Source: Bacillota bacterium (GTDB lineage Bacteria; Bacillota; JAAYKD01). Taken from it: DNA of 64,000 bases. This document shows, one piece after another, positions 1 to 64,000 of the stretch (position 1 is its first letter; every line of letters starts with the position of its first letter). The stretch lies in NCBI GenBank assembly GCA_036744005.1, contig DAINOJ010000011.1, positions 4,282 to 68,281 on the forward strand, written 5' to 3'. The translations under genes were made by a program, and so were the position numbers. The notes under the pieces are model-generated. The model ran no database searches. It worked only from the letters and a program-made list of their open reading frames with translations, and had not been told where the DNA came from.

Positions 1-9
1 GAGTTCGAT

Positions 10-447
10 ATGCAAAAATTTGCCGAAAAAATGCGTGATGCCAGAGCCGAACTCAACATGAGCCAGGCAACCCTGGCCGAGGAGACCGAATTATCCATTC
101 GTTCCATTTCCGCTTATGAAACCGGAACCGCTCTTCCCCGCCCTTCTACTTTGCGCAAGTTGGCCAAGGCCTTACACGTCACGGTAGAATACTTAACCAA
201 CGATGAGGTGCAAGATCCCAATGCCGGTCTGGTTCGTGAGCAATCCATGGACAACATCCGCTCCATGTATGGCACCCGAGGTGTTGCCGAAGCCGAAGCT
301 TTGCTGCTGCAAAATCGTGCGTTATTTGCCGGCGGTTCGTTAAGCCAAGAAGCCAAAGATGCCTTTTTCCAGGCCGTCATGACGGCCTATGTCACTTGCA
401 AAGAAGATGCACGGCAAACATTTAGCCGCACAAAGGACGGAGAATAA
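10..447 (+). CDS. XRE-family helix-turn-helix transcriptional regulator
   Basis: 145-aa ORF with an N-terminal HTH_3-like segment (NMSQATLAEETELSIRSISAYETG...LRKLAKAL). It lies directly upstream of, and abuts, an ImmA/IrrE-type peptidase gene. The true start may lie upstream of the window. Confidence 0.7.
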   Translation: MQKFAEKMRDARAELNMSQATLAEETELSIRSISAYETGTALPRPSTLRKLAKALHVTVEYLTNDEVQDPNAGLVREQSMDNIRSMYGTRGVAEAEALLLQNRALFAGGSLSQEAKDAFFQAVMTAYVTCKEDARQTFSRTKDGE

Positions 448-448
448 T

Positions 449-979
449 ATGTCCATTACCACCATCAGCCGCGAAGTAGAACAGCTGATTCGGCGTTATG
501 ACGAAACCAATGTCGCCCGTCTTTGCCGATCCATGGGGGTAACCGTACTCTTTTCTCCAATGGGTAGTTTCGATGGGGCCTGCAAGGGTTTCTACTTAAG
601 TCAGTCCCGTAAACAGGTGATTATGGTCAACAGTCATTTATCGGAAGATCTGCAAGAAATTATCATGGCGCACGAATTGGGGCATGCTGTGTTACACCGA
701 AAGGCTTCCGGCATTCGCACCTTTCACGACTTTGTCATGTTTGACGAAACTTCTCAATTCGAGTTCGAAGCCAATATCTTTGCAGCCGATTTGCTGATGC
801 CCGATGAAGAAGTGTTGTCCTTGCTGAACGACGATATCTCTTTTCTCGCTGCCGCAGCGGCCTTACAGGTACCTCCGGAATTATTGGATTTTAAGTTTCG
901 CGTGTTGAAGCGGAAGGGCTACAAGGTGATTGACCCTCCCATCGTGGCCAGTGGTGATTTTTTAAAGAAAGTGAGGTAA
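449..979 (+). CDS. ImmA/IrrE-family zinc metallo-endopeptidase
   Basis: ATG at 449 with a GGAGA ribosome-binding site 6 nt upstream. HEXXH motif (MAHELGHAVLH). The HTH gene next to an ImmA-like peptidase is the classic anti-repressor protease pair. Confidence 0.75.
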   Translation: MSITTISREVEQLIRRYDETNVARLCRSMGVTVLFSPMGSFDGACKGFYLSQSRKQVIMVNSHLSEDLQEIIMAHELGHAVLHRKASGIRTFHDFVMFDETSQFEFEANIFAADLLMPDEEVLSLLNDDISFLAAAAALQVPPELLDFKFRVLKRKGYKVIDPPIVASGDFLKKVR

Positions 980-984
980 GCAAC

Positions 985-1260
985 ATGGAAAACAAGGCAA
1001 AAGTGTATGTGCGTGTCACGGCTAGTTTCGATCCGGAAGGTACGTTACTTCCGGAAGCCATTATTTGGGAAGATGGCACTGCCTATGCCATCGACCGAGT
1101 CCTCGACGTTCGGCCTTCGTTCTCTGCCAAGGCCGGTAGCCAAGGGGATCGGTATATGGTACGTTTGGGCAATCATTATAGTTATTTGTTCTTCGAGCGC
1201 AGTGCGGCAGCCCAAGGGAATCAGCTGGGGCGTTGGTTTGTCGAACGTCAGCTGGCCTAA
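985..1260 (+). CDS. small hypothetical protein (91 aa) cotranscribed between ImmA and SRAP genes
   Basis: ORF in the operon gap with ATG 5 nt after the ImmA stop. No motif recognised. Confidence 0.4.
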   Translation: MENKAKVYVRVTASFDPEGTLLPEAIIWEDGTAYAIDRVLDVRPSFSAKAGSQGDRYMVRLGNHYSYLFFERSAAAQGNQLGRWFVERQLA

Positions 1261-1271
1261 GGAGGTTCACT

Positions 1272-1874
1272 ATGTGTGGTAGATATTATGTAGAAGCCGA
1301 AGCCACTGCAGTAGAAATGATGGGCATTCTGGCGGAGATTCGGCGTCGGTATGCCGAGTCCCCTGTCCTGCCTTTGCTCAAAGTAGGAGAAGTGGCTCCT
1401 TCTCAGATTTCGGTCGTGGTCGCCAACAGCAAGAGTATGAAGCAAGCTCCTTTTCTTATGAAATGGGGATATTCCCAAGACCGCGGGGGCTTGATCATCA
1501 ATGCTCGCAGTGAGACAGTGGTTGATAAACCCATGTTCAAAGAAAGCGTGCATAGCCGCCGTTGCATGATTCCGGCCAATCGGTATTTCGAATGGCAGAC
1601 CATGGAGCATGGCAAACAGAAATATGCACTTTTTCCTGAAGATCAAGCTTTTTTCTTTATGGCAGGAATTTATCGCCCGGAAGGTCCGGAAGGAGTTCCT
1701 AGCTTTGTCATTCTCACTCGCGATGCGGCCGAAGGGATTCGTCACATTCACCCACGCATGCCGGTGATCTTACCTCGGGAGCAGTGGAATGAGTGGTTAA
1801 ATCCCATTGTCGATCCGCGTAAGGTTTTAGAAACGGCCATTTCTCAAGTGGCCTTTGAACAAGTCGCTCCATAA
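1272..1874 (+). CDS. SOS-response-associated peptidase (SRAP / YedK / HMCES family), abasic-site DNA-protein crosslink enzyme
   Basis: N-terminus MCGRY, with the catalytic Cys directly after the initiator Met. AAGGAGG ribosome-binding site at 1259-1265. 200 aa, with a conserved SRAP core (e.g. IPANRYFEW). Confidence 0.8.
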   Translation: MCGRYYVEAEATAVEMMGILAEIRRRYAESPVLPLLKVGEVAPSQISVVVANSKSMKQAPFLMKWGYSQDRGGLIINARSETVVDKPMFKESVHSRRCMIPANRYFEWQTMEHGKQKYALFPEDQAFFFMAGIYRPEGPEGVPSFVILTRDAAEGIRHIHPRMPVILPREQWNEWLNPIVDPRKVLETAISQVAFEQVAP

Positions 1875-1877
1875 TGC

Positions 1878-1908
1878 TTGACGTACCCCACTTCTATGGT
1901 TTATACTA
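1878..1908 (+). promoter_or_regulatory. sigma-A-like promoter (TTGACG ... TATACT) driving the riboswitch leader and CDF transporter
   Basis: TTGACG at 1878-1883 and TATACT at 1903-1908. The 19-nt spacer is slightly long. Confidence 0.35.
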
Positions 1909-1937
1909 TATGTATATAGACTTGGCACTGCATTTTG

Positions 1938-2046
1938 CTACAGTACTGAGCAGGTTGCTTTTCTGGAAGAAAAGTCAACCGGGCCTAAAGTCGGGCAACA
2001 GGATCTACCACCTGTGGGACAGTTTTGTTCCACAGGTGTTTTTTTA
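1938..2046 (+). promoter_or_regulatory. candidate NiCo (czcD-motif) riboswitch with intrinsic terminator expression platform
   Basis: The leader contains ACUGAGCAGG (1945-1954) and GUGGGACAGU (2014-2023), recalled as the conserved junction strands of the czcD motif. An internal P2-like hairpin GGUUGCUUUUC-GAAAAGUCAACC is present. A 9-bp terminator stem CACCTGTGG/CCACAGGTG (2010-2037) plus a T7 run overlaps the 3' aptamer strand. Immediately upstream of a CDF exporter. Confidence 0.55.
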
Positions 2047-2064
2047 TGTAAGGAGCGATACATC

Positions 2065-3234
2065 ATGACCGATTTTCTCATACAGTTCCTCGTTCGAGAT
2101 TTCAGTAAAACCAACCATCCTTTGGTACGTGAACGCTATGGTAAAATGGCAGCAGGAGTGGGTATTGCGACCAATTTATGCTTATTTGCTTTAAAAATCG
2201 TCATGGGTTTATGGGTGGGCAGTGTCGCCATTGTTGCCGATGCAGTGAACAACTTATCGGATTCCGCTTCTTCGTTGGTACTTCTCATTGGCTTTTATTT
2301 GGCAGGAAGACCGGCCGACGCCGAACACCCTTACGGGCACGCTCGCATGGAATACATTGCCGGTATGGTCATCTCCTTCTTCATTGTTTTGTTGGGATTT
2401 CAATTGGGGCTTTCTTCTTGGAAGAAGATTCTCAACCCAGAACCGGTGTTATTCCATAGGACTTTGGTGGTTTCTCTGCTCATCGCCATAGCCGGCAAGT
2501 TTTGGCAAAGTCGCTTTTATAAAACCGTAGGTCAGCGCATTGGCTCGGTTGCTCTCCTTGCGACTTCCGAAGATAGTCGTAACGATATCCTAGCCACCAC
2601 AGCAGTTCTATTGTCTTCTCTGGCTGGAGCATTCTTGGGGTGGCAAATCGATGGTTGGATGGGTTTGCTGGTGGCTTTGTTCATCCTGTATAGTGGGATC
2701 CGACTCATCAGTGATACCATGACTCCCCTTTTGGGCACCGCCCCGGACCCCCAGTTAATCGAAACCATTCGTGAAAGAGTCCTTTCCTATGAACATGTTT
2801 TGGGCTTGCACGATTTAACGTTACACAACTATGGGGAAACGCGCATTTATGCCTCTTTACATTGCGAAATCGATGCCAACCATGATGTCATGGACAGCCA
2901 TGAGCTTATCGATCGCATTGAACGGGACTTCTACCATGACTTGGGTATTCGCATGGTCATCCACATGGATCCTATTATTGCAGATGATCTACGAAGCGAT
3001 GCCTTGCAAGATGAAGTATCTGCATTATTGACCCATATATCTCCTCTACTTAAGATGCATGACTTTCGTGTGGTTTGGGGGAAGAAATTGACGAAAGTCA
3101 TCTTCGATATTGAAGTGCCCTATGATTTTAGTTTATCCGATGAAGACTTACTTTTGCTTATAGAAGAACGACTTCGCGAGTTGAGTCCCACCTACCATGC
3201 CGTTTTGCGCATCGATCACGAAGATGTATATTAG
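2065..3234 (+). CDS. czcD: cation diffusion facilitator (CDF) family divalent metal efflux transporter
   Basis: ATG at 2065 after an AAGGAG ribosome-binding site. Six transmembrane segments with the CDF signature, plus a C-terminal cytoplasmic domain. 389 aa. Confidence 0.85.
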   Translation: MTDFLIQFLVRDFSKTNHPLVRERYGKMAAGVGIATNLCLFALKIVMGLWVGSVAIVADAVNNLSDSASSLVLLIGFYLAGRPADAEHPYGHARMEYIAGMVISFFIVLLGFQLGLSSWKKILNPEPVLFHRTLVVSLLIAIAGKFWQSRFYKTVGQRIGSVALLATSEDSRNDILATTAVLLSSLAGAFLGWQIDGWMGLLVALFILYSGIRLISDTMTPLLGTAPDPQLIETIRERVLSYEHVLGLHDLTLHNYGETRIYASLHCEIDANHDVMDSHELIDRIERDFYHDLGIRMVIHMDPIIADDLRSDALQDEVSALLTHISPLLKMHDFRVVWGKKLTKVIFDIEVPYDFSLSDEDLLLLIEERLRELSPTYHAVLRIDHEDVY

Positions 3235-3280
3235 AGTACAAAACAAGGCTCCGGTCGCTTGTCCGGAGTCTTGTTCTGTA
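3234..3280. terminator. bidirectional intrinsic terminator between convergent genes
   Basis: Inverted repeat ACAAGGCTCCGG / CCGGAGTCTTGT flanked by A/T runs, lying between the stop at 3234 and the minus-strand stop at 3287. Confidence 0.5.
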
Positions 3281-3286
3281 CTAAGT

Positions 3287-4624
3287 TTATTTCTTTAAAA
3301 AAGTAGCAATATCGAGAATGACCTGATCCGGTATGTTTCCCGGTGTGTTGTATTCACTAACATCTAGCTTCCCATTGCTAGGCATAAATAAGTGATTGAG
3401 GTTTTCGTACAGCTTGTAGGTCACATTCATATGGGTGCCTAAGTAGTCCTGCCATGCTAAAAAATCCACATCGACTTTTACCTGAAAATCCGCGTCTCCC
3501 TGCAAAATGAGTATGGGTATTTCTAGTTCGGAAATGAGTTTTCCTGTATCGATGGCATTGAGACTCAACCAGTATGAAGCCGGTTGTTGTAATACCAGAG
3601 TGCCCAAATCGACCTCAGTCAGTTTTTTGATTTTTGCCGCTTCCTGCTGCACTTGTGCCAAATATGTCGCTTTATCGGTTGCCGAAAGTGTGGTGTTCAG
3701 CGCGAGAGCATCTTTGGTTTGGTCTACCATAATATCTTCTAGTTTTCGTGGTGTTCCTGCCATGATGACAATATGTGTCACCTCTGGGTTTTCTGTGGCC
3801 AAATACGGTGCCAACATACCACCCAGACTGTGTCCAATGATGCTAATCTCTGAGTGTGGTAACATTTCTTTGGCTAAGGCAATAGCCGCCATGACGTCGT
3901 CGGTCACTTCTTTTTGAACTGTGATTTGGTGTAGAGCAGCTTGGTCTTCTGCGGCCGGTGGGTATTGATAATACCGTTTATGGTAACGAATGGACGCAAT
4001 CCCTTCCGCCGCTAACCCTTGTGCCAAATCCTTAAAGGGTTGATTCCCTGCCCCCACGGTTTCGTGCATATCCTGAGGTCCGGAACCATGCACCAGAATC
4101 ACCACCGGAGGATTCTCTTTTCCTACCGGTATGGTTAAAATGCCCTGGAGTTTCTCCTCCCCGGTTCCGACTTCGATCTCTTGTTCTTCATAGGAATCGG
4201 TGATTTGTAAGGGTTCCTCAATGGAGAAATAATTCAACCAAAGCCCTTCCAATTTGTAATCATGATCCCAGGTAAGTTTGACTTGAATCCCATTGAGCTC
4301 ATATTGCAAGATGACCGTACTCACGGCCCGATTATTTTTGTATTCCACCGCGGTCTTGTAGAGAGTCTGATACGCTCCAATCGGGTCTGCCACCGATTTC
4401 CAAGCTCCAATGAGAGCGTCCTTGCTGAGGGCTTTGCTCATCGTCGCAGAGAACACCTTTATTGTACCATCAAATTGGGCTTTCGCCATTTCTTCTGCGT
4501 ATCGGTTGCTCAAAGCTAGTATTTGTGCTTCATCATATACAAAGGTTTCTTTTGGCTTTTGCTGACATCCCGTTATAGTGAAAAGTAATATAAGCAAGAT
4601 CGCGAACACGTAGTATTTGCGCAT
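3287..4624 (-). CDS. secreted alpha/beta-hydrolase lipoprotein (serine hydrolase) with N-terminal accessory domain
   Basis: Signal peptide with lipobox LFTITGC. GHSLGG nucleophile elbow. 445 aa. Confidence 0.75.
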   Translation of the reverse strand: MRKYYVFAILLILLFTITGCQQKPKETFVYDEAQILALSNRYAEEMAKAQFDGTIKVFSATMSKALSKDALIGAWKSVADPIGAYQTLYKTAVEYKNNRAVSTVILQYELNGIQVKLTWDHDYKLEGLWLNYFSIEEPLQITDSYEEQEIEVGTGEEKLQGILTIPVGKENPPVVILVHGSGPQDMHETVGAGNQPFKDLAQGLAAEGIASIRYHKRYYQYPPAAEDQAALHQITVQKEVTDDVMAAIALAKEMLPHSEISIIGHSLGGMLAPYLATENPEVTHIVIMAGTPRKLEDIMVDQTKDALALNTTLSATDKATYLAQVQQEAAKIKKLTEVDLGTLVLQQPASYWLSLNAIDTGKLISELEIPILILQGDADFQVKVDVDFLAWQDYLGTHMNVTYKLYENLNHLFMPSNGKLDVSEYNTPGNIPDQVILDIATFLKK

Positions 4625-4635
4625 GGCTTCTCCTC

Positions 4636-4827
4636 CTATTTTTGGATGAGCATCGCCAACAACGCGGCGAGCCCTAAGAATGCATAGGAAGCACCGATTA
4701 GAAGAGGATGGTTTTGTATTCCTCCGATATATGCAAAGTAAAATCCGGGCCAGAATAACAAGAACGACCCTTTTAACATGAGAACTCTATACTTTTTTCG
4801 CCAAGGTTTTGGGCTTGTTTGAGTCAT
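4636..4827 (-). CDS. small hydrophobic protein (63 aa), possibly membrane protein
   Basis: Two predicted transmembrane helices, packed between the hydrolase and permease genes. Support is weak. Confidence 0.3.
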   Translation of the reverse strand: MTQTSPKPWRKKYRVLMLKGSFLLFWPGFYFAYIGGIQNHPLLIGASYAFLGLAALLAMLIQK

Positions 4828-4848
4828 TAGAAACTCTCCTTTCGAAGC

Positions 4849-6408
4849 TTAGTAGAAGAAGGATAACAGATACACAAAGATCCCGACCAGTAAAACGTTG
4901 ATCAAGCAATATTTCATAGTCACTTTCATGATCTCATTCTCTCGGCCATTCAATCCCACATTAGCCGCACCGGTCATGATGGTCGATGGTGCAATAGACA
5001 CCCCTAAGGATCCCCCTACCGATTGAGCTGCTGCCATGAGCACCGCAGATTTCCCTAAGACAAGCGCAGTGTTCTGCTGTAAAACACCAAACATGACATT
5101 GGAATTGGTGTTGCTTCCAGTGATAAAGGAACCCAACACTCCGATGTAAGGTGACACCAAGGGGAAGAACGAGCCAAAGACACTGGCAATTCCTTGCGCA
5201 ATCAGATGAGTCATGCCCGAATCACTCATGATTAAGGCCATCATCACCATGGTACCAATTCCCACGCTGGTAGGAATGCATTTATCTACTGTCTTCACTG
5301 CAGCTGTTTGTAACAAACTTTTCTTGGCTCCGGTTCGAGTCACATAAATAGCATATCCCACGAGGGAAGAAAGCAAGAGGATGGGGGCCGGATGCGAAAA
5401 GAACTGTATCTTGGAGTATTTACTCACCGCAGCAACCACATAGCCAAAGGTGGTTTGCAGCTCTGGGTAGTTTAACCCCCAGTGATACGAACTGAGTGCA
5501 CTTTTAATGGGTTTGATCTGAGTTAAAATCGAAACCAAAATCAAGGTATAGTAAGGAGCAAAGGCAATATGAAAGCCCATGGTGTTGGAATCTTGCTTGA
5601 TTTCACTGGGCTTTTTTTCTTTCCTCTTCTCTGCTACAGCCCAAAGAATCATCACCAAGCAACCGGCACCCGCTGCCATGAGGGAAGCTAATTGTGCCGT
5701 TCCGATGATGTTCATGAACCATAAGACAAATGACATGGCAGATCCTGCTGTTAGGATTTGTGGTACACTCTTCTTCACCGCATCCCAGCCACCATAGATA
5801 TGAGCCACACCAAAACCGGTAGCAAAAATGCCCACACTGAAGATGATCGCCATCCATGGACCAATGATTTCCCCTGGAATGCCGGTGACGAGTTGTATGG
5901 AGTTATATGAAGAGCCCATGGAACCAAAGGAAATGGACCAAGAATGCCCAATCAAGCAGGATGCCACCGCTACCAAGGGTTCGAAACCCATTACTACCAT
6001 AATGGGGGCGACCACAGCCACCGGAATACCAAATCCAGCCAATCCTTGTAGCATAGAGGCGAAACACCAGGCTAAGAGCAGAATCATGATGCGCCGGTTC
6101 TCTGAGACCCCGGTCATGGTCTTGCCAATAACCTTTATAGCCCCCGCCCCATCGGCTATGTTATACAGAAATACAGCCCCCCAAATGATGAGGAGCACAT
6201 ATAAGCTAAGGCTTAAACCTTTGCTGTTGGCTAATGCCATGAGGCGGAAATCGGTTCCAAAAAATACATATGCGATGCCTAAAGCGACAACCCATGAAAC
6301 CGCACCGACCTTCGATGCTTCCCATTTGAAAAATAAAATTCCGCTAATCAATACCAATACCGGGGCTATAGCCAGTAGCCAATTTCCGATGGTCAAAGGC
6401 ATATCCAA
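4849..6408 (-). CDS. lctP: L-lactate permease (LctP family)
   Basis: 519-aa polytopic membrane protein with the typical LctP N-terminus (NWLLAIAPVLVLI...FKWEA) and glycine-rich TMs. Confidence 0.85.
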   Translation of the reverse strand: MDMPLTIGNWLLAIAPVLVLISGILFFKWEASKVGAVSWVVALGIAYVFFGTDFRLMALANSKGLSLSLYVLLIIWGAVFLYNIADGAGAIKVIGKTMTGVSENRRIMILLLAWCFASMLQGLAGFGIPVAVVAPIMVVMGFEPLVAVASCLIGHSWSISFGSMGSSYNSIQLVTGIPGEIIGPWMAIIFSVGIFATGFGVAHIYGGWDAVKKSVPQILTAGSAMSFVLWFMNIIGTAQLASLMAAGAGCLVMILWAVAEKRKEKKPSEIKQDSNTMGFHIAFAPYYTLILVSILTQIKPIKSALSSYHWGLNYPELQTTFGYVVAAVSKYSKIQFFSHPAPILLLSSLVGYAIYVTRTGAKKSLLQTAAVKTVDKCIPTSVGIGTMVMMALIMSDSGMTHLIAQGIASVFGSFFPLVSPYIGVLGSFITGSNTNSNVMFGVLQQNTALVLGKSAVLMAAAQSVGGSLGVSIAPSTIMTGAANVGLNGRENEIMKVTMKYCLINVLLVGIFVYLLSFFY

Positions 6409-6545
6409 GGCGTTTCATTCCTCTCAAGTTGGTTTATAACCCTATCTTTCGCTTTTGCCTCTGCAATTCCTGCCTTCCCATACCAAAACGGAGGATTCGT
6501 TGAAAAACAGCGAAGGAACGACCAAAAAACCCATGATAAAAGAAA

Positions 6546-6582
6546 ATCCCCCCCGTAAGGGGAGGACTTTCGTTTACTTCAA
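6546..6582 (-). terminator. intrinsic terminator
   Basis: CCTCCCC-ttac-GGGGGGG hairpin followed by a U-rich tract on the minus strand, directly after the stop at 6587. Confidence 0.5.
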
Positions 6583-6586
6583 CGTC

Positions 6587-7384
6587 TTATTTGATGAGCG
6601 GTTTCTCTCGTTTGGGTATCACTAAATAAATCTCGGCAATTAAGAATAAGCATAAGCTAATCAGGGTCGCTGCTATGACACTAAAGTATTGTCCTTTGAA
6701 TCCGGTTTCCGAGGTGTGTTTTAACCAGATACCCCCATAGGCCCAGATTAAAACCAAGCCATATGGCATGTTGCGGTGCTTAAGCAGGGTTGCTCCACCA
6801 ATGAGAACACCCGAGGCGAGTGTAAGAATCATCCAAATCGGTTCCGACAAACCAAATCGGTTCCATTGGATGTCGACCAAAAGGGTTGTGAGATTCGCAA
6901 TGGTGGCTATGGTAATCCAGCCAAAATATACGGAAAACGGTACTTTAATGAACACTTTTTCCAAGAGCGTAAATTTCTCTTTGTACGTCATTTGATTGAT
7001 AATAATCAAGCACAATAAGATGACTAACATGAGGATCATGGTAAGGGGAATCAGGCGATAATGCCACGCAAAAATCCATATGGAATTGGCCAAGGATGAT
7101 ATGGAAAAAAGCACACTGATTCTGCGTATCATTTTCTCATGTTTAGGGTTCTTTTGGAACACTCCATGTTGGTATAGGATGTATCCTGCCAAAAGCAAGT
7201 ATATGACACCCCAAATGCTAAAGGTGATTCCAGCAGGAGCAAACAAGTTTGGGTAGGAGTCTGACACCTCCCCGGTTGTAATTCCATTGAGAGGTAAAAT
7301 ATTGGCTAAGGCATTGGCGACAATCATCACTAAAAACGTCACGGTAGTAACCATCTTTAAGGTAGCCCCTGAGTTCTTATCCAT
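6587..7384 (-). CDS. polytopic membrane protein, TspO/MBR-related (tryptophan-rich), function uncertain
   Basis: 265 aa. N-terminal region PNLFAPAGITFSIWGVIYLLLAGY resembles the TspO first-TM signature, but the protein is about 100 aa longer than canonical TspO. Confidence 0.45.
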   Translation of the reverse strand: MDKNSGATLKMVTTVTFLVMIVANALANILPLNGITTGEVSDSYPNLFAPAGITFSIWGVIYLLLAGYILYQHGVFQKNPKHEKMIRRISVLFSISSLANSIWIFAWHYRLIPLTMILMLVILLCLIIINQMTYKEKFTLLEKVFIKVPFSVYFGWITIATIANLTTLLVDIQWNRFGLSEPIWMILTLASGVLIGGATLLKHRNMPYGLVLIWAYGGIWLKHTSETGFKGQYFSVIAATLISLCLFLIAEIYLVIPKREKPLIK

Positions 7385-7466
7385 CGTGTGTCCTCCATCA
7401 GCGTTTTTTGCTTCTAATTTGAAGTTCTGCTTTAGAGTTCTCTAAAAAACAATTATTTCCTTCAAA

Positions 7467-8006
7467 CTATGGTATGATTTCCAGCAATGCATCCAATAAT
7501 TTCTTTAGAGCGGCTTGGGTGCGTTCATCGGTGAGGTTCCCTTCTCCATCGAACTTGCTGCCCGCGTTGGTGATAAAGACTTCTGGTTTGTTTAATACGT
7601 TCATATCCAGTGCGGTCGTTACTTGGCGTAAGTGATATTGTACTCTAGCACCACCAAACATACCGATGGAAGCACTTAAAATGGCAGTAGGTTTACGGGT
7701 GATGACTTTCTTCCCTCGAGAAATCCAGTCGAGAGCGTTCTTTAAGACCGGAGGAATGGAGTAATTATATTCCGGTGTGGCTAAAATAATGCCATCGGCT
7801 GCGGCGATTTTTTCTTTGAGTTGAACCACTACAGGTGGCAACCCTTCTGCTTCGACATCTTCATTAAAGAAAGGAATCTCTGTTAAGTCCAAAAGTTCTA
7901 AGTTTACCTGCGCAGGTAGTTGGGTTTGCAAGTAGCGCACTGCCATCTTGTTAAAGGAATTCTGACGCAAACTACCATTTAGAGCAACTAAATGAATGGT
8001 TTTCAT
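7467..8006 (-). CDS. NADPH-dependent FMN reductase (flavodoxin-like fold)
   Basis: 179 aa. The MKTIHLVALNGSLRQNSFN N-terminus is typical of the SsuE/NADPH-dependent FMN reductase family. Confidence 0.8.
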   Translation of the reverse strand: MKTIHLVALNGSLRQNSFNKMAVRYLQTQLPAQVNLELLDLTEIPFFNEDVEAEGLPPVVVQLKEKIAAADGIILATPEYNYSIPPVLKNALDWISRGKKVITRKPTAILSASIGMFGGARVQYHLRQVTTALDMNVLNKPEVFITNAGSKFDGEGNLTDERTQAALKKLLDALLEIIP

Positions 8007-8025
8007 GGTATTCTCCTTTCAACTC

Positions 8026-9111
8026 TTAATTGGGCACTGCACCTTGACTCTTGGCTAGTGCAGCAAAACCTTTGGTCATTTCAATGCGACCGTCGTCGAA
8101 AATCCATTGAGCCTCCAGCCCGGGAGTCGCTTCGACAAAGGCACGACTTTCCTCATAGGGTAGTAAGAAGACCTCCGTCGAGTAGAAATCGGCTTTCCCT
8201 GAATTTACATTTAGTACATTGACCGCGCGATAATAGTTTGCAGGATATAACGTAGCCGGGTCGATAAGATGATGAATGCGCTGGTCTTCTACATAATAAT
8301 AGCGCTGATAATCCCCTGAGCTTACCACAGACATGTCATTCACATAGACCGTATCGAGAGTGTTATCATCCCCAAATACATAACGATTGGGGTCTTGCAG
8401 ACCAACCCCCCACTTGCTACGGTCCTTCTCATAAGGTTTTCCCACAGCCCGAATGTTTCCACCAGAGCTGATGATAAATGAATCATACCCTTTGGTGAGT
8501 AATTCTTGTACCACAAGCTCTGTCGCATACCCTTTGGCAACCGCACCTACATCGAGTTTTAACTGTGGATCTAAGAAAGAGACGGTCAAAGTATCCTGAT
8601 CTAGTACAAGATGGGAAATGTTTGTATGTTCTGCTGCTTTCTGCAACTCCTCCAAAGGGGGTAAGCTGGCGTTATCGGGATCATCGATTCCTTGGTTACG
8701 ATATTCAGACCATATCTCCAAGACGGCTCCAAAGGCAATATTGGTTTTCCCACTGGTTTGCTGGTTCATGTCCACAGCAAAGTGTAGCATATCGTACAAT
8801 ACTTTATCGACAACCTGAGGTTCTGCTCCTGCTTTCTCATTAACCGTACGCAGGTTGACTAAGTCTTTATAAGAATGGTATTTGTCAAATAAGCGGTGTA
8901 ACTGCTCCATGCGCTTCTGCACGTAAGTCGACATTTCGTCAAATTGTTTTTGGTTCTCGGTATAGGCAATCAATTGAAAACTGGTATCAAATGCACCATC
9001 GAAAACATGGCTGTAACGGGTTCGTTTGGGTTGTATCTGACAAGAGGTTAGTAGAATGATGGATAGCATTAGTAATAAGAGTCTTTTCCCATATTTATTG
9101 CTGTATTTCAT
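8026..9111 (-). CDS. apbE: FAD:protein FMN transferase (ApbE/FmnB-like) lipoprotein
   Basis: Lipobox LLTSC. ApbE core motifs (GAVAKGYA, HHLIDPATL). Start moved to MKYSNK (ATG 9111) with GGGAG upstream. Confidence 0.85.
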   Translation of the reverse strand: MKYSNKYGKRLLLLMLSIILLTSCQIQPKRTRYSHVFDGAFDTSFQLIAYTENQKQFDEMSTYVQKRMEQLHRLFDKYHSYKDLVNLRTVNEKAGAEPQVVDKVLYDMLHFAVDMNQQTSGKTNIAFGAVLEIWSEYRNQGIDDPDNASLPPLEELQKAAEHTNISHLVLDQDTLTVSFLDPQLKLDVGAVAKGYATELVVQELLTKGYDSFIISSGGNIRAVGKPYEKDRSKWGVGLQDPNRYVFGDDNTLDTVYVNDMSVVSSGDYQRYYYVEDQRIHHLIDPATLYPANYYRAVNVLNVNSGKADFYSTEVFLLPYEESRAFVEATPGLEAQWIFDDGRIEMTKGFAALAKSQGAVPN

Positions 9112-9164
9112 TTGCACGGCTCCCAATCAAAAATAATCACTATGGTTAATTTCGTCTTTCCATA

Positions 9165-9202
9165 CAAAAACCCTCCCTCAAATGAGGGAGGGAAATTTTT
9201 GT
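9165..9202 (-). terminator. intrinsic terminator
   Basis: CCCTCCCTCA-aat-GAGGGAGGG hairpin followed by TTTTTG on the minus strand, after the stop at 9212. Confidence 0.55.
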
Positions 9203-9211
9203 TGTTGTTTG

Positions 9212-10255
9212 TTATTTTGCCACGGTGAACGCTTCAGCGACAACAGCTAAGTACTCGGTTACGTTAACAGTAACAGAAGCTAGGACATCTTTATCGGTCG
9301 GATAGCCTTTTTCGTCAACAGCAAATTTGCTGATTTGATCTGCAGTTTTGCCAACCATCCATTTTGCTAAGGCATTGGCTTGCTCATACCATTCTTTGGA
9401 GATGCCAGAAGACTTCTTCATGTTATACGCTTCTTTGAGTTCTTGTTTGGTCTTCAGTTCGTCTTCTCTGTTGGTGACAACGCCTTTGGCGTCAAATTTG
9501 ATTTTGACTTGAGCGGTATCAATCACAACTCCGACAACTTTGCCATCTTTATCTGTGGCTACAGCAGCTACATAGGTGTCAGCTTGGGCTAAGGGAAGGG
9601 TTTCTTTTCCATCTACCATGGAATAGCCTTTGGACTTGTTGATTAAGGTTTTAACGCCCAAACCCGCTTTAACGCCATCTTTTACTTCAATGGCATCGGT
9701 CCAAGCTTGTTCAACGGCTTGAATATAACCGGTAACGTTCATGGTTACTTTAGCAACCATATCTTTGTCGGTTGGATATCCATCTTTGTCTACAGGCATC
9801 GCTTTGACTTGTTCGATGGTTTTGCCAATCATCCAAGCTTCAATCGCAGCCATTTGTTCGTTCCATTCTTTTTGAATGCCGGAAGCTTTCTTCATGCCAT
9901 AATCTGCACCCAAATCGGTTTTAGATTTGACTTCGGCAGCAACATCAGATGTGACAGCTAAGGCAGCATCAAACGCGATTTTGGTTTGGGCGGTGTCGAT
10001 GTCGACACTGAGAATCTTGCCATCTTTGTCGAAACCGACAGCAGCAATGGTGACATCGGCTTGACCAACAGCCGTGACGCCCTCAGCAGCATCTTTGGAT
10101 TTGGCGATGGACAGAACAGAACCAAGGCCTAATTTCACGATGGTAGGAGTCGGTGCAGGGGTCGGAGTCGGGGTTGGTGCCGGGGTTTGGTTACAACCAG
10201 CAAATAAGCCAATCGCCATGACCAGAACCAAAACGATAGATAAAGTCTTTTTCAT
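9212..10255 (-). CDS. PplA-like surface lipoprotein with two tandem FMN-binding (FMN_bind) domains
   Basis: Signal peptide and lipobox (LFAGC). Pro/Thr/Ala linker (PTPTPTPAPTPT). Two repeated about-150-aa modules, each ending ...EW.EQ...W..GKT..Q......D..GYPTDKD. Each domain carries the Thr/Ser flavinylation context. Confidence 0.8.
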   Translation of the reverse strand: MKKTLSIVLVLVMAIGLFAGCNQTPAPTPTPTPAPTPTIVKLGLGSVLSIAKSKDAAEGVTAVGQADVTIAAVGFDKDGKILSVDIDTAQTKIAFDAALAVTSDVAAEVKSKTDLGADYGMKKASGIQKEWNEQMAAIEAWMIGKTIEQVKAMPVDKDGYPTDKDMVAKVTMNVTGYIQAVEQAWTDAIEVKDGVKAGLGVKTLINKSKGYSMVDGKETLPLAQADTYVAAVATDKDGKVVGVVIDTAQVKIKFDAKGVVTNREDELKTKQELKEAYNMKKSSGISKEWYEQANALAKWMVGKTADQISKFAVDEKGYPTDKDVLASVTVNVTEYLAVVAEAFTVAK

Positions 10256-10286
10256 TTTTGTCCCTCCAATAAATTTTGTGGCTCAA

Positions 10287-10326
10287 ACAACGTTCTTATT
10301 ATAGCACGCAAGCTAACTTTTGGCAA
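10287..10326 (-). promoter_or_regulatory. sigma-A-like promoter for the FMN-binding lipoprotein gene
   Basis: Minus-strand TTGCCA - 17 nt - TATAAT, about 35 nt upstream of the start codon. Confidence 0.45.
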
Positions 10327-10473
10327 GTTATTTGTAAATTTTTTCTCGAAGTAAAATATCGTTTTTCTGGTAACTCTTGGCTAAAATACTACTATTTTCA
10401 CAAAAAGACAACTATTTGTGATTATCGTAACAATGATTTATTGTATTTTTGACATATGTCAGTAAACCACGGG

Positions 10474-10905
10474 TTACCACTCCTCATAGACGATTTCGTC
10501 GGTCCGGATACGCTCTGCCAAGTTTTTTATATTACGTTCAATCACCTCAATAATGATTTTGAACTCCTCGTCGCTTTTCCCTGTGGGATCTTCCAATCCC
10601 CAGTTTTCCTCATAACCGGCAGGGAAAAACGGGCAATACACGTTGCATCCCATTTTAATGACGATATCACATTCGGGCAATTCGGTGAGAAGCTTCGAGG
10701 TTTGAGTGGCTTCCATATCGATTTCATAGATTTCTTTCATCAAACGCACCGCATCTTGGTTGATTTGTGGCTTGGTTTCGGTTCCCCCGGAGTAGCTTTC
10801 GAAGATATTGGCTGCAAACCGCTTTCCCAAAGCTTCGGCAATTTGACTTCTGCAAGAATTGTGTACACAGACAAAGGCCACCTTAGGTTTCGGTCTCATA
10901 TGCAT
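10474..10905 (-). CDS. arsC: arsenate reductase / low-molecular-weight phosphotyrosine phosphatase family (thioredoxin-coupled ArsC type)
   Basis: CVHNSCRSQ P-loop with catalytic Cys. About 143 aa from MHMRPK. Confidence 0.7.
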   Translation of the reverse strand: MHMRPKPKVAFVCVHNSCRSQIAEALGKRFAANIFESYSGGTETKPQINQDAVRLMKEIYEIDMEATQTSKLLTELPECDIVIKMGCNVYCPFFPAGYEENWGLEDPTGKSDEEFKIIIEVIERNIKNLAERIRTDEIVYEEW

Positions 10906-10921
10906 TCTCCTTTTGTATCTT

Positions 10922-12178
10922 TTAGAAAGCACCGTTTGGAATGGACTTCACCACATACGGTCTCTTGGGATTCATGTTCGATATCACCAAATCTGCATTC
11001 TCTTTGGGATGATGTTCCGCAACATATCTTTTCTGTAACGGAATGTACTTGGTTTTGTATCTCTCCAAGAACTCCACCCCATAGAGTGGAACATCTCGTT
11101 CTTCTGCTCTTCGTAGGACTTCCTCGAATGTGATATCCAGATACACTTTCGTATCGATGTATGAATTCAAAGGAGGCCGAAACAAATACACACCTTCTAC
11201 TATCAGGAGGGTGTGGGGGCCAAGGTTCACCTTCACTCTTTTATCAAACAGGTCGGTCTTCAAATTCAAGCAGAGGATTTCTGTCTCGCATCTTCCCTGC
11301 TCAAGAAGTGGTTGTAGAATCTCTCGAATTAATTTTTGTGTATCAAATCCATGTAAGTAGTACGATTCCTTTTCATTTCCTGCGCTACGAATCGCCTTTG
11401 GTTGATGAAAATCGTCCATGCTCACCACTTCTGCTTCTAAACCAATGGCTCTCAAATAGCGCTGATAATTCCGCGCAAACGTTGTTTTCCCGGAGGTGTC
11501 TACTCCGTTCACACCCAGTATTCTTGCCTTGGGTGTCCGTAACCATGTCTTCGTTAGATCATCCATGACCTGGACTTGTTGTACAAAATCCAAAACGTCC
11601 TCTAGATTCGCAGCTCGAAAAGTAGCCGCAGAAAAATCATCCTGTGCTCCAAATCCGTGTGAGACACCGATGGAAGGAAGATGATTCTCGTAGGCGGCCA
11701 TGAAATCGATGAGGGTATCACCCACCAAGACCGCGGTTTCTCCGGTTCTTAAAAAAGATGCGATTGCCGCTCCTTTACTCCGGAAAGGCCGTGCACTCAC
11801 AATCGTCTGAAAGTATTTGGCAATACCATTTTGATGTAGTACAGATTGCATAAAGGCATCGTTTCCCGTCGAGCACACAGACAGCCGGTGCCCCTGCTCT
11901 TTGAGTCGGCTCAAAACCTCTTTGGTTCTAGGAAACAAGTCTCCCCCTTGAGTATGTTGCTTTTCATACTCCAGAAATAACGTTTTCAATTCTTTGTAGT
12001 CTGCTAATTGAGGAAAGAGTGTTTTCAAATAGGTATCCATATCCTGATGCAATAGCTGGTATACTTCGGCCTCATCGGGATACGGTAATCCCAAGCGATC
12101 ACTGATTTGCCTTAAAGCCGACATCACACTCAAACCCGGCTGATACAGGGTTCCATATAAATCAAAAATGATATGCAT
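10922..12178 (-). CDS. fusion protein: N-terminal HAD-family phosphatase + C-terminal P-loop nucleoside/uridine-kinase-like domain
   Basis: N-terminal DxD-type HAD motif (IIFDLYGTL) and ...VGDTLIDF. C-terminal Walker A GVNGVDTSGKTT, with uridine-kinase/PRK-like topology. Confidence 0.7.
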   Translation of the reverse strand: MHIIFDLYGTLYQPGLSVMSALRQISDRLGLPYPDEAEVYQLLHQDMDTYLKTLFPQLADYKELKTLFLEYEKQHTQGGDLFPRTKEVLSRLKEQGHRLSVCSTGNDAFMQSVLHQNGIAKYFQTIVSARPFRSKGAAIASFLRTGETAVLVGDTLIDFMAAYENHLPSIGVSHGFGAQDDFSAATFRAANLEDVLDFVQQVQVMDDLTKTWLRTPKARILGVNGVDTSGKTTFARNYQRYLRAIGLEAEVVSMDDFHQPKAIRSAGNEKESYYLHGFDTQKLIREILQPLLEQGRCETEILCLNLKTDLFDKRVKVNLGPHTLLIVEGVYLFRPPLNSYIDTKVYLDITFEEVLRRAEERDVPLYGVEFLERYKTKYIPLQKRYVAEHHPKENADLVISNMNPKRPYVVKSIPNGAF

Positions 12179-12192
12179 GATTTTCTTCCTTG

Positions 12193-13008
12193 CTAAATCA
12201 ACCGTAGAATTTGCTTTAAAGCATAGGCAATGCCGTCGTCGTTGTTGCTTAATGTCACGTGGGTGGCCAATGATTTGACATGATCATAGGCATTCCCCAT
12301 GGCAATACTGTTTGGATATGCCGACAACATCTCCACATCGTTTACATCGTCACCAAAGACGGCGATTTCTTTTTTATTTAAGCGTAGTTGCTGACGTATG
12401 TATTCAATTCCCTTGGCTTTATTGACCGTTTCATCGATGATTTGCACCAATTTCCCTTCATCTGTCCAGTACAGCTGTGCACTACTTAAGCAATTTGTCC
12501 GCAAACACTGCACCAGTTCTTCCGGAACCGGACGTTTGGCGTCCACAAAATTGTCATAGAACACGAGCATTTTCACCGTATGATCCATAACTTCCTGATT
12601 GAGGGGTACAATCTCATCGGCTCGAATCCCCCAACGGTCGAAGTGCTTTTCTGCAATTGGATGACGAAATGCGTGCTTATTGTTCACCGACTGCAACGAA
12701 ATATTCAAACCCTCATAGGGTTCAATCGCTTCTAAACACTCTTTCACGACATGTGGTTTCACAAAATGATATAAATCATTGTCCTTTAGGCGCACGCACG
12801 CACCGTTACAGAACACCCCACCGTCGAACAACTCCAACATGTCCGGAGTGAATCCCAACGTTTTATGTAAGGTGGGTGGTCTGGCCGTGGCGATGTAGAG
12901 TTGAATTCCTTTTTCTTTACAAAGGCGTAATGCAGCACGGCTTTCTTGGGTAATTTGTTTGTTGGCATCGAGAAGAGTGCCATCTAAATCGAAAAAGAGA
13001 GCTTTCAT
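12193..13008 (-). CDS. Cof-type HAD-IIB family hydrolase
   Basis: FFDLDGTLL N-terminal motif and GDDVNDVEML C-terminal motif. Confidence 0.8.
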   Translation of the reverse strand: MKALFFDLDGTLLDANKQITQESRAALRLCKEKGIQLYIATARPPTLHKTLGFTPDMLELFDGGVFCNGACVRLKDNDLYHFVKPHVVKECLEAIEPYEGLNISLQSVNNKHAFRHPIAEKHFDRWGIRADEIVPLNQEVMDHTVKMLVFYDNFVDAKRPVPEELVQCLRTNCLSSAQLYWTDEGKLVQIIDETVNKAKGIEYIRQQLRLNKKEIAVFGDDVNDVEMLSAYPNSIAMGNAYDHVKSLATHVTLSNNDDGIAYALKQILRLI

Positions 13009-13058
13009 GGTTCGTTTCTCCTTAGGTATGGATTACGAAGCAAACATTCGCCTTTGTA

Positions 13059-14255
13059 TTATAACACAGGAATCAGAAACCCCGCAACCAAAGTCAACAG
13101 AACCAAAATAGGTGCTGGTATCTTCTTTGACCATAAGATGAGTATGGACAATACGGTAACGACAAGGTTGTCCACGGTCAATCCGCTTTTCTGCATCAGG
13201 TTGATCGCTGCTGCTGCGATGAATCCACCGGCAACAGCATTGACCCCTTTTAAAGATTCCTTAATCCCACGCATTTGTTTTAAATTTTCCCAAATGGGGT
13301 ACACAAAGAAGATGAGTAATACGCCCGGTAAAAAGATACCGATTCCTCCTGCAGTGGCTCCGGCCAGTTGGAATAACACACTGCCACCTCGGGCGGCCAT
13401 GCCCCCAGCATACGCACTAAAGCTAAACATAGGACCCGGAAATCCCTGGACCAAACCAAACCCGGTTAGGAACTCCTGGTTGGTCATAAACTGGTTGATT
13501 TCTACGAGTTCACTGTGCATTAATGGCACGACCACTTGACCACCACCTATGACCAAGTATCCATATCGATAAAAACTTTCAAACAACTGAATGATTCTCG
13601 AATCGGAAACAGCCCTCAAGAATAAACCACCTAGAGCAAACCCCAGAAACGCGAAGAAATATCCCCAAGGAGGATTCAATTGCACCTTGTTCCAAAGATT
13701 CTTTTCTCGACTTTGTGCAATACTAACCAAACCACCGGCAATCAACAAGCCAGGGAAAATCCAAGGGAATTTGAAGTAATACGAACCGACCATGGCGGCA
13801 AAGAATAGCATCCAGGTCATACGATCACTCAGTACTTTGCGCCCAATATTGACAGCTGCCACCGCAATAAACCCCACCGCCATGGGACCAATGTATCGTA
13901 AAGCATTCGTAGACATGTGATGATCTTGTAAAAACTGTCCTAAAAAAGAAAGCAGGGTCATGAGAACCAAAACCGGTAATGCCCAAACCAGCAAGGTTAA
14001 GAAAGCCAACAAGGGCCCTCCCTTTTTGTAGCCAATGGCCACAATCGTTTGAGTGCTACTGGGACCCGGTAAAAAGGTGCAGAGAGCAATGAGCTCCACG
14101 AGCTCTTCTTCCGTAATATAGTGCTTCTTGGTAATCATCTGGTCCGTAATCACACCATAATGTGCTTCAGGACCACCATAAGCTCCCAAAGAGACCATGA
14201 AGACATCCCAGAGAAATGTGCGCCAGTCTAAACGATCTTGATTCATCGTTAACAC
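13059..14255 (-). CDS. chrA: chromate transporter (ChrA, duplicated CHR domains)
   Basis: 398 aa. GAYGGPEAH...LPGPSSTQ in the first half and a GGGQVVVP-type repeat in the second half. Confidence 0.85.
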   Translation of the reverse strand: MLTMNQDRLDWRTFLWDVFMVSLGAYGGPEAHYGVITDQMITKKHYITEEELVELIALCTFLPGPSSTQTIVAIGYKKGGPLLAFLTLLVWALPVLVLMTLLSFLGQFLQDHHMSTNALRYIGPMAVGFIAVAAVNIGRKVLSDRMTWMLFFAAMVGSYYFKFPWIFPGLLIAGGLVSIAQSREKNLWNKVQLNPPWGYFFAFLGFALGGLFLRAVSDSRIIQLFESFYRYGYLVIGGGQVVVPLMHSELVEINQFMTNQEFLTGFGLVQGFPGPMFSFSAYAGGMAARGGSVLFQLAGATAGGIGIFLPGVLLIFFVYPIWENLKQMRGIKESLKGVNAVAGGFIAAAAINLMQKSGLTVDNLVVTVLSILILWSKKIPAPILVLLTLVAGFLIPVL

Positions 14256-14439
14256 CTCTTTTGCTTTGCGTTATACATATACATAGATTTGCATCGTTTG
14301 TTCCATTCATCCATGTGATATCAGATTGGATACTATAAAAATTTCTCACTGTCTATTGAGAATCCTTTGCACTTAACATCTAATTTATACAAATATTCCA
14401 TGGTTTTGATGATTCAAACAGAAGAAGTATTGTCATCCA

Positions 14440-14493
14440 TACAAAAGAATCCCCTTTGTTCTACTCGTGAAAAAAGCTTGAACAGAGGGGATT
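14440..14493 (-). terminator. intrinsic terminator (long stem)
   Basis: AATCCCCTTTGTTC ... GAACAGAGGGGATT inverted repeat just downstream (on minus) of the flavodoxin gene stop at 14498. Confidence 0.4.
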
Positions 14494-14497
14494 CAGT

Positions 14498-14968
14498 TTA
14501 TTGAAAAATATTTGCTAGTTGTTCCAATTCCGGCCAGCGGATGGCCTCTTGTTCATCGGTCACTTTCGCGATGGTTTTGACCATGAGTTTATGCATGAAA
14601 CTCATCTTCTTTAAGGGATACGCACCACCTAGCCACACCAATGGTTTGGCATGTTTCTTTAGAGATTCCGAGAAGTTATTCTGAAGTTGGTTACTCATCT
14701 CTTTCTCTTGCATGCCACATAGGAAGAGTGCAAGCGGTTTTCGAAGTAGTTCGTCTTCATGGCTTTTTAAATACGCTTCCGCTGCCGGTTGAATCTTTCC
14801 AACATACACAGAAGCACCAACTATAACCGCATCAAATTCTTGAAGATTCGGTTCTGGATACCTCTTAAGGTCAAAGGATTGGCTTCCCTGACCAATGGCA
14901 GCGACCAATGCTTCTGCGCACCTCTGTGTGGTTCCATAAGTGGTAGTATATAAAACGGCTGTTTTCAT
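14498..14968 (-). CDS. flavodoxin-like protein (HemG/flavodoxin domain)
   Basis: True start is ATG at 14968 (MKTAVLYTTTYGTTQ) with an AGGAGGA ribosome-binding site. The longer 281-aa ORF in the track is an out-of-frame upstream extension. Confidence 0.75.
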   Translation of the reverse strand: MKTAVLYTTTYGTTQRCAEALVAAIGQGSQSFDLKRYPEPNLQEFDAVIVGASVYVGKIQPAAEAYLKSHEDELLRKPLALFLCGMQEKEMSNQLQNNFSESLKKHAKPLVWLGGAYPLKKMSFMHKLMVKTIAKVTDEQEAIRWPELEQLANIFQ

Positions 14969-14976
14969 GAGTCCTC

Positions 14977-15360
14977 CTATTTTATGGCATTGGCAATGGA
15001 TTGTAGATACGCTTTCGAGGTGATAGTGGCTCCAGCGACGACATCCACACCAGTGGTTTGTTTTTGCATCACTTGCACAAAAATCTTTTCGGCTAAGTCC
15101 TTCATGGGAAACATCACATCCTGATCCAAATGGATTTCTGTAATCTTTCCATTTTGAACGTAAACAGTCACCTGATTGCTCCAGCGACCTTGGCTTGTCT
15201 TTCCTACATATTCTCCGTCCGCTAGGTTTTTCGCGCTGAATACCGGAATATCGACCGCTGCGCCTTCTTTCACTCCTGCGTTGATGTACGCCAACCCGGC
15301 AAGCGCAAGGACAACAAGTATAGCAGCAACGATGGCAAGCCACTTCATGACTTTCTTCAA
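14977..15360 (-). CDS. membrane-anchored FMN-binding domain protein
   Basis: N-terminal TM anchor followed by an FMN_bind domain (GATITSKAYLQSIANAI). Confidence 0.75.
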   Translation of the reverse strand: MKKVMKWLAIVAAILVVLALAGLAYINAGVKEGAAVDIPVFSAKNLADGEYVGKTSQGRWSNQVTVYVQNGKITEIHLDQDVMFPMKDLAEKIFVQVMQKQTTGVDVVAGATITSKAYLQSIANAIK

Positions 15361-15518
15361 GGATAACCCTTCTTTCTCGAAAACGTTGGTTTTAAACCGT
15401 TCTCATCATAACGATTTGGAAATATTATGTCAAACGAAATATTTCGTCAGATTTTCCATTTTTTTGCAAAACAAGAGACACCTCGTCTGAAGTGCCTCTT
15501 GTCAAATATGAAGGGCTT

Positions 15519-16205
15519 CTACTCCCCTTTTTCTTTATGGTCACAGAACCCTGCAGCAATATGTGATGCATCACAGAAGGGCATATCTTTCGACTGCCCG
15601 CACCGGCACAAGGTGATTCGGTTCCTGATTTCATAGGCACTCCCATCGGCAGAAAAAATGGGGATTCCACCTCGAACGTACAGGGGACCACTGACACCCT
15701 TCTCCGGGTCTTGCAAGAGTACGATGCCTGGCTCCAATTCGGGTTCATGTTCGTAGCCATCTTTCTCTTGGATGACGAGTCGTCCCGATGGACACAAGTT
15801 CGAGCCTTCTATGGCTTCAAGTCGATCTTCCTCTTTATCGGAGCACTCTACTAAGTCCCAAACTTCCCCTGGCTGCCGATGACATAAACGAGACAACGAG
15901 CAGCGGTGGTCATCGAGTAAATCCACGGTCTTACCAACCAACAACTCTGCCCGTTGGTGAAATCCCTCTTTGGAAGCGACTTCTTCGTGGCAAAACTCTT
16001 CGTGCATATGACTTCCGTCGCAATACGGAAAGTTTTTGGACTTTCCGCATCGGCATAACGTATAGGTTTGAGTGAGTGGGAAATCCCTTCCCTTTTCGTA
16101 ATGATAGCTCTTCCCTTCGGGAACGATGATTTCCTCGCTGAGGGGGACTCCACCGGTAACCAAATAAGGCCCTCGTTTGAGGATTTTGATTTGCATTTTG
16201 TTCAT
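15519..16205 (-). CDS. CDGSH iron-sulfur domain protein (two CDGSH-type [2Fe-2S] zinc-finger-like domains)
   Basis: Two C-X-C-X2-(S/T)-X3-P-X-C-D-G-(S/A)-H motifs (CRCGKSKNFPYCDGSH and CRCGQSKDMPFCDASH). Confidence 0.8.
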   Translation of the reverse strand: MNKMQIKILKRGPYLVTGGVPLSEEIIVPEGKSYHYEKGRDFPLTQTYTLCRCGKSKNFPYCDGSHMHEEFCHEEVASKEGFHQRAELLVGKTVDLLDDHRCSLSRLCHRQPGEVWDLVECSDKEEDRLEAIEGSNLCPSGRLVIQEKDGYEHEPELEPGIVLLQDPEKGVSGPLYVRGGIPIFSADGSAYEIRNRITLCRCGQSKDMPFCDASHIAAGFCDHKEKGE

Positions 16206-16243
16206 GTCAAAAAAGCCGTCCTTTGATTTGTTTTCTTCTTATT

Positions 16244-16897
16244 TCAACGTGACGGCTTATTCTCCTTTTTCATCGGAATACAAACATAAAACACCGCTCG
16301 TGTGTTGACTTGTACCATCTGAACCTCTGAAAAACATGGTTCCAATTGGGAATAACATTGTCTCATCTCGTTTTCGGCATGATGGATGAAGTGAAAGTAG
16401 TCTCCTCCCTCTAGCCATTCAATCATGTTGGTCCAAAAGGCACGATTGTTGTTATAGTCGTAGATGATGACTTTTCGTTTTGTCACTCGGCTCATTTCGG
16501 CATACATTTTCTGGCGTTGCTCTTGAGGCATGCCGTGTGCAACAAACGACGCAATGGACACATCGAATGAGTTCTCCGGAAAGGGCAATGTTTGTGTCGC
16601 ATCTGCCACACAGAAACGAATTCCCTTGTTTTCAGGTTTTCTCTTGCCGATTTCCAGCATTCGTTCTGCCGGGTCCATTCCGGTGACCTCATAACCCAAA
16701 CTATGCAGAGCAGAACATAAGGCACCGGTTCCACAGCCCACATCGAGAATGGTTTTCACTTCTACTAAACCGATTAGCTCTCCCAAGCGCTTCATCACAC
16801 TCAAAAAGTGTCGTCGTTGCATGGGGTAGAAGAGACCGTAGAAGAACGAAATTTTATTAAACAAAGAGCCGGGTTTTTTACTGGACAAAGGCCTCAC
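16244..16897 (-). CDS. class I SAM-dependent methyltransferase
   Basis: VLDVGCGTG motif I plus downstream acidic motif II. Confidence 0.8.
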   Translation of the reverse strand: MRPLSSKKPGSLFNKISFFYGLFYPMQRRHFLSVMKRLGELIGLVEVKTILDVGCGTGALCSALHSLGYEVTGMDPAERMLEIGKRKPENKGIRFCVADATQTLPFPENSFDVSIASFVAHGMPQEQRQKMYAEMSRVTKRKVIIYDYNNNRAFWTNMIEWLEGGDYFHFIHHAENEMRQCYSQLEPCFSEVQMVQVNTRAVFYVCIPMKKENKPSR

Positions 16898-16904
16898 CTC
16901 CCTA

Positions 16905-16948
16905 GAAAAACCGCCGATTCACCGTTATGGTGTGAATCGGCGTGTTTG
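16905..16948 (-). terminator. intrinsic terminator after nrdD
   Basis: CGCCGATTCAC ... GTGAATCGGCG hairpin followed by GTTTTTCT on the minus strand. Confidence 0.55.
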
Positions 16949-16949
16949 T

Positions 16950-19361
16950 TTAGTTGTTGTTATTTCCTTTGCAGAAACCTCGAATTTCTTGTATGGTGGC
17001 AAACGTTTGCTCAGTATGACCTTTGTCCACAACAACCAAGGAAGGTGCTGCTTGCACATGGAAGGTTTCGGCCATATCCGGTTTTTCAAAGGCATCAATG
17101 ACTTGATACTGAATGCCTGCTTCATCCAACATACGCTTCGCTGTTTTGCAGTTAGGACAAGTCGGTGTTACGAAAAGGAAGATTCCTTCTAGGGGCTCGA
17201 CTTCACTGACGGTCACCACTTTGGCTTGCATTGTAGGAACTTGAACTGCGCTTTTTCTGAGAACCACATGCTGAATCTCACGATTTGCTTTCTCTTGTTG
17301 GTATTCCACACGATCTTTAAATTCTTGTGCCTTCCCTTCGTTCCAATTCTGTACCGGACGATAGTAACCGGTAATGCGGCTGTAGACTTCTGCATCACTG
17401 CCACATTGCGGACATTGGAAATGTTCTCCGGTGAGGTATCCATGTTCCGGACAAATCGAATAAGTAGGTGACATGGTATAGTAGGGTAAGCTATAATTTT
17501 CGGCAATTTTTCGCACTAGGGTTGCAGTACTCTTCCAATCGGGTAATTTCTCACCCAAGAAAGCATGGAATACCGTGCCCGAGGTATAAAGCGTTTGTAA
17601 ATCATCTTGAATATCGAGAGCAGAAAAAATATCATCCGTAAATCCTACGGGTAAATGGGAGCTGTTGGTATAATAAGGAGTACCATTTTGGTTTGCTGTC
17701 TTGATGCTGGGGTATTTTTCAACATCATGTTTCGCCAAGCGATAGGTTGTCGATTCAGCTGGAGTTGCTTCCAAGTTAAACAAGCAACCATATTGCTCTT
17801 GATACATACTCAGCCGATCGCGCATATAATTCAGGACTTCTTTTGTAAATTCCTGGGTTCGTGGATCGGTCAACCCTTTACCCAACCAATTTGCATTCAA
17901 CCCCACTTCGTTCATACCAATGATGCCAATGGTCGAGAAATGGTTGTCCAAGGTACCCAAATAATGCTTGGTATAGGGATAAAGTCCCGCATGTAATAAT
18001 TGAGTAATGACTTTCCGTTTGGTATCGAGGGACCTCGCCGAAATGTCCATTTGTCGGTTCAATCGAGCAAAGAAATCGGCTTTGTCTGCGGATAAGTAGG
18101 CAATCTTCGGCATATTGATGGTGACAACTCCAATAGACCCTGTACTCTCTCCGCTTCCAAAGAACCCACCGGCTTTTTTACGCAGTTCCCGTAAATCCAG
18201 ACGTAACCGGCAACACATGGAACGGACATCATTGGGTTCCATATCGCTGTTGATGTAATTAGAAAAATACGGAGTGCCATATTTTGCCGTCATTTCAAAG
18301 AGTAAACGATTGTTTTCGGTATCGCTCCAGTCAAAATCCTTGGTAATCGAGTACGTTGGAATGGGATATTGGAAACCTCTACCATCGGCATCCCCGCCCA
18401 GCATGATTTTGATGAAGGCTCGATTGATGATGTCCATTTCGGCTTGACAATCACCGTAGGTAAAGTCCATTTCTTTTCCCCCGACAATGGCAGGCTGATT
18501 GGCCAAATCGGGTGGTACAACCCAGTCTAGGGTGATGTTGGAGAAGGGAGCTTGTGTTCCCCAGCGACTGGGGGTGTTCACACCAAAAATAAAGGATTCA
18601 ATGCTCTTCTCTACTTGATCATAGGTGAGATTGTCCACTTTGACAAAGGGTGCTAAATAGGTATCAAACGAAGAAAACGCTTGTGCACCGGCCCATTCGT
18701 TTTGCATGATGCCTAAGAAATTAACCATTTGGTTGCACAATGTGGCCAAATGCTTCGCCGGTGAAGAAGTAATCTTGCCGGAGATTCCTCCCAAGCCTTC
18801 TTGAATGAGCTGACGCAAAGACCAACCGGCACAATACCCGGTTAACATGGATAAATCATGTAAGTGCAAGTCACAGTTTCTATGGGCTTCGGCAATTTCC
18901 GGATCATAGATTTCGCTGAGCCAGTAGTTGGCAGTTATCGCACCGGAGTTACTGAGGATTAAACCACCAACCGAATACGTCACGGTTGAATTTTCTTTGA
19001 CTCGCCAGTCGCTCACTTTTACGTAGCTATCGACAATTTTCTTATAATCCAAGAGGGTGGATTTGACTTGGCGCAAGCTCTCGTGCTGTTTGCGATACAA
19101 AATATAGGCACGTGCTACGTCGGCATAACCTGCTTGAATGAGGATACGCTCCACGCTATCTTGAATGTCTTCCACCTGAATGAATCCATCTTTGATTTTG
19201 GGAGCAAAATCGGCAGTCACTTTTAAGGCCATGAAATCCACTACATTACGGTCGTAAGGGGTTTGCTTTGCTTCAAATGCTTTAATCATAGCATTGGAAA
19301 TCTTCTCCAAGTTAAATTCAACGATTTGTCCGTCGCGCTTCATCACACGGTACATCTTCAT
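16950..19361 (-). CDS. nrdD: anaerobic ribonucleoside-triphosphate reductase (class III, NrdD) with C-terminal thioredoxin-fold extension
   Basis: 803 aa. ATP-cone-like N-terminus, C-terminal Zn ribbon CPEHG...CPQCG and glycyl-radical motif RITGYYRP, then an extra ~75-aa CPNC thioredoxin-like tail (residues ~730-803). Confidence 0.9.
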   Translation of the reverse strand: MKMYRVMKRDGQIVEFNLEKISNAMIKAFEAKQTPYDRNVVDFMALKVTADFAPKIKDGFIQVEDIQDSVERILIQAGYADVARAYILYRKQHESLRQVKSTLLDYKKIVDSYVKVSDWRVKENSTVTYSVGGLILSNSGAITANYWLSEIYDPEIAEAHRNCDLHLHDLSMLTGYCAGWSLRQLIQEGLGGISGKITSSPAKHLATLCNQMVNFLGIMQNEWAGAQAFSSFDTYLAPFVKVDNLTYDQVEKSIESFIFGVNTPSRWGTQAPFSNITLDWVVPPDLANQPAIVGGKEMDFTYGDCQAEMDIINRAFIKIMLGGDADGRGFQYPIPTYSITKDFDWSDTENNRLLFEMTAKYGTPYFSNYINSDMEPNDVRSMCCRLRLDLRELRKKAGGFFGSGESTGSIGVVTINMPKIAYLSADKADFFARLNRQMDISARSLDTKRKVITQLLHAGLYPYTKHYLGTLDNHFSTIGIIGMNEVGLNANWLGKGLTDPRTQEFTKEVLNYMRDRLSMYQEQYGCLFNLEATPAESTTYRLAKHDVEKYPSIKTANQNGTPYYTNSSHLPVGFTDDIFSALDIQDDLQTLYTSGTVFHAFLGEKLPDWKSTATLVRKIAENYSLPYYTMSPTYSICPEHGYLTGEHFQCPQCGSDAEVYSRITGYYRPVQNWNEGKAQEFKDRVEYQQEKANREIQHVVLRKSAVQVPTMQAKVVTVSEVEPLEGIFLFVTPTCPNCKTAKRMLDEAGIQYQVIDAFEKPDMAETFHVQAAPSLVVVDKGHTEQTFATIQEIRGFCKGNNNN

Positions 19362-19392
19362 CCATCCTTTTCATTTTAATGTTGTTGTTTTA

Positions 19393-20085
19393 TTATTCTC
19401 CGCGCAACGTTGTGCCCGGTATGTTTTCTTTGAGAAGAGCTACAAAGCTTTTCATCTCTTCTTCATGGTAAGCATGAAGCCCGTTGGTCATGACGGTGGG
19501 CCCATCACGAAACGTTTGTAATATCAGAGGTGAATCACCTAGCTGCCAGTCCAGGTAGTCTTTTATTTGTTCTTTGGGATGAAGCTCACGTACCAATGTG
19601 GTACGAAACTCGTGAGGGACATCACTCTCGCGCAGGATTTGAATGCTTTCGCGAATGTGATTGATGTCTATTTTCGAAAGTCCGCAGGTTTCAGCATAAT
19701 TCTCGGGGATATTTTTTATGTCCATGGCTACGTAATCCACTAAGTTTTGTTGAGTCAATGTACGTAAAACATCGGGGTGGTAGCCATTGGTATCGAGTTT
19801 GATTTTGTAGGGTAAGGTTCGTAGTTCTCTCAGAAAGGTCTCTAATTCTCTTTGCAAGGTGGGTTCACCACCACTGATGACGACGGCTTCCAATAACCCT
19901 TTTCTCTTCTCTAAAAAGCGAAAAACTTCTTGCACATCCAGTTCTCCGTGCCTGGCATCGGCGGTTGCCAACTCGGCATTGTGACAAAAGGGACAGCGAA
20001 ACTGGCAACCAGGAGTGAACAACACACAGGCCAATTTGCCGGGATAGTCTTGTAAACTCAGTTTAATCCACCCGGAGATTTGCAC
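19393..20085 (-). CDS. nrdG: anaerobic ribonucleotide reductase activating protein (radical SAM, NrdG)
   Basis: CPFCHN radical-SAM cluster motif. Start preferred at GTG 20085 (GGGAGGG ribosome-binding site 6 nt upstream) rather than the ATG at 20103, which lies inside the NrdR box. Confidence 0.85.
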   Translation of the reverse strand: MQISGWIKLSLQDYPGKLACVLFTPGCQFRCPFCHNAELATADARHGELDVQEVFRFLEKRKGLLEAVVISGGEPTLQRELETFLRELRTLPYKIKLDTNGYHPDVLRTLTQQNLVDYVAMDIKNIPENYAETCGLSKIDINHIRESIQILRESDVPHEFRTTLVRELHPKEQIKDYLDWQLGDSPLILQTFRDGPTVMTNGLHAYHEEEMKSFVALLKENIPGTTLRGE

Positions 20086-20099
20086 CGCTATCCCTCCCA

Positions 20100-20115
20100 A
20101 CACTATATATTGTGT
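20100..20115. promoter_or_regulatory. NrdR box (operator for the ATP-cone repressor NrdR)
   Basis: ACACTATATATTGTGT matches the 16-bp palindromic NrdR-box consensus acaCwAtATaTwGtgt at every position. It sits immediately downstream of the promoter -10. Confidence 0.55.
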
Positions 20116-20120
20116 TTCTT

Positions 20121-20149
20121 ATTATATTCCTCATACTAGATGTTGTCAA
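20121..20149 (-). promoter_or_regulatory. consensus sigma-A promoter for nrdG-nrdD
   Basis: Minus-strand TTGACA (20149-20144) - 17 nt - TATAAT (20126-20121): perfect hexamers. Confidence 0.55.
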
Positions 20150-20170
20150 TAGAAGTTTCTACCAGAATAA

Positions 20171-20220
20171 GACTTTTTTTTACGAAAAAAGCAAAAGTGC
20201 TAACGAGTCGCACTTTTGCT
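20171..20220 (-). terminator. intrinsic terminator after HD-domain gene
   Basis: GCAAAAGTGC-taacgagtc-GCACTTTTGC hairpin, then a U8 run on the minus strand. Confidence 0.55.
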
Positions 20221-20267
20221 TAAAATATATCACATAGTTAAATTTCTTTCGCTTCCAATCAAGGATA

Positions 20268-20762
20268 TTAATCCTTACCCAAAAGATGTTTCAGTATTTG
20301 CCAACCACTTGCGGTCTTAAAGAATTTTTCGGCACCCGCCCACACTTCTTCAGCAGGGGTTTTCCGGTCGATAGCATTGACCAAATAATCGGCTTCCAGT
20401 AAGATTTGATAATCCATGCCCACGACATTTGTGGTTTCATGATGATGGGCGATTAGCCATTCGATTCTCTCTATAAATGCCGAGTCGCACGGTAGGTTCG
20501 CCAGGATGGCCCTGGCTTCTGCCGGTCCTTCCAGTTGTTGATACTGCCAAGCACTGCTGTTATATTTTTGCATGCTGACCTTGATGCCAATATCATGCAT
20601 TAGTGCTACCACCTCAATAACACGTAAGGTGTCATGATCCACTTGCTCTGCATTAGCAATTGTTTTTGCATACCCGTAGACCCGCAGAAAATGGTTGATT
20701 CGATGGGCATTGCCATGTTCGTGCTGCAGCATGGCTAAAGTCACTTGAGTCACTATATTCAT
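20268..20762 (-). CDS. HD-domain metal-dependent phosphohydrolase
   Basis: HxxxLRV...ALMHDIG HD motif. 164 aa. Confidence 0.75.
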   Translation of the reverse strand: MNIVTQVTLAMLQHEHGNAHRINHFLRVYGYAKTIANAEQVDHDTLRVIEVVALMHDIGIKVSMQKYNSSAWQYQQLEGPAEARAILANLPCDSAFIERIEWLIAHHHETTNVVGMDYQILLEADYLVNAIDRKTPAEEVWAGAEKFFKTASGWQILKHLLGKD

Positions 20763-20787
20763 TGTTGTCCTCCTTGCATTTTCCTAG

Positions 20788-22032
20788 TTATTGAATTGTC
20801 CACAAAGGGCGTACATTCCTGCCAGCACTTTGCATATTTACCCCAAACAGAGCTGCAATGCTAGGAGCAATATCCACCATGTCCATGTTTCCCAACGTTA
20901 GCGAAGCCTGTATATCGGCCCCTGAGACGAGGAGGTTTGAAGTATAGCTCTCTATCTCTTTGGAGTATCCGTGGGTAGCTCCTTGGGTTTTCGCACTCCA
21001 TGAGGTATTCAATGCGGGGTTCTCCCAATCATCATCGAAGCAAAATCCAGGATTCGCTTCCACAAAAAATCGTCCATTTACGCGTAAGGTCCGCCTGAAA
21101 CAATCCCCCACATCTTTTGAGACTATCGCTAGTTTTCGCTCGATCATTTCAAGAAGTCCTGCTTCTTCGGGAGAAATGTGCAAATACGCTCCACCACCGG
21201 TACTTTGGAACCAAGCTCGAAACGTTCGGTTTTCTACATTCAAATACCCCTGATCACGCAGCCAGCGATTCAAAAACACTTTCGTATGCAGATTGATTTG
21301 ACTATGGTCTCCTACCACCACAAAAGCCGTTTCGTCCCATTTTCCACTTTCCTTAACCGCCCGAACGATTCGGCCCAGATGCTCATCGGTATGATGCATC
21401 GCTTCTCTCACTTGAGGAGAGTTCGTTCCATAATGGTGCTTCATTTCGTCCAACTCAATCCAATGAACCAACATCAAATGAGGTTGTTTCTTGCGAAATG
21501 TGTAAGCTGCGGCCTCTGCCGTAAAGTGATCCAATTGTGGCTGTTCACTTCCTTTTCGCAAGGAACCAAAACGCATCTCTAATTCCAAACAATACATAGG
21601 ACTACCATAACGCAACACTTTCCAAACTTGATTCTCTTTACCTATGGCACGTACTTCTGGTAGATGATAACGAATGTTTGCCCCGGCAGTCACCGGCCAG
21701 AGCAAGGCCGCTGTAGTCATGCGATGCTGTTGAAGCAAATCATAAAGTGTTGGTTTGCGAATTTGCTGTGAAAACCAAAACCATGCCTGGTCTTTTTCTC
21801 GGACAAAAGGTTGGAAAGGATTGTTATGCGCAATACCGTGCTCTTCTGGCTCGTAACCGGTTACCATGGTGGTGTGTGCTGCATAGGTTAAGCTGGGAGT
21901 CACACTCCGGAGTTGGTTTGTATATGTCCCTCTTTGTAGTAAAAGTGCCATATGAGGAAGAGAAGCCGCCAAAGACCAATCTTCGGCGGCAAAAGCATCA
22001 TAGGATATCACAATGACATGTTTATAGTTCAT
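20788..22032 (-). CDS. alkaline-phosphatase-superfamily nucleotide pyrophosphatase/phosphodiesterase (NPP-like)
   Basis: N-terminal VIVISYDAF metal-site motif and GDHS-type second metal site (VVGDHSQ). Confidence 0.7.
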   Translation of the reverse strand: MNYKHVIVISYDAFAAEDWSLAASLPHMALLLQRGTYTNQLRSVTPSLTYAAHTTMVTGYEPEEHGIAHNNPFQPFVREKDQAWFWFSQQIRKPTLYDLLQQHRMTTAALLWPVTAGANIRYHLPEVRAIGKENQVWKVLRYGSPMYCLELEMRFGSLRKGSEQPQLDHFTAEAAAYTFRKKQPHLMLVHWIELDEMKHHYGTNSPQVREAMHHTDEHLGRIVRAVKESGKWDETAFVVVGDHSQINLHTKVFLNRWLRDQGYLNVENRTFRAWFQSTGGGAYLHISPEEAGLLEMIERKLAIVSKDVGDCFRRTLRVNGRFFVEANPGFCFDDDWENPALNTSWSAKTQGATHGYSKEIESYTSNLLVSGADIQASLTLGNMDMVDIAPSIAALFGVNMQSAGRNVRPLWTIQ

Positions 22033-22035
22033 CTC

Positions 22036-23289
22036 TTATGCCTCAACTGTATTTGTGGATCTGGACTCTACTTTCGGTAAGGTGAGGAAGATGAAGAAAC
22101 CAATGATGAACAGCGGAATAATCGCCAATATACTTAATTTGGGGTTCCCGGTTAAGGTAGATGTTAACGCCATGACTCCGGGGCCAACAATCGCAGCAAA
22201 TTTCCCGAAAATGTTGTAAAAGCCAAAGAATTCGTTCGACTGTTCCTTAGGTACCAACTTCGCATAATAAGATCGGCTTAAAGCCTGAATACCGCCTTGT
22301 GCAGAGCCTACCAACGCTCCCAAAACAAAGATGTGCCATACGGAAGAGATGAAATAGGCAGCAATACAAGCAACAATGTAGGTAAAAATCCCTACAATAA
22401 TCATGAGTCGGGCCGAGTATTTTTTGGCCAGTCTGCCATACAAAATGGCAAATGGGAAAGCGATGATCTGTATCACTAGTAAAATGCCTAACAGAGTAAA
22501 AGTATCGAGTGCATTCGCCCCTAAAACAGTAGTGGCATAGGGTACGACCATTTTGATGATGGTATCTACACCGTCGATGTAAAAGAAATAGGCGAGTAAG
22601 AAAATGAACACACTTCTGTGTTTCCGTATGTTGCGAAAGGTTTCGGCCAAGCGTTTAAAGCTGTTTAATACCGGTTGTGGTTCCGGCTCGATGTAATGGC
22701 GTTGTTTCACATCACGAATCATCGGGATGGTCAGCAAGCCCCACCATAAAGCGGTTACGATAAATCCCACCTGATAGCCAATGGCTTTGTCCATGCCTAA
22801 AACAAAGATGAGAGCCAGACTTAACCCAAATGGAATGATACTGGCGATATATCCAAAAGCAAAGCCACTCGTTGAGACTCGATCCATACGTTCATCATCG
22901 GTGACGTCGACCAAGAAAGAATCGTAGAAAATGTTTGCACCGGCAAATCCAAGTGCCGATAAAACATAGAACAGGACCAGAAGCTGCCACTGCCCACTGG
23001 AAGGAGAAATAAACGCTAAAGCGGTGGTAGCCAAAATCCCAAGCAAGGCAAAAAAGGTAAAGAATCGTTTCTTAAAGTCCTTATAATCTGCGATGGTACC
23101 CAAAACTGGGCTTAATGTGGCAATGAGGATGCTTGCCAAAGAGTTGAAATAGCCCAAGTCCATACTGCTTCCCACATTCTCAAACATGCCGAAAATAATG
23201 GGCAGAAGTGCTGTTGTGACCGCCATGGAATACGCTGAGTTTCCACAATCGTATAATACCCAGGAACGCTCTTCTTTGGTCAGTTTCAT
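22036..23289 (-). CDS. MFS transporter
   Basis: 417 aa with 12 predicted TMs and MFS-like loop motifs. Confidence 0.8.
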   Translation of the reverse strand: MKLTKEERSWVLYDCGNSAYSMAVTTALLPIIFGMFENVGSSMDLGYFNSLASILIATLSPVLGTIADYKDFKKRFFTFFALLGILATTALAFISPSSGQWQLLVLFYVLSALGFAGANIFYDSFLVDVTDDERMDRVSTSGFAFGYIASIIPFGLSLALIFVLGMDKAIGYQVGFIVTALWWGLLTIPMIRDVKQRHYIEPEPQPVLNSFKRLAETFRNIRKHRSVFIFLLAYFFYIDGVDTIIKMVVPYATTVLGANALDTFTLLGILLVIQIIAFPFAILYGRLAKKYSARLMIIVGIFTYIVACIAAYFISSVWHIFVLGALVGSAQGGIQALSRSYYAKLVPKEQSNEFFGFYNIFGKFAAIVGPGVMALTSTLTGNPKLSILAIIPLFIIGFFIFLTLPKVESRSTNTVEA

Positions 23290-23356
23290 GTTTGTACTTC
23301 CTTTCGTGAAGCTTTTCTCGCTGTATCAATTCTTGAAAGCCACGAAAATACCTTTT

Positions 23357-24100
23357 TTATCGTTCACGAAATCTAGCCAAAAATTCTTGGGTTTCCAATC
23401 TGCTGGGTTTCTCGAAGATTTGCTCTGGGCTTCCCTCTTCCCAAATCACACCATCTTTCATGAAAACGACTTGGCTTGAGACATCTCTGGCAAAAGCCAT
23501 CTCATGAGTGACCACCAACATGGTCAGCCCTTCGGATGCCAACGTGCGCATAACCGTTAAGACTTCACCGACCATTTGTGGGTCCAGTGCCGAAGTTGGT
23601 TCATCGAACAAGAGTATTTCGGGTTCCATGGCCAGAGCACGGGCTATGGCCACACGTTGCTTCTGACCCCCGCTCAATTGCTTGGGTTTGGCATGTATAA
23701 AGGGAGCCATTCCCACTTTCTGCAAATAGAACATCGCCCGTTCCGTCGCTTCTTTCTCTTTGACTTTCAGTACCAGTTCCGGTCCAACCGTGCAGTTCTT
23801 CAACGCAGTCATATGAGAAAAGAGATTGAAGTTTTGAAAAACCATACCCACCTTGGCACGATAGGCGGCAACCGGTGTGGTGTGCTGTAATATATTGTTT
23901 CCATGAAATAAAATATCACCACTGTTGGGTGTCTCTAGAAGATTGATGCAACGCAACAGGGTCGATTTCCCGGAACCGGAGGAACCTATGATGCTGATGA
24001 CATCTCCCGATGATACTCGAAAGTCAATGTCTTTGAGAACAACGTTTTGACCAAACACCTTGCTCAAATGATGGATTTCCAAAATAGGTGATATATTCAA
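23357..24100 (-). CDS. polar amino acid ABC transporter ATP-binding protein
   Basis: Walker [10 protein letters not shown], signature LSGGQKQR, Walker [12 protein letters not shown]. Confidence 0.9.
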
Positions 24101-24888
24101 TCTCGAGGAACCTCCTTTCTGGGACGATAACTGTATAAGCCACTGGTATGTGCCAAAGTATCGGTCGTGGCCAAATCATAAGAGTTTTCTCCATCCAACT
24201 TGGTTTCCAACCAACGCAACAATCGAGAAGCAGTAAGTGTCATGGTGAGGTAAATCACCATGACAATCGTCGCGGACTCAAAATACAAGTATAACGACCC
24301 TACCACACTTTTATGAACAAAGAATAGATCAGTAATACTAATCACAGACAAGACTGAGGTGTCTTTAATATTAATAATGAAATTGTTTCCAATTTGCGGA
24401 ATGATGTTACGAAAGGCCTGGGGCAGAATCACATGCAACATGGCCTGCCGGTGATTCATCCCTATCGCTTTGGCCCCTTCGCTCTGCCCGGAATCAATGG
24501 AGAGTATGCCACCCCGTACCGTCTCAGCCATGTACGCTCCGGTGTTAATAGAAACAATGAAGAACGCAGCAGTCCACATATCCATTGAAAGGTTAAAGGC
24601 AATTCTAGCTCCGTAATAAATAAATACGGATTGCACAATCATCGGAGTGCCTCGGAACAACTCCACATAACTGGTCAAGAAAAGATTCATCGCCTTCAAG
24701 GAAAAGCGTTTCAGCCAAGAATCTTTGGGATGGACCGGTATAGTTTGGATCACTCCTACAGCAAACCCAATGACACAGCCGAAAAAGGTTCCGACCAGCG
24801 AAATGAGCAAGGTATTCCTTGCACCCATCATATATGAGCTACCGTATTTCGTCCAGCTCTTCACGATTCCTAACCAAAATTGTGACAT
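24097..24888 (-). CDS. polar amino acid ABC transporter permease
   Basis: EAA-like permease loop. 4-nt overlap with the ATPase gene. Confidence 0.85.
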
Positions 24889-24915
24889 GGGATTACTCCT
24901 TACTTTTTCTTATGT

Positions 24916-25758
24916 TTATTCAGACAAAGGTTGAATGGCGATGGCAGCATCCATCATCTCTTCAAAATCCTCAACCGTTAATTCTGATAGGACACCATTG
25001 ATGACTTCCAATAACTGTGTATTGCCTTTTTTAACAGAAATTCCTAAATTGACTTCTTCTTCCGATACTTCGAAATCATCTTCTGTTCCGGTAAAATCGA
25101 GAATGACTAAGTTTTCGTTCACCTGAACCGCAGCCATGGCTGTGGGTAAGTCACAAACGACGTAATCCACCGCCTTGGAGTTCAAAGCGACTAACATGGA
25201 AGGAGCGGATTCCTGTGCGGGTAAAATGTTGGCATTTTCGATTTGCGGCAAACATACATCATACCAGACGGTACCCAACTGCGAAGTAGCGGTTCCCCCG
25301 GCTAAATCGGACAGCCCTTTGGCTTTCGCATAAATGCTGTCTTTATTGGTTAAGGTGACAATGGAAGCATAGTAATAGGGATCTGAAAAATCCACTTGCT
25401 CTAACCGCTCCGCAGTGATGGATTGTCCTGCAATGACAGCATCCACTTCACCCGATTGCAGGGCCGGAATCAAAGAATCCCAATCCAAGCGCACTATTTG
25501 TAATTGGTACCCACCTGCTTCGGCTATGAGTTTAGCCATGGAAACGTCGTAGCCGTTGGCAAAATTTTTGCTGTCAGCGATGGCTACCGCACCATTGGCA
25601 TCATTCTCTTGACTCCAATTGTAAGGAGCATAACCACATTCCATGGCAACGCGCAAAGTTTTCACCTGTGGTTGAGGAGCGGCCGGAGCCGGTGTGTTGC
25701 AAGCAGACAATGTTAGAACAAGGAGAACCATCAGGAGTAATGCAGAAATCTTTTTCAT
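24916..25758 (-). CDS. amino acid ABC transporter substrate-binding lipoprotein
   Basis: Start set at MKKISALLLM (ATG 25758, AAAGGATGA ribosome-binding site). Lipobox LTLSAC. SBP_bac_3-like fold. Confidence 0.85.
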   Translation of the reverse strand: MKKISALLLMVLLVLTLSACNTPAPAAPQPQVKTLRVAMECGYAPYNWSQENDANGAVAIADSKNFANGYDVSMAKLIAEAGGYQLQIVRLDWDSLIPALQSGEVDAVIAGQSITAERLEQVDFSDPYYYASIVTLTNKDSIYAKAKGLSDLAGGTATSQLGTVWYDVCLPQIENANILPAQESAPSMLVALNSKAVDYVVCDLPTAMAAVQVNENLVILDFTGTEDDFEVSEEEVNLGISVKKGNTQLLEVINGVLSELTVEDFEEMMDAAIAIQPLSE

Positions 25759-25759
25759 G

Positions 25760-26070
25760 GGAATCATCCTTTCATTTTCACAAAAAAACAAGAGCTTTTC
25801 ACGAATGAAAAGCTCCATAAAATCGTACGAGGACACGGTACGATCATCATGATAGCTCTCCACCTTAGTGACAGTCCACAGCATATTCTGCTGAAGCCCA
25901 GCTTTACTCGTTCAGGCAAACAGGAGTAAAACTTCGGCGAAGCTCCCCTTTCATCCACACCAATGCACTGTTGTTGTGTCGGATTACTCTTGGTCTTCGC
26001 TCCTCTATCTCATGTATTTTGTTGTATTAGGTGTTACGATAGCACAATAATACTACCCTGTCAAGGTTCT
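25760..26070 (-). promoter_or_regulatory. long structured 5' leader with terminator/attenuator upstream of the amino-acid ABC operon (class unassigned)
   Basis: Minus-strand TTGACA-17-TATCGT promoter near 26060. About 250-nt leader ending in GAGCTTTTCA-ttcg-TGAAAAGCTC hairpin plus a U7 run (25786-25815) immediately before the ribosome-binding site. Confidence 0.35.
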
Positions 26071-26246
26071 TTTTCAATGATTTACGCAGGGATTTGTCGA
26101 TTTGGCGAACGAACGCCAAAAAAGCTCCGATGCTTTCAATAACGACAATGAACATCATAAAGAAATCCTTGAGTTTATGCCGGTTCAGTGATAACATATG
26201 CCTCTGTGTGACAAATACAGAACATGAGAAAGGACATCATTTCAAC

Positions 26247-26810
26247 ATGGCAACTTCATCCCAAACAAACAATATTGCAAATCCTGCCCCTCTCGGTCTG
26301 CTTGGTTTCGGCATGACCACTGTTCTCTTAAACATCCACAATGCCGGTTTCACTCCCTTATCCATAGTGATTCTAGCAATGGGATTTGCGTTAGGTGGAG
26401 CAGCTCAAATCATCGCCGGTATTATGGAATTTAAAAAGAACAACACCTTTGGTGCGACCGCATTTACGGCCTATGGCTTCTTCTGGTGGTCTCTGATTAT
26501 GATTTGGATCAAACCCTTTCCAGGCATCGAATCCGCTGACCCCTTGAGTATGGGTTGGTATTTAGCTCTCTGGGGAATCTTTACTTTTTTCATGTTCATC
26601 GGGACGTTGAAGCATAATCGTGCAACGCAAGTGGTTTTCGGAAGTTTAACTGCTCTGTTCTTCTTTCTGGCTGCTGCAAACTTTACCGGCTCCCACCCTG
26701 TTCATACGTTTGCCGGTTATGTTGGTATTTTCTGTGGTTCATCCGCTCTCTACAATTCATTTGCTCAAATCATCAACAACGAATTTGGTAAAAAGATTCT
26801 TCCCTTATAA
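26247..26810 (+). CDS. GPR1/FUN34/YaaH (SatP) family acetate/succinate channel
   Basis: NPAPLGLLGFGMTT signature. Start at ATG 26247 (MATSSQ), because the upstream 51 codons lack family similarity. Confidence 0.8.
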   Translation: MATSSQTNNIANPAPLGLLGFGMTTVLLNIHNAGFTPLSIVILAMGFALGGAAQIIAGIMEFKKNNTFGATAFTAYGFFWWSLIMIWIKPFPGIESADPLSMGWYLALWGIFTFFMFIGTLKHNRATQVVFGSLTALFFFLAAANFTGSHPVHTFAGYVGIFCGSSALYNSFAQIINNEFGKKILPL

Positions 26811-26826
26811 AATATAAAACATTAGC

Positions 26827-26869
26827 AAAACGGTTCTCGCGATATCTACTTTCGCTGAGAACCGTTTTT
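26827..26869. terminator. bidirectional intrinsic terminator
   Basis: AACGGTTCTC ... GAGAACCGTT stem flanked by A4 and T5 runs, between convergent genes. Confidence 0.55.
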
Positions 26870-27737
26870 ATATTTCTCTGAGTTCCTGCTGGGAGAGAAC
26901 CGCCATTTCCTTGCCTGTAAATGGATGCACAAGTGCTAAAGAATAGGATTGAAGTTGCTGTGTAGTCCTCCCTCGCGACCTGGAAAAGGCAATGGATTCT
27001 GGTGTCCCATATTGTTCATCTCCCACAATGGGGCACCCCAGGGCAACACAGTGTAATCTCAGTTGATGCGTTCTACCGGTTATGGCTAGTAACGAAACCA
27101 ATGAGCCCTTCTCTGTTTCTCTTAAAACCTTAAAGTCTGTTTGCGCCGCTTGCCCACTGGAATGTATTCTTCGTAAAATCGGATTGCCTTCCACCAAAGC
27201 AATGGGTAAAGCAATGGTTCCTTCTTTCACCTTTGGATGCCCATATACCCATGCTCGGTAGGTTTTCACGACCTGGTGCTCTTGCATTTGCTGCATGATT
27301 TTTGCATGTGTGATCGCATCTTTTGCGACAATAACCACTCCAAAGGTATCTCTGTCCAGCCGGTTCACCATGTGAATTCCGGCTTGAATGTGTTGCTGCA
27401 AGTAATACCCTGCCACATAGTTCGCAACTGTGCCTTCGATTCTGGCCTTGGTAGGGTGCATCGTTATTCCGCTGGGTTTATCGATGAAGAGGAGCTTGTC
27501 ATCTTCATATAAAATACGTAAAACCCCATTTTCGGGTAGTATATTGTGATCTTGTTCCAGCTCATGCAACGTGATGACGTCATTACAAAGAATAGGTTGG
27601 TAAGCGGTTGCTACTTCCCCGTTTACGGTCACTGCTTTGGATTTCATGAGTTTCTGCGTCGCACGGGCTGAAAGCGACAGCTCTTCTCGCAAAAAAGAAA
27701 TCAATTTCCCAGAGCGCTGTGCGGTAATGGTTTTCAA
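26868..27737 (-). CDS. RluA-family 23S rRNA/tRNA pseudouridine synthase (S4 + PseudoU_synth_2)
   Basis: HQLRLHCVALGCPIVGDEQYG C-terminal motif and catalytic-Asp region (GVVIVAKD). Confidence 0.8.
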   Translation of the reverse strand: MKTITAQRSGKLISFLREELSLSARATQKLMKSKAVTVNGEVATAYQPILCNDVITLHELEQDHNILPENGVLRILYEDDKLLFIDKPSGITMHPTKARIEGTVANYVAGYYLQQHIQAGIHMVNRLDRDTFGVVIVAKDAITHAKIMQQMQEHQVVKTYRAWVYGHPKVKEGTIALPIALVEGNPILRRIHSSGQAAQTDFKVLRETEKGSLVSLLAITGRTHQLRLHCVALGCPIVGDEQYGTPESIAFSRSRGRTTQQLQSYSLALVHPFTGKEMAVLSQQELREI

Positions 27738-28900
27738 CGAACCTCCACCTCACTTTTGCTCATTGGTTTCTGCTTATTGGCTTTATTCAAATACAATAAC
27801 TCATCCACTCGTTTTTGAAACTCATTGACTGTCCAATTTTGCTTCGGATCGTATTGAATGCTGCCAATGCTAAAAGTAAGAATTTGGTCGAGCCCCGATT
27901 CTCTGTTATATGCCTCCATGGCCCTCCGCAATTGGAGTATCACTTCACTCAAGTCGGTCTGGTTTTCGATATTCACAATAACATAAAATTCATCCCCACC
28001 ATAGCGGGCTAAATGCGAGTTCTTGCCTAATGATCTTTGCAAAACTTTTGTAATTTCCTGTAATACACGGTCTCCAGTATCGTGACCATAGGTATCATTG
28101 ACGTTTTTGAAGTTATCTAAATCCAGCAGAATGACCGAGAATACACTTCTCTCACTACTCGCTGTAATTTTCATTTTGATATAGTAATCGAGCCATTTAC
28201 GGTTATAAATACCTGTTAAATAATCGGTGTATATACTTTGGTTTTGAATGCTTAACAGTATAATAAGCAATGAAATCACAATGGCATTGAGCATGAGAGA
28301 GTAGCCATAGAATAGGTATTGCAATAGTATACTTGCCAAAGGAGGTACGGCAAAAAAAAGCAAGGAGTAATAATGCCTAGAATCGAGTAAACGACGATTC
28401 TTAATAATCATCGCAAAGGCAAAGAGCACTTGCCCTAATGAATACATCAGTGAGATGATATAGAACGGTCCTCTATGATAAATATTGGCACCATCTATAT
28501 GATAAAACCAACCGGTTTTTAAGTTGATGACCACCAGGATGAAATTGGACATGCAAAATAATACCAGAGGACGCACGATTTTCTGTGTCGCTTTTTCATC
28601 ATGGAAAATATTCAGATGCGCATACAGGATCCAAATACTGGCGATAGTGGGTTGAATGGCAAACATCACGAAGTTACCTAGATGATTGAAGACGGAATAA
28701 TAGGTTCCTGGGTTTCCATCAAAACGAGCAATGGTATCAAGAGTAAGCAAAACGATGGTCACACGCATGAGGTTCATGAACAAGGAGAACTGCAGGGTGC
28801 GTTTCTCAGGAGAACGATTGGTATAGTAAAGCATGACGATAAGCAAAAGAACAGAGTACATATTGATGACTCCGTTTGCTAGTAAAGTCATGGCTCTCAT
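27734..28900 (-). CDS. membrane-anchored GGDEF diguanylate cyclase (N-terminal multi-TM sensor)
   Basis: About 7 N-terminal TMs, then a GGDEF domain with intact RYGGDEF. Confidence 0.8.
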   Translation of the reverse strand: MRAMTLLANGVINMYSVLLLIVMLYYTNRSPEKRTLQFSLFMNLMRVTIVLLTLDTIARFDGNPGTYYSVFNHLGNFVMFAIQPTIASIWILYAHLNIFHDEKATQKIVRPLVLFCMSNFILVVINLKTGWFYHIDGANIYHRGPFYIISLMYSLGQVLFAFAMIIKNRRLLDSRHYYSLLFFAVPPLASILLQYLFYGYSLMLNAIVISLLIILLSIQNQSIYTDYLTGIYNRKWLDYYIKMKITASSERSVFSVILLDLDNFKNVNDTYGHDTGDRVLQEITKVLQRSLGKNSHLARYGGDEFYVIVNIENQTDLSEVILQLRRAMEAYNRESGLDQILTFSIGSIQYDPKQNWTVNEFQKRVDELLYLNKANKQKPMSKSEVEVR

Positions 28901-28978
28901 TCCTCTCGTCTAAACGATATTGTATTATAACAAAATTTAATGTCCACGACAAGGAGCACAACACAGAAACGCAACTTT

Positions 28979-30310
28979 TTATCTGATTCGTCGATACAAA
29001 TATCCTTTGGCTTCGAGTCCCTTTTTATATTGAAGGAGTGTATCCAATAGTGGGACTAGCAGGGCTGCCACAAATCCTCCGGAAAACCCATTGTTGTACA
29101 AATTCATTCCGGCATGCAGAACCCCAATATTGACAACCAGAAAAACATGAATCATACCTGCTACAACGCCTGCTATGGGACCATAGACCTGGGCAATGGG
29201 TGCTAAGGTGGTTCCAAACAAAGCAGCAAGCACTATACCGACAGAAGATACTTCGTGCAAACTGAACATACCCGCCAAAAATACCCCAAGCATCACAGGC
29301 AGAACATTTCTAACATGCTTTCCGTATGCTCCAAAGCCCGTCATAGTAAATATGCCACCCAAAACCGGTCCGTTTAGTTCCCCCTGCACCAATCTGACGT
29401 AAGCCAACCCCGTCACTCCCATGATTGCCATGTTCATCAACGTCATGGGCAATCCATATGAGAACACATAATCCCTGTTCTCAAGGTTGCGATCCCTGAG
29501 TAACTCAAGAAAACCAGAGAACCGAAACCCGTTCCAACCCCATCCCAATAAAAAGAAAGCGACAAAGAGTAACGCCAGTACAAACGTTAAGGGAGCATTG
29601 TTACCCGAGGAAACCAAGGAAACCGGAGCAATGTAGATACCAAATCCGCGCAAAATAGCAATCATAAACATTCCGATTAACCCAGCCGCAAAACCAATAT
29701 TGTATAAGCTCAATCCTTTATGAAAACTTTTCACGTGTTCTGCCAGAGGAGGTAAAATAAGACCGATGAATACCCCCGCTAATAATCCTAAGGAGTGTCC
29801 CAGCCAAGGAACCAACCCCAAATTAAACGAGATTTCGGATACCACCGGACCTAATGCCGTACCAAACATGGCTGGTAACACATACTTGGTAAACTCCACC
29901 TTCATCAGCAGAGTGAACAAATACACTCCCAATATAATGGGTACGGAGTTATATAGATTCTTGCCAAATAACGAGAAGCCGGCAATCGTAAAAACCGCCG
30001 CTAAATGTCCACCATTCACCGGTACTTTGAGCAACCACAAAATGACAATGCTTTTTAAAACCATGAACCCGGCATTCCAGAAGGCAGCACCTATGTTGGC
30101 TATGTAAAAATAATCGGTCAACAGATTCGCCGGAGAGGTAAGAATGATAGTACTTCCTTGCACAATCTCGCTAATCGGATTGAAAAACAGCCCGGACAAG
30201 AAAAAGAAAACGGCAAGTAAGAGTAAGACGACATAACCTTTGCTACGAATACGAACCACCCTTTCCAACGACTTGCTGTCTTCGTTTATCTTCTGTATTC
30301 TTCTTTGCAA
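28979..30310 (-). CDS. large polytopic membrane protein of unknown function
   Basis: 443 aa with more than 10 predicted TMs. 25-nt overlap with the upstream GGDEF gene. Confidence 0.55.
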   Translation of the reverse strand: MQRRIQKINEDSKSLERVVRIRSKGYVVLLLLAVFFFLSGLFFNPISEIVQGSTIILTSPANLLTDYFYIANIGAAFWNAGFMVLKSIVILWLLKVPVNGGHLAAVFTIAGFSLFGKNLYNSVPIILGVYLFTLLMKVEFTKYVLPAMFGTALGPVVSEISFNLGLVPWLGHSLGLLAGVFIGLILPPLAEHVKSFHKGLSLYNIGFAAGLIGMFMIAILRGFGIYIAPVSLVSSGNNAPLTFVLALLFVAFFLLGWGWNGFRFSGFLELLRDRNLENRDYVFSYGLPMTLMNMAIMGVTGLAYVRLVQGELNGPVLGGIFTMTGFGAYGKHVRNVLPVMLGVFLAGMFSLHEVSSVGIVLAALFGTTLAPIAQVYGPIAGVVAGMIHVFLVVNIGVLHAGMNLYNNGFSGGFVAALLVPLLDTLLQYKKGLEAKGYLYRRIR

Positions 30311-31338
30311 AACACACTAAACGTGTTCTTCCCTTTTTGTTTGGCTTGGTACATCGCATAATCGGCATATTCAATCAGGTCATATATGTTATCCGTATCC
30401 TTTTGGTATATCGCCATACCCACACTGCAGCGAAAGGTTTCTGTGACTCCGTTTAAGGAGATGGCATCGTACAATACAGTCTCTTGGATGGCAAACCAAA
30501 CTTTCAGCAAATCTTGCTCTAAAACCCGAGTATAACCGTGTAAGTATAAACCAAACTCATCCCCTGCAATTCGTATACAGATCTTTTCTTCAAAAGGCAA
30601 GTGGAGGAGTCGTCGGGCAAATTCCTTTAGGTAGTTGTCTCCGGCTTGATGTCCATAGGTATCGTTGATTCTCTTGAAATTGTCTAAATCCAAGAAAACG
30701 AAGATCCCATGCGCTTTCGGTTTTGAACGGATGATGTAGTCGATCTCTTCTCGATACTGATATCTGCTAACCAATCCGGTGAGAGCATCCTTGACCAATC
30801 GATTATTAAGGTCTAAGTTCAGTTGTTTGAGCTGAGAGTTGGCCTTCTTGAGTTGGCGTTGCATATTGGTCATCTCGTTATTTAGTTTTTGTATTTGTTC
30901 GAATTGCTCGCGAATCATTTTGTTGTCTTCATACACAATTTGATCATTCGTCATGCTGATGACTTTCATAAAGCGATGAATGAATTCCATCATATCTGAG
31001 AAGACACCATCTTCAGAATTTACAGGAATTTCGTATCCAAACACCAAAACCGTGTTGCCCTTTGCAATGAAACATAGAGAAATCTCTACAGGGACTCCAG
31101 TCAGTTGAAAGTCATAATTACAGGTTATGGCTTCACGAGTCTTAAGTGTTTGATGTAGAGAATCCAATAACCTTTCCGCATCCTGAGGATTGAATAATTC
31201 GGTCAATTTTTTTTGATATGGCGAGAACAGGAAGATCGGTTGATTCCAGTACGTATGAAGAATCGTAAATTCTTCATCACATTGAATCAGAAACGAAGTA
31301 TTCACTTTCATTTGACCGCTCTCCTTTCTAAGCATCAT
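30286..31338 (-). CDS. cytoplasmic sensor-GGDEF protein (N-terminal PAS-like domain, coiled coil, GGDEF domain with AGDEF variant)
   Basis: GGDEF-domain core (LDLDNFKRINDTYGHQAGD). The signature motif reads RIAGDEF. Confidence 0.75.
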   Translation of the reverse strand: MMLRKESGQMKVNTSFLIQCDEEFTILHTYWNQPIFLFSPYQKKLTELFNPQDAERLLDSLHQTLKTREAITCNYDFQLTGVPVEISLCFIAKGNTVLVFGYEIPVNSEDGVFSDMMEFIHRFMKVISMTNDQIVYEDNKMIREQFEQIQKLNNEMTNMQRQLKKANSQLKQLNLDLNNRLVKDALTGLVSRYQYREEIDYIIRSKPKAHGIFVFLDLDNFKRINDTYGHQAGDNYLKEFARRLLHLPFEEKICIRIAGDEFGLYLHGYTRVLEQDLLKVWFAIQETVLYDAISLNGVTETFRCSVGMAIYQKDTDNIYDLIEYADYAMYQAKQKGKNTFSVFCKEEYRR

Positions 31339-32409
31339 CTAAATTGTTTTCTCCGCCCACTTTGCCAATTCGGACGCCGTCTCTGCGTAAAAATCAACAG
31401 GCCATTTCTTCCATAACTGATTGGTATGCCGAAAGGCTTGACCCCCCACCGCGATTCGCAAGTGTGGATGTTGTTTTTTGATTTCCACTACAACCTGCTC
31501 GCAAATCGATAGGTAGGGTGGCATCGTGACCGACAACGCCACTAAATCTGGTTTGTTTTCTTCTATGGCGTTCAGGATTGCTTTTATAGGTAATGCTGCT
31601 CCTAAATAAACCGTATCCCACCCTTGAAACTCAAAAATATCGGAAAGCATTCGGATGCCCAATTCGTGCAATTCACTACCAATGGCACACGATAATAAGG
31701 TCTTGTTTTTTCTCGGGCTTTCAAAGATTTCATCGTAAAAACTGGATAAAACACTTTGAGTAACGGAGGTAGCATAATGCTCTCGGTCTAACGTAATATA
31801 ATTACTATGCCATAGATGACCAATCTCATACATCACTTTTGTCAGGATTTCTTCATAAACTTGCATCATACTAACGCCTTGTTCTTTTGCTTGACGTATG
31901 ACTTGTTGCGCTTTTTTTGTTTGACCAGTTAGCAAGGCATCTAAGTATGCTTTCCGTATATCAAAGAACTCTCCTTCAATAAAGCTCGAGCTCAAAGGTA
32001 CTTCCGTTATGGCTTTCTGAGTGACTTTTATGGCCCTGCTCAAAAAATCTTGTATCAAAACAAGTTCCTCTGGTTTTAAGTAACCACTGGCTTTTTGGTT
32101 GAATACTTCTGCCAGTATTCGATAATGATCATTCATTTGTTGCATTATACGATTTCGGTCTATATCTCTCATCACGTTACATAGAAGTTCATAGATCCAT
32201 TTTGCATATCCTTCAAAAATCTGAGCATCATTAAAATAAACGGCGGTCATCAGAAAACTGATGTTATAGACCACATCATCATACATGAGTTTCTTTCGAC
32301 GCTCATCCATTTCTTCGTTCAACTTCGGATCGCGCTTGAACTGCTCTTCGAAAACAAGTTGAGCAATCTCAATCCATTTTGGATCATTGTAATTCATGAG
32401 CAAACTCAT
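31339..32409 (-). CDS. cobalamin (B12)-binding domain protein, CarH/LitR-type light-sensing module with N-terminal helical domain, no DNA-binding domain
   Basis: W200-x9-E210-H211 (WHSNYITLDREH) in a helical bundle. Rossmann B12-binding domain with (E)xHxxG (ELHELG, residues 246-251) and a GG motif (VGGQAF). The stop is immediately adjacent to the downstream GGDEF start. Confidence 0.65.
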   Translation of the reverse strand: MSLLMNYNDPKWIEIAQLVFEEQFKRDPKLNEEMDERRKKLMYDDVVYNISFLMTAVYFNDAQIFEGYAKWIYELLCNVMRDIDRNRIMQQMNDHYRILAEVFNQKASGYLKPEELVLIQDFLSRAIKVTQKAITEVPLSSSFIEGEFFDIRKAYLDALLTGQTKKAQQVIRQAKEQGVSMMQVYEEILTKVMYEIGHLWHSNYITLDREHYATSVTQSVLSSFYDEIFESPRKNKTLLSCAIGSELHELGIRMLSDIFEFQGWDTVYLGAALPIKAILNAIEENKPDLVALSVTMPPYLSICEQVVVEIKKQHPHLRIAVGGQAFRHTNQLWKKWPVDFYAETASELAKWAEKTI

Positions 32410-32420
32410 GTGCCTTCCCC

Positions 32421-33260
32421 CTAATACTCAATTTTCTGAATCAAAAATCTCCCTGTCTTCAAATCGGTAAAGGCCTTTTGTAGCTCTTCTTTTGTATTCA
32501 TTACGATGGGTCCACCCCAAGATATGGGTTCATTCAATGCTTCGGAACTGACAAACAGAACCTGAGAGTAGCGGTCCGCTGCTTGTATCACAATTTCATC
32601 TCCTGCAGAGACGTGAACGGCGGTTTTTTCAGAAACAAAAACTCCCCCCACGGTGACATCACCCAAAAGGGTAAACAATAAAACCGATTTGTCTTTCGGT
32701 GTCTGAATGACTTTGGAAACTCCGGGGTTTAAGTGGATATCATAGTAATCTAAGGGGAGATACAAGCTTTGGTAGCCCTGAATCCCTTCATACGTTCCGG
32801 CAAGAAGACGAATTTTTCCACCCTCGAAGAGGATTTCCTGGATTTCGTCATTCTTAATACTATGATACGCCGGATTGCACATTTTGTCTTTGGCCGGTAA
32901 ATTCAACCACAGCTGCACACCTAACATGCGTTCCGATGCGGGGAGCTTTTCTTCGTGCAATATGCCAGATCCTGCCGTCATCCATTGTACCTCACCATCG
33001 GATATGGTATCTTCGTTGCCCAAACTATCTTTATGCGTCATCTTACCCCGGTAGATATAACTCACCGTTTCGATTCCGCGATGTGGATGCATAGGGAAAC
33101 CGGCAATATAATCGTCTGGATTCACACTATCGAAGGAGTCTAGCATGAGAATGGGATCAAAATCCTTCACTGTGTTATGTCCAAGCACCCTTACTAAACT
33201 CACACCCGCTCCGTCGGAAGTGCGAAATCCGCGAACTTGCTTTTCTACTTGTCGTTGCAT
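32421..33260 (-). CDS. pirin-family cupin protein
   Basis: Bicupin with the HPHRG metal-site motif (FPMHPHRGIETV). Confidence 0.8.
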   Translation of the reverse strand: MQRQVEKQVRGFRTSDGAGVSLVRVLGHNTVKDFDPILMLDSFDSVNPDDYIAGFPMHPHRGIETVSYIYRGKMTHKDSLGNEDTISDGEVQWMTAGSGILHEEKLPASERMLGVQLWLNLPAKDKMCNPAYHSIKNDEIQEILFEGGKIRLLAGTYEGIQGYQSLYLPLDYYDIHLNPGVSKVIQTPKDKSVLLFTLLGDVTVGGVFVSEKTAVHVSAGDEIVIQAADRYSQVLFVSSEALNEPISWGGPIVMNTKEELQKAFTDLKTGRFLIQKIEY

Positions 33261-33274
33261 CGTGCTACACCTCC

Positions 33275-34087
33275 TTAGTTTTCTTTCTTCGCCATGTTCC
33301 CAGCAATGTCAGGGATATATTTTAGTTTCTGCATGGGTGGCCGAGTATATCCTTCGTCTTTTTGCTTTTCCGGCAAAATAAACTCAGCATGTGGGATATC
33401 TTCATAAGGGATTTGACTCAAAATATGGGAGATCACGTTAATGCGTGCATGCCTCTTGTTATCGGAGTCCACGACATACCATGGGGATTGCTCGGTATCG
33501 GTATATTGGAACATCACGTCTTTGGCACGGGAGTAATCTACCCAGCGAGCTCGTGCTTCTTTGTCCATTTCGCTGAGCTTCCATCGTTTGGCATCATCGT
33601 GGATTCGGTCTTGAAAGCGCTTCTCTTGTTCTTCATCGCTCACAGAAAACCAGTATTTGATCAGGATGATACCGGAGCGAATCAGGAGTTCCTCAAACCG
33701 GGGCACTGCTTTCAGGAAATCCCAATACTCTTCTTCGCTACAAAACCCCATGACTCTTTCCACACCGGCTCGGTTGTACCAACTTCGGTCAAATAAGACC
33801 ATTTCTCCGGCAGAGGGTAAATGGGCAGCATAGCGTTGAAAATACCATTGAGTTCGTTCTTTGTCGGTCGGTTTGGGGAGAGCGGCAATTCGGCATGTTC
33901 TTGGGTTCAAGTTTTTGACAATACGTTTGATTGCCCCACCTTTTCCGGCCGCATCGCGACCTTCGAATAAGATCACCACACGAAGGCCTTTGTGAACAAT
34001 CCAGTCTTGTAAATTGACCAATTCATTTTGCAGTTCCTCTAATGTATTCTTGTACGCTTTTTTTGAAAGTTTCGCCACTTCATACAT
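33275..34087 (-). CDS. polyphosphate kinase 2 (PPK2) family nucleotide phosphotransferase
   Basis: Walker A-like FEGRDAAGKGG, a lid, and the WYFQRY motif typical of PPK2. Confidence 0.85.
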   Translation of the reverse strand: MYEVAKLSKKAYKNTLEELQNELVNLQDWIVHKGLRVVILFEGRDAAGKGGAIKRIVKNLNPRTCRIAALPKPTDKERTQWYFQRYAAHLPSAGEMVLFDRSWYNRAGVERVMGFCSEEEYWDFLKAVPRFEELLIRSGIILIKYWFSVSDEEQEKRFQDRIHDDAKRWKLSEMDKEARARWVDYSRAKDVMFQYTDTEQSPWYVVDSDNKRHARINVISHILSQIPYEDIPHAEFILPEKQKDEGYTRPPMQKLKYIPDIAGNMAKKEN

Positions 34088-34102
34088 CTCCCCTTTCCGA
34101 TT

Positions 34103-34597
34103 CTATTTTGATTCTTTGTTAGCTCGCACGAATTCTATCGCTTCTTTCCCGGTCATATGCTCAATATCCAGAGCAATAAGGTAGGTTTGTTGGCAGTCCA
34201 ACGCTGCTTTCTCTTTGGCTTCTAAAGGTTGATCTGCAGAATATTTCTCCACTAGGGCACGTAATGCTTCTACGTGTTCTTCCCCTTCTGCAATTCTGGC
34301 TCTGCCAAAGGCAATCACGCTTCGAAAATAGGACGTATACTCCGCACTGACAATGGTATCTTCATCAATGACAGCAAACGAAACTTTGCTGTTCTTTTGT
34401 ATGGCATCGATTTTGTGTCCTTGCTTGGCAGAATGAAAGTAGATTCTACCCATATGATATACAAAACTCATGGGTACCGCATACGGATAATCCATATCCC
34501 CTATGCACGCCAAAACCCCATTGGTTGCTCGACATAACACCTTCTCTGTGTCCATGTGGTTTAATAATTGCTTGTTTCTTCTCATTTCACGAAACAT
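34103..34597 (-). CDS. pyridoxamine 5'-phosphate oxidase-like FMN-binding split-barrel protein
   Basis: Start at ATG 34597 (TAAGGAGG ribosome-binding site). PNPOx-like fold signature in the N-terminal half. Confidence 0.65.
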   Translation of the reverse strand: MFREMRRNKQLLNHMDTEKVLCRATNGVLACIGDMDYPYAVPMSFVYHMGRIYFHSAKQGHKIDAIQKNSKVSFAVIDEDTIVSAEYTSYFRSVIAFGRARIAEGEEHVEALRALVEKYSADQPLEAKEKAALDCQQTYLIALDIEHMTGKEAIEFVRANKESK

Positions 34598-34608
34598 GGA
34601 AATCCTCC

Positions 34609-35019
34609 TTAGTGATGGTTGCCGGTCATATAGCACCATGTGGCGATCTCTGCGATGAGCTCAAACGGCACCGGTTCCGAATACTGAAATTGAATGGCCC
34701 CTTTACTGGTTTTATAAGGTTTGAGTTGTTCGGCAAATTGCTCAATCGCTTCCGAGCCCGGATACAACCCCATATGATTCTTGAAGGCAGCAAAATGAAT
34801 GATGTTTTGTTTTTTTCGGAAGGTAGGCATGCTCCATGATATTTTTTCCTCAGCACCCGGCAATACAGAACGGATGGTCTCGCGAACCTTTTGCAACAAC
34901 GGTCGAATCGTATCGGGTTGAGCCAAGATATATGCCTCCACGGTTTTAGGGGATTCTTCGCAAAAATGGTCTTGATTGTTATGTTTGAATTCTCTTTTAC
35001 ACTTTGGGCATTGCCACAT
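34609..35019 (-). CDS. DUF1801 (YdhG/YdeI-like) domain protein with N-terminal CxxC...C zinc-ribbon-like start
   Basis: 136 aa. MWQCPKCKREF..HFC N-terminus followed by a DUF1801-like region. Confidence 0.5.
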   Translation of the reverse strand: MWQCPKCKREFKHNNQDHFCEESPKTVEAYILAQPDTIRPLLQKVRETIRSVLPGAEEKISWSMPTFRKKQNIIHFAAFKNHMGLYPGSEAIEQFAEQLKPYKTSKGAIQFQYSEPVPFELIAEIATWCYMTGNHH

Positions 35020-35035
35020 GGGATACCCTCCTTTA

Positions 35036-35587
35036 CTAGATTTTCAATACACCTCTGAAACCTCGGGAAGAATAATACGATTCCGCACCGTTGTGATACA
35101 CGAAAACCGTATCATACCGACGGTCACAGAAGAGTGCACCGCCCATCTCTCGTATCTTCTGAGGTGTTTGTACCCAGCTGGACGTTTTCGTGTCAAAGGG
35201 TTCTATCTCTTGCAATCCACGATAATGTGTTTCGTTCAAAAGCTCAACACCCATTTCTGCTGCCATATCGACCACATTCCCCACTGGCTTATTCTCTTTC
35301 CGTGCATCTAAAGCGATGCGATCGTAGCAGAGACTTCTTCTTCCTTTTGGGGATTCCGCAGAACAATCACAGTAAATGAGTTCATCGTTCTGTTGGTCAT
35401 AAAAGACCACATCGGGTTCTCCGCCCGTCTCTTCCATGCGTTGGAGTGTTCTAAGGTTGTTCTCTCTTCTTTCAATACGAGCCAGTACAAAGGACCAAGA
35501 TAGTTCCGGATGACGGTGCTTGTTCTTTTCAAATCGGTTTTTCAAGATTTCGAGCAGAGTTCCATAGTCTTGTAGCGACATGTCCAT
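35036..35587 (-). CDS. hypothetical protein (DUF4256-like)
   Basis: Start at ATG 35587 (AAAGGAGAG ribosome-binding site). Assignment is recollection-based. Confidence 0.45.
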   Translation of the reverse strand: MDMSLQDYGTLLEILKNRFEKNKHRHPELSWSFVLARIERRENNLRTLQRMEETGGEPDVVFYDQQNDELIYCDCSAESPKGRRSLCYDRIALDARKENKPVGNVVDMAAEMGVELLNETHYRGLQEIEPFDTKTSSWVQTPQKIREMGGALFCDRRYDTVFVYHNGAESYYSSRGFRGVLKI

Positions 35588-35594
35588 CTCTCCT

Positions 35595-36725
35595 TTAAAA
35601 ATCAAACTTCAGCATGGGTGGTTGATAGCGTATCGGTAAGGTTTCTTCTTCTAGAAAATGGAAATTCTCATCGTTTAAAACGGGCAAAAAGGAAGAAAAG
35701 GGGAAACTCTCAAACTCACAAGCATAATCGCTCGCACCAAACCACTTGCCTTCTTTGTTGCTCAAGTTTAACCCTCTCGCAAATTTTGTGTCGTTCGAGC
35801 AGTCGTGAACCACGATACCCCATTGTTCACGCCCAGCCACAGCCATGAGTTGTAAGCTGAGCTCCCGGCTCCAAATAGGGGAAATATAACCATGCCTGGA
35901 AATATACATATTCTCTCCCGAGTAGTTATCGATGTTATTCTCGTTCAAATGCAATTCTGCGCAATTCATAAAATCGAGTTGAGTTTGGAGAATGAGTTCT
36001 TTCTTCGCTAAGAAGGCTTGGAAAAACTCAGGCGTCATCGGCGTCTCTATGCCAACAAACGGAATATATTTTTTTGCCGTTTTCATGTTCTCAATCACGA
36101 AATCAGCAGTATTGGAAGCGCCTAAGTTAAAGCGAAGTTCATTCAGCCCCGCTTCCGCCAACGCTTTCAAATTTTCTTCGGTGGCTAGAGTGCCATTGGT
36201 ATACATATGCTGATGAATCCCGGCATTCTTAAAGTGACGAATCACCGGGTAATATTTTTCGATTTCCATGAATGGTTCTAAATAAACATAGGAAATGCCT
36301 GTCGGTTTTTGGTGTATCGACAACAGCAATTCTAAATCTCGCTCATAGAATTTGCTGCCACCAATCTCCCATAGACCTTCACCTACAGGCGACATCGCAT
36401 CGATTTCACCATAATTATAACAAAATTTGCAATTCAAATTGCAAGTATGTGTTTTACGTACAGCGCTAAGACCACTTCCCAAAAGACACGACTTACAGCC
36501 CTGGGGGAAGTGATCGTCTGGTCCAACATACAGCGTTCTATTATGTAAGGACTTTAACCCGGGTATCTGCTTCTTGAGTTTCTCCTGCCGGTCGAAAACG
36601 GTGGCTTCGATTTGAGCAAAGGTAGCAAAGATGATTTCTTCGTGTAATGGGGTAATTTCCTCTTCTTCGCTCATTTGCGCAAAGTGGTCGAACCAGATTA
36701 AGGCATCTTGTTTTGAGATTTTCAC
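35595..36725 (-). CDS. radical SAM enzyme of unknown specificity
   Basis: CNLNCKFCYN (Cx3Cx2C) cluster motif at about residue 95. No SPASM or twitch cysteines at the C-terminus. Confidence 0.75.
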   Translation of the reverse strand: MKISKQDALIWFDHFAQMSEEEEITPLHEEIIFATFAQIEATVFDRQEKLKKQIPGLKSLHNRTLYVGPDDHFPQGCKSCLLGSGLSAVRKTHTCNLNCKFCYNYGEIDAMSPVGEGLWEIGGSKFYERDLELLLSIHQKPTGISYVYLEPFMEIEKYYPVIRHFKNAGIHQHMYTNGTLATEENLKALAEAGLNELRFNLGASNTADFVIENMKTAKKYIPFVGIETPMTPEFFQAFLAKKELILQTQLDFMNCAELHLNENNIDNYSGENMYISRHGYISPIWSRELSLQLMAVAGREQWGIVVHDCSNDTKFARGLNLSNKEGKWFGASDYACEFESFPFSSFLPVLNDENFHFLEEETLPIRYQPPMLKFDF

Positions 36726-36747
36726 AGTGTCTCCTTTACGGGCTTGC

Positions 36748-37662
36748 TTATGGATTGCTCATGGGTGGGACTTCATACCAAGTGGGAATACGACTTTCAC
36801 ATTGCCCAAACCAGTTCAACACGTCTTGAGCCTGATTTTTCATAACCTGTACTTCTTTTTCACCAAAGGGGATGGCCCATGGTATGGACGAAATGGTATT
36901 GGCAGCGATATAAAACAACAAATAAGAGAAAAAGATTTCTGGCGGCTCTCCTTGAAAGTACCCATGGATTTGCCCTGTCGCAAAAGCGGGACTTACCGTT
37001 GCACTCCAAACAATGCGATTAAACTCTTCCCAAGGATCTCCGTAATCGGGTCGGTTGAAGTCGATGACATAAATATTTTGCTGTTCAGAGACAATCAGGT
37101 TACCCACATGATAATCGCCATGTTGTGCAGATTGCGGTCTGTTTTGTAACAGATGTCGTTGGGTTTGCAGGTAATGAATTAGTTTCTCGTCCCCTTGAAA
37201 ACGCAACCCACAGTCTAAATAACGTTGGATCCGTGTATGGATTTTACGATTGAATCGAACTTCCCAATCTTCCTGTTCCGGTGGAGCGGGTATGGTATGA
37301 ATTTCCCGTAGAATTTGTCCGGCTTGAACACCTAACTGGTATTGCTGCACCGCAGGATACTTGGGCAACACACTTTCGACATCTTCACCCGGGGACCATG
37401 ACAATAGGGTATAGACAAATTCATCATGGCAACATCGGCCAAAATCAATCGGCTGGGACATGCGAATACCCAATTGCGAGATCGTACTCATAAACCGGTA
37501 CTCCGCTTGTTTCTTTTCGAGTTCGTCTTTCGCAGCCAGACGTAACAACAATGGCTGATTTTGATACGTCTCTATGTAATATTTACGGTCGCTGGACCAA
37601 CCTTTTAGTAGTGGTTCAACCACCCTGAAATGAGGGAATTGTTCCTTTATGCGGGAAATCAT
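36748..37662 (-). CDS. phosphotransferase-family (APH/ChoK-like) small-molecule kinase
   Basis: Brenner motif HGDYHVGN and IDFNRPDYGD (DFG-like). Confidence 0.75.
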   Translation of the reverse strand: MISRIKEQFPHFRVVEPLLKGWSSDRKYYIETYQNQPLLLRLAAKDELEKKQAEYRFMSTISQLGIRMSQPIDFGRCCHDEFVYTLLSWSPGEDVESVLPKYPAVQQYQLGVQAGQILREIHTIPAPPEQEDWEVRFNRKIHTRIQRYLDCGLRFQGDEKLIHYLQTQRHLLQNRPQSAQHGDYHVGNLIVSEQQNIYVIDFNRPDYGDPWEEFNRIVWSATVSPAFATGQIHGYFQGEPPEIFFSYLLFYIAANTISSIPWAIPFGEKEVQVMKNQAQDVLNWFGQCESRIPTWYEVPPMSNP

Positions 37663-37964
37663 ATTCGTTCGTCCTCAAACTCTGGGAACACGGGCTGCTC
37701 TGTTTCCATCCAATATTTACTTCCGTTGATTTCACGACCCAAAAAACGCAAATCATACAGTTCGCGTCGCAACAAGGCAGCATCTTCAAAGGTATGCCAT
37801 CGGTTCAAAAGCTCGTTGACCTCTTTTTCTGTATATTCTTTCATGGGTTCAAATTTAGAAGCCAGATAATACAGTGAAGCGTCTTTCAATTTTCTTTTGG
37901 TGGGGTATGCTTTTAATCTCATTTCATCGTCCAAGAAATTTCTTAATATGGTTTCTACTTTCAT
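37659..37964 (-). CDS. DUF2087 domain protein
   Basis: 101 aa. The pattern ...RLKAYP.KRK....LYYLA.KF..........EVN..L.......D...LRR.L.D..FL.R...G..Y matches a recalled DUF2087 profile. 4-nt overlap with the downstream kinase gene. Confidence 0.5.
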   Translation of the reverse strand: MKVETILRNFLDDEMRLKAYPTKRKLKDASLYYLASKFEPMKEYTEKEVNELLNRWHTFEDAALLRRELYDLRFLGREINGSKYWMETEQPVFPEFEDERI

Positions 37965-37973
37965 GATGTTCTC

Positions 37974-38918
37974 CTAACTTCTTTGTATTAATGGGAGGAA
38001 GATGGTTTTACACCACCGTTCCACGGCAGATGGGTACCATTCCTCCATAAAAAACCGATCATGTTGACAGCTTATAAAAAGTAATACAGACAAAGCCAAA
38101 AAGCTATCTCGATGGAGTGTCGGCACTTCAAAGCCACATTCGTCGAAATACCCCAAACTGACCGCGTCTTGCTGTTCCTTACTCTGATAATTCGAAGCGA
38201 TCATACCACATTCCTGTGCGCGATATCCATAACCCGATAAAGAAAAATCGATGGGGGCGAGTCCCTCTTTGGTTTGAATCAGATTCCCGAACCCCATATC
38301 GGCATGCAATAATGCCACTGAATCGGGTTCTTGGTCCAGCTTCGCCATCAGTGAGGAGATGAATTCCAGTGTGTCTTTACAAATTTTCGTTTGCTCAAGG
38401 GAAATATGACTCCTTGAGAAAGCTACATCCATTTCGTTCCTCATCCTGCCTAACGTGTTGCTGTTGTATGTTAGGCGCGCTCCGGTGAATCCTTGGGTCG
38501 CAAGATGGATTTTGGCGGCTAACTGACCAATTTCATAAGCAGACGTAATCGCTGTTTCTTTATTGAGGGGTTCGCCTTCTAACCAATGTAAAAGGCAGGC
38601 AGGGATTTCGTTATCTAAAATGGCAACAGACTCCCCGGTTTTGGTTTGAACCGGCCTTTGTACAGGAAATAAAGCGGCTTTCTCTATATGAGACAGTAAG
38701 TCCATTTCACTTTGCAATAGAGTGATCGGATCCATCGGTTCAAAGATTTTTAGCTCAAAGCCCTCACGTGGCAGACGGATTCTTAGGGCATATACTTGCT
38801 TATCCTCCACCACCTTGCATGTAATATTTTCATTATGTCTTAAAAAAGTCGTCTTCGGATTGGTTAATGGGTACCTTTGTAAGGCCTCTTCTATGTATGT
38901 TTCCACTCTTTGAGTCAT
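37974..38918 (-). CDS. phosphotransferase-family (APH/homoserine-kinase-II-like) kinase
   Basis: LHADMGFGN (HxDxxxxN) and IDFSLSGYGY motifs. Confidence 0.7.
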   Translation of the reverse strand: MTQRVETYIEEALQRYPLTNPKTTFLRHNENITCKVVEDKQVYALRIRLPREGFELKIFEPMDPITLLQSEMDLLSHIEKAALFPVQRPVQTKTGESVAILDNEIPACLLHWLEGEPLNKETAITSAYEIGQLAAKIHLATQGFTGARLTYNSNTLGRMRNEMDVAFSRSHISLEQTKICKDTLEFISSLMAKLDQEPDSVALLHADMGFGNLIQTKEGLAPIDFSLSGYGYRAQECGMIASNYQSKEQQDAVSLGYFDECGFEVPTLHRDSFLALSVLLFISCQHDRFFMEEWYPSAVERWCKTIFLPLIQRS

Positions 38919-39046
38919 AGGTCACCCCGCATTATATAAATTATGACACAATTATACCAGAACTTTGCTCTTAAAACAAGCAAAGCTCTGGTATTGTGTT
39001 TATTTCAATAAAATTACACAGAATGTTGGAAATAGTAGATGATGCG

Positions 39047-39619
39047 TTAGGCTTCGATTACTTCATCAACTATTGACCTAATGAATTGCTTTTCCGATCT
39101 TGACATATCAAACTCATAGTACTTCTCGTTTTGCTTGGTTTCTTCACACCATTTTAAGCCGATATATTTAAAGCCTGCTTTGGTTAATACTCGTTGTGAG
39201 GCCGCGTTTTTTGGATCCACCGATGCACCCACGTTGCGAATGCGTAGTGTGCTCTTGGCATATTCGATGCATGCCTGAACGGCTTCGGTAGCAAATCCTT
39301 GTCCCCAAGCATTCTTTGCTAAATGATACATGATTTCTGTGTCGTATCCTCTGCTCGGGGGATTGAAACCACAGACTCCTATGGTCTCGTTGGTATCCTT
39401 GCGAACGACTTTGAAAGGTGAAAACCCTTTTTCTTTATACATATTCATATAATACTGCAAAGCTTGAGCTTCCCTCTCTTTGGTTCCGGCACCACCACAA
39501 TACTGCATGATTTCGCTATCACCCCATATTTGATAAATCTCATCAAAATCGGTGAGTTCTAAAGTCAGATAACTTAGTCGCTCAGACTCAAACAGAATCA
39601 TTTCTTTTCCTCGTTTCAT
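39047..39619 (-). CDS. GNAT-family N-acetyltransferase (RimL/RimJ-like)
   Basis: GNAT fold motifs (..IGVCGF.. / ..WGQGFATEA). Confidence 0.8.
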   Translation of the reverse strand: MKRGKEMILFESERLSYLTLELTDFDEIYQIWGDSEIMQYCGGAGTKEREAQALQYYMNMYKEKGFSPFKVVRKDTNETIGVCGFNPPSRGYDTEIMYHLAKNAWGQGFATEAVQACIEYAKSTLRIRNVGASVDPKNAASQRVLTKAGFKYIGLKWCEETKQNEKYYEFDMSRSEKQFIRSIVDEVIEA

Positions 39620-40166
39620 AAATTTCTCGATTCATGTAATACAAGACATGTTTTCGTAAAGGACTGTCCTCGGGAAAACCTGGGTAAAAAAACTCCCCGG
39701 TTTTTTGTAATCCAATTCTCTTCATCACGTTCTCGGAAGGAACATTCAAAACCGGTGTATTGCAGTATACCTCATCAAATCCGAGTGTTTCGAAGCCTTG
39801 TTGTAAGCAAGCCATCGCTCCTTCGGTTGCATATCCCAATCCCCAAGCAGAGGGCTTTAACCTCCATCCGATTTCAATACAAGGTGAAAATTCGGCATCA
39901 ATAACCAGTTTATGAAAGCCAATGAAGCCGATAAACTCTCGATTACTCAAGGTCTCTACCGCATAGAGGCCCCAGCCATACTTTGAGAATTGAGCTTGTA
40001 TCGTGTTGATGTAGAATCGCTCGGTACTTTCCTCAGATATAAGGTTGCGAAAGTAGCGACAGACCCGTGGATCTAGATTCATTTTTTTAAACTCGGGAAG
40101 ATCTTTAGGAAACCAATCCCGTAATCTTAATCGTTTTGTCTCAAACGGTTGAATCGAATTTACCAT
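39588..40166 (-). CDS. GNAT-family N-acetyltransferase (RimJ/RimL-like)
   Basis: RLRLRDW...IGFIGF...WGLGYATEG motifs. Confidence 0.8.
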   Translation of the reverse strand: MVNSIQPFETKRLRLRDWFPKDLPEFKKMNLDPRVCRYFRNLISEESTERFYINTIQAQFSKYGWGLYAVETLSNREFIGFIGFHKLVIDAEFSPCIEIGWRLKPSAWGLGYATEGAMACLQQGFETLGFDEVYCNTPVLNVPSENVMKRIGLQKTGEFFYPGFPEDSPLRKHVLYYMNREIYETRKRNDSV

Positions 40167-40939
40167 AAGAAAGCCACCGCTCTTTTCCCTAAAATGTAGT
40201 CATCGAACACCTTTTTCCCTTTAGAAGGGGCTAACCCCGCGCAAACAAGAAGGGGTAGCAAATGCTCTTCTCGAGGATGGCAATACTTTGCATATGGAAA
40301 CTCTTTCCACTTTAAAAATGCATTCCAACGGGGTTCATACTCCTCTACGCAACAAATCTCTGACAAGAGCTCTTGAAAGTCATTGTTTTTTGGGTCTTCT
40401 TTTTCCACTCCGGAAAAGTCAAACTCTCGCATGTTATGAAAGGAGAAACCAGAACCAATGAACAGAATCTTTTCGCGTAAAAGAGGTTGCAACGCTTTCC
40501 CCAATGCCAAATGAGTGAAGGGGTCCAAATTTCGATGTAGTGATATTTGCACCACTGGTATATTTGCCTTTGGATACATCATCTTCAGAGGAATATAAGA
40601 GCCGTGGTCGTAGGGTCTTCTCGGATTTAAAGCCGCTTGGACTCCCTCACGTTTCAACAATTCCACGATTCTATTGGCTAACACCGGATGCCCTTTACAA
40701 GGGTATTGCAATTGATATGCTTCTTTTGGGAACCCGTAGTAATCATACAGGATTCCCGGTTCTTCTCCACTTTGTACTTGAATCGTATTTTCTTCCCAAT
40801 GAGCACTGAAGACGACAATCGCTTCCGGTTCTTCCAATGATTTTGGCAACTCCGTCATGAAAGCATTCATCTTGGCATGAGAAGGATCTCCTAATATGGG
40901 CAATGGACCTCCTCCATGTGAGAAATATACAATACTCAT
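40160..40939 (-). CDS. extradiol ring-cleavage dioxygenase, class III (LigB/4,5-DOPA dioxygenase YgiD-like)
   Basis: Typical DODA N-terminus (VYFSHGGGP...SAHWE), with conserved His ligands. Confidence 0.8.
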   Translation of the reverse strand: MSIVYFSHGGGPLPILGDPSHAKMNAFMTELPKSLEEPEAIVVFSAHWEENTIQVQSGEEPGILYDYYGFPKEAYQLQYPCKGHPVLANRIVELLKREGVQAALNPRRPYDHGSYIPLKMMYPKANIPVVQISLHRNLDPFTHLALGKALQPLLREKILFIGSGFSFHNMREFDFSGVEKEDPKNNDFQELLSEICCVEEYEPRWNAFLKWKEFPYAKYCHPREEHLLPLLVCAGLAPSKGKKVFDDYILGKRAVAFLW

Positions 40940-40951
40940 GTTGGTACTCCT

Positions 40952-41506
40952 TTACATCTTCTTTCTTAACTTTAGCTCAATTCCTTGAGATACCGCAGCA
41001 TCCAGAAAACTTGCTGTAAGAAAATCAGCTGCTTCTTTCTTCGTCATGGGGTTCTGCGCAGATTTCATGTTGAGGTCATTTGTAATCCTTTGTAGATCAC
41101 CCAACGGCAATAAATTAACAGCTAACCCGAACAACGTTTTGCGTCGACCTTCGTTCCAATTGTACAATAATTCTTCCAGAATAGCCCTTTTATTGCTCAA
41201 TAGTTCATGATATGCAGGTAGGCCCATAGTTTTTGCATATTCTACATCTTTCAACTGATGCTGGTGTGTAACAAAGGAGTCAAATTGTTGTATACCCTCG
41301 TATTTTGCACAGGGATATTGAGCGCAAAGAAAACAATACTCTACCTTATGTTCTACGCTGCATGCGGCAATCTTACAGCTCTGATTGCCTTCACCACCTC
41401 CGCAACCTGGACAATAGGTCCCAAGTTTCATGGGACATAACGCACAGTTTAGACCACATAAGGAGAAGTCTAAATCAGATCTTTTAAAACCCTTCAAAGG
41501 AAGCAT
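40952..41506 (-). CDS. cysteine-rich metal-binding protein (DUF3795-like)
   Basis: Multiple CxxC pairs: CGLNCALCP, CPGCGG, CKIAAC, CFLCAQYPC. Confidence 0.5.
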   Translation of the reverse strand: MLPLKGFKRSDLDFSLCGLNCALCPMKLGTYCPGCGGGEGNQSCKIAACSVEHKVEYCFLCAQYPCAKYEGIQQFDSFVTHQHQLKDVEYAKTMGLPAYHELLSNKRAILEELLYNWNEGRRKTLFGLAVNLLPLGDLQRITNDLNMKSAQNPMTKKEAADFLTASFLDAAVSQGIELKLRKKM

Positions 41507-41527
41507 CTCCTTTAAAAAAAGAATCGT

Positions 41528-42433
41528 TTATCTGAAGATCAAGGTGAAACCCTGCTGCTCATCTTGCGAAATTTTAAGATCCTCATAAGGAATGCTGAAG
41601 GTATCCCAAAGATCTAAATCACCTTCTATATATCCTTTATAGAACCAAGAAGACCGTTGTTTAGACGTGCCATGTGTAAAGCTATCGGGAACTACATACC
41701 CTTGAGTTTGCTTCTGTATACGGTCATCACCAATCGCACTAGCAGCGTTGAGTGCTTCTTCAATATCTCCCTCGTCCAACAAATCTAAATCTTCCACAAA
41801 ATGTGCCCAAACACCGGCTAAATAATCTGCTTGAAGTTCCAGTCGCACCGTCAATTGATTATTCTCTTTGTCGCTTAAACGAGGACGTAATTGCTCGATT
41901 TGCTCCATGATACCCACTTGATTTTGTACATGATGCCCCACTTCATGTGCAATGACATACGCCATGGCAAAATCCCCATTCATTTGAAACCTACTTTGCA
42001 TATCCTGAAAAAAGCTCAAGTCGATATACACTTTCTGATCTCCAGGACAATAAAACGGTCCTGTAGACGAACCCGCTACCCCACAAGCAGATTGAACAAA
42101 CTCTGAGAAAATCACTAAAATGGGTTCTTCATATTCTAGTCCCTCTTTGCTCAATAGCTCATTCCATAAGTTTTCAGTATCGGCAAGAACGACAGAAACA
42201 AAATCGACCAAATCTTCCTCTTCTTTCGAATATTGAGTGGTTGATTGTGGATATGGGTCTGTTACTTGGGTTTGATTCAAATAACTTCCAATATCTCCAC
42301 CCAGTAAAAAATATATAAGCAGAAAAACAATACCAAGGCCACCACCTATGACACTTTTTCCTCCCATAGAAGATCGAGATCTCCCTCTTCGATCCTCCAC
42401 ATTCGTACTTTCTTCTCTGCCTCTCCATTTCAT
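41528..42433 (-). CDS. YpfJ-family neutral zinc metallopeptidase (membrane-anchored)
   Basis: MKWRGREESTNVEDRRG N-terminus, a single TM, and HEVGHH. Confidence 0.8.
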   Translation of the reverse strand: MKWRGREESTNVEDRRGRSRSSMGGKSVIGGGLGIVFLLIYFLLGGDIGSYLNQTQVTDPYPQSTTQYSKEEEDLVDFVSVVLADTENLWNELLSKEGLEYEEPILVIFSEFVQSACGVAGSSTGPFYCPGDQKVYIDLSFFQDMQSRFQMNGDFAMAYVIAHEVGHHVQNQVGIMEQIEQLRPRLSDKENNQLTVRLELQADYLAGVWAHFVEDLDLLDEGDIEEALNAASAIGDDRIQKQTQGYVVPDSFTHGTSKQRSSWFYKGYIEGDLDLWDTFSIPYEDLKISQDEQQGFTLIFR

Positions 42434-42535
42434 CGCGTTTACCTCCTATCACCTCGTATATAACCACTCTTCAATGGCCAAAACAGCTTCCTCTGTCGGG
42501 TTTAGTGGTTTCAATATTAGGATGCGATCGTGAAC

Positions 42536-42949
42536 TCATAGATTTCCATTTTTGTGAAGTGATTGATTTAAGGAAGTAATAGAAAACTGCAATATCGTTG
42601 CAAACGAGACCCAGAGGAAATAAGGAATATTGACCAAAGTAACCCACGAAGCATAGGGGTAGATCACTAATAAAGACCTAAGTAGAGTCACTAACACTGC
42701 AATAATATCCAATAACGCCAGTTCATTGTTTCTACACTGAAATTGAATCGGTGTGAAAGCAATATTAAAAAACAGGTTCAAAACAAATGGCATAAGAATG
42801 GTCCATGGTATATCCTCCTGATAAAACAAAAAACCTATGTACCCAAATGAGATCATGATCACCAAATACAAAATAGACCACACTGGACCAAACCACTTAG
42901 CAGGAGGAGCCCAAGTTGGTTTCTTTAACTCATGATACCAAGAATTCAC
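42536..42949 (-). CDS. TspO/MBR-family tryptophan-rich sensory protein (short form)
   Basis: LKKPTWAPPAKWFGPVWSILY matches the TspO TM1 signature. 137 aa. Confidence 0.6.
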   Translation of the reverse strand: MNSWYHELKKPTWAPPAKWFGPVWSILYLVIMISFGYIGFLFYQEDIPWTILMPFVLNLFFNIAFTPIQFQCRNNELALLDIIAVLVTLLRSLLVIYPYASWVTLVNIPYFLWVSFATILQFSITSLNQSLHKNGNL

Positions 42950-43047
42950 ATTTGCACCTTCTTCCCTCGTGTTTCGCTTTATTCGCTACACAACATACAA
43001 AATCCTATGTGAACATCTTCATTCAAATCGATACAAAGAAATAGACG

Positions 43048-43075
43048 ATAACACGAACTTGTGATATAATTGCAC
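43048..43075 (+). promoter_or_regulatory. extended -10 promoter (TGTGATATAAT) for ABC-F gene
   Basis: TGn-TATAAT at 43058-43068, about 45 nt upstream of ATG 43116. Confidence 0.4.
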
Positions 43076-43088
43076 AGTTATTCTTTAA

Positions 43089-44699
<1,611 letters not shown>

Positions 44700-44704
44700 T
44701 TGTA

Positions 44705-44750
44705 AAAACCCCTACTACCATGCCTGTATCGGTAGTAGGGGTTCAATTTT
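44705..44750. terminator. intrinsic terminator (bidirectional context)
   Basis: CCCCTACTACC ... GGTAGTAGGGG stem plus a T run, between convergent genes. Confidence 0.55.
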
Positions 44751-44751
44751 A

Positions 44752-45252
44752 CTATATCGTTGTCAAATGCTTCTCGTATACTATTTTATGATCCCCATTA
44801 TCATAATAATCTTTGAAAATAGCGACTTCACGATACCCGTGTTTGAAATAAAATTTGCGAGCGGCAAGGTACGGTTCTCTTGATGATGTTTCAATATAAA
44901 TTTTTTCGCCTTTTTGACGCAGAATTTGATTTTCTGTCAAATGGATTAATTGGCTCCCTATTTCTCTTCGGGAATACTTTGGATCCACAACAATCCAATA
45001 TAAATCATAGCGATTTCTAGTGCATGGAATTTCCCCATAACAAGTATAACCAACGATTTGATTTTGCATATAACAAGCCACAAAATGATACCCACTTGTG
45101 CTTGCTCCTTTTAACAAATGTTCTTGTGCCAGCTCTTCTGCGATTTGCACCTCGTGATCATAAAAAGCTCCCGTATCCGAAGTGATACGTCGTATAACCC
45201 GATCATCCCCCGGTTGAAGACCATATTCGAACCGCAATTCCTGATTATTCAT
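44752..45252 (-). CDS. GNAT-family N-acetyltransferase
   Basis: Start at ATG 45252 (GGAGGT ribosome-binding site). GNAT motifs (..IGSQLI.. / ..ARKFYFKHGY). Confidence 0.75.
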   Translation of the reverse strand: MNNQELRFEYGLQPGDDRVIRRITSDTGAFYDHEVQIAEELAQEHLLKGASTSGYHFVACYMQNQIVGYTCYGEIPCTRNRYDLYWIVVDPKYSRREIGSQLIHLTENQILRQKGEKIYIETSSREPYLAARKFYFKHGYREVAIFKDYYDNGDHKIVYEKHLTTI

Positions 45253-46291
45253 CACGTACCTCCAACATGGCAAGTAGTATATCTTTGAAATTCAAACCCC
45301 ATTTTCGTGCAATGTTATGAAACCCGTAGAAACTAGGATTCGCATTGACCTCCAATACCCATACAGTTCCCCAACGATCTACTCGGAAATCTATGCGACC
45401 TAAGCCATTCAAGCCACATATTTCCCAGCATTGTAAAGCCATTTTCTGCAATTCCTCTACCAGATTGGCATCGGTATCTACGAAGTCATAACTTTCTTTC
45501 ACATGCTCATATTCAAACGTGTTCTCTGTCCACTTGGCATCATAATTGATGATTTTCTCTTTATGCCTTTGCTCAAAACCTTCAAATACCCATTCGTAAG
45601 GAGGAAGAACAGTAGGGTTATCTTTGGGACCAAAAATACACACATTGAACTCTCTTCCTTCAATGAAGTGCTCTGCAAACAAATCCAGAGACGTTTTCTC
45701 CTCAATACTTTTCATTCGCTCTTGGAGCTCCACTTGGGAATGTACAAGCAAAACCGAATCATCCTGTAAGCCAATGGAAGCATCTTCACTTGTGGCTTTC
45801 ACAATGTATTTCTGGTTCGGTATAAATCTGGTCCAATCTTCCTCTGCAATCCATGGGGAGGTTCTAACACCACGGGCTTCTAGTAGCAACTTTGTTTGAA
45901 CCTTATGGGTAGTCAACTCTAGAGAAGCAGAGGAACACCCACTAAACGGCAACCGATAGGTCTCTAAGATACGAGCGACTCGAAAAACCAAATCCTTATG
46001 ATTGGGTTCAGAATCCACAAGGTTCACCACTTTTAGGTTGGGATTCTCTACAAAATGCCGATGAATGGTTTCTATGCTCGATAGTTGAAAAGGTAGAGTT
46101 AGAACCTTATATTGCATTTCTTTTAATTCTTCCGCTATCCAAACCGCTTGAGTATAGTTATCTATGACATCTTCCGGTGATTCCTTTGTAATTTCATTGT
46201 GAAGGATCACCACCAAAGGTTTACTCCACGACTTCGAACCATACTGGATCATAGATGTTCTCCCCATTGTAATTAATTGTGATTTCCTCAC
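45245..46291 (-). CDS. ATP-grasp ligase, D-Ala-D-Ala-ligase-like (paralog A)
   Basis: Ddl-type C-terminal ATP-grasp motifs (EHFIEGREFNVCIF, GLGRIDFRVDRWGTVWVLEVNANP). Confidence 0.75.
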   Translation of the reverse strand: MRKSQLITMGRTSMIQYGSKSWSKPLVVILHNEITKESPEDVIDNYTQAVWIAEELKEMQYKVLTLPFQLSSIETIHRHFVENPNLKVVNLVDSEPNHKDLVFRVARILETYRLPFSGCSSASLELTTHKVQTKLLLEARGVRTSPWIAEEDWTRFIPNQKYIVKATSEDASIGLQDDSVLLVHSQVELQERMKSIEEKTSLDLFAEHFIEGREFNVCIFGPKDNPTVLPPYEWVFEGFEQRHKEKIINYDAKWTENTFEYEHVKESYDFVDTDANLVEELQKMALQCWEICGLNGLGRIDFRVDRWGTVWVLEVNANPSFYGFHNIARKWGLNFKDILLAMLEVRDE

Positions 46292-46595
46292 CTTCTTGAA
46301 TCTCTCTCAGCGCGATAAAGTGAATCTCTTGTTGTTCAGGGAATCGCACGAACTTCGCATTGGGTTGATAAGAATGATTATATAACGAACCATAGCCCAG
46401 TGCGATCGCTCCGGTTAGAAATTCGCTTCCCCACAAATAACAATACTCTCCCAACAGAGTCGAGCCAATACACTTCCACTCTGTTTCGTCAAAGACAAGA
46501 ACCGGGGCAATCTCAATGATTTGATGTTCCGGAATCCGTTCGTCTGTAAAAACCCCTTTACCCTTGCCTTCCATGTGCTTTATATAAATCGACAA
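46221..46595 (-). CDS. SET-domain protein (putative lysine/peptide methyltransferase)
   Basis: GKGKGVF N-terminal motif, NHSYQPN (NHSC-like) and EEITINY C-terminal motif. About 125 aa. Confidence 0.7.
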   Translation of the reverse strand: MSIYIKHMEGKGKGVFTDERIPEHQIIEIAPVLVFDETEWKCIGSTLLGEYCYLWGSEFLTGAIALGYGSLYNHSYQPNAKFVRFPEQQEIHFIALREIQEGEEITINYNGENIYDPVWFEVVE

Positions 46596-46614
46596 AGCAA
46601 ACCCTCCAAATACA

Positions 46615-47604
46615 TTATGCTTCTGCAATTATTCTGCGAATGACTTCTGTATAACTGAATCCCGCCTGTTCGGCAGCCGCAATAAAGCCGCTTTCCCGAG
46701 GGGATATACAAGGATTTGCGTTGATCTCCAGTAACCAGGGATTTCCGTTTTCGTCAATACGATAATCCAAGCGAGCATAACCCTTTAACCCAAATGCCTT
46801 CCAACAACGGATGGACAATTCAGCAAGCTGATGTAACAAGCCCTGATCTTTGTGGTCAAATTCAAAGGCAGAAATCGAATGCTGAAACTCATAACTACCT
46901 TCATCCCATTTTGCATTATAATCTAACAGTTCGAACTTCCCTTGATCCCGGTACCCCAAAAACCGAATCTCTCCGGCAGGTAGCACGACCGGATTCCCGG
47001 AATCACCGAGCATGGAAATGCCAATTTCTCTACCACTTATGTATTTCTCAGCAAAAAATTCCATGTTTGTCGATGCGTTTCTTTTTTCAATGCACTCACG
47101 CAACGAGATACACGACTCTCCTCCTACAATGGAATCTTGATGAATCCCTATCGATGCGTCTTCATAGATGGGTTTCACGATATATAAGGGGTGGGGACTC
47201 CAATGTACATAATCTTGAGTGGTCATCCAGGGTGGTGTTGGAACACCAATGGCGATGAGTTTTTCTTTGGTTAGCACTTTATTTGTAGTGATCCTCAATA
47301 CTTCAGCGGAATTGCCTGTGTACTTAAACAGATGGCTTTCTAATACACTTGGAATGAGATGATACTCTTGACCTTTTCCAAATTCGCTCTCCACTAAGTT
47401 GAAAATAAACGGTGGCTGCAAGTGGTGAAGAGAATCTATCCAGTGATCGGATGTGGGTTGAATCATCAATCGATGTGGTAGATACCCTAAGTTCTTTAAG
47501 GAAGCCTCTACCGCGGCAATTTGCTCAATCACATCTAAATCGTCTTTGGAAGCATGGATGCGGACTTGATTAAATAAAATTGGAATAGTTGGTAACGGTT
47601 GCAT
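46615..47604 (-). CDS. ATP-grasp ligase, D-Ala-D-Ala-ligase-like (paralog B)
   Basis: GYARLDYRIDENGNPWLLEINANP and EKYISGREIGISM ATP-grasp motifs. GGAGAAG ribosome-binding site. Confidence 0.75.
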   Translation of the reverse strand: MQPLPTIPILFNQVRIHASKDDLDVIEQIAAVEASLKNLGYLPHRLMIQPTSDHWIDSLHHLQPPFIFNLVESEFGKGQEYHLIPSVLESHLFKYTGNSAEVLRITTNKVLTKEKLIAIGVPTPPWMTTQDYVHWSPHPLYIVKPIYEDASIGIHQDSIVGGESCISLRECIEKRNASTNMEFFAEKYISGREIGISMLGDSGNPVVLPAGEIRFLGYRDQGKFELLDYNAKWDEGSYEFQHSISAFEFDHKDQGLLHQLAELSIRCWKAFGLKGYARLDYRIDENGNPWLLEINANPCISPRESGFIAAAEQAGFSYTEVIRRIIAEA

Positions 47605-47675
47605 TCTACTTCTCCTTCAGCATGGTACCTGTATCATATTCTCATTGAAACCGAATTTCCCTTCCATCAAACCAC

Positions 47676-47719
47676 ATAAAAAGTAGCGAAGAGCCCAAAA
47701 AGGCCTTCGCTATTTTTTT
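47676..47719 (-). terminator. intrinsic terminator after sensor GGDEF/HD-GYP gene
   Basis: AGCGAAGAGCC-caaaaa-GGCCTTCGCT hairpin with flanking A/T runs. Confidence 0.5.
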
Positions 47720-50591
47720 ATATGACATTGTCTCTAATGATGATTCGAATGATTTCCGGGTCAAATTGCGTTCCAGCCGCATTCATCAATTCTTGTTTGG
47801 CTCGTTCTACAGACATGACTTCTTTTCTGTAGGGTCTTGAGGAGGTCATGGCATCGAACGCGTCTGATATCGCAATAATTCGAGCATCCAGTGGAATCTC
47901 TTCTCCACGAATTCCTTTCGGGTATCCCTTGCCATCCCAGCGCTCATGGTGGCTCAATACCCCATCGGCAATACCGGCAAACTCATTAGTAGCACTTAAC
48001 ATACGATACCCTATGGCGGGATGACGTTTGATTTGCTCGTACTCCTCTTCGGTCAAGCGTCCAGGCTTTTCTAGGATGTCGCTGGATATAATAATTTTCC
48101 CAATGTCATGTAGCAATCCCAATGTCGCGATGTCGTCTACTTTGTGTTGCGACAAATCCAACGCTTTGGCAATTTTTACAGCAAGATCTTTGACTCTTTG
48201 GGAGTGTCTTTCTTCTCGTGAGCTTTTCTCAAAAAGGGTGTTGATAATCGTCTTAATGGTCAACCCGCGAACACCTTGGCTTTCGCTGACTTTTCTCTTA
48301 TACATATACTCTTCGGCTCGTTTAAACACCTGTTCTAATTCGAGATGAGGATGTTCTTTCGTTTCCCAACCAAATGCAATGGAAAAAATAAGTTTATCGG
48401 TTTTCAAATCGTTGGCATCTTTTGTGATTCGTTGCACCTTTTCTTCTGCTTCTTCCGAAGTCGTGTTGGGCAAAATGAGGGCAAACTCATCTCCTCCCCA
48501 ACGAGAAACAATCCCCTTTCCGGAAACATGTGAAGTGAGCAGATTGGCCGCTAATTTGAGTAATTTGTCGCCCTCGTAGTGTCCAAAAGCATCATTGGTG
48601 AGTTTTAGGCCATTGAGATCTGCCATGACTATGGTCAACGGATAATGATCGGGTGTATCGAGTCGCTTCATTTCTTCTTCGAAGAATCTACGGTTATATA
48701 AGCCGGTCAAGGAATCGTGGAAGCTCAAGTACTCGATTTCTTTCCTTTGGGTCATTTTTTGTGTGGCATCTCTAAAGACCAAGACCACCCCAGACATTTC
48801 CCCTTGGCTGTTCTTTATGGGCGAGGCACTGTCTTCAATGAGATACGCACTTCCGTTTAGTGAAGTCAGCACGGCATGATTGCTTAGCTCATGAGTGATA
48901 TGAGTACGAAAAACTTCTGCTACCGGATCTCGTATCTCTACTAGATGATCCTCATGCGATAATCGGAAAACATCTTTGTAGTACACCCCTTTGGCTTCTT
49001 TTTCTGACCAACCCGTCATTTCTGCACAGGCCTTGTTGATCATCTCTATTCTCTCATTCATCCCCACTACCATGACTCCATCTCCAATGGAAACAAGGGT
49101 TGAGAGATAGCGATTCTTCTCAATTTCCAGCTGATCTCTGTATCTCGCCCGTTCAATTCGGTTCCACACCCCACTCATGAGGGAAGTAACCTGGTAGATG
49201 TCGTTGTCATCATAAGCATCTTTTTTGTTCGCCAACCCAAGGGTCGCTACAATACGATTGTCTTCAAATACAGGAATGGCCAACCAGCGTTTTAGCGGAA
49301 CATGGCCCTCTGGATATCCTTTCTTTAAAGGATGATTTGCTTGAAAGTCGTTAATGAGGAAGGGTTTTCTCTGACGAATGACTTCTCCCCAGATTCCGGT
49401 TCTCTCTAGTTGATACACGGTCTGCTTCTCTGCGACCAAACACTCGTCCATGACCTCTTTCGACCAAGAGTTGATGGTTAATTCTTCTTTTTCTTCGTTA
49501 TATAAGTAAATGTAGCCAAATTGGCTCCCCGTCATGCGAATGATTTCATTCAACACAAAATCGAGCCAATCGGAAACAGAGCCTTCCTCCCGGCTCATCA
49601 CATGGAACATAATGGTGTTGCGTACAAGATTGTTCTCCAATTCTGCTGTTTGACGTTTCACCTCTTTGTTAATCATTCGATTGGAAACAAACAAAAGAAG
49701 CATCACAATACCAAGGAGCGTCCCCAGAAAATAAAGGGACATTTTTCGGTAATCCGGAGTAGAGTTAACCAAAAATGGAAACCATTTGGTATACAATGCT
49801 TCATAGGTTCCATTTTCCGCAACCACCGCTAATCCCTCGTTCAGCAATGCCAGTAACTCTTTGTCTCCCTCTTTCACAGCAAAACTAAACTTTTGCTCAA
49901 AACCTTGCAAAGCCACTTTAATACGATCGATTCCATTATCGGACAAGCGAGTGACCGCTTCTACGTTGGTAATCTTCAAATCGTTGATTAACTTTTCGCC
50001 GACTAAACTCTGTGCTAAAACCGCGTCGTGTTTACCGGATGACAATAATTGAAAGGCATCGGCATAGGTGGGGACAGGAATCAAAGAATCGGTAAATTGC
50101 ATTCTTTGAGCATACTCCTGGGCATTATCCCCCTGCATGACGATGATCTCTTTACCAAACAAATCCTCTTCCGATTTAATTTCTGTGTAGCCCTTTCGAA
50201 CAAAGATGTTCCCACGCATAACGATATACGGAACCGTGAAATCAAAATAGTCTTCTCGTTCTATGGAGTAACCTACTAAAGGCAATACATCCAGTTGCCC
50301 CAGTTCGAGCTCTTTTTTGATGGTATCCCATTGATCTACCTTAAATTGAATCTCTAAACCCATCTCATTGGCAACCGCTTTCAGTAATTCCACAGAAAAC
50401 CCATCCGCTTTCCCCTCGGTCACCACAGAAAAAGGTGGGTAATCGTATTCAGATGCACTGAAGTAGATTTTCTTATCTTGACCCGTTTGTGCTAACACTT
50501 CAAAAGGTGATAAAACGGTTGCGAATAAAACGAGCGCGCAAAGCACTACTTTTGCTACATGATGTTTCCGTCGTTTCATCGCTCTCACCAC
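47718..50591 (-). CDS. multidomain c-di-GMP signalling protein: signal peptide, 2x periplasmic solute-binding (SBP_bac_3) domains, TM, PAS/GAF, GGDEF and HD-GYP
   Basis: 957 aa. RWGGDEF intact, HD-GYP with HDIGK...HHERWDGKGYP. The N-terminal half carries two amino-acid-SBP-like repeats. Confidence 0.85.
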   Translation of the reverse strand: MVRAMKRRKHHVAKVVLCALVLFATVLSPFEVLAQTGQDKKIYFSASEYDYPPFSVVTEGKADGFSVELLKAVANEMGLEIQFKVDQWDTIKKELELGQLDVLPLVGYSIEREDYFDFTVPYIVMRGNIFVRKGYTEIKSEEDLFGKEIIVMQGDNAQEYAQRMQFTDSLIPVPTYADAFQLLSSGKHDAVLAQSLVGEKLINDLKITNVEAVTRLSDNGIDRIKVALQGFEQKFSFAVKEGDKELLALLNEGLAVVAENGTYEALYTKWFPFLVNSTPDYRKMSLYFLGTLLGIVMLLLFVSNRMINKEVKRQTAELENNLVRNTIMFHVMSREEGSVSDWLDFVLNEIIRMTGSQFGYIYLYNEEKEELTINSWSKEVMDECLVAEKQTVYQLERTGIWGEVIRQRKPFLINDFQANHPLKKGYPEGHVPLKRWLAIPVFEDNRIVATLGLANKKDAYDDNDIYQVTSLMSGVWNRIERARYRDQLEIEKNRYLSTLVSIGDGVMVVGMNERIEMINKACAEMTGWSEKEAKGVYYKDVFRLSHEDHLVEIRDPVAEVFRTHITHELSNHAVLTSLNGSAYLIEDSASPIKNSQGEMSGVVLVFRDATQKMTQRKEIEYLSFHDSLTGLYNRRFFEEEMKRLDTPDHYPLTIVMADLNGLKLTNDAFGHYEGDKLLKLAANLLTSHVSGKGIVSRWGGDEFALILPNTTSEEAEEKVQRITKDANDLKTDKLIFSIAFGWETKEHPHLELEQVFKRAEEYMYKRKVSESQGVRGLTIKTIINTLFEKSSREERHSQRVKDLAVKIAKALDLSQHKVDDIATLGLLHDIGKIIISSDILEKPGRLTEEEYEQIKRHPAIGYRMLSATNEFAGIADGVLSHHERWDGKGYPKGIRGEEIPLDARIIAISDAFDAMTSSRPYRKEVMSVERAKQELMNAAGTQFDPEIIRIIIRDNVI

Positions 50592-50670
50592 CCTTTACGT
50601 TTCCTCTGGATTCATATACAGTTTTGTAACCTAGCGACGTATTCCTTCTTTTTCCATAACTCTGATTTTG

Positions 50671-51990
50671 TTACAATGAATTCGCACGTTGAATGTACTG
50701 TTCCGTATTAAACTTGCGTTTACACCCTTCCAACGACATATAACGTATTTTCCCAAATATAGCTCTCTCTCCCCACGCCCTATCGTGTACACCACCTATG
50801 GACCAGGCAATACCGGTATATCCATTGGGGTCGCGACCATCTAATGAGTAGGTGTCGTTTAAATAGATAGCATGAGCCTGTGCGATTTCGGCGCTCTCAC
50901 TCCACTCAAGAATTTTCTTAGCCCAATACATACGCATATATCCATGCATTTTTCCTGTTTTATTCATTTCCAGTTGAGCAGCATTCCATAAACTGTCATG
51001 TGTATTGGCATTTTCTAAGATATCTAAGGAATACAGATAAGCACGAGTATCCTTACGATGCTCATTCAGTGTCTTCTTTGCCCAATCCGGAAAACCGAAA
51101 GAATTATCATAGTCATGATTGTAGTAACAATAATTGTCCGATAATTCTCGGCGAACAATCAGTTCTTCTAAGAAATCCTCTGCCGATGTTGAATGTTGTA
51201 GGACCTCCCATGCCACTCGTTGCGCACTGATTTGACCAAAATGCAGGTAGGGAGACAAGCCCGAACAGACATCGAGATTGGGGTCATTCCTCTGAGCATA
51301 TTGTTGAATTTTGCTGTCTAGGAATGTTTTTAAACATTGCTGTGCTGCAAGTTCACCGGAGGAAGTACGTAAGCTTTTCTCTTGGTGAAGTTGTTGTAGT
51401 GTCTGCTTTTCATAGGCTTCCAACACGCCTTCAAAAGACACTTCATAGGGTTTTTTCTTCAGTATCGGAAAATCCGTCAGAAACGTTTGTCGTAGGCGGT
51501 TGATTTTTGGACGAAAAGTGTACGCTGCAAATTCTTGTTTTGAGGGGGCTTCGAAGTAGGGTACTACATTGTGAGCATCGACTTCTACGACGCTTATGGT
51601 AAGGCAACGAGCGACTTCTTCTCTCCATTTTCTTGATATCCTGAGCGGATTGAAGTCGGTGACGACCAATCCTGCATGAATTTCCTCGATAAAAGAAGGA
51701 AGAACATTCACAGGGTTTCCATCCAACAAAACAAACGGAATCGCATACTCCTTTAATTTGAGACGAACTTGTCTCAACCCCTCTAACATAAATGACTCTT
51801 GTTGGGGTGTCGCACCTAAATAACTCTTTTGAAAGCAAAAAACGACGACGAGTCCTTTTTGTTGCTCTATCGCTGCATCTTGAGCGTAGAGCAACGCCCA
51901 ATTGTCCTCGACTCTTTGATCTCGGCTCATCCAGTACAGCACCGGGCCTGCTGTTTGCGGCAACGAGTTCAATGTTTGGGCTCTGTTCAT
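50671..51990 (-). CDS. deoxyribodipyrimidine photolyase, class II CPD type
   Basis: VLYWMSRDQRVEDNWAL class-II N-terminal signature. FAD-binding C-terminal domain. Confidence 0.75.
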   Translation of the reverse strand: MNRAQTLNSLPQTAGPVLYWMSRDQRVEDNWALLYAQDAAIEQQKGLVVVFCFQKSYLGATPQQESFMLEGLRQVRLKLKEYAIPFVLLDGNPVNVLPSFIEEIHAGLVVTDFNPLRISRKWREEVARCLTISVVEVDAHNVVPYFEAPSKQEFAAYTFRPKINRLRQTFLTDFPILKKKPYEVSFEGVLEAYEKQTLQQLHQEKSLRTSSGELAAQQCLKTFLDSKIQQYAQRNDPNLDVCSGLSPYLHFGQISAQRVAWEVLQHSTSAEDFLEELIVRRELSDNYCYYNHDYDNSFGFPDWAKKTLNEHRKDTRAYLYSLDILENANTHDSLWNAAQLEMNKTGKMHGYMRMYWAKKILEWSESAEIAQAHAIYLNDTYSLDGRDPNGYTGIAWSIGGVHDRAWGERAIFGKIRYMSLEGCKRKFNTEQYIQRANSL

Positions 51991-52006
51991 CGTTCTCCCC
52001 CTATCC

Positions 52007-53134
52007 TTATGCTTTAATTGCCCAACGCAATTTGGCGGAACGGGCGCGGCTATTGCTGTTGCATTCCTCCTGTGAGGGTCTTATGGGGTCGGGGGCGATC
52101 TCTCGATAAACACCTTCTCGGTATAGGTGTTGGAATGATTTCTTCACCAAGCGATCTTCCCCGGAGTGAAAGGTCAAAACAGCGACACGACCACCGGAAG
52201 CCAAAACAGAAGGGAGTTTCTCTAGAAACACATAGAGAGCTTCCAACTCATGATTCACTTCAATTCGCAACGCTTGAAAACAGCGCTGACAAGCTTTCTT
52301 TATTTCCTCTTCTCTATTTTGAGAGGGTAACACTTTTAGGGCGTCTTTAATGACATCCCGAAGTTGAGTCGTGGTGTTGAGGGGAACCCCTTTTTTTCTT
52401 GCCGAAATCATGGCACGAGCAAGAATAAAAGCATTCGGTTCATCTGCGTTATCGGTCAGAAGACCTTGTAATTCCTCTTGGGTCATGGTCTTCAGTCGTT
52501 CTGCAGCAGACTTCCCTTTTTGTGGGTTTAGACGCAAATCCAAAGGACCCTCTCTCTTAAAGGAGAAACCTCTTTCCGGGTTGTCTATTTGCATGGAGGA
52601 CACCCCTAAATCGGCTAAAACAAAATGTAGGGGTCCGGCTTCTTTGGCAATTTGATCCAACTCAGAGAAGTTCATCTGCCTAATCGATAGCCGGTCCGAC
52701 CCATATCCCAAGTTTTCCAAACGAGCTTTCGCACGGGGTAATTCCAAGGGATCGACATCGATGGCGTACAAATGTCCTTTGTCTAGTAGGCATTTGAGAA
52801 TCTCCTCGGTGTGACCACCGTACCCCAAGGTCGCATCGAGTCCGACTTGCCCGGGGGTTACCTGCAATATCTCCAAAATTTCATTCACACAAATAGGCCG
52901 GTGCATGCCGGCTGGTGTTTTCCCTTTTTGGATCAGCCCTGCAACGGTATCTGCATACAACTCCGGCTGAAGCTCTTTATATTTCTCTTGAAAACTTTTC
53001 GGGTGAGTCCCTTTATAGCGGGGACGCCTTTGATGCGGTTGATCCTGTTTTTCCATGGAAATGATTCTCCTTTGGGGTTCATATGATTCATTATACCACT
53101 GTTCTTTTCCTAACATCAAGATAAAGTGTACCAT
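52007..53134 (-). CDS. RsmH (MraW)-family rRNA N4-cytosine methyltransferase paralog with basic N-terminal extension, outside dcw cluster
   Basis: DATLGYGGHT, DLGVSSMQID and ERGFSF motifs. No mraZ/ftsL neighbours. Confidence 0.7.
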   Translation of the reverse strand: MVHFILMLGKEQWYNESYEPQRRIISMEKQDQPHQRRPRYKGTHPKSFQEKYKELQPELYADTVAGLIQKGKTPAGMHRPICVNEILEILQVTPGQVGLDATLGYGGHTEEILKCLLDKGHLYAIDVDPLELPRAKARLENLGYGSDRLSIRQMNFSELDQIAKEAGPLHFVLADLGVSSMQIDNPERGFSFKREGPLDLRLNPQKGKSAAERLKTMTQEELQGLLTDNADEPNAFILARAMISARKKGVPLNTTTQLRDVIKDALKVLPSQNREEEIKKACQRCFQALRIEVNHELEALYVFLEKLPSVLASGGRVAVLTFHSGEDRLVKKSFQHLYREGVYREIAPDPIRPSQEECNSNSRARSAKLRWAIKA

Positions 53135-53139
53135 TCTAA

Positions 53140-53182
53140 GATAAAGAAATACCCTCCTACTTTGAATGTTGCAGGAGGGTAC
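53140..53182 (-). terminator. intrinsic terminator after copZ-like gene
   Basis: CCCTCCT-gcaacattcaaagt-AGGAGGG hairpin plus a U-rich tail on the minus strand. Confidence 0.5.
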
Positions 53183-53186
53183 TTAG

Positions 53187-53429
53187 CTACTGAGGTTTCA
53201 CTTGGGACTTGATGACGACGTAACCCAAAGCGGTTATGGCTTTTTCTATGGTTTCTATGGTCAATGAGGTCGAATCAAAATCCAATTTGACTTTGCTGGT
53301 ACTAAACGAAACTTTGACACTGTCTTTGTTGACCCCAGGAAGCGATTTCACCGCACTTTCGATTTTCATCGAACAGGAAGGGCAAACTAAAGTTTCTAAT
53401 TGTATTGTTGCTTTTTGCATATTCATCAC
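53187..53429 (-). CDS. copZ: heavy-metal-associated (HMA) domain metallochaperone
   Basis: LVCPSCSMKIE MxCxxC motif. 80 aa. Confidence 0.85.
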   Translation of the reverse strand: MMNMQKATIQLETLVCPSCSMKIESAVKSLPGVNKDSVKVSFSTSKVKLDFDSTSLTIETIEKAITALGYVVIKSQVKPQ

Positions 53430-53438
53430 TCCTTATTT

Positions 53439-55310
53439 CTACACTCGAACTCGATATCGAATCAGGCGCATCCCGTTTACTATGACAGCCAGAATACTTG
53501 CTTCATGAACCAACATTCCAATAGACATATTCATCCACTCACTAAAAAAAACACTAGCGAGTAGAACCAAGACGACTCCAATCGCAATCACAATATTCTG
53601 TAACATATTGTTCGCTGTAGCTTTTGCTAACCCTAAAGCATGTGGTAAGCGACCAAAATCCGAGTTCATCAAGACCACATCGGATGTTTCTATCGCGACG
53701 TCCGTTCCGTTGCCCATGGCAATGCCAATGTGGGCAAGGGCTAAGGAAGGACTATCGTTGACACCATCCCCGACAAAGGCGACGATGTGGCCCTTTGCGA
53801 TGAAATCGGCAATGAAACTCGACTTGTCTCCCGGTAGCATATGACCATGAGCTTCGGTCAGTCCAAGCTCTTTGGCTACTCGATTCACCGTGCCTTGATT
53901 ATCTCCCGATAACACGATGAGGTTTTTTACTTTAAGCCGCTTCAGCTTTTGCAGAACTTCCTTCACACCGGGTCGAATGGGATCGCGAATCCCAAACAGT
54001 GCTTTCAATGTGCCATCCACAGACACTAACACCAAGGAGTTTCCGTTTTGCTCAAAATTGTGAATGTCTTTGAGGGCGTTTTCACTTAAGAAAATCTGCT
54101 CCTGATTCATCAAAGAAACATTTCCTATGGCGATACGTTTACCATCGATCGATGCGATGATTCCTCCGCCTTTGACAACTTCGGTTTTCTCTACGACAAG
54201 CTTTTCTATTACACCAAGGTATTCTACCAAGGCCTTCGCCAGTGGGTGGTCTGACTCGCTTTCGATATTCGCAATCATGCTCTTGACACTCGCAACATCA
54301 TCCGCAAAAAAAACCACATCTGCCACTTTGGGATTTCCCTGGGTTAGGGTTCCGGTTTTGTCAAAAACCATGGTATCGACTCGGCTAAAATCCCCAATTA
54401 CTTCACTGCCCTTTAAGAGAATTCCATGCTTCGCACCGTTGCCAATACCAGCTACATTGGAAACCGGTACCCCTATGACCAACGCTCCCGGGCAACCCAA
54501 AACCAAAATGGTAATGGCCAATTCGATGTCTTTTGTAAGGATTCCCACCATAATGGACAGAGCCAAAACAGCAGGAGTGTAGTACTTGGAAAACTTGTCG
54601 ATAAATCGCTCGGCTTCGGATTTAGAATCCTGTGCTTCTTCTACCAGCTCTATAATGCGACCGAAGGTGGTATCTTCTCCTACCCGGTCAGCTACAATCT
54701 GTAGTGTTCCATTCTCGAGTATGGTCCCGGCATATACCCCAGACTCTGTCTTTTTATGGACCGGCACCGCTTCTCCGGTAATACTTGCTTCATTGATGTA
54801 GCCTTCGCCTGTGACTACAAATCCATCCACCGGAACCTTCGCTCCGGTTTTGACCAACAAAATATCCCCAACATCCACTTCGTCTACATCGACCTCAACG
54901 AACTCACCGTCGTCCATTTTCTTCAGTGCACTTTCAGGAGCCATTTCTGTTAATTCTTTAATCGCGGAACGCGTTTGGTTTAAGGTTCGCTGCTCCAAAA
55001 ATGCACCAAACAAGAACAAGAAAGTGACAATCGCAGACTCTTCAAAATTGCGAATGAAAAACGCGCCACTGACCGCAATGGTGACTAACACTTCAATGCT
55101 GACCACTTTGACTCGTAAAGCTTGGTATGCCTGTATCGCAATGGGAGCGATACCTAACATAGAGGCTAGGATTAAGCTACCAATCGCCAAGGTTTCGTTA
55201 TGAAAAAACCACTCACTCATAAATCCCAGAGCGATAAGCAACCCACTCGCTAAGACAATAGGGTTCTTTTTACTCAAAATCCATCTCTGCACATTCTCAC
55301 CTTCTTCCAC
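53439..55310 (-). CDS. P1B-type heavy-metal-translocating ATPase lacking N-terminal metal-binding domain (P1B-4-like)
   Basis: DKTGTLT, GDGVNDSPSLA, C-terminal HEAS TM motif. The TM4 motif reads GCPGAL (CPG, not CPC/SPC). 623 aa. Confidence 0.8.
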   Translation of the reverse strand: MEEGENVQRWILSKKNPIVLASGLLIALGFMSEWFFHNETLAIGSLILASMLGIAPIAIQAYQALRVKVVSIEVLVTIAVSGAFFIRNFEESAIVTFLFLFGAFLEQRTLNQTRSAIKELTEMAPESALKKMDDGEFVEVDVDEVDVGDILLVKTGAKVPVDGFVVTGEGYINEASITGEAVPVHKKTESGVYAGTILENGTLQIVADRVGEDTTFGRIIELVEEAQDSKSEAERFIDKFSKYYTPAVLALSIMVGILTKDIELAITILVLGCPGALVIGVPVSNVAGIGNGAKHGILLKGSEVIGDFSRVDTMVFDKTGTLTQGNPKVADVVFFADDVASVKSMIANIESESDHPLAKALVEYLGVIEKLVVEKTEVVKGGGIIASIDGKRIAIGNVSLMNQEQIFLSENALKDIHNFEQNGNSLVLVSVDGTLKALFGIRDPIRPGVKEVLQKLKRLKVKNLIVLSGDNQGTVNRVAKELGLTEAHGHMLPGDKSSFIADFIAKGHIVAFVGDGVNDSPSLALAHIGIAMGNGTDVAIETSDVVLMNSDFGRLPHALGLAKATANNMLQNIVIAIGVVLVLLASVFFSEWMNMSIGMLVHEASILAVIVNGMRLIRYRVRV

Positions 55311-55319
55311 TACACTTTT

Positions 55320-55625
55320 CTAATGAGAATATGCTCGATCCAGTTCTGCCAACATATTGTATACGGCTTCATAACTCTCGCAAACGTCTGTTGGAATGGT
55401 GTAGTTTGTGGTAATCTCGCGAAGTTTGGCAAACTCTTCTCCTAGGGGAGGGAGATTCACTCCTGCTATTTTGGTTTTTGCCAGAATCACATCGACCAAC
55501 CGACGAACTTCGTGAAATTCTGGATGATGTGCTCCGTGCACCCTCTCCACAACTGGGGTATACTGTTTTAATGTCTTACCATGCTTCTTCATAACCTCTT
55601 TAAAAGACAACATCTCCATCATCAT
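55320..55625 (-). CDS. small His-rich hypothetical protein, first gene of the ATPase operon
   Basis: 101 aa containing HGAHHPEFH. GGAGGAGAAC ribosome-binding site. The stop lies 10 nt before the ATPase start. Confidence 0.5.
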   Translation of the reverse strand: MMMEMLSFKEVMKKHGKTLKQYTPVVERVHGAHHPEFHEVRRLVDVILAKTKIAGVNLPPLGEEFAKLREITTNYTIPTDVCESYEAVYNMLAELDRAYSH

Positions 55626-55701
55626 GTTCTCCTCCTATTCATTGAATGTTTGGCTTACCTCATTCACTGACTCTATTATAACGAGAACTCATCGGGAAGT
55701 A

Positions 55702-55717
55702 TGTTGTTTTTACAACA
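55702..55717. promoter_or_regulatory. perfect 6-4-6 palindrome (candidate operator) upstream of metal ATPase operon
   Basis: TGTTGT-TTTT-ACAACA, about 30 nt upstream of a TATAAT -10 on the minus strand. Confidence 0.3.
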
Positions 55718-55731
55718 CTATCATTTTGGAG

Positions 55732-57414
55732 TTAATTCGATGTTTTCAACGGTGTATGAATTAGACGAAGGGTATACTCTATGCCAATGTCTCCAATACT
55801 TCTATTTAATTGAAGCTCTCCTGCGGTTTCGTTTCCGTCTTGCAAAGCAAGCTCAAACTCATAAAGCATGGTTTCATGCAAAAGAGTTAAGAACGCCGGA
55901 TCTGTTACCAAATTCTCCTGAAACAAAATACCGGTGGTCGAATGGACAACCCCTGTGGCTGGCTGTGGATACCCTTGGGCATAGTAGATATCGCTCTCCG
56001 GACCAAAAGCATTAATAAGGATACTAAATGTTTCGCTATGGCAAGGAGCAAACTGGAACAACATGGCATGAACATTAAAAGGATTGGGTTGTTCCAAAGT
56101 GACTCCCTCTTCTTCTATAACAGCTTTCCGGTACTGCCCCTTTCCTTCCCCACGGAACAATCCCACTGAATCGGCTACATCTACCGATATATTCTTGACA
56201 TTCCCTTCGGTGATGAATTCCATCTCCGGACCCGTAAACTGGTTGATGAACTCTACTCTAAAATTAAGAACACGGCTGAGTTGATAAAATAGATTCGAGC
56301 CAAAATCCTGTGAGACCACATCGCTACCTAATAAAGAGACTTGTTTTCCTAGCCACACTATGGGATACGCTTTCGAATATAAGTGGTCATTGCGTATTTG
56401 GTCTAAATATTCATCGATAATCTGTAATCCCCAAGCCGAAATGGCTTCGAAAAATTGACTAGCTTCATGACCCTCGGTGAAATAAGCGATTTCTTTTTGG
56501 GTGGTAATCACAGCGACACTCACCGGTAAATAGTATTCATCCTCTGGTTGGTATGCTTCTATGACCTTATTACATTTCTCATGAATGCGAGATACTAACT
56601 TTTTCACTTCACCAAAATCCGCATCCATATTCTTTCCTGCAATTTGAACATAGGCTTTCATCGCCAACACTAGTTCTCGAACCATGGTAATCTCGGGTTT
56701 CTTAAACTCTTCTGTATATCTGCCAATATCTTCAGATAAAGATGTTTGGGCATGCTCGTCTTCACTGCACTTCTCCGGTAAGCGAATTCTGGGGGGTTCT
56801 GGAAGCGTTAATGGTTCCTTTAAGAGGTTCTCTGCATTCGCTATGGCGTCTTGTATGTTTAATTCCGCAATCTTGAGTAAAATCTTGTCTAGGGTACTGG
56901 TTCTTGGTAGGGCATATTGGTTACTAAAATGAAACAGGCTTGCTTGCAATAGAGAATCATCCGTCATTTCCAAAAACTGTAGGTCTTCCCCTTGCGTATT
57001 ACTAGTTATAAGAATGTCTTTCGAACTCAGCCCCGATTTGTTCACACGTAGTTGCACGGGAATTAAGAATGCTAAACCATCTGGCTTCAGTTCTACACCA
57101 GTAGGGATCTTGCCTAATCTATCACTTTTAATGTTACTTAAGGAGGACATCGAAATTTCTGTGGTTTCCAGTAATGCACCGGGTGGCATAATTAGAGTCC
57201 AAGTCGCACCGTTTTTATCGGTAAGCTTCAGAACTTGCTCTTCCCCGTTCGGATCATATAACAATGTCTCGGTCAAGGGCTGCTTCTCAAACTGAATGCT
57301 TCCAAAGACATCTACCGTATCGAGGTCCACTGCCTGCTCCTTGCTACAACCAAGCAAGGTCAATAACAGGATAAGGATCAGTGTGAGAAATACCTTTTGT
57401 GCCCTAGATTTCAT
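55732..57414 (-). CDS. large secreted lipoprotein of unknown function
   Basis: Lipobox LTLLGC. 560 aa. No recognisable catalytic motif. Confidence 0.6.
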   Translation of the reverse strand: MKSRAQKVFLTLILILLLTLLGCSKEQAVDLDTVDVFGSIQFEKQPLTETLLYDPNGEEQVLKLTDKNGATWTLIMPPGALLETTEISMSSLSNIKSDRLGKIPTGVELKPDGLAFLIPVQLRVNKSGLSSKDILITSNTQGEDLQFLEMTDDSLLQASLFHFSNQYALPRTSTLDKILLKIAELNIQDAIANAENLLKEPLTLPEPPRIRLPEKCSEDEHAQTSLSEDIGRYTEEFKKPEITMVRELVLAMKAYVQIAGKNMDADFGEVKKLVSRIHEKCNKVIEAYQPEDEYYLPVSVAVITTQKEIAYFTEGHEASQFFEAISAWGLQIIDEYLDQIRNDHLYSKAYPIVWLGKQVSLLGSDVVSQDFGSNLFYQLSRVLNFRVEFINQFTGPEMEFITEGNVKNISVDVADSVGLFRGEGKGQYRKAVIEEEGVTLEQPNPFNVHAMLFQFAPCHSETFSILINAFGPESDIYYAQGYPQPATGVVHSTTGILFQENLVTDPAFLTLLHETMLYEFELALQDGNETAGELQLNRSIGDIGIEYTLRLIHTPLKTSN

Positions 57415-57425
57415 CGTAATACCTC

Positions 57426-59012
57426 CTACTTAAGCCTCTTTGTTGCTTCGTCAGCAGCTAATTTTCCGGTTAAAATACTAATTGGCAACCCAGATGGACT
57501 AAAGGTCCATTGCCCTGCTTGTAAGATATTGGGAATAGGAGTTTGGCATGCATACTTAATCTGCATCATGCTATGGACTGCTGGTATGGGTTGGTTGGTA
57601 TAAGCCCACCCAGTAATACCTCCCTCATGATTACCGCTCATGCGTTCAATGGTGAGTGGGGTTGAGCTAAAGCGATGAAGAACCTTTTGGTTTAGCCCTT
57701 TGAACAAGCTCTCACTGAGAACTTCTAAAATCGTCTGTTCTGAAAATTCTTTGAATTCTTCATAGAATCCTAGTGCTTTTATGTTCGCAATAAAGTCATA
57801 GTCCATAAGAACACTGATGACCAATCCGGTTTTTCCTTTAGGGGCAAGCGCTTCGTTGCGCAACGAGGGAATGGCAATTTCATAGGTCGTGTATTGTAAG
57901 TATTCCTTCATCCATGCAAAAATGAGGTTTTTATCTTGACTATGCTTCACCTCCGCCAAGCGGTTGAAAGCACCAGATTGTCCGGTTTTTTTCGGAGTGT
58001 AGAAAGAATGCCCACTCACTTTTTGTGAAAAGAAGTCCTTATCTAGATCGACTGCTAGGAAGAAGGAATAAATCGAATCTCCACCCTTCTTTCCTAGTAA
58101 AAATGATCGTTGATTCACAATGCTGTTCTGCGTCTGGGGTTCTTGAATTTCTTGAAGATTTAGGTTTCGGTATAATTGATTCGTGTCCGCAGCCCAAATT
58201 AACTGCCCATATTCATAGGTGTTATGCTGTTGATCTACGATGGTTCGCTGTGTAGGATTCACCTGTTTGATCTCTGTATCGGTTACAATTTCTCCACCTT
58301 TCTCTACAATGAAATCTCTCATCTGGTAGATTAATTCCGAGGTTCCTTTTACCGGGTACTCGTAATCTAAGTACAGGCTGAAATAACTCAACGCAAACGA
58401 AGCTGGGGTTTGTTGAAAAAAATGCTGACAAATGATATCGTTTAAAGAAGTGTTCTTGGTGAGTTGACTCAAAAATTCGTAAACCGGAACATGGAAGCGA
58501 TTGATTTTCCCTACTTTCGAACCAAAGCGGATCAGCCAAGGTAATAGTGTTTTCCACAAATACTGAGGATCTTTGGCGAGCTCTTTAAACAAAGGGTTTT
58601 CAATCCCATACAGAATATCCATGTAATCCATGACCTTACGGATTTCCGCTAGGATTTTTTCAATATCCTGTTTGCTCTCCGGATATAGATGTTCCAACAT
58701 GGTTTGATAGTGTTCTAAGCTACTAAGGTCTTCCACTCTGACGAATTCATCCTCAATGCCAATGGTGACGATGCTTCGAACAAACTCCACCGAGATTCCT
58801 AATTGTTTCAGCATGGGTTTCACAATACCAGAATCTACAATTCCACGAACACCGGCATCAAACAAAAAACCGTCATAGTAGAAAGAGCTCACCAACCCAC
58901 CTACTTGCTTTTGTTTTTCACATATGAGTGTTCTATAGCCCTTTTTAGCCAAAAAAGCTGCACTGGTTAAACCCGCAATTCCCCCGCCAACGATGATTGC
59001 ATCGTACTTCAT
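57426..59012 (-). CDS. FAD-dependent oxidoreductase, phytoene-desaturase-like (CrtI/COG1233 family)
   Basis: GGGIAGL...E dinucleotide-binding motif at the N-terminus. 528 aa. Confidence 0.8.
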   Translation of the reverse strand: MKYDAIIVGGGIAGLTSAAFLAKKGYRTLICEKQKQVGGLVSSFYYDGFLFDAGVRGIVDSGIVKPMLKQLGISVEFVRSIVTIGIEDEFVRVEDLSSLEHYQTMLEHLYPESKQDIEKILAEIRKVMDYMDILYGIENPLFKELAKDPQYLWKTLLPWLIRFGSKVGKINRFHVPVYEFLSQLTKNTSLNDIICQHFFQQTPASFALSYFSLYLDYEYPVKGTSELIYQMRDFIVEKGGEIVTDTEIKQVNPTQRTIVDQQHNTYEYGQLIWAADTNQLYRNLNLQEIQEPQTQNSIVNQRSFLLGKKGGDSIYSFFLAVDLDKDFFSQKVSGHSFYTPKKTGQSGAFNRLAEVKHSQDKNLIFAWMKEYLQYTTYEIAIPSLRNEALAPKGKTGLVISVLMDYDFIANIKALGFYEEFKEFSEQTILEVLSESLFKGLNQKVLHRFSSTPLTIERMSGNHEGGITGWAYTNQPIPAVHSMMQIKYACQTPIPNILQAGQWTFSPSGLPISILTGKLAADEATKRLK

Positions 59013-59016
59013 AAAC

Positions 59017-59961
59017 CTACATCCTTTTCGAACGTTCTATGATTTCTTGACTTAAGTCCCAAATTTTACGTTCCAAATCTTTGTCCAAAGCATGTCTTGC
59101 CGGTACTTCGTCTATGGTTAAGTTGAAAAACTTGCCACTCACCTGTTCTACTTCTTTGGACGATGCCAAATAATACAAGGCATCGCCGGAGATCTTTGGC
59201 TCTTTTAGAAAGTGCCAGGTCACATGATGCAAAAACCAGCGATATAACCAACCATTGTTATTTCCTATATTTGTGCGTACGCCACCAGGATGCATGGCAT
59301 TGATGGTCACTCCGGTTCCTTTTAGTTGCTTTGCCAAACGCCACACCGTCAATAATTGAGCGGTTTTAGACGCTCCATAGCTGCGCAATCCGGAATACCA
59401 TCGTTTTGACCAATCTAAATCATCGATGCGCAACCCGCCAAATCGATGCCCTTCGGAGTTGACTTGAATGATACGTGCTGGAGCAGAAGCTTTTAATGTA
59501 TCAAGTAAAATCTGAGTCAACAACAATGGAGCGAGATGATTCACACAAAAGACCAGCTCTATGCCAGCGGTGTTCAATATCCGACGAGTAGAATGGATAC
59601 CGGCGCAGTTTATCAAAACATCGATGCGTTTATACCGAGCAGCGATTTGATGAGCAACCTGCTCCACTTGTCTTAAATCCGAAAAGTCCGCTAGAAAAAA
59701 GTCCACGTTCACTCCAAATTTTCGTTCCAACTCGCCTTTGACGTGGGTTGCTTTCTCTTCGTTTCTGGCAATCAATACAAGATTCGCTCCCCCTGCTGCT
59801 AGGGCTTTAACGGCTTCATATCCCACCCCAGAAGTCGCGCCACTGACAACACAAAGCTTTCCAGACATCGATTCCGTGCTTCGTTTTTGCTGGGCATGAT
59901 CATTGACAATGAACATGAGTTCTTCGGGAACGCGTATTTTCATGTGGTTCTCCTTATCCAA
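59017..59961 (-). CDS. SDR-family oxidoreductase
   Basis: VSGATSGVG cofactor motif and SDR catalytic region. Confidence 0.8.
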   Translation of the reverse strand: MDKENHMKIRVPEELMFIVNDHAQQKRSTESMSGKLCVVSGATSGVGYEAVKALAAGGANLVLIARNEEKATHVKGELERKFGVNVDFFLADFSDLRQVEQVAHQIAARYKRIDVLINCAGIHSTRRILNTAGIELVFCVNHLAPLLLTQILLDTLKASAPARIIQVNSEGHRFGGLRIDDLDWSKRWYSGLRSYGASKTAQLLTVWRLAKQLKGTGVTINAMHPGGVRTNIGNNNGWLYRWFLHHVTWHFLKEPKISGDALYYLASSKEVEQVSGKFFNLTIDEVPARHALDKDLERKIWDLSQEIIERSKRM

Positions 59962-60415
59962 AAAACGTTTTCATAAACCAGCGGTAAGGACCTTTGAGAA
60001 GAGGAATCTCATCGTAAATGTCCCCCCAAAGATCATAATAATCTCTTTGTTCGATAATGAGACCTTCGGAATTAAACGTTAATCTGGTAGCACCAAAGAT
60101 GGGCTTGGCAGGGAAAAAGCGAAAGGACATCGTCATTTTCCATTCCATCATGATAATATTCTCGGTTTTCACCATATGGTAAATATCCATTCTTAAACTC
60201 TTGCAACAGGAGGATAAGCGATTGCACATTGCTTCAAAGGCAACTTTACCAACCACTCGTTGAATGGAGTCCTTAAAAACAATGTTTTTATGGTAATACG
60301 GGAAAATATGGGACCAGTCCGGTTTACCTGCCTCATTATATGTTTTAGACCACTGCTCCCTGATTTCTGCTATGGATATCCCAGAGACTTGCATCGATTC
60401 TGCCATATACTTCAC
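59954..60415 (-). CDS. NTF2-like/SnoaL-like small protein
   Basis: 153 aa. Call is weak and fold-level only. 8-nt overlap with the SDR gene. Confidence 0.4.
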   Translation of the reverse strand: MKYMAESMQVSGISIAEIREQWSKTYNEAGKPDWSHIFPYYHKNIVFKDSIQRVVGKVAFEAMCNRLSSCCKSLRMDIYHMVKTENIIMMEWKMTMSFRFFPAKPIFGATRLTFNSEGLIIEQRDYYDLWGDIYDEIPLLKGPYRWFMKTFFG

Positions 60416-60436
60416 CCCACATAAAATAGTTGCAAA

Positions 60437-61150
60437 TTATCGCTCTTTCTTAGTATCCAAAATGCTTTTCACTTCTTTGGGTGTGAGGTCTCTCCACATG
60501 CCTATGGGTAAATCCTTTAATTCAATGTTCATGATTCGAGTTCGTTTCAACTTGACGACCTCATAACCAAAAACATCACACATCCTTCTAATTTGGCGAT
60601 TCAGACCTTGTGTTAAGACGATTTTGAAAATCATGGAGTTCAACTTCGAGATTTCACAGGGTAAAGTCACTGTATATTCTTTTTTGACCGGGTTATAGAT
60701 TCTCACTCCACTGGACATCGCTTCCAAAAAAGAAGGAGTAATCGCTTTGTCTACTGATACAATGTACTCCTTCTCGTATTGGTTTTTGTCGGTTAGGATT
60801 TCATTCACAATACTACCGTCACTGGTCAGCAAGATGAGACCTTCTGATTCTTTATCTAATCGGCCAATGGGGAAAATTCTTTTTGGATGGTTAATGAAAT
60901 CGATAATATTCCCTTTGATGTGTTGTTCCGTCGTACAAGTAATGCCAGGCGGTTTATTTAAGGCAATGTAAACATGCTTCTTTTCCGGTTTCAGTAGTTT
61001 CCCGTTTACCTCCACTCGATCGTCGGGGTTCACTTCTATGCCTATGGTTGCAAGTGTACCATTGATTTTCACCTTACCCTGCACGATCCACTCATCCGCT
61101 TGCCTTCTGGAACAAAGTCCCGAAGAACTAATATAATTGTTAATTCTCAT
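60437..61150 (-). CDS. RsuA/RluB-family rRNA pseudouridine synthase (S4 domain + catalytic domain)
   Basis: N-terminal S4 domain (RINNYISSSGLCSRRQADEWI). Catalytic Asp in GRLDKESEGL. Confidence 0.8.
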   Translation of the reverse strand: MRINNYISSSGLCSRRQADEWIVQGKVKINGTLATIGIEVNPDDRVEVNGKLLKPEKKHVYIALNKPPGITCTTEQHIKGNIIDFINHPKRIFPIGRLDKESEGLILLTSDGSIVNEILTDKNQYEKEYIVSVDKAITPSFLEAMSSGVRIYNPVKKEYTVTLPCEISKLNSMIFKIVLTQGLNRQIRRMCDVFGYEVVKLKRTRIMNIELKDLPIGMWRDLTPKEVKSILDTKKER

Positions 61151-61162
61151 GAGAACGCCTAC

Positions 61163-61492
61163 CTATTCTTCTCTACTTGAGTCTATGGCCGAGCCAATCG
61201 CATAAACAATTAGTACGAAAGCGAAAACCAATATCATATAGAAAACCCATGTTTTTTTTACGACAACTTGCAAAGAGTTTAGGATAAAAATAATCCCTAT
61301 CCCGAAAAACACCTTAGCAGACTGTTGATAATAGGGACTCTTGTTCATCTTTTTTTGCTCTTCTTTGCTTGCGTATACATAAGCATTGTGAAGTAGATAA
61401 CCCCGCTCTTTGAATTGCCGATAACTAATGAAAAAAGATATCAGGCTACACATTAGCATAATAACTGCTAAAACTTTGTCAAAAACAGGCAT
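61163..61492 (-). CDS. small membrane protein
   Basis: 109 aa with 3 predicted TMs. Confidence 0.4.
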   Translation of the reverse strand: MPVFDKVLAVIMLMCSLISFFISYRQFKERGYLLHNAYVYASKEEQKKMNKSPYYQQSAKVFFGIGIIFILNSLQVVVKKTWVFYMILVFAFVLIVYAIGSAIDSSREE

Positions 61493-61517
61493 TGGGGGTT
61501 TCCTCCTATTTAGCGGA

Positions 61518-62870
61518 TTATTGATGAGCTGTGGACCTGCTATACACTACTCTAAAGAAGAGCAATTCAGCGAGATACCCGATAATGATGCCAATGGCCG
61601 CAGCCGTCGCTCCTAATTGTGGAAAAAGGATGGACATGAGCATAACAGAAGAAATCGTAATCCCTAAATTGATGATTTTACCAACGCTCAGGGCTTTGGT
61701 ATTGTTGATGCGCATTAATAACCCGGTGTAAAACTCCGTCAACGTTAAGATGATGGGCAAGCCAATTAACACAATGAGTACTGGTCGGCTGGCATTGGCA
61801 ATGCTCTCGCTAACACCAATGACATGTAGTAAACCCAGGTTTCCCAGAGGTGTCAACGCTAATATTGCGACGGCTGCAGTAAGAAGAATCCCAATCCCCA
61901 TGTTGAATTTCTTCAAATACTTCATCTTCGCGTCACTGGTCCCAAAAATCAATGGAACTTGCCGCATGTTGTTCTCGATGAAACCCAAGATAATCCAGAC
62001 AAAGTTGCGAGAAACTTGCAGAGTTGCCAGAGAGAGCTCTGGGTTGCTCGTGCGGCTTAAGCCGGAGTTAATCATCGGAAGACCCAGTGTCCAAATGAAT
62101 GAGGTCACCAACAATGGCCAAATAAAGGTAAACGCTTGTTGCGAAGTTAGAACCTTCTTCCCTGTCTCGTAGGAAGGTTCCTCAGGTAAATCATGAATAC
62201 TTCCCCTTGAAAACAAGTAATTAACAACCGCTTCTAAAGCCATACCGGACGTCCATATCATGATACCAATCATGGCACCGGTTAAGCTACTGATTTTAGG
62301 TAAGATGAACGCTAAGCCAATCATGAATATAATCCGGATGATGACGGTATACGTTAGATATTGAGTTTTCTTTACCACAATTAAGACACCTTGTGCATAG
62401 GAACGCAAGGTATAGATGAACGGCAAAGACATGGTCAGAACCGCAGCGGCCTTCACGTCGTTAAGCAAATTGGCCGGGGTGTTAAACAATTGGACAAAAA
62501 CAAATTCCCCAATGGGGGTTAAGGATAAGAGAGCCAGCATAAATAAGGATAAGCCCCCGAGTTTTATCATCATGGCCCTGGAAACCGCCAAGGATTTCTT
62601 ATCGTGTGCAAAGGCAACCAATAACTGCCTGGAGGTAAAACACGGTGAAGCAAACATATTCATAATATTCATGGTTACCGAAAAAGCGGCTAACCCAATT
62701 TCGGCATTGGCTGCCCGAGAAACTCCTAAGTTCATCACACTGTGTGAGGTCATCATAATCATCGAATATAAACCTAAGGGAACATAAAACAGGAGTAGCC
62801 CCTTTAGCATATTGGAGTTCTCTTGTTTCTCTTCTTTTGTTGTTTCCAATTTCATCATCATTCTCCACAT
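61518..62870 (-). CDS. MATE/MOP-superfamily efflux or flippase-type transporter
   Basis: About 12 TMs with a duplicated 6-TM organisation. 450 aa. Confidence 0.65.
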   Translation of the reverse strand: MWRMMMKLETTKEEKQENSNMLKGLLLFYVPLGLYSMIMMTSHSVMNLGVSRAANAEIGLAAFSVTMNIMNMFASPCFTSRQLLVAFAHDKKSLAVSRAMMIKLGGLSLFMLALLSLTPIGEFVFVQLFNTPANLLNDVKAAAVLTMSLPFIYTLRSYAQGVLIVVKKTQYLTYTVIIRIIFMIGLAFILPKISSLTGAMIGIMIWTSGMALEAVVNYLFSRGSIHDLPEEPSYETGKKVLTSQQAFTFIWPLLVTSFIWTLGLPMINSGLSRTSNPELSLATLQVSRNFVWIILGFIENNMRQVPLIFGTSDAKMKYLKKFNMGIGILLTAAVAILALTPLGNLGLLHVIGVSESIANASRPVLIVLIGLPIILTLTEFYTGLLMRINNTKALSVGKIINLGITISSVMLMSILFPQLGATAAAIGIIIGYLAELLFFRVVYSRSTAHQ

Positions 62871-63089
62871 TCTTTACCGTGATTTTTGTATTTCGAGCGC
62901 CTCTTCTCAGTCAAATGGACTAAAAAGCGAGAGTTGATAAACGCCCTATAAAGATTAAAATTCCACTTTTGATACTGAAAATCCTTTGCAATTTATAGAA
63001 CCTGCCTTCATACAAAAACTTGTATTTTTACTCAATCTTATGATATACTTTTTTTGGCAATACACCCCACAACAGTAAGGAGGATCACC

Positions 63090-64000
63090 ATGGACAAGAA
63101 ACGCATGAAAGATGCTGTATGCAAAGTCATTGATCAACACCGAGATGAAATTATTCACATTGGTGAAACCATTCGTGTCGCACCGGAGTTAGGCTACAAA
63201 GAATACAAGACAGCCGCCTTTGTGGAGAGTATTTTTGAGAAAATGGGTCTCGACTATGTGAATAAAGTTGCCCTCACCGGTTCAATTGCAAGGCTCAAAG
63301 GTAAGAACTCCAAAGTAAAAATTGCCGTCATGGGCGAGTTGGATGCGGTTGTTTGCCCCGGCCACCCGCAAGCGGACCCCCTCACAGGAGCTTCACATTC
63401 TTGTGGTCATTTCATGCAAATCGCTTCTATGCTGGGTACTGGTATGGCGCTGAAATACAGCGGTGTCATGGAAGAACTCGAAGGCGAAGTGGTGCTCATG
63501 GCAACACCCGCCGAAGAAGCAGTGGAAATTGAATATCGGAACGATCTCATTGAAAAAGGCATCATTAGTTTTATTGGTGGGAAACAAGAAATGATCAAAC
63601 TGGGATGCTTTGACGACATTGATATGGCAATGATGTGTCATGGGGTGACCAGCAACAAAATCGAAGTAGCAGAAACCAGCACCGGGTTCATTGTGAAGTA
63701 TGTAAAGTACTCCGGAAAAGAAGCCCACGCCGGGGCAGCTCCGCACTTAGGTGTAAATGCTTTAAATGCTGCGACTCTCGGGTTACAGGCGATCGCTTTC
63801 CAAAGAGAAACCTTCCAAGAAAAAGATACGATACGAGTCCATCCGATTATTACGAAGGGTGGAGATTTGGTCAATGTTGTCCCTTCAGATGTTCGCATTG
63901 AAACCTATGTCCGAGGGAAAACCATGGCTGGCGTCACCGATGCTTCCCAAAAAGTCAATCGCGCGTTCCGTGCAGGTGCCTATGCCATGGGAGCCGATAT
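63090..64000 (+). CDS. M20-family amidohydrolase/peptidase (aminoacylase/hippuricase-like), 3'-truncated by window end
   Basis: ATG at 63090 after TAAGGAGGA. The frame stays open to the window end. Metal-site motifs (AVMGELDAV, HSCGH). Not present in the supplied ORF track because no stop lies inside the window. Confidence 0.8.
   Translation, partial: MDKKRMKDAVCKVIDQHRDEIIHIGETIRVAPELGYKEYKTAAFVESIFEKMGLDYVNKVALTGSIARLKGKNSKVKIAVMGELDAVVCPGHPQADPLTGASHSCGHFMQIASMLGTGMALKYSGVMEELEGEVVLMATPAEEAVEIEYRNDLIEKGIISFIGGKQEMIKLGCFDDIDMAMMCHGVTSNKIEVAETSTGFIVKYVKYSGKEAHAGAAPHLGVNALNAATLGLQAIAFQRETFQEKDTIRVHPIITKGGDLVNVVPSDVRIETYVRGKTMAGVTDASQKVNRAFRAGAYAMGAD

Follow-up and report, generated by a model that had tools for sequence, protein, structure and literature searches.

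Standalone ImuB-C proteins have been linked in silico to DinB polymerases, SRAP proteins and DUF955 (= M78) metallopeptidases, as set out in the passages on these proteins in an earlier study (Aravind, Anand & Iyer 2013, PMC3765255). In Clostridia, modules combining ImuB-C with a YqjH-type Y-family polymerase (PolY) have been described (Timinskas & Venclovas 2019, PMC6511836; NAR 2026, PMC12926913). The peptidases CapP and PprI/IrrE are activated by single-stranded DNA and cut their own XRE repressors (bioRxiv 10.1101/2022.04.27.489752; PMC10904395), and, going by the supplement of PMC3765255, LexA occupies the regulator slot in other phyla. The locus described here lies at the start of a 64-kb stretch of DNA (the window). 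Its genes probably supply the regulators and accessory proteins, one half of a chromosomal cassette for translesion synthesis (mutagenesis) in uncultured gut Clostridia, with a mechanism that we infer below.

Gene organization of the cassette

The first genes of the window encode an XRE-family repressor, a metallopeptidase (ImmA), a small protein (p91) and an SRAP enzyme (Table 1). All four are open reading frames on the plus strand, as stated in a preliminary description of this DNA, and HMM searches bore out its assignments to the XRE, ImmA/M78 and SRAP families. The same description had called the genes abutting or overlapping; with spacers of 1, 5 and 11 nt they abut, but none of them overlap. 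For ImmA, a longer version starting at 389 is unlikely, as the gene callers on eight metagenome contigs chose the start at 449. The arrangement is not due to chance, since the identical XRE-ImmA-p91-SRAP string was seen on at least 23 metagenome contigs and the XRE-ImmA-p91 order recurs across loci.

Table 1. Features of the cassette and its borders. Positions are those of the window unless the identical contig L001 is named; window position = L001 position - 9991.
Feature	Position	Strand	Evidence or remark
PolY	8553-9806 of L001, beyond window edge	-	
P1, predicted promoter toward XRE operon	9866-9894 of L001	+	consensus match 12/12
P2, predicted promoter toward PolY	9951-9923 of L001	-	consensus 10/12, extended TG
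End of XRE operon 5' UTR / ribosome-binding-site region	1..9	+	last 9 nt
XRE-family repressor, 145 aa	10..447	+	HTH_3 E=2.8e-14
ImmA/IrrE/CapP-type zinc metallopeptidase, 176 aa	449..979	+	Peptidase_M78 (PF06114) E=6.4e-23, HELGH
p91, 91 aa, all-beta	985..1260	+	ORF; AF2 model
SRAP (YedK/HMCES-type) enzyme, 200 aa, MCGRY start	1272..1874	+	PF02586, 143.8 bits vs cut-off 27.1
3' cassette boundary, separate leader of CDF cation-efflux gene	1878..2038	+	
Promoter-like site in CDF gene leader	1878-1907	+	
NiCo riboswitch in CDF gene leader	1940-2024	+	
Terminator hairpin in CDF gene leader	2009-2038	+	
CDF cation-efflux gene	about 2065-3234	+	downstream neighbour of cassette

The SRAP enzyme has a full-length domain, residues 1-187 aligning to positions 1-192 of the PF02586 model. 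Cys2, at the catalytic position, directly follows the Met and would be exposed by its removal, and an AGGAGG ribosome-binding site is located 6 nt upstream of the start. The motifs NARSE, YFEW and RMPVIL are present and aligned with those of solved homologues, and YedK chains in the PDB are matched at ~1e-13. SRAP is an optional fourth gene of the cassette family: among the roughly 75 loci that extend far enough downstream, only 11 have it behind p91. The proposal that the switch is wired directly to SRAP was not supported in that form, since SRAP is not its primary partner and the conserved partners are a divergent PolY and p91: the XRE-ImmA-p91 part of the suggested gene order returned in the census of genome loci, but SRAP as its fixed fourth member did not.

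The upstream polymerase and the shared promoter region

On contigs with identical cassette genes, a divergent gene for a 417-aa Y-family polymerase (IMS+IMS_C) of the Pol IV type (Pol IV/YqjH-type) is located ~195 bp upstream of XRE. Because this gene is situated just before base 1, the window does not contain the cassette in full, so that of the earlier description as a self-contained cassette rather than a prophage immunity region only the non-prophage context stands. The main effector of a module can be hidden by a window edge. The order PolY(-)|XRE-ImmA-p91 forms the conserved core of the family and was recovered from 48 of the 80 genome loci and 54 of the 80 loci from IMG/VR. Cultured carriers of the cassette include Oscillibacter valericigenes, Flintibacter and Dysosmobacter (loci L031, L086, L063). 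PolY carries a beta-clamp-like motif (QLDLL) and, in its C-terminus, a RecA-NT-like motif whose score was equalled or exceeded in 17 of 5000 shuffles, in agreement with the RecA-NT-like motif of such polymerases (PMC6511836). No LexA, RecA or second PolY is encoded within the 64-kb window.

In 46 of 48 loci the two promoters of the PolY-XRE intergenic region are arranged face-to-face, and the predicted start sites of P1 and P2 are ~15 bp apart. Repeated short motifs flank both promoters and differ between lineages. In the present lineage ACTTC/GAAGT occurs five times in 194 bp of intergenic DNA, a count that was reached in 0 of 5000 shuffles, and across lineages the enriched intergenic hexamers co-vary with the recognition helix of the HTH. 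On these two grounds, repeat enrichment and co-variation, the ACTTC/GAAGT repeats are predicted as candidate XRE operators. A palindrome, TCGAA-N8-TTCGA, that covers the ribosome-binding site of XRE was dropped, since it is not conserved in the related locus L009. The LexA (Cheo) box CGAAC-N4-GTTCG was not found in the intergenic regions of L001 and L009, the best site having four mismatches, which is consistent with the promoter part of the LexA-independent reading proposed in the preliminary description. The test can detect such sites, since perfect Cheo boxes were scored in the corresponding region of a relative (L025); the latter indicate that LexA input exists in some lineages.

The repressor and the peptidase

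In the XRE protein, HTH_3 occupies residues 9-62 at the N-terminus, and the C-terminal domain is family-specific, with the conserved motif ALFAGGxLSQEAKDAFF. Its best model is capH (PADLOC, 5.3e-13), and in the PDB it also matches the N-terminal domains of the 434 repressor and DdrO; by sequence it is a CapH/DdrO/ImmR-like repressor. ImmA is matched best by the capP model (PADLOC, 2e-16) and finds IrrE (3dte, 3.4e-7) and CapP (7t5t, 5.6e-5) in the PDB. The likeness of the two proteins to ImmR/ImmA and DdrO/IrrE pairs had been recognized before, and it is in line with the CapH/CapP and IrrE models being the best matches. ImmA is predicted to be an anti-repressor that cleaves the XRE protein. 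In eight genome loci the slot of XRE and ImmA is filled by a Pfam-confirmed HTH_3+Peptidase_S24 repressor, that is, one of the self-cleaving CI/LexA type, and ~13 further IMG/VR loci match one such S24 repressor (tblastn). This replacement of the pair by a self-cleaving repressor in the same slot argues that XRE/ImmA acts as a damage switch.

p91 as a putative partner of the polymerase

p91 had been listed as a protein without an assigned function, and at normal thresholds it has no match in Pfam, PHROGs, NCBIfam or PADLOC. Its family, however, counts more than 2000 cluster representatives, and context and weak similarity suggest a resemblance to standalone ImuB-C. Structure prediction, which had been proposed for p91 at the outset, gave an all-beta AF2 model (pLDDT 86.6, seven strands), with no PDB match to the fold at E<0.1. 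The strand order equals that in the model of a real ImuB-C, a domain that was named a novel beta-barrel (PMC12926913). Close relatives share invariant residues at W28, D55-R56-Y57, Y67-R72 (YLFFER) and G82-E87 (GRWFVE), the last block including W84, the conserved C-terminal Trp. The only recurrent Pfam match of the family is PF20114 (DUF6504), which remains below threshold both for p91 itself (E=0.12, 13.1 bits vs a cut-off of 24.2) and for the 12 of 101 diverse family members that show it (best E=0.0048). PF20114 covers the C-terminus of ImuB: proteins homologous to the C-terminal part of Rhizobium etli ImuB contain it and bear the name ImuB. Genuine ImuB reference proteins were taken from imuA-imuB-dnaE2 plasmid cassettes. 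Alignment of p91 with Rhizobiales ImuB-C (HMM and hhalign, in both directions, with shuffled controls) gave P ~0.04-0.06, which is not significant. With regard to context, of the 70 genome loci with at least 3.2 kb upstream of p91, 65 have PolY within 2.5 kb of it, as do 70 of 80 viral loci (IMG/VR). Taken by context and weak similarity, p91 is most likely a standalone ImuB-C-like small partner of a Y-family polymerase.

Instead of being a polymerase subunit, p91 could be a part of the switch, namely a sensor of damage or an adaptor through which ImmA (or an S24/LexA repressor) is licensed to inactivate the repressor. Such a role would suit the constant position of p91 directly 3' of regulators (XRE-ImmA-p91, S24 repressor-p91, LexA-ImuBC), and a damage-sensing role for ImuB-C was proposed by Aravind et al. 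(PMC3765255). Furthermore, in some elements (L176; viral loci L166-L168 and L170-L172) no polymerase gene lies within 5-10 kb of XRE-ImmA-p91, so that p91 may be something other than a strict polymerase subunit. By contrast, p91 adjoins PolY in the absence of a regulator in five loci, two of which have both genes on one strand; within ImuB, the ImuB-C domain belongs to the structure of the mutasome and contacts DnaE2 and ImuA (PMC12926913, PMC6511836), and the homologues ImmA, IrrE and CapP need no such third protein (bioRxiv 10.1101/2022.04.27.489752; PMC10904395). Apparent fusions of p91 with LexA_DNA_bind, HTH_3 and sortase domains were rejected: P0254, P0257, P0259 and P0261 have an identical C-terminal stretch and unrelated N-termini, which indicates chimeric gene calls. 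We therefore regard a switch role of p91 as unlikely. In P0127, a deletion seems to have fused ImmA to p91.

Genomic context

The cassette is flanked by housekeeping genes, encoding a Cys/Met PLP enzyme, MatE, the CDF transporter, a hydrolase and a lactate permease, and these flanks are syntenic in the related loci L009 and L011, the cassette proteins of the syntenic relatives being 73-90% identical. Neither the 10 kb upstream nor the first 6 kb on the downstream side contain an integrase, recombinase, structural or transfer gene; phage or ICE genes had already been reported as missing downstream, and the upstream flank proved equally free of them. There are no att-like repeats flanking the cassette and no tRNA genes in the 64-kb window. 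Horizontal acquisition was considered on account of the GC content of the first 2 kb (49.5%) and discarded, since there is no sharp discontinuity once the upstream sequence is included. Because the flanks are housekeeping genes and syntenic in related species, this copy of the cassette is not a prophage; it is chromosomal.

The family as a whole is not confined to such surroundings. Cassettes are present on 112 IMG/VR contigs, and in other lineages they reside on mobile elements, beside D5 primase, PolA and McrBC (L173) or beside serine recombinases (L176). The genes uvrX/yolD/yoqW are phage-style cargo in SPbeta. This raises the question of whether the present locus could be left over from a mobile element or be carried by one, XRE/ImmA being a prophage or ICE immunity switch and PolY, p91 and SRAP phage-style cargo, and the three annotated proteins, p91 excepted, do all match PHROG families. 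Against this stand the housekeeping content of the flanks (10 kb on the upstream side, more than 6 kb on the downstream side), their synteny, the continuous GC content with neither flanking repeats nor tRNA genes, and the predicted target of the regulator, which is PolY and not excision genes, so that an origin of this kind appears distinctly improbable. It is very improbable that the XRE/M78 pair is a TA-like or defence-type module merely neighbouring a polymerase under separate, possibly LexA, control: a TA-like nature has been ascribed to COG2856/XRE pairs (PMC10538038), the PADLOC models match both proteins and L025 has its Cheo boxes, but the pair occurs in strict association with PolY and p91 in many families, the promoter region that they share being conserved, is replaced by S24 repressors, and in this lineage has no Cheo box beside it.

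Model of the cassette

As a translesion-synthesis cassette, the locus would work as follows. PolY and the XRE-ImmA-p91-SRAP operon would be transcribed from the two face-to-face sigma-70 promoters of the 195-bp intergenic region, both of which would be repressed by XRE via repeated short operators, in this lineage the ACTTC/GAAGT repeats. DNA damage would be sensed by the metallopeptidase, probably as single-stranded DNA, and the activated enzyme would trigger XRE cleavage, leading to derepression of the whole cassette. PolY together with RecA and the ImuB-C-like p91 would then form a small mutasome, while the co-induced SRAP would covalently shield abasic sites in single-stranded DNA, as a second route of abasic-site tolerance. 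Simultaneous derepression of face-to-face promoters may lead to interference, and the real logic could be more complex. A further-reaching version, in which the cassette is a self-contained, LexA-independent mutagenesis switch whose face-to-face promoters and cleavable repressor set up a threshold or bistable gate on the error-prone polymerase, with p91 as a damage-sensing third switch component besides its role as polymerase subunit, is in our view rather unlikely.

If the mechanism of the translesion-synthesis cassette is true, many abundant gut Clostridia (Oscillospiraceae and relatives) gate an error-prone polymerase by a local, single-stranded-DNA-sensing protease/repressor pair that works instead of, or besides, LexA, which bears on the increase of microbiome mutation rates under antibiotic or genotoxic stress. 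It would also provide a simple system of four or five genes for standalone ImuB-C proteins and for bacterial SRAP in a native regulatory setting.

Comparison with known systems

As a gene association the cassette is not new, since such associations were described in silico in 2013 and 2019 (PMC3765255; PMC6511836). In their passages on these modules, these papers and the 2026 one (PMC12926913) share with the present locus the protein families and the taxa (Oscillibacter, Pseudoflavonifractor, Clostridium leptum), as well as a Pol IV-type polymerase with a RecA-NT-like motif, a small all-beta partner and an occasional SRAP neighbour. The same passages give one sentence to the peptidase and none to the regulatory anatomy, which is described here. 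As far as could be found, the apparently new elements are the paired XRE repressor, the fixed XRE-ImmA-p91 order, the face-to-face promoters, the predicted lineage-specific operators and the replacement by S24 repressors in the same slot.

The regulator pair, an XRE repressor beside an M78 HEXXH peptidase, has its counterparts in CapH/CapP, DdrO/IrrE (PprI) and ImmR/ImmA, and as in CapH/CapP the regulators are encoded divergently from the gene under their control. A translesion polymerase forms the cargo, in contrast to CBASS, a radiation regulon or excision genes in the known pairs. Moreover, at 176 aa the peptidase is short, without the GAF-like domain of IrrE, and the regulator operon also holds two effector or accessory genes, unlike in these systems. 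With respect to SRAP, the full-length domain and the N-terminal Cys2 are shared with E. coli YedK and human HMCES; unlike these, the predicted enzyme appears to share its transcript with genes for a repressor/protease switch and for a polymerase partner.

A damage-inducible arrangement in which a dedicated local repressor adjoins a Y-family polymerase and a small protein of accessory function is found in an operon of Geobacter sulfurreducens (LexA-imuB-C-polY) and in lexA-imuY-(80 aa)-dnaE2 of Deinococcus deserti. The streptococcal hdiR-umuC cassettes, an account of which is ascribed to Varhimo et al. in 2007, reportedly have the same composition and are likewise damage-inducible. In all of these the repressor is an S24 protein that cleaves itself in dependence on RecA*; in the cassette described here, an XRE protein and a metallopeptidase take its place.

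Gene content and the divergent polymerase

The preliminary description had listed four co-directional, abutting or overlapping genes, an XRE repressor, an ImmA/IrrE (M78) peptidase, a 91-aa protein (p91) and an SRAP protein. These are borne out on the plus strand by their coordinates, by intergenic gaps of 1, 5 and 11 nt and by domain matches, and the HMM search places the fourth gene in the SRAP family (see table). Its SRAP domain is full length, carries Cys2 and resembles YedK structures. Since neither a promoter nor a terminator was found at the p91-SRAP junction, and the first terminator 3′ of the SRAP gene is that of the NiCo riboswitch, SRAP is predicted to be co-transcribed within the cassette operon in the window's lineage.

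However, contrary to what had been proposed, the four genes are not self-contained. The window begins 9 nt 5′ of the XRE start codon, and a look-up of the XRE protein in public assemblies revealed the identical gene string on at least 23 contigs; in all six that reach far enough (loci L001–L006), a divergent gene for a 417-aa protein lies ~195 bp upstream. This Y-family polymerase (PolY) has IMS, IMS_HHH_1 and IMS_C domains, among NCBIfam models it fits those for DNA polymerase IV best (321 bits), and the catalytic motifs DLNAFYASVE and GMDEC can be read directly. Its C-terminus contains QLDLL, by eye similar to a β-clamp motif, and RQHALETTIDTLRNRFGERSI, which resembles the RecA N-terminus over a 21-residue stretch (17 of 5000 shuffles score equally well) and corresponds to the RecA-NT-like motif of Timinskas and Venclovas (2019; PMC6511836).

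Features of the cassette and its surroundings. Positions are those of the window, except where marked L001, a public contig with identical cassette genes on which the regulatory DNA outside the window was read (window position = L001 position - 9991)
Feature	Position	Strand	Details
P1	L001 9866-9894	+	TTGACA-17-TATAAT, 12/12; directed at XRE
P2	L001 9951-9923	-	TTGACA-17-TACGAT, extended TG; directed at polymerase
XRE	10-447	+	145 aa; HTH_3 E=2.8e-14
ImmA-type peptidase	449-979	+	176 aa; Peptidase_M78 E=6.4e-23, HELGH
p91	985-1260	+	91 aa; no match at normal thresholds in Pfam, PHROGs, NCBIfam, PADLOC
SRAP	1272-1874	+	200 aa; begins MCGRY; PF02586 143.8 bits (cut-off 27.1)
164-aa ORF	1257-1751	-	antisense within SRAP gene; most likely spurious
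Promoter-like site	1878-1907	+	precedes NiCo riboswitch
NiCo (nickel/cobalt) riboswitch	1940-2024	+	51.4 bits (cut-off 37)
Terminator hairpin	2009-2038	+	overlaps 3′ end of NiCo riboswitch
CDF cation-efflux gene	2065-3234	+	directly downstream of NiCo riboswitch
Lysine riboswitch aptamer	25845-26015	-	RF00168, 91.4 bits

Conserved and accessory parts

A genome scan yielded 572 loci, the best 80 of which were annotated by tblastn with the window's proteins. Among these 80, 48 have PolY divergent from XRE-ImmA-p91, and 13 have a divergent PolY with XRE/ImmA undetected. In five of the PolY loci without XRE/ImmA the polymerase gene stands immediately beside p91 with no regulator, on the same strand in two. 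SRAP follows p91 in only 11 of the ~75 loci with sufficient downstream sequence; all three closest relatives (L009–L011) have it. The earlier reading of a switch wired directly to SRAP is reasonable for the repressor/protease switch, but not for SRAP as its conserved partner; the conserved effector appears to be the Y-family polymerase with an ImuB-C-like partner, and SRAP an accessory. YedK/HMCES proteins shield abasic sites in ssDNA by crosslinking to them. By analogy the cassette SRAP would do the same, and its co-induction with a translesion polymerase would offer two alternative routes of abasic-site tolerance.

Regulatory region and regulators

P1 and P2 are oriented face-to-face and their predicted transcription starts lie ~15 bp from one another; this geometry recurs in 46 of 48 loci (spacing 7-41 bp). 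Of the two exceptions, L036 may be a scoring artefact, while L010 (3773-4022, Bacillota MAG OY762825.2) has back-to-back promoters, a natural variant of use for the question of promoter interference. Both promoters carry short repeats. In the window's lineage, 194 bp contain five copies of ACTTC/GAAGT, a count reached by none of 5000 shuffles; one of them extends over the P1 -10 element, and another two lie on either side of the P2 -35 element. Elsewhere the enriched hexamers differ by lineage (AAGTTC, AGTTGC, TTACGC, GATTTC; up to eight copies, significant in most loci), and these changes go along with changes in the recognition helix of the HTH, as expected for putative operators co-evolving with the repressor.

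In PADLOC the XRE protein is best matched by capH (5.3e-13) and the peptidase by capP (2e-16), and the solved structures closest to the peptidase are IrrE (3dte) and CapP (7t5t). CapP needs ssDNA for activity and then cleaves CapH, and the capH-capP pair is situated upstream of the operon that holds its cargo and points the other way (bioRxiv 10.1101/2022.04.27.489752); direct sensing of ssDNA is likewise described for PprI/IrrE (PMC10904395). The C-terminal domain of XRE is specific to its family and contains a conserved block, ALFAGGxLSQEAKDAFF (48 distinct sequences), a candidate region for dimerisation or cleavage. Of the 13 loci in which XRE/ImmA went undetected, eight have in their slot a single gene of 239-286 aa with HTH_3 and Peptidase_S24 (Pfam), a self-cleaving repressor of the CI/LexA/HdiR type. 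This same-slot replacement is the strongest argument that XRE and ImmA do the job of S24/LexA repressors, with derepression predicted to follow repressor proteolysis after DNA damage. The S24 versions have a small additional gene between the repressor gene and p91, which may be a second regulator: 71 aa without Pfam match in L173-L175 (L173 9741-9956), and a 103-aa HTH_26 (Cro/CI-type) protein in L045 (4225-4533).

The Cheo box, the LexA box of Firmicutes (scored as CGAAC-N4-GTTCG), is absent from the PolY-XRE intergenic region in the window's lineage, where the best site has four mismatches. However, the same region of L025 (1049-1194, Oscillospiraceae MAG JBMNQI010000056.1) carries a perfect box, CGAACATTAGTTCG, and one with a single mismatch, CGAACGGATATTCG, which points to LexA input in some relatives: either this cassette is also LexA-controlled, or its XRE uses a LexA-like operator.

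The p91 protein

The p91 family comprises 211 close clusters; at E<=1e-3, a 50%-identity library contains 2174 of its representatives. Its AlphaFold model is confident and all-beta (pLDDT 86.6, seven strands), with no fold match in the PDB. The only recurrent Pfam match is DUF6504/PF20114 (12 of 101 diverse members, best E=0.0048; E=0.12 for the window's p91). PF20114 is the C-terminal domain of ImuB (ImuB-C): for a genuine ImuB encoded in an imuA-imuB-dnaE2 cassette it is the sole family that the C-terminus matches (E=0.0033), and homologues of that C-terminus already carry the PF20114 annotation and the name ImuB. The AlphaFold model of that domain has the same strand order and lengths as p91. 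Direct profile comparisons of p91 and ImuB-C gave nothing significant. Aravind et al. (2013; PMC3765255) described standalone ImuB-C proteins from precisely these taxa and with these same gene neighbours. Because of these matches, models and published neighbourhoods, p91, previously left without assigned function, is probably an ImuB-C-like protein.

P0202 (200 aa) has two p91-like domains in tandem, which hints that the domain may work as a dimer. Four further predicted proteins (P0254, P0257, P0259, P0261) end in the same p91-like stretch of 90-100 residues, identical in all four, whereas their N-termini are unrelated (LexA DNA-binding, HTH_3, sortase and one unknown sequence). Either these gene calls are chimeric, or a single p91-bearing segment has been inserted in several contexts.

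Genomic setting

That the cassette is no prophage immunity region holds up with the upstream flank: beyond PolY lie housekeeping genes (a Cys/Met PLP enzyme, MatE, a radical SAM protein), and downstream a CDF transporter, an alpha/beta hydrolase, lactate permease and ApbE, syntenic in L009 on both sides and in L011 upstream (73-90% protein identity). Since the lineage moreover has no GC jump or bounding repeats at the cassette, and the window no tRNA genes, this copy is probably a stable chromosomal one. The family overall moves horizontally: it occurs in the same architecture on 112 IMG/VR contigs, and L173 (1-15825) lies in mobile-looking DNA with phage- or plasmid-type replication genes (upstream D5 primase-helicase, family A polymerase, ssDNA-binding protein and PD-(D/E)XK nuclease; downstream YpsA, DNA methylase and McrBC). 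L176 (1-12700), likewise in mobile-looking DNA, combines XRE-ImmA-p91 with three serine recombinases and a second XRE/M78 pair, has no polymerase, and continues after p91 with three genes without Pfam match (198, 344, 238 aa).

Relation to known systems

ImmA/ImmR of ICEBs1 is a mobile-element example of such a regulator pair (PMC8072749). ImuB-C is seldom mentioned in the literature we searched, and a 2026 NAR survey describes it as a novel beta-barrel (PMC12926913). Computational work of 2013 and 2019 had already reported the gene association: Aravind et al. (2013; PMC3765255) give DinB-ImuBC-SRAP for Clostridium leptum and Ruminococcus gnavus and link ImuB-C to DUF955 (= Peptidase_M78) metallopeptidases, and Timinskas and Venclovas (2019; PMC6511836) observed a coupling of ImuB-C with YqjH-type polymerases, mostly in Clostridia, and proposed a PolY-RecA-ImuB-C complex. 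In other phyla LexA fills the regulator slot, as LexA-ImuBC-DinB in Geobacter, and Holdemania has SRAP-ImuBC||LexA (PMC3765255 supplement). Overall, the switch and its probable LexA-independence remain reasonable, but with polymerase and ImuB-C-like protein rather than SRAP as the effector. As far as we found, the new elements are the predicted regulatory anatomy, face-to-face promoters with co-varying putative operators, and the apparent replacement of XRE and ImmA, at one and the same position, by S24 repressors.

Follow-up and report, generated by a model that had tools for sequence, protein, structure and literature searches.

The analysed stretch of DNA (the window, 64,000 nt) contains a minus-strand gene for a 356-aa cobalamin-binding protein (31339..32409), which is followed on the same strand by a gene for a PAS-containing diguanylate cyclase of 341 aa (GGDEF1, 30286..31311), a DUF1576 membrane protein of 426 aa (28979..30259), a second diguanylate cyclase of 385 aa (GGDEF2, 27734..28891) and an RluA-family pseudouridine synthase (26868..27737). 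The last three genes agree with what the sequence-only reading had made of them. The membrane protein, described there as having more than 10 TM segments, matches Pfam DUF1576 (E 2.3e-104) and has about 10 hydrophobic segments by hydropathy; GGDEF2 (Pfam GGDEF, 1.1e-37) has seven hydrophobic segments with weak HisKA_7TM similarity (E 2.5e-4), an intact RYGGDEF motif and no I-site; and the RluA protein scores 221.8 bits against TIGR00005, above the NCBIfam cutoff of 192.7. A strong hairpin with a U-rich tract lies directly after the RluA stop on the minus strand (26827..26868; MFE -21.9 kcal/mol, z -5.9), and none of 200 shuffled sequences was equally stable. By its sequence it is likely a terminator, bidirectional with a convergent acetate-transporter gene.

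The spacing of these genes differs from the first description, in which the stop of the cobalamin-binding gene adjoined the GGDEF1 start and GGDEF1 overlapped the membrane protein gene. Both features are artefacts of taking the longest open reading frame. With the starts given by the gene caller and orthologues, namely M10 for GGDEF1, which is preceded by AAAGGAG, and the 426-aa version of DUF1576, these gaps are 27 and 26 nt, respectively. The five genes are co-directional as had been claimed, with gaps that run from -4 nt, where the RluA start overlaps the GGDEF2 stop, to 87 nt before GGDEF2 rather than from 0 to 80 nt. A promoter-like site on the minus strand, TTGTCG-17-TATAAT with a TG (28919..28952), falls in the 87-nt gap with a ribosome-binding site in context; it is a consensus match only (10/12 in the consensus scan), and GGDEF2 probably has its own promoter. 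Nor does the cobalamin-binding gene visibly head an operon: a pirin gene ends 11 nt upstream of it, and at least eight further co-directional genes, spaced by 11-22 nt or overlapping, precede pirin. Since nearly all genes in the window are on the minus strand, the shared direction of the five genes carries little weight. That the cobalamin-binding gene and GGDEF1 sit within such a tight co-directional string is a point against the explanation proposed below. The window also encodes a class II photolyase, a point in favour of light exposure of the host; a scan of about 40 of its proteins found no heme oxygenase or B12 gene, which counts against that explanation.

By its domains and motifs the cobalamin-binding protein is a standalone, domain-permuted photocobilin with a photoglobin domain at its N-terminus and a CarH-type cobalamin-binding domain at its C-terminus. 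The latter comprises, as in photocobilins, a four-helix-bundle cap (residues 152-222, 31744..31956) with the motif G197-xx-W200(-H201)-x8-E210-H211 and a Rossmann-fold domain (residues 243-345, 31375..31683) with E246-x-H248-xx-G251, G270-xxx-P274 and GG322-323. A profile check for B12-binding_2 and B12-binding had been suggested, and both Pfam families were matched (E 4.6e-14 and 1.8e-19, respectively). The W-x9-EH, (E)xHxxG and GG motifs noted earlier are all present, and W200, E210, H211, E246, H248, G251 and G322-G323 are unchanged in 40 orthologues and in 12 of the most divergent ones, as are G197 and G270, while P274 is at least 90% conserved in the same sets. H201, adjoining W200, is likewise at least 90% conserved, with Gln in some members, and corresponds to H132 of CarH, the light-state ligand. 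H248 is the predicted lower axial histidine. The protein carries the whole light-responsive signature of photocobilins, that is W-x9-EH with GxxW, the E/DxH lower axial His and GxxxP, in line with the GxxW / EH / GxxxP light-sensor signature defined in PMC11796333. The nearest solved structures, both by sequence and by fold, are photocobilins (best: 8J2W and 8J2Y) and CarH-type domains. As the sequence-only reading had held, Pfam and NCBIfam profile searches detected no HTH or MerR domain in this protein; its match to the NCBIfam CarH equivalog covers the cobalamin-binding part only, at 47.7 bits where the cutoff is 400.

What had been called a 170-aa N-terminal helical region is a recognisable photoglobin, i.e. 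a phycobiliprotein-like globin domain (residues about 1-145, 31975..32409), and its fusion to a cobalamin-binding domain is the arrangement that characterises photocobilins. D45 and W71 line up with Asp270 and Trp296, the biliverdin-binding residues of SasPcob, after a 6-residue numbering offset derived from His108, in short alignments of weak significance (E 0.05-17). Because the globin resembles solved photocobilins only weakly in sequence (profile E 0.053), this equivalence rests on those short alignments and the fold. Across the 40 orthologues and 12 of the most divergent ones, W71 is invariant and D45 conserved to at least 90%. The position of covalent chromophore attachment lacks a Cys and is occupied by M42, and by analogy with photocobilins the globin probably holds a non-covalently bound linear tetrapyrrole. 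In photocobilins the globin lies against the edge of the corrin. An AF2 model of the present protein has a pTM of 0.88, which suggests a confident arrangement between the globin and cobalamin-binding domains; superposition on 8J2W was precluded by the permuted domain order.

The product of GGDEF1, the cognate partner, consists of a PAS domain, a signalling helix and a diguanylate cyclase domain. In the numbering of the open reading frame, the PAS fold spans residues about 15-103 and the long signalling helix residues 110-180. The N-terminus forms a five-stranded antiparallel sheet with flanking helices, as expected of a PAS fold, with no sign of chromophore binding by the PAS domain itself. 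The cyclase had been listed as GGDEF, but its active-site motif is AGDEF, and A/SGDEF is found in 38 of 38 orthologues. The GDEF residues are invariant together with D217, N225, D234 and R256, which we take to be catalytic; the cyclase domain has no RxxD I-site. The AGDEF cyclase VCA0965 is catalytically active (PMC3974145).

To place the pair in a wider context, 80 related loci were compared. In every one of the 77 that extend past the cobalamin-binding gene, a GGDEF1 orthologue is the next gene, on the same strand and with its start near the preceding stop, usually within about 50 nt or overlapping; this count includes one locus (L016) in which only a remnant of GGDEF1 is left. The pairing spans four phyla, and gene order makes the adjacent cyclase a nearly obligatory partner in all of them. 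Because the genes flanking the pair in related loci are often on the opposite strand, the pair appears to be an autonomous unit. In a few lineages an EAL phosphodiesterase replaces the cyclase or a histidine kinase is added: directly after the cobalamin-binding gene, the PAS and helix module is joined to PAS-HisKA-HATPase in one locus (L055) and to a degenerate GGDEF plus EAL in three others (L069, L074 and L076). Such attachment to varied outputs suggests that the PAS module acts as the receiver.

The hosts of this subfamily are mostly anaerobic Bacillota, Spirochaetota and others. Judged by record titles they include gut, rumen, digester, sediment and groundwater or subsurface anaerobes, and the pair is present even in wall-less Izemoplasmatales. 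Many of these hosts are anaerobes in places where light is scarce, and biliverdin usually comes from an O2-dependent heme oxygenase, an unlikely source there; these circumstances count against a light-sensing role.

We consider it probable that the cobalamin-binding protein is a standalone photocobilin that forms a two-protein light-signalling unit with the PAS / coiled-coil / AGDEF cyclase encoded by the next gene. This reading draws on the folds, on conserved residues for chromophore binding, on the cyclase's catalytic residues and on a gene pairing that is nearly obligatory in four phyla; AdoCbl and bilin binding, photochemistry, physical interaction and the direction of effect would follow by analogy with AbDPcob and SasPcob. 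Green light would break the Co-C bond, and red light would cause the same break via the bilin if one is bound. The photocobilin would then alter its conformation or oligomeric state, and the change might be relayed via the long signalling helix so that two catalytic domains pair productively and c-di-GMP rises. Of the light- or B12-gated c-di-GMP output in the sequence-only reading, the idea of a CarH-type AdoCbl light sensor that lacks a DNA-binding domain and gates c-di-GMP synthesis is well supported by photocobilin structures, the cyclase pairing and published precedent, whereas the five-gene operon attached to it is not. By the comparison of loci, the system does not extend to DUF1576, the second cyclase and RluA, which adjoin it in the source genome only.

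It is improbable that the five genes act as one functional operon joining light, a membrane signal and RNA modification. They share direction and gaps of -4 to 87 nt, and no intergenic terminator-like site precedes the hairpin after RluA, the few matches of the scan lying inside coding sequence. However, tblastn found DUF1576, the 7TM region of GGDEF2 and RluA next to the cobalamin-binding gene in none of the 80 related loci: the GGDEF2 matches at these loci are confined to GGDEF domains encoded by other genes, and the single RluA match is at an unrelated position. The DUF1576 protein is also not homologous to the 6-TM third gene found at other loci, and on this evidence its gene is a lineage-specific neighbour outside the conserved cassette. 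The promoter-like site before GGDEF2 and the equally tight spacing of the upstream genes, in a window with nearly all genes on one strand, argue in the same direction. Still harder to credit is that the cobalamin-binding protein is a methyl-transfer corrinoid protein of the MtbC/MtaC kind with an unrelated cyclase neighbour. JGI annotates several orthologues as "methanogenic corrinoid protein MtbC1", and there are weak NCBIfam matches to pyl_corrinoid, MtgC and MtaC, but these are far under cutoff (e.g. TIGR02370 at 52.9 bits against 215.3, with others similarly low). The conserved neighbour is a signalling protein, no conserved methyltransferase gene was found near the cobalamin-binding gene in the 80 loci, and the Wx9EH signature, like the globin domain, is a photoreceptor feature.

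Two other explanations concern what the pair senses. It could be a sensor of corrinoid (AdoCbl) availability, with the cyclase switched between apo and AdoCbl-bound states, photochemistry being incidental, and biofilm or motility decisions tied to B12 cross-feeding in permanently dark anaerobic habitats. The host habitats fit this account, as does the finding that AdoCbl binding alone lowers AbDPcob cyclase activity relative to the apo protein. We regard it as unlikely nonetheless: the adenosyl-pocket and light-response residues W200, E210 and H211 are invariant even in gut members, a pure B12 sensor would have little obvious need of a bilin-type globin in which D45 and W71 are conserved, and the source genome encodes a photolyase. 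Corrinoid-sensor and light-sensor roles are not mutually exclusive. Somewhat unlikely, too, is that the globin binds a ligand other than biliverdin, such as an anaerobically made linear tetrapyrrole, or no ligand, serving just to shield the edge of the corrin; the system would then sense green light only, or else respond to oxygen or the redox state. Most hosts are anaerobes, in which canonical heme oxygenase cannot work; AbPcob is functional despite poor biliverdin binding, and M42 replaces the Cys needed for covalent attachment. The family-wide conservation of D45 and W71, which match the two key biliverdin contacts of SasPcob, argues instead for a tetrapyrrole-like ligand. It is also conceivable, if doubtful, that the photocobilin of this anaerobe-centred subfamily is no sensor of biliverdin and light but reports corrinoid availability, oxygen or redox state, or binds a linear tetrapyrrole made anaerobically, and relays that signal to a dedicated PAS receiver with swappable outputs (cyclase, phosphodiesterase or histidine kinase). 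If so, it would be a B12 sensory system that switches partners, unlike the fused photoreceptors that have been studied to date.

Under the preferred reading, a photocobilin with its own cyclase, the source locus and its 77 relatives offer a native pair of sensor and cognate PAS-cyclase in which the interaction surface, stoichiometry and direction of regulation are open to study. The receiver module on a phosphodiesterase or beside a histidine kinase suggests a portable docking domain with possible optogenetic use. The presence of the pair in gut, rumen, digester and subsurface anaerobes and in Izemoplasmatales raises the question of what the B12/bilin module senses.

The cobalamin-binding protein is a further example of a known photoreceptor type, not a new one. 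The sequence-only reading had not recognised the arrangement as characterised, yet proteins combining photoglobin and B12-binding domains were catalogued in 2021 (Schneider et al., PMC8717448) and characterised as photocobilins in 2024, when both domain orders and the association with diguanylate cyclases were noted. The photoglobin family of PMC8717448 is a six-helix globin related to phycocyanin, which the present N-terminal domain fits; helix 3 of the family carries a conserved Asp, followed some 31 positions on by a hydrophobic residue (D49...L80 in that family, D45...L76 in the present protein), and coupling to B12-binding_2 and B12-binding, with GGDEF in the same operons, is shared here. 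Proteocatella sphenisci is among the species listed for its alignment, and the genome of that species encodes a 61%-identical orthologue (locus L020). That study, computational throughout, did not set apart the present subfamily or its invariant PAS-A/SGDEF partner.

The 2024 characterisation rested on one fused and one orphan standalone protein. Light raises the activity of the fused photocobilin-cyclase AbDPcob more than 10-fold, and in vitro a cyclase responds in trans to standalone photocobilins (PMC10979010); this trans-regulation was demonstrated solely by adding photocobilins to the AbDGC domain excised from the fused protein. The standalone SasPcob of Saccharothrix syringae (PDB 8J2W/8J2X; Zhang et al. 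2024, PMC10979010) shares about 25-28% identity with the present protein over the cobalamin-binding domain, but its globin comes last rather than first, its gene neighbours are STAS, SpoIIE and PP2C rather than a dedicated PAS-cyclase, and its hosts are actinobacteria rather than mostly anaerobes. AbDPcob (Acidimicrobiaceae bacterium, PDB 8J2Y) is a single DGC-CBD-globin polypeptide, in contrast to the two genes here; unlike AbDPcob, the present cyclase has its own PAS domain and long helix, and the bilin-binding Asp, which is His in AbPcob, is kept as Asp. The MerR-family repressors CarH and LitR share the cobalamin-binding fold, W-H...EH and the lower axial His; their output is DNA binding via the MerR HTH, whereas the present protein has a globin, no HTH and a presumed partner-enzyme output. 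In the bacteriophytochrome-DGC 5LLW and the LOV-DGC 8C05, a bilin or flavin photosensor is fused to the cyclase, whereas here the predicted photosensor is a separate B12 protein.

We found that the B12 gene at 31339-32409 (minus strand) encodes a photocobilin that travels with a single cognate cyclase gene. The residues W200, E210-H211, E246-x-H248-xx-G251 and G322-G323 are all located where the sequence-only reading had placed them. Because they are invariant in 40 aligned orthologues (48-68% identity), as they are in 12 of the most divergent relatives (38-64% identity), the factual core of that observation holds far beyond chance. The HMM check it had proposed matched both Pfam domains, B12-binding_2 at residues 152-222 (4.6e-14) and B12-binding at residues 243-345 (1.8e-19). 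A PDB sequence search with the B12 protein returned three photocobilin chains on top, namely SasPcob, the standalone photocobilin of Saccharothrix syringae (8J2W/8J2X, 1.7e-22), and AbPcob, the photocobilin part of the diguanylate cyclase fusion AbDPcob (8J2Y, 6e-17). The next match was a Chloracidobacterium MerR-family domain (8JBS); scores for methionine synthase, corrinoid proteins and CarH were far behind. A methyl-transfer corrinoid role is unlikely, as every such model stayed far short of its cutoff and the gene has no linked methyltransferase.

The 170-aa helical region at the N-terminus, previously left anonymous, is a phycobiliprotein-like globin; Schneider et al. (PMC8717448) defined this domain as photoglobin. 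Pfam gave no meaningful match to the isolated N-terminal 148 residues, and a 25-sequence profile of this region had only a marginal best match among PDB sequences, again 8J2Y (E 0.053). The search with the whole protein also gave a second, weak match between residues 33-77 and the C-terminal globin of both photocobilins. When the N-terminal profile was run against 1.84 billion representatives, only 173 relatives were recovered, most of them with the same architecture. These include P0316, a protein with the architecture of the B12 protein that exceeds the Pfam Phycobilisome cutoff over residues 14-129; P0319, a tandem globin also above this cutoff; and P0387, in which the order is reversed, with B12 domains first and the globin after. 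The three proteins provide transitive sequence support for the globin identity. An AlphaFold2 model built from the 40-sequence alignment reached a pLDDT of 92.5 and a pTM of 0.88, and its Foldseek alignment covers only the cobalamin-binding half of about 205 residues because the domain order is reversed. On all sequence and fold criteria open to computational testing, the B12 protein qualifies as a photocobilin.

To compare chromophore-binding residues, we took into account that the published SasPcob numbering equals SEQRES plus 6, so that the lower axial ligand published as His108 corresponds to H102 of the chain used in the alignment. With this offset, SasPcob Asp270, a key biliverdin-binding residue (PMC10979010), aligns to D45 and Trp296 to W71 of the B12 protein. 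AbPcob has a His at the Asp270-equivalent position, in exact agreement with the published report. W71 never varies across the family alignments, in which D45 reaches at least 90% conservation. Three residues before D45, M42 occupies the position where some globins have a bilin-linking Cys; therefore, any bilin in the B12 protein would be non-covalent, like that of SasPcob. The published light-response signature of B12 photoreceptors, GxxW, EH, G..H and GxxxP (PMC11796333), is complete in the protein. H201, beside W200, is mostly His in the family and Gln in some members, as in SasPcob. This residue corresponds to CarH H132, the upper ligand of the light state.

The region 26868-32409 holds five ORFs, all on the minus strand. 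Downstream of the B12 gene these are, as longest ORFs, the first GGDEF cyclase (30286-31338, Pfam 4.3e-32), a DUF1576 protein (28979-30310, 2.3e-104) and the second GGDEF cyclase (27734-28900, 1.1e-37), followed by an RluA-subfamily gene (26868-27737, NCBIfam 221.8 bits, cutoff 192.7). Gene calls on identical contigs in public assemblies give the first cyclase 341 aa, DUF1576 426 aa and the second cyclase 385 aa. The first cyclase starts at M10, which is preceded by an AAAGGAG ribosome-binding site and is the start used in orthologues. With gene-caller starts, the B12 stop and the first cyclase are separated by 27 nt and the first cyclase and DUF1576 by 26 nt, so that the immediate adjacency and the overlap described earlier are longest-ORF artefacts. 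The gap from DUF1576 to the second cyclase is 87 nt and contains a promoter-like site, TTGTCG-17-TATAAT with TG upstream; the second cyclase overlaps RluA (-4 nt). DUF1576 (28979-30259 as called) is a membrane protein with two internal repeats and about 10 TM segments, flanked by the two cyclase genes in a neighbourhood that is not conserved.

The B12 gene does not visibly head an operon, as the stop of a pirin gene lies 11 nt upstream and is preceded by further co-directional genes (PPK2, PNPOx-like, DUF1801, DUF4256, radical-SAM and APH-type kinases) that either overlap or stand 11-22 nt apart. This tight string of functionally unrelated small genes (32421-38918, minus strand), which also holds DUF2087 and in which the APH-type kinases number two or three, runs directly into the B12 gene. 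Since the minus strand holds nearly all genes of the window, common direction says little about operon structure. RluA is followed by a strong hairpin and its U-tract (-21.9 kcal/mol, z -5.9). The next transcription unit opens with a lysine riboswitch (25845-26015, minus strand, 91 bits); its terminator-like hairpin lies at 25791-25816, and a solute-binding-protein gene is located downstream (24916-25884). A NiCo (nickel/cobalt) riboswitch at 1940-2024 (plus strand) stands directly 5' of a cation-diffusion-facilitator efflux gene (2014-3234), and no cobalamin riboswitch was found in the 64 kb.

Scanning one genome per species, we obtained 80 related loci, from Clostridia, Tissierellia, Erysipelotrichia, Bacilli, Izemoplasmatales, Sphaerochaeta and other spirochaetes, Synergistaceae and one fusobacterial MAG. 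Carriers of the pair include Proteocatella sphenisci, Pelagirhabdus alkalitolerans, Blautia schinkii and Peloplasma aerotolerans. The best match to the B12 protein was only 65% identical, indicating that the window's own species is absent from the scanned representatives. In all 77 loci that reach past the B12 gene, tblastn with the window proteins placed the start of a first-cyclase orthologue, in the same orientation, close to the B12 stop. The two genes usually overlap or lie no more than about 50 nt apart, and in one locus (L016) the orthologue is a remnant only. The N-terminal domain of the cyclase falls within tblastn similarity in most loci (36-52% identity), and in Izemoplasmatales-type loci the match begins only from about residue 130, in ORFs of full length. 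No conserved neighbourhood was detected in the 80 loci for DUF1576, the 7TM region of the second cyclase, RluA, PPK2 or pirin; as upstream genes, pirin and PPK2 yielded two pirin matches only, both distant and on the opposite strand. Conservation thus gives no support to a functional five-gene operon, and only the B12 gene and the first cyclase are kept together. In many loci the neighbours on one or both sides are oppositely oriented, which argues that the pair is an autonomous unit. Directly 3' of the pair, 26 of the 80 loci, in several phyla, carry a gene whose product spans about 175 aa and has six TM segments (L004:10182-10712, L018:10123-10641, L051:10071-10607, L058:10106-10657 and 22 others). 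This protein, which has no significant Pfam match, may belong to the cassette as a third component, although the window lacks it. The idea that DUF1576 is its duplicated form was dropped, as the two share no similarity.

The AlphaFold2 model of the first cyclase (pLDDT 85.9) comprises a five-stranded PAS-like domain (15-103), a single long helix (110-180) and the GGDEF domain. Its active-site motif is AGDEF; A/SGDEF is present in 38 of 38 orthologues and GGDEF in none. D217, N225, D234 and R256, to which we assign metal and guanine binding, are invariant, and the protein has no RxxD inhibitory site. An AGDEF cyclase, VCA0965, has been shown to be active (PMC3974145). Among the loci the PAS-plus-helix module is constant and the output varies. 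In a Christensenellaceae MAG the B12 gene is followed first by a PAS-like/PAS/HisKA/HATPase_c kinase (L055:9074-10621) and then by the usual cyclase. In three gut or rumen Clostridia, namely Clostridium sp. AM58-1XD, Blautia schinkii and one gut MAG, the partner is a PAS-like/degenerate GGDEF/EAL phosphodiesterase; these partners map to L069:9068-10843, L074:9032-10801 and L076:9065-10813. A constant module on varied outputs suggests that the photocobilin passes its signal to the small PAS domain. Elsewhere in the window, 47718-50591 (minus strand) encodes a 957-aa protein with periplasmic solute-binding, GAF, PAS, GGDEF and HD-GYP-type HD domains, the third c-di-GMP enzyme inside 20 kb; 45245-46291 and 46615-47604 (minus strand) are two adjacent genes for D-Ala-D-Ala-ligase-C-type ATP-grasp proteins.

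In the dark, AbDPcob loaded with AdoCbl has little cyclase activity; illumination raises its turnover more than 10-fold, and isolated photocobilins alter both the activity and the oligomeric state of an isolated cyclase in trans (Zhang et al., PMC10979010). We modelled our proposal on these results. The dark, AdoCbl-loaded photocobilin would bind the PAS domain of its partner and hold the cyclase back, and Co-C photolysis would release or re-orient the cyclase via the signalling helix. The folds, conserved residues and gene pairing are observed here; cofactor binding, the photocobilin-cyclase interaction and the direction of the effect are what we infer by analogy.

The window encodes a class II deoxyribodipyrimidine photolyase (50671-51990, minus strand; TIGR00591 phr2, 563 bits, cutoff 550), a light-dependent enzyme that indicates an organism exposed to light. 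An anaerobic ribonucleoside-triphosphate reductase, NrdD, with a glutaredoxin-like C-terminal extension (16950-19361, minus strand) fits an organism that lives anaerobically or facultatively so. Judging from record titles and the habitats we assume for them, many carriers of the pair appear to be anaerobes of dark environments. The B12 protein might then report corrinoid availability, and AdoCbl binding alone does alter AbDPcob activity (PMC10979010); with the light-response signature intact, we consider this unlikely. The globin raises a related question. Biliverdin normally requires an O2-dependent heme oxygenase, and none was found among the approximately 40 window proteins scanned. The upstream radical-SAM gene was considered as a ChuW-like anaerobic heme-degrading bilin source and set aside, its Radical_SAM match being generic only, with no supporting family match. 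A different tetrapyrrole could take the place of biliverdin; the wider reading, that the globin holds another ligand or none, seems doubtful to us given the conservation of D45 and W71. We favor the proposed light-gated photocobilin-cyclase pair.

CarH has an HTH domain and the B12 protein has none, which sets it outside the CarH type. The sequence-only reading had not recognised the arrangement as characterised, but photoglobin-B12 proteins have been described in either domain order, fused and standalone, with diguanylate cyclases noted among their neighbours (PMC8717448, PMC10979010). The species list of the 2021 photoglobin alignment includes Proteocatella sphenisci (PMC8717448), whose genome encodes an orthologue 61% identical to the B12 protein. 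The B12 protein thus joins an already known kind. The present analysis adds that a cognate PAS-A/SGDEF partner accompanies it almost without exception, that outputs are exchanged while the receiver module stays the same, and that the distribution is centred on anaerobes.

Follow-up and report, generated by a model that had tools for sequence, protein, structure and literature searches.

The AblA/AblB pathway, which yields N-epsilon-acetyl-beta-lysine in methanogens and is represented in Bacillus by kamA-yodP, consists of a lysine 2,3-aminomutase and a GNAT acetyltransferase. In the NAGGN osmolyte pathway, N-acetylglutaminylglutamine is made by Ngg, a bifunctional GNAT and ATP-grasp enzyme. The Ddl/Van family contains the closest solved and curated relatives of the ligases described below, with which it has the ATP-grasp fold in common. 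Finally, all characterised SET-domain enzymes, bacterial ones included, methylate protein lysines, and the known minimal SETs are stand-alone or secreted proteins acting on histones or nucleoid proteins (PMC10117894). Here we describe an operon, located in a 64-kb window (the whole stretch of DNA that was analysed), in which two Ddl-like ATP-grasp amide ligases, grB and grA, are encoded together with a minimal SET-domain methyltransferase and a GNAT acetyltransferase. The operon is a rare, derived variant of a cassette that is widespread in anaerobic bacteria and has no known characterised member.

The four genes lie on the minus strand, are transcribed in the order grB, SET, grA, GNAT, and are translationally coupled. 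The initial annotation had placed four minus-strand genes in one operon, and we indeed found all four ORFs, bounded by hairpins. Its limits for grB (46615-47604, 329 aa) stand, whereas the starts of the other three ORFs (unrevised limits: SET, 46221-46628; grA, 45245-46291; GNAT, 44752-45273) were revised on the basis of independent gene calls on identical contigs and inspection of the ribosome-binding sites. A GGAGA ribosome-binding site lies ahead of the grB start. The SET gene (46221-46595, 124 aa) starts at TTG 46595, which is preceded by GGAGG and lies 19 nt past the grB stop; grA (45245-46252, 335 aa) starts at ATG 46252, with a 32-nt overlap with the SET 3' end; and the GNAT gene (44752-45252, 166 aa) starts at ATG 45252, which upholds the 8-nt overlap with the grA stop that had been read from the sequence initially. 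When the HMM check proposed in that annotation was run, all four proteins scored above the Pfam gathering score for their predicted families.

Since strong hairpins with U-runs occur on both flanks, grB-SET-grA-GNAT forms a self-contained transcription unit. The upstream hairpin (47678-47718, minus strand), at the end of a GGDEF/HD-GYP sensor gene, folds with -20.1 kcal/mol (z = -5.38; 0 of 200 shuffles fold equally well) and is likely a terminator that shields the operon from upstream transcription. The downstream one (44706-44744, minus strand), a 14-bp hairpin that has a G+C-rich core of 11 bp and precedes a U-run (-25.2 kcal/mol, z = -5.56 versus shuffles), sits between the operon and a convergent ABC-F gene (43116-44699) and is likely a bidirectional terminator shared by both. 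A consensus promoter and terminator scan gave matches no commoner than in shuffles. It overlooked the two flanking hairpins on account of their long loops, whereas folding recovered them. An Rfam scan covering the window plus ten related loci detected no regulatory RNA at the cassette, including no lysine riboswitch. The sole riboswitch matches, a lysine riboswitch and a NiCo riboswitch, lie elsewhere in the window.

Both ligases carry the Dala_Dala_lig_C domain above the Pfam gathering score (grB, 79.8 bits, 2.5e-22; grA, 70.8 bits, 1.5e-19), and they are 32.9% identical to each other (E = 1e-64). Their initial description as two paralogous ligases thus holds in that both are Ddl-like ATP-grasp enzymes, but they are not a simple pair. 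The ligase tree comprises three clades, grC, grB and grA: the window grB falls in the grB clade, grA represents a third type, a sub-clade of its own on the side of grB, and grC is the second, more distant Ddl-like ligase of the wider cassette. The three clades were aligned with E. coli DdlB as the reference. Positions K97, K144, E180, E187, K215, D257, E270 and N272 were found to be invariant in 42 of 42 sequences across the three clades, and the R255 position was Arg in 41 of the 42 and Lys in one. By their domain and their nucleotide-, Mg- and catalysis-related residues, grB and grA are predicted to be carboxylate-amine ligases of the ATP-grasp class. The positions of Glu15, Ser150, Tyr216 and Leu282, which we take to be the D-Ala-binding residues of DdlB, are occupied by Asp, Ala, Trp and Gly in grB and grA, and by Ala, Thr, a gap and Asp in grC, a comparison that we regard as supportive only. 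Both enzymes score under every NCBIfam Ddl cutoff (PRK01372 and TIGR01205: grB, 106.5 and 88.0 bits; grA, 91.4 and 86.4 bits; cutoffs, 243 and 245.65), and neither reaches that of the RimK family model TIGR00768 (grB, 18.8 bits; grA, 24.1 bits; cutoff, 143.4). Weak TTL and RimK matches lie in the nucleotide-binding region, and the N-terminal ~85 residues are unmatched by Ddl structures. Judged by sequence, the ligases resemble small-molecule ligases, in that the Ddl models outscore the RimK models and the PDB matches are to Ddl structures only.

For grB, which forms the core of the wider cassette, a homology search returned 818 homologues, and the family, which spans many anaerobic phyla, comprises 809 clusters at 50% identity (E <= 1e-30), with at least 590 confirmed loci among species-representative genomes. 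In the 47 genome loci where grB has 3 kb or more on either side, the adjoining genes include KamA (lysine 2,3-aminomutase) in 45, grC in 43 and a GNAT of the operon type in 38; a fusion of GNAT with HDAC adjoins grB in 15. Furthermore, natural fusions join grB with KamA (L030, L079 and P0297), with GNAT (P0111, P0296, P0304 and others), with grC (P0259 and at least eight more) and with a Cys-rich part (P0288), so that grC, grB, KamA, GNAT and the Cys-rich part constitute one module. The Sporomusa KamA is of the lysine type (TIGR03820, 527.8 bits against a cutoff of 525.4); for the cassette KamA, the lysine model outscores the Glu, Arg and EpmB models, EpmB being the weakest, and almost all of 56 sequences retain the motifs YQCD and xDxPGGGGK. 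Since the usual partner of the ligase family is a lysine 2,3-aminomutase, lysine or beta-lysine chemistry is indicated. Frequent in the cassettes is also a deacetylase that resembles acetylpolyamine amidohydrolases (APAH), enzymes with small-molecule substrates: its scores are 218-235 bits to 9gkz, 3q9b and 6phr, versus at most 130 bits to single-domain protein deacetylases. The number of ligases per cassette varies from one to three, and tailoring genes come and go. A metabolite transporter or peptidase lies next to some cassettes (EamA in L001, M20 and EamA in L175, an ABC exporter in Sporomusa), no transporter is conserved family-wide, and a search of the cassettes for a conserved small ORF or candidate target protein found none. 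In the literature, we found no paper on the cassette, a possible mention in the Iyer/Aravind 2009 amidoligase survey aside.

The window operon has the grB-clade ligase beside a 2r7h-like GNAT that typifies the cassette, and lacks the adjacent KamA and grC. Indeed, none of KamA, grC, the deacetylase and the Cys-rich protein is encoded within the 64-kb window, so that this locus is linked to beta-lysine only indirectly and its amino-acid input is uncertain: this may be alpha-lysine, another amino acid, or beta-lysine provided by a gene elsewhere in the genome. The census of the gene combination called for in the initial annotation showed that it recurs in other genomes. The order grC-grB-SET-grA-GNAT, as in L175, L085, L091 and L094, is found in several Clostridia/Bacillota MAGs, and the nearest relatives carry the label of Clostridia or Bacillota MAGs. 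Among relatives with the same gene order, the closest is L176, which has grB-grA-GNAT-grC-KamA; L177 has grB-grA-GNAT, and both are without SET. Within related cassettes, SET occurs in Sporomusa silvacetica, one Clostridia MAG and one Mageeibacillus MAG. In S. silvacetica DSM 10669, the cluster lies within 3,309,348-3,324,319 of NZ_CP155573.1. Since relatives with grB-grA-GNAT exist both with and without it, SET behaves like a tailoring gene, inserted optionally and seen in a few lineages of Firmicutes.

The SET assignment, which had been made subject to HMM thresholds, held at 59.3 bits with PF00856 (cutoff, 22.4; 5.5e-16), and all of the motifs first pointed out were found: GKGKG(VF) as the GxG motif, YNHSYQPN as NHSxxPN, and EEITINY. 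The best PDB matches were S. pombe Set7 (5h6z, 4.8e-19, 39% identity) and vSET (4.3e-08), and the AlphaFold model (pLDDT 87.4) superposes on 5h6z with a TM of 0.78-0.81. On its Pfam score, AdoMet and catalytic motifs, and modelled fold, the protein is a predicted SET-domain lysine methyltransferase. The view that bacterial SET domains are rare did not survive, as the small-SET family contains 1427 clusters (90% identity, E <= 1e-3), with members also in unrelated genomic contexts. Cassette SETs are not monophyletic within this general family but split into at least two groups, so that recruitment into the cassette may be repeated. A fusion of SET with a ligase or GNAT was sought among the SET and grA homologues listed, and none was present.

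The GNAT scores 42.4 bits with Acetyltransf_1 (cutoff, 20.7), is also above the cutoffs of Acetyltransf_7 and Acetyltransf_10, and is 32-52% identical to the cassette GNATs. Its PDB relative is 2r7h (1e-30), a Desulfovibrio GNAT; the title of that deposit, 'putative D-alanine N-acetyltransferase', is unverified. The best NCBIfam match, RimI (TIGR01575), does not reach its cutoff (49.4 versus 86.4 bits), and the AblB model is absent from the NCBIfam matches of the window GNAT.

The reading best backed by this wider evidence is the one first put forward, a set of enzymes that assemble and modify a small peptide. In the form that we favour, with a probability of roughly one half, the operon serves to make, without the ribosome, a small peptide derived from lysine or beta-lysine, which becomes N-acetylated and, in the window variant, also N-methylated. 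In this scheme, for which we infer the substrates, the order of the steps, the action of SET on a small molecule rather than a protein, and the biological role, grB would activate a carboxylate as an acyl-phosphate by the standard ATP-grasp mechanism, its catalytic residues being intact, and would then couple it to the amine of a lysine-type amino acid, which in most relatives would be beta-lysine from the adjacent lysine 2,3-aminomutase. The second ligase of the same lineage, grA, would add one further residue, GNAT would N-acetylate a free amino group, and SET would N-methylate a lysine-type epsilon-amino group of the product, so that a small metabolite resembling a di- or tri-peptide would result, N-acetylated and N-methylated. 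This could serve as a compatible solute, a polyamine-like metabolite or a secreted compound. We advance only tentatively, and with some doubt, the step in which SET would methylate the lysine-type amino group of a small non-ribosomal peptide and not a protein.

Several observations count against the small-peptide reading. A small-molecule substrate for a SET enzyme is without precedent; GNAT, HDAC-family and SET enzymes are classic protein-lysine modifiers too; no family member has a known product; and no transporter is conserved family-wide, nor is a regulatory RNA present at the operon.

The same enzymes might instead tag a protein or peptide, the ligases attaching amino acids such as beta-lysine to a target protein, on a side chain or at a terminus, in a RimK-, TTL- or EpmA-like manner, after which GNAT, SET and the deacetylase of the relatives would modify protein lysines; we consider this joint scheme unlikely. 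Protein-attached beta-lysine is established in the EF-P system. The top, though sub-cutoff, match of the GNAT to RimI and the weak TTL/RimK matches of the ligases point the same way, SET, GNAT and HDAC-family enzymes typically modify protein lysines, and the characterised bacterial SETs act on proteins (PMC10117894). However, the RimK scores of 18.8-24.1 bits against 143.4 lend no positive support to the RimK-like tagging that had been raised initially, EpmB is the weakest KamA match, and no conserved candidate substrate gene was found in or beside the cassette. Furthermore, the deacetylase is APAH-like and not protein-deacetylase-like, and one to three ligases with variable tailoring genes are typical of metabolite pathways.

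Since the closest characterised and solved relatives of the ligases are Ddl, and the GNAT relative 2r7h bears a D-alanine N-acetyltransferase title, the Ddl-like enzymes might supply peptidoglycan or a related polymer with an alternative D-amino-acid dipeptide, with GNAT as a D-amino-acid acetyltransferase. This is quite improbable, however: the ligases lie far under the Ddl cutoffs, the residues at the D-Ala-binding positions are replaced in what we regard as a supportive comparison, mur, dcw and van genes are absent nearby, the conserved partner is a lysine aminomutase and not a racemase, and the 2r7h name is no more than a deposit title. As for a ribosome-targeting antibiotic pathway with the ABC-F ATPase as self-protection, the ABC-F gene is indeed convergent with the operon, as first noted, with a common terminator region, and several beta-lysine-containing natural products hit the ribosome, but the idea is very improbable, because other genes occupy that position in the closest relatives (L085, L091, L094 and L175-L177), ABC-F lies within the flanks in two of 80 genome loci among the matches listed (L005 and L058), and the protein, best matched by the general PRK15064 model (668.7 bits, below the cutoff of that model), scores 372.2 bits against the ribosomal-protection cutoff of 380 and far under all named resistance families. 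A functional link to the ABC-F gene was rejected, as this neighbour is not conserved.

The product of the cassette, once known, would provide a function for hundreds of genes that currently carry the annotation 'D-alanine--D-alanine ligase', and could reveal a new class of beta-lysine-derived metabolites, for instance osmolytes, polyamine analogues or secreted peptides. If the small-molecule reading of SET is correct, the KamA/ATP-grasp/GNAT cassette would represent a class of beta-lysine-based peptides that is widespread in anaerobes but has gone unrecognised, and whose amino groups would be acetylated, deacetylated and methylated by relatives of eukaryotic histone-tail enzymes. The SET-bearing variant would put to the test whether small molecules can be substrates of SET enzymes, a question that bears on the kinship of bacterial metabolite-tailoring enzymes and eukaryotic chromatin modifiers. 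The system is experimentally tractable, because cultured carriers exist both with SET (Sporomusa silvacetica DSM 10669) and, for the grA type, without it (Sphaerochaeta globosa and S. pleomorpha).

As in AblA/AblB, a small GNAT accompanies an AblA-type lysine 2,3-aminomutase in the wider cassette, and the implied chemistry is the same, beta-lysine formation followed by N-acetylation. Unlike AblA/AblB, the cassette also encodes ATP-grasp ligases, one to three of them, and would thus form amide bonds, its GNAT has no AblB match, and the window version lacks the aminomutase and carries a SET methyltransferase. The coupling of an ATP-grasp ligase to a GNAT, seen also as grB::GNAT fusions, and a proposed N-acetylated dipeptide product resemble Ngg; however, Ngg is absent from the NCBIfam matches of grB and grA, its substrate is glutamine, whereas that of the cassette is probably lysine-type, and it is not known to have a KamA or SET partner. 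The cassette ligases keep the conserved Ddl residues Lys97, Lys144, Glu180, Lys215, Arg255, Asp257, Glu270 and Asn272, and differ from Ddl in their substrate-pocket residues, genomic context and sub-cutoff scores. Finally, the operon SET has the same fold and motifs as Set7, PBCV-1 vSET, bacterial cpnSET/NUE, BaSET and Go1-SET, but, unlike the known minimal SETs, it is translationally coupled within a ligase/acetyltransferase operon. This context suggests a small-molecule substrate, with which it would be the first methyltransferase of the SET-domain class to act on a metabolite.

The operon region of the window was found to carry four minus-strand ORFs, all of which scored above the Pfam gathering thresholds of the families named for them in the initial annotation: the ATP-grasp ligase grB (46615-47604; Dala_Dala_lig_C, 2.5e-22), a SET-domain protein (ORF 46221-46628; PF00856, 5.5e-16, 59.3 bits versus a cutoff of 22.4), the second ligase grA (ORF 45245-46291; Dala_Dala_lig_C, 1.5e-19), and a GNAT acetyltransferase (ORF 44752-45273; Acetyltransf_1/7/10). 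We refined the starts from gene calls on identical public contigs and by reading the sequence. As a result, SET starts at TTG 46595, preceded by GGAGG and 19 nt past the grB stop, grA at ATG 46252 with a 32-nt overlap with SET, and GNAT at ATG 45252, overlapping the grA stop by 8 nt. Hairpins with U-runs lie 3' of the upstream GGDEF/HD-GYP sensor gene (z ~ -5.4 versus shuffled sequence) and in the gap separating GNAT from the convergent ABC-F gene (z ~ -5.6). From the coupled starts and flanking hairpins, grB-SET-grA-GNAT is a single, compact transcription unit with translational coupling. The sensor directly upstream, beyond the terminator hairpin, is a 957-aa SBP_bac_3-GAF-PAS-GGDEF-HD-GYP protein (47718-50591, minus strand), and this adjacency was not seen in the relatives.

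We then compared the proteins with known families. The ligases grA and grB (33% identity) have D-Ala-D-Ala ligases as their nearest curated or solved relatives, but score far under the Ddl cutoffs, and RimK models gave only about 19-24 bits versus a cutoff of 143. In an alignment to E. coli DdlB, which we treat as supportive only, the positions tied to nucleotide, metal and catalysis are kept; those that bind D-alanine in Ddl are substituted. The grB family comprises 809 clusters (50% identity, E <= 1e-30); grC forms a separate ligase clade (~25% identity to grB), and grA branches as a third lineage, nearer in the tree to grB than to grC. The SET protein retains the GxG, NHSxxPN and EEITINY motifs and shares 39% identity with S. 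pombe Set7 (5h6z), and its confidently predicted structure (pLDDT 87.4) can be overlaid on Set7 and vSET at a TM of ~0.8. It is one of a large family of bacterial SET proteins of ~125 residues (1427 clusters found), whose further members occur in unrelated gene contexts. In L088 (342-8059) such a gene adjoins several genes for PhyH dioxygenases, one for an aminotransferase and others of the enolase superfamily, and in L087 (3893-5378; Sporosarcina) another neighbours cotH, a spore-coat kinase gene; the family may have several unrelated substrates. The GNAT matches a Desulfovibrio structural-genomics GNAT (2r7h, 1e-30).

A grB-profile scan of species-representative genomes returned at least 600 stretches, including at least 590 confirmed relatives, and the best 80, from Syntrophales, Desulfobacterales, Bacteroidales, Clostridia, Negativicutes, Spirochaetes, Planctomycetes and further groups, most of them anaerobic, were fetched. 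ORF clustering and tblastn gave the canonical layout KamA-grC-grB-[GNAT-HDAC fusion]-GNAT, where KamA is lysine 2,3-aminomutase. Among the 47 loci with at least 3 kb on each side of grB, the neighbours were KamA (45 loci), grC (43), GNAT (38), the GNAT-HDAC fusion (15) and SET (2). The cassette KamA is of the lysine 2,3-aminomutase type (top model TIGR03820, over cutoff in Sporomusa) and retains the YQCD and xDxPGGGGK motifs, which we take, from the Clostridium enzyme, to be the site of the two aspartates binding the lysine epsilon-ammonium. The deacetylase is nearest to acetylpolyamine amidohydrolases, and natural fusions (grC::grB, grB::KamA, grB::GNAT and Cys-rich::grB) tie every core part to grB. 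Some cassettes also carry a second, distinct GNAT (L121, 5918-6379, minus strand; L176, 2013-2510, plus strand).

The window's gene combination indeed recurs, as grC-grB-SET-grA-GNAT with no KamA within the flanks, in Clostridia/Bacillota MAGs, the group of its relatives (L085, L091, L092, L094, L096-L098, L175). It is one among several related layouts with one to three ligases: grB-grA-GNAT-grC-KamA without SET (L176) and grB-grA-GNAT (L177) on metagenome contigs, grB-GNAT in MAGs (L001, L093), KamA-grC-grB-GNAT-GNAT2 convergent with grA in the Sphaerochaeta type (L099-L127), SET-GNAT-grC-Cys-rich-grB-KamA in Sporomusa silvacetica (L038), the same order with grB::KamA fused in a Clostridia MAG (L030), and grA'-SET-GNAT-grC-Cys-rich-grB::KamA in a Mageeibacillus MAG (L079). 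Across these layouts SET is an optional insertion, seen in a few lineages of Firmicutes. KamA, grC, deacetylase and Cys-rich genes were all absent from the 64-kb window.

Several flanking genes were also recorded. A divergent binding-protein-like trio (two PBP_like_2 and one NMT1_3) lies upstream of the cassette in L079 (395-3353), L085 (2118-5018) and L091/L094 (~2830-5850), accompanying both the SET-GNAT-grC... and grC-grB-SET-grA-GNAT architectures, and no permease or ATPase was seen with it at these four loci. The SET-containing cassette of S. silvacetica DSM 10669 (NZ_CP155573.1) is flanked (2331-4514 and 9702-11771) by an ABC exporter that carries a fused cyclic-nucleotide-binding domain and, judging by sequence appearance, a putative TonB-dependent outer-membrane receptor, which hints at product export and re-uptake in this organism. 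An EamA (DMT) transporter directly follows grB-GNAT in L001 (8528-9397), and in L175 (163-2602) genes for an M20 peptidase and an EamA transporter come before the cassette, which bears SET.

The reading with the best support, to which we give about an even chance (roughly 0.5), is that the window operon is a small-molecule pathway for a ligated, N-acetylated, N-methylated lysine-type peptide-like metabolite. The ligases would join a lysine-type amino acid, β-lysine in most relatives, stepwise into a di- or tripeptide-like metabolite, which GNAT would then N-acetylate and, in the SET-bearing variant, SET would N-methylate. Several points favour a metabolite over a protein as the target: the ligases are Ddl-like, not RimK-like; the free-amino-acid enzyme KamA is a near-universal partner and fusion partner; the deacetylase is APAH-like; transporters or peptidases neighbour some loci; and the cassette holds no conserved target gene. 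The modular gain and loss of ligases and tailoring genes across the layouts is typically the pattern of small-molecule pathways. Against the metabolite model, the operon's own amino-acid input is not evident, and we know of no cassette member with an identified product. Furthermore, all characterised SET enzymes act on proteins (PMC10117894), which also speaks for protein tagging by the operon enzymes; the low RimK scores and the missing target gene make such tagging unlikely. A cell-envelope role is still less probable, given ligases so far below the Ddl cutoffs. The suggestion, drawn initially from the convergent ABC-F gene, of a ribosome-directed product or self-protection is very improbable: the convergent position and common terminator region stand, but the nearest relatives do not share the adjacency, and by profile the protein fits the general ABC-F type. 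We take the link as coincidental.

Elsewhere in the window, a lysine riboswitch (25845-26015, minus strand; 91.4 bits) heads a three-gene amino-acid ABC importer (SBP_bac_3, permease and ATPase; 23357-25884, minus strand), probably for lysine uptake, which could matter should lysine be a substrate of the operon. A NiCo riboswitch (1940-2024, plus strand; 51.4 bits) lies immediately 5' of a cation-diffusion-facilitator efflux gene (2014-3234, plus strand), a DUF1576 protein is encoded at 28979-30310 (minus strand; 347 bits), and an anaerobic ribonucleotide reductase (16950-19361) is consistent with an anaerobic host.

Finally, our literature search, with the relevant survey of Iyer et al. 2009 outside its scope, found no paper on the KamA/ATP-grasp/GNAT cassette or on a SET gene inside an ATP-grasp/GNAT operon. 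All domains of the operon are already known, and the importance of the finding hinges mostly on whether the substrate of SET is a metabolite. Peptide systems that pair ATP-grasp enzymes with a GNAT are themselves of a known kind, with Ngg and AblAB as analogues.
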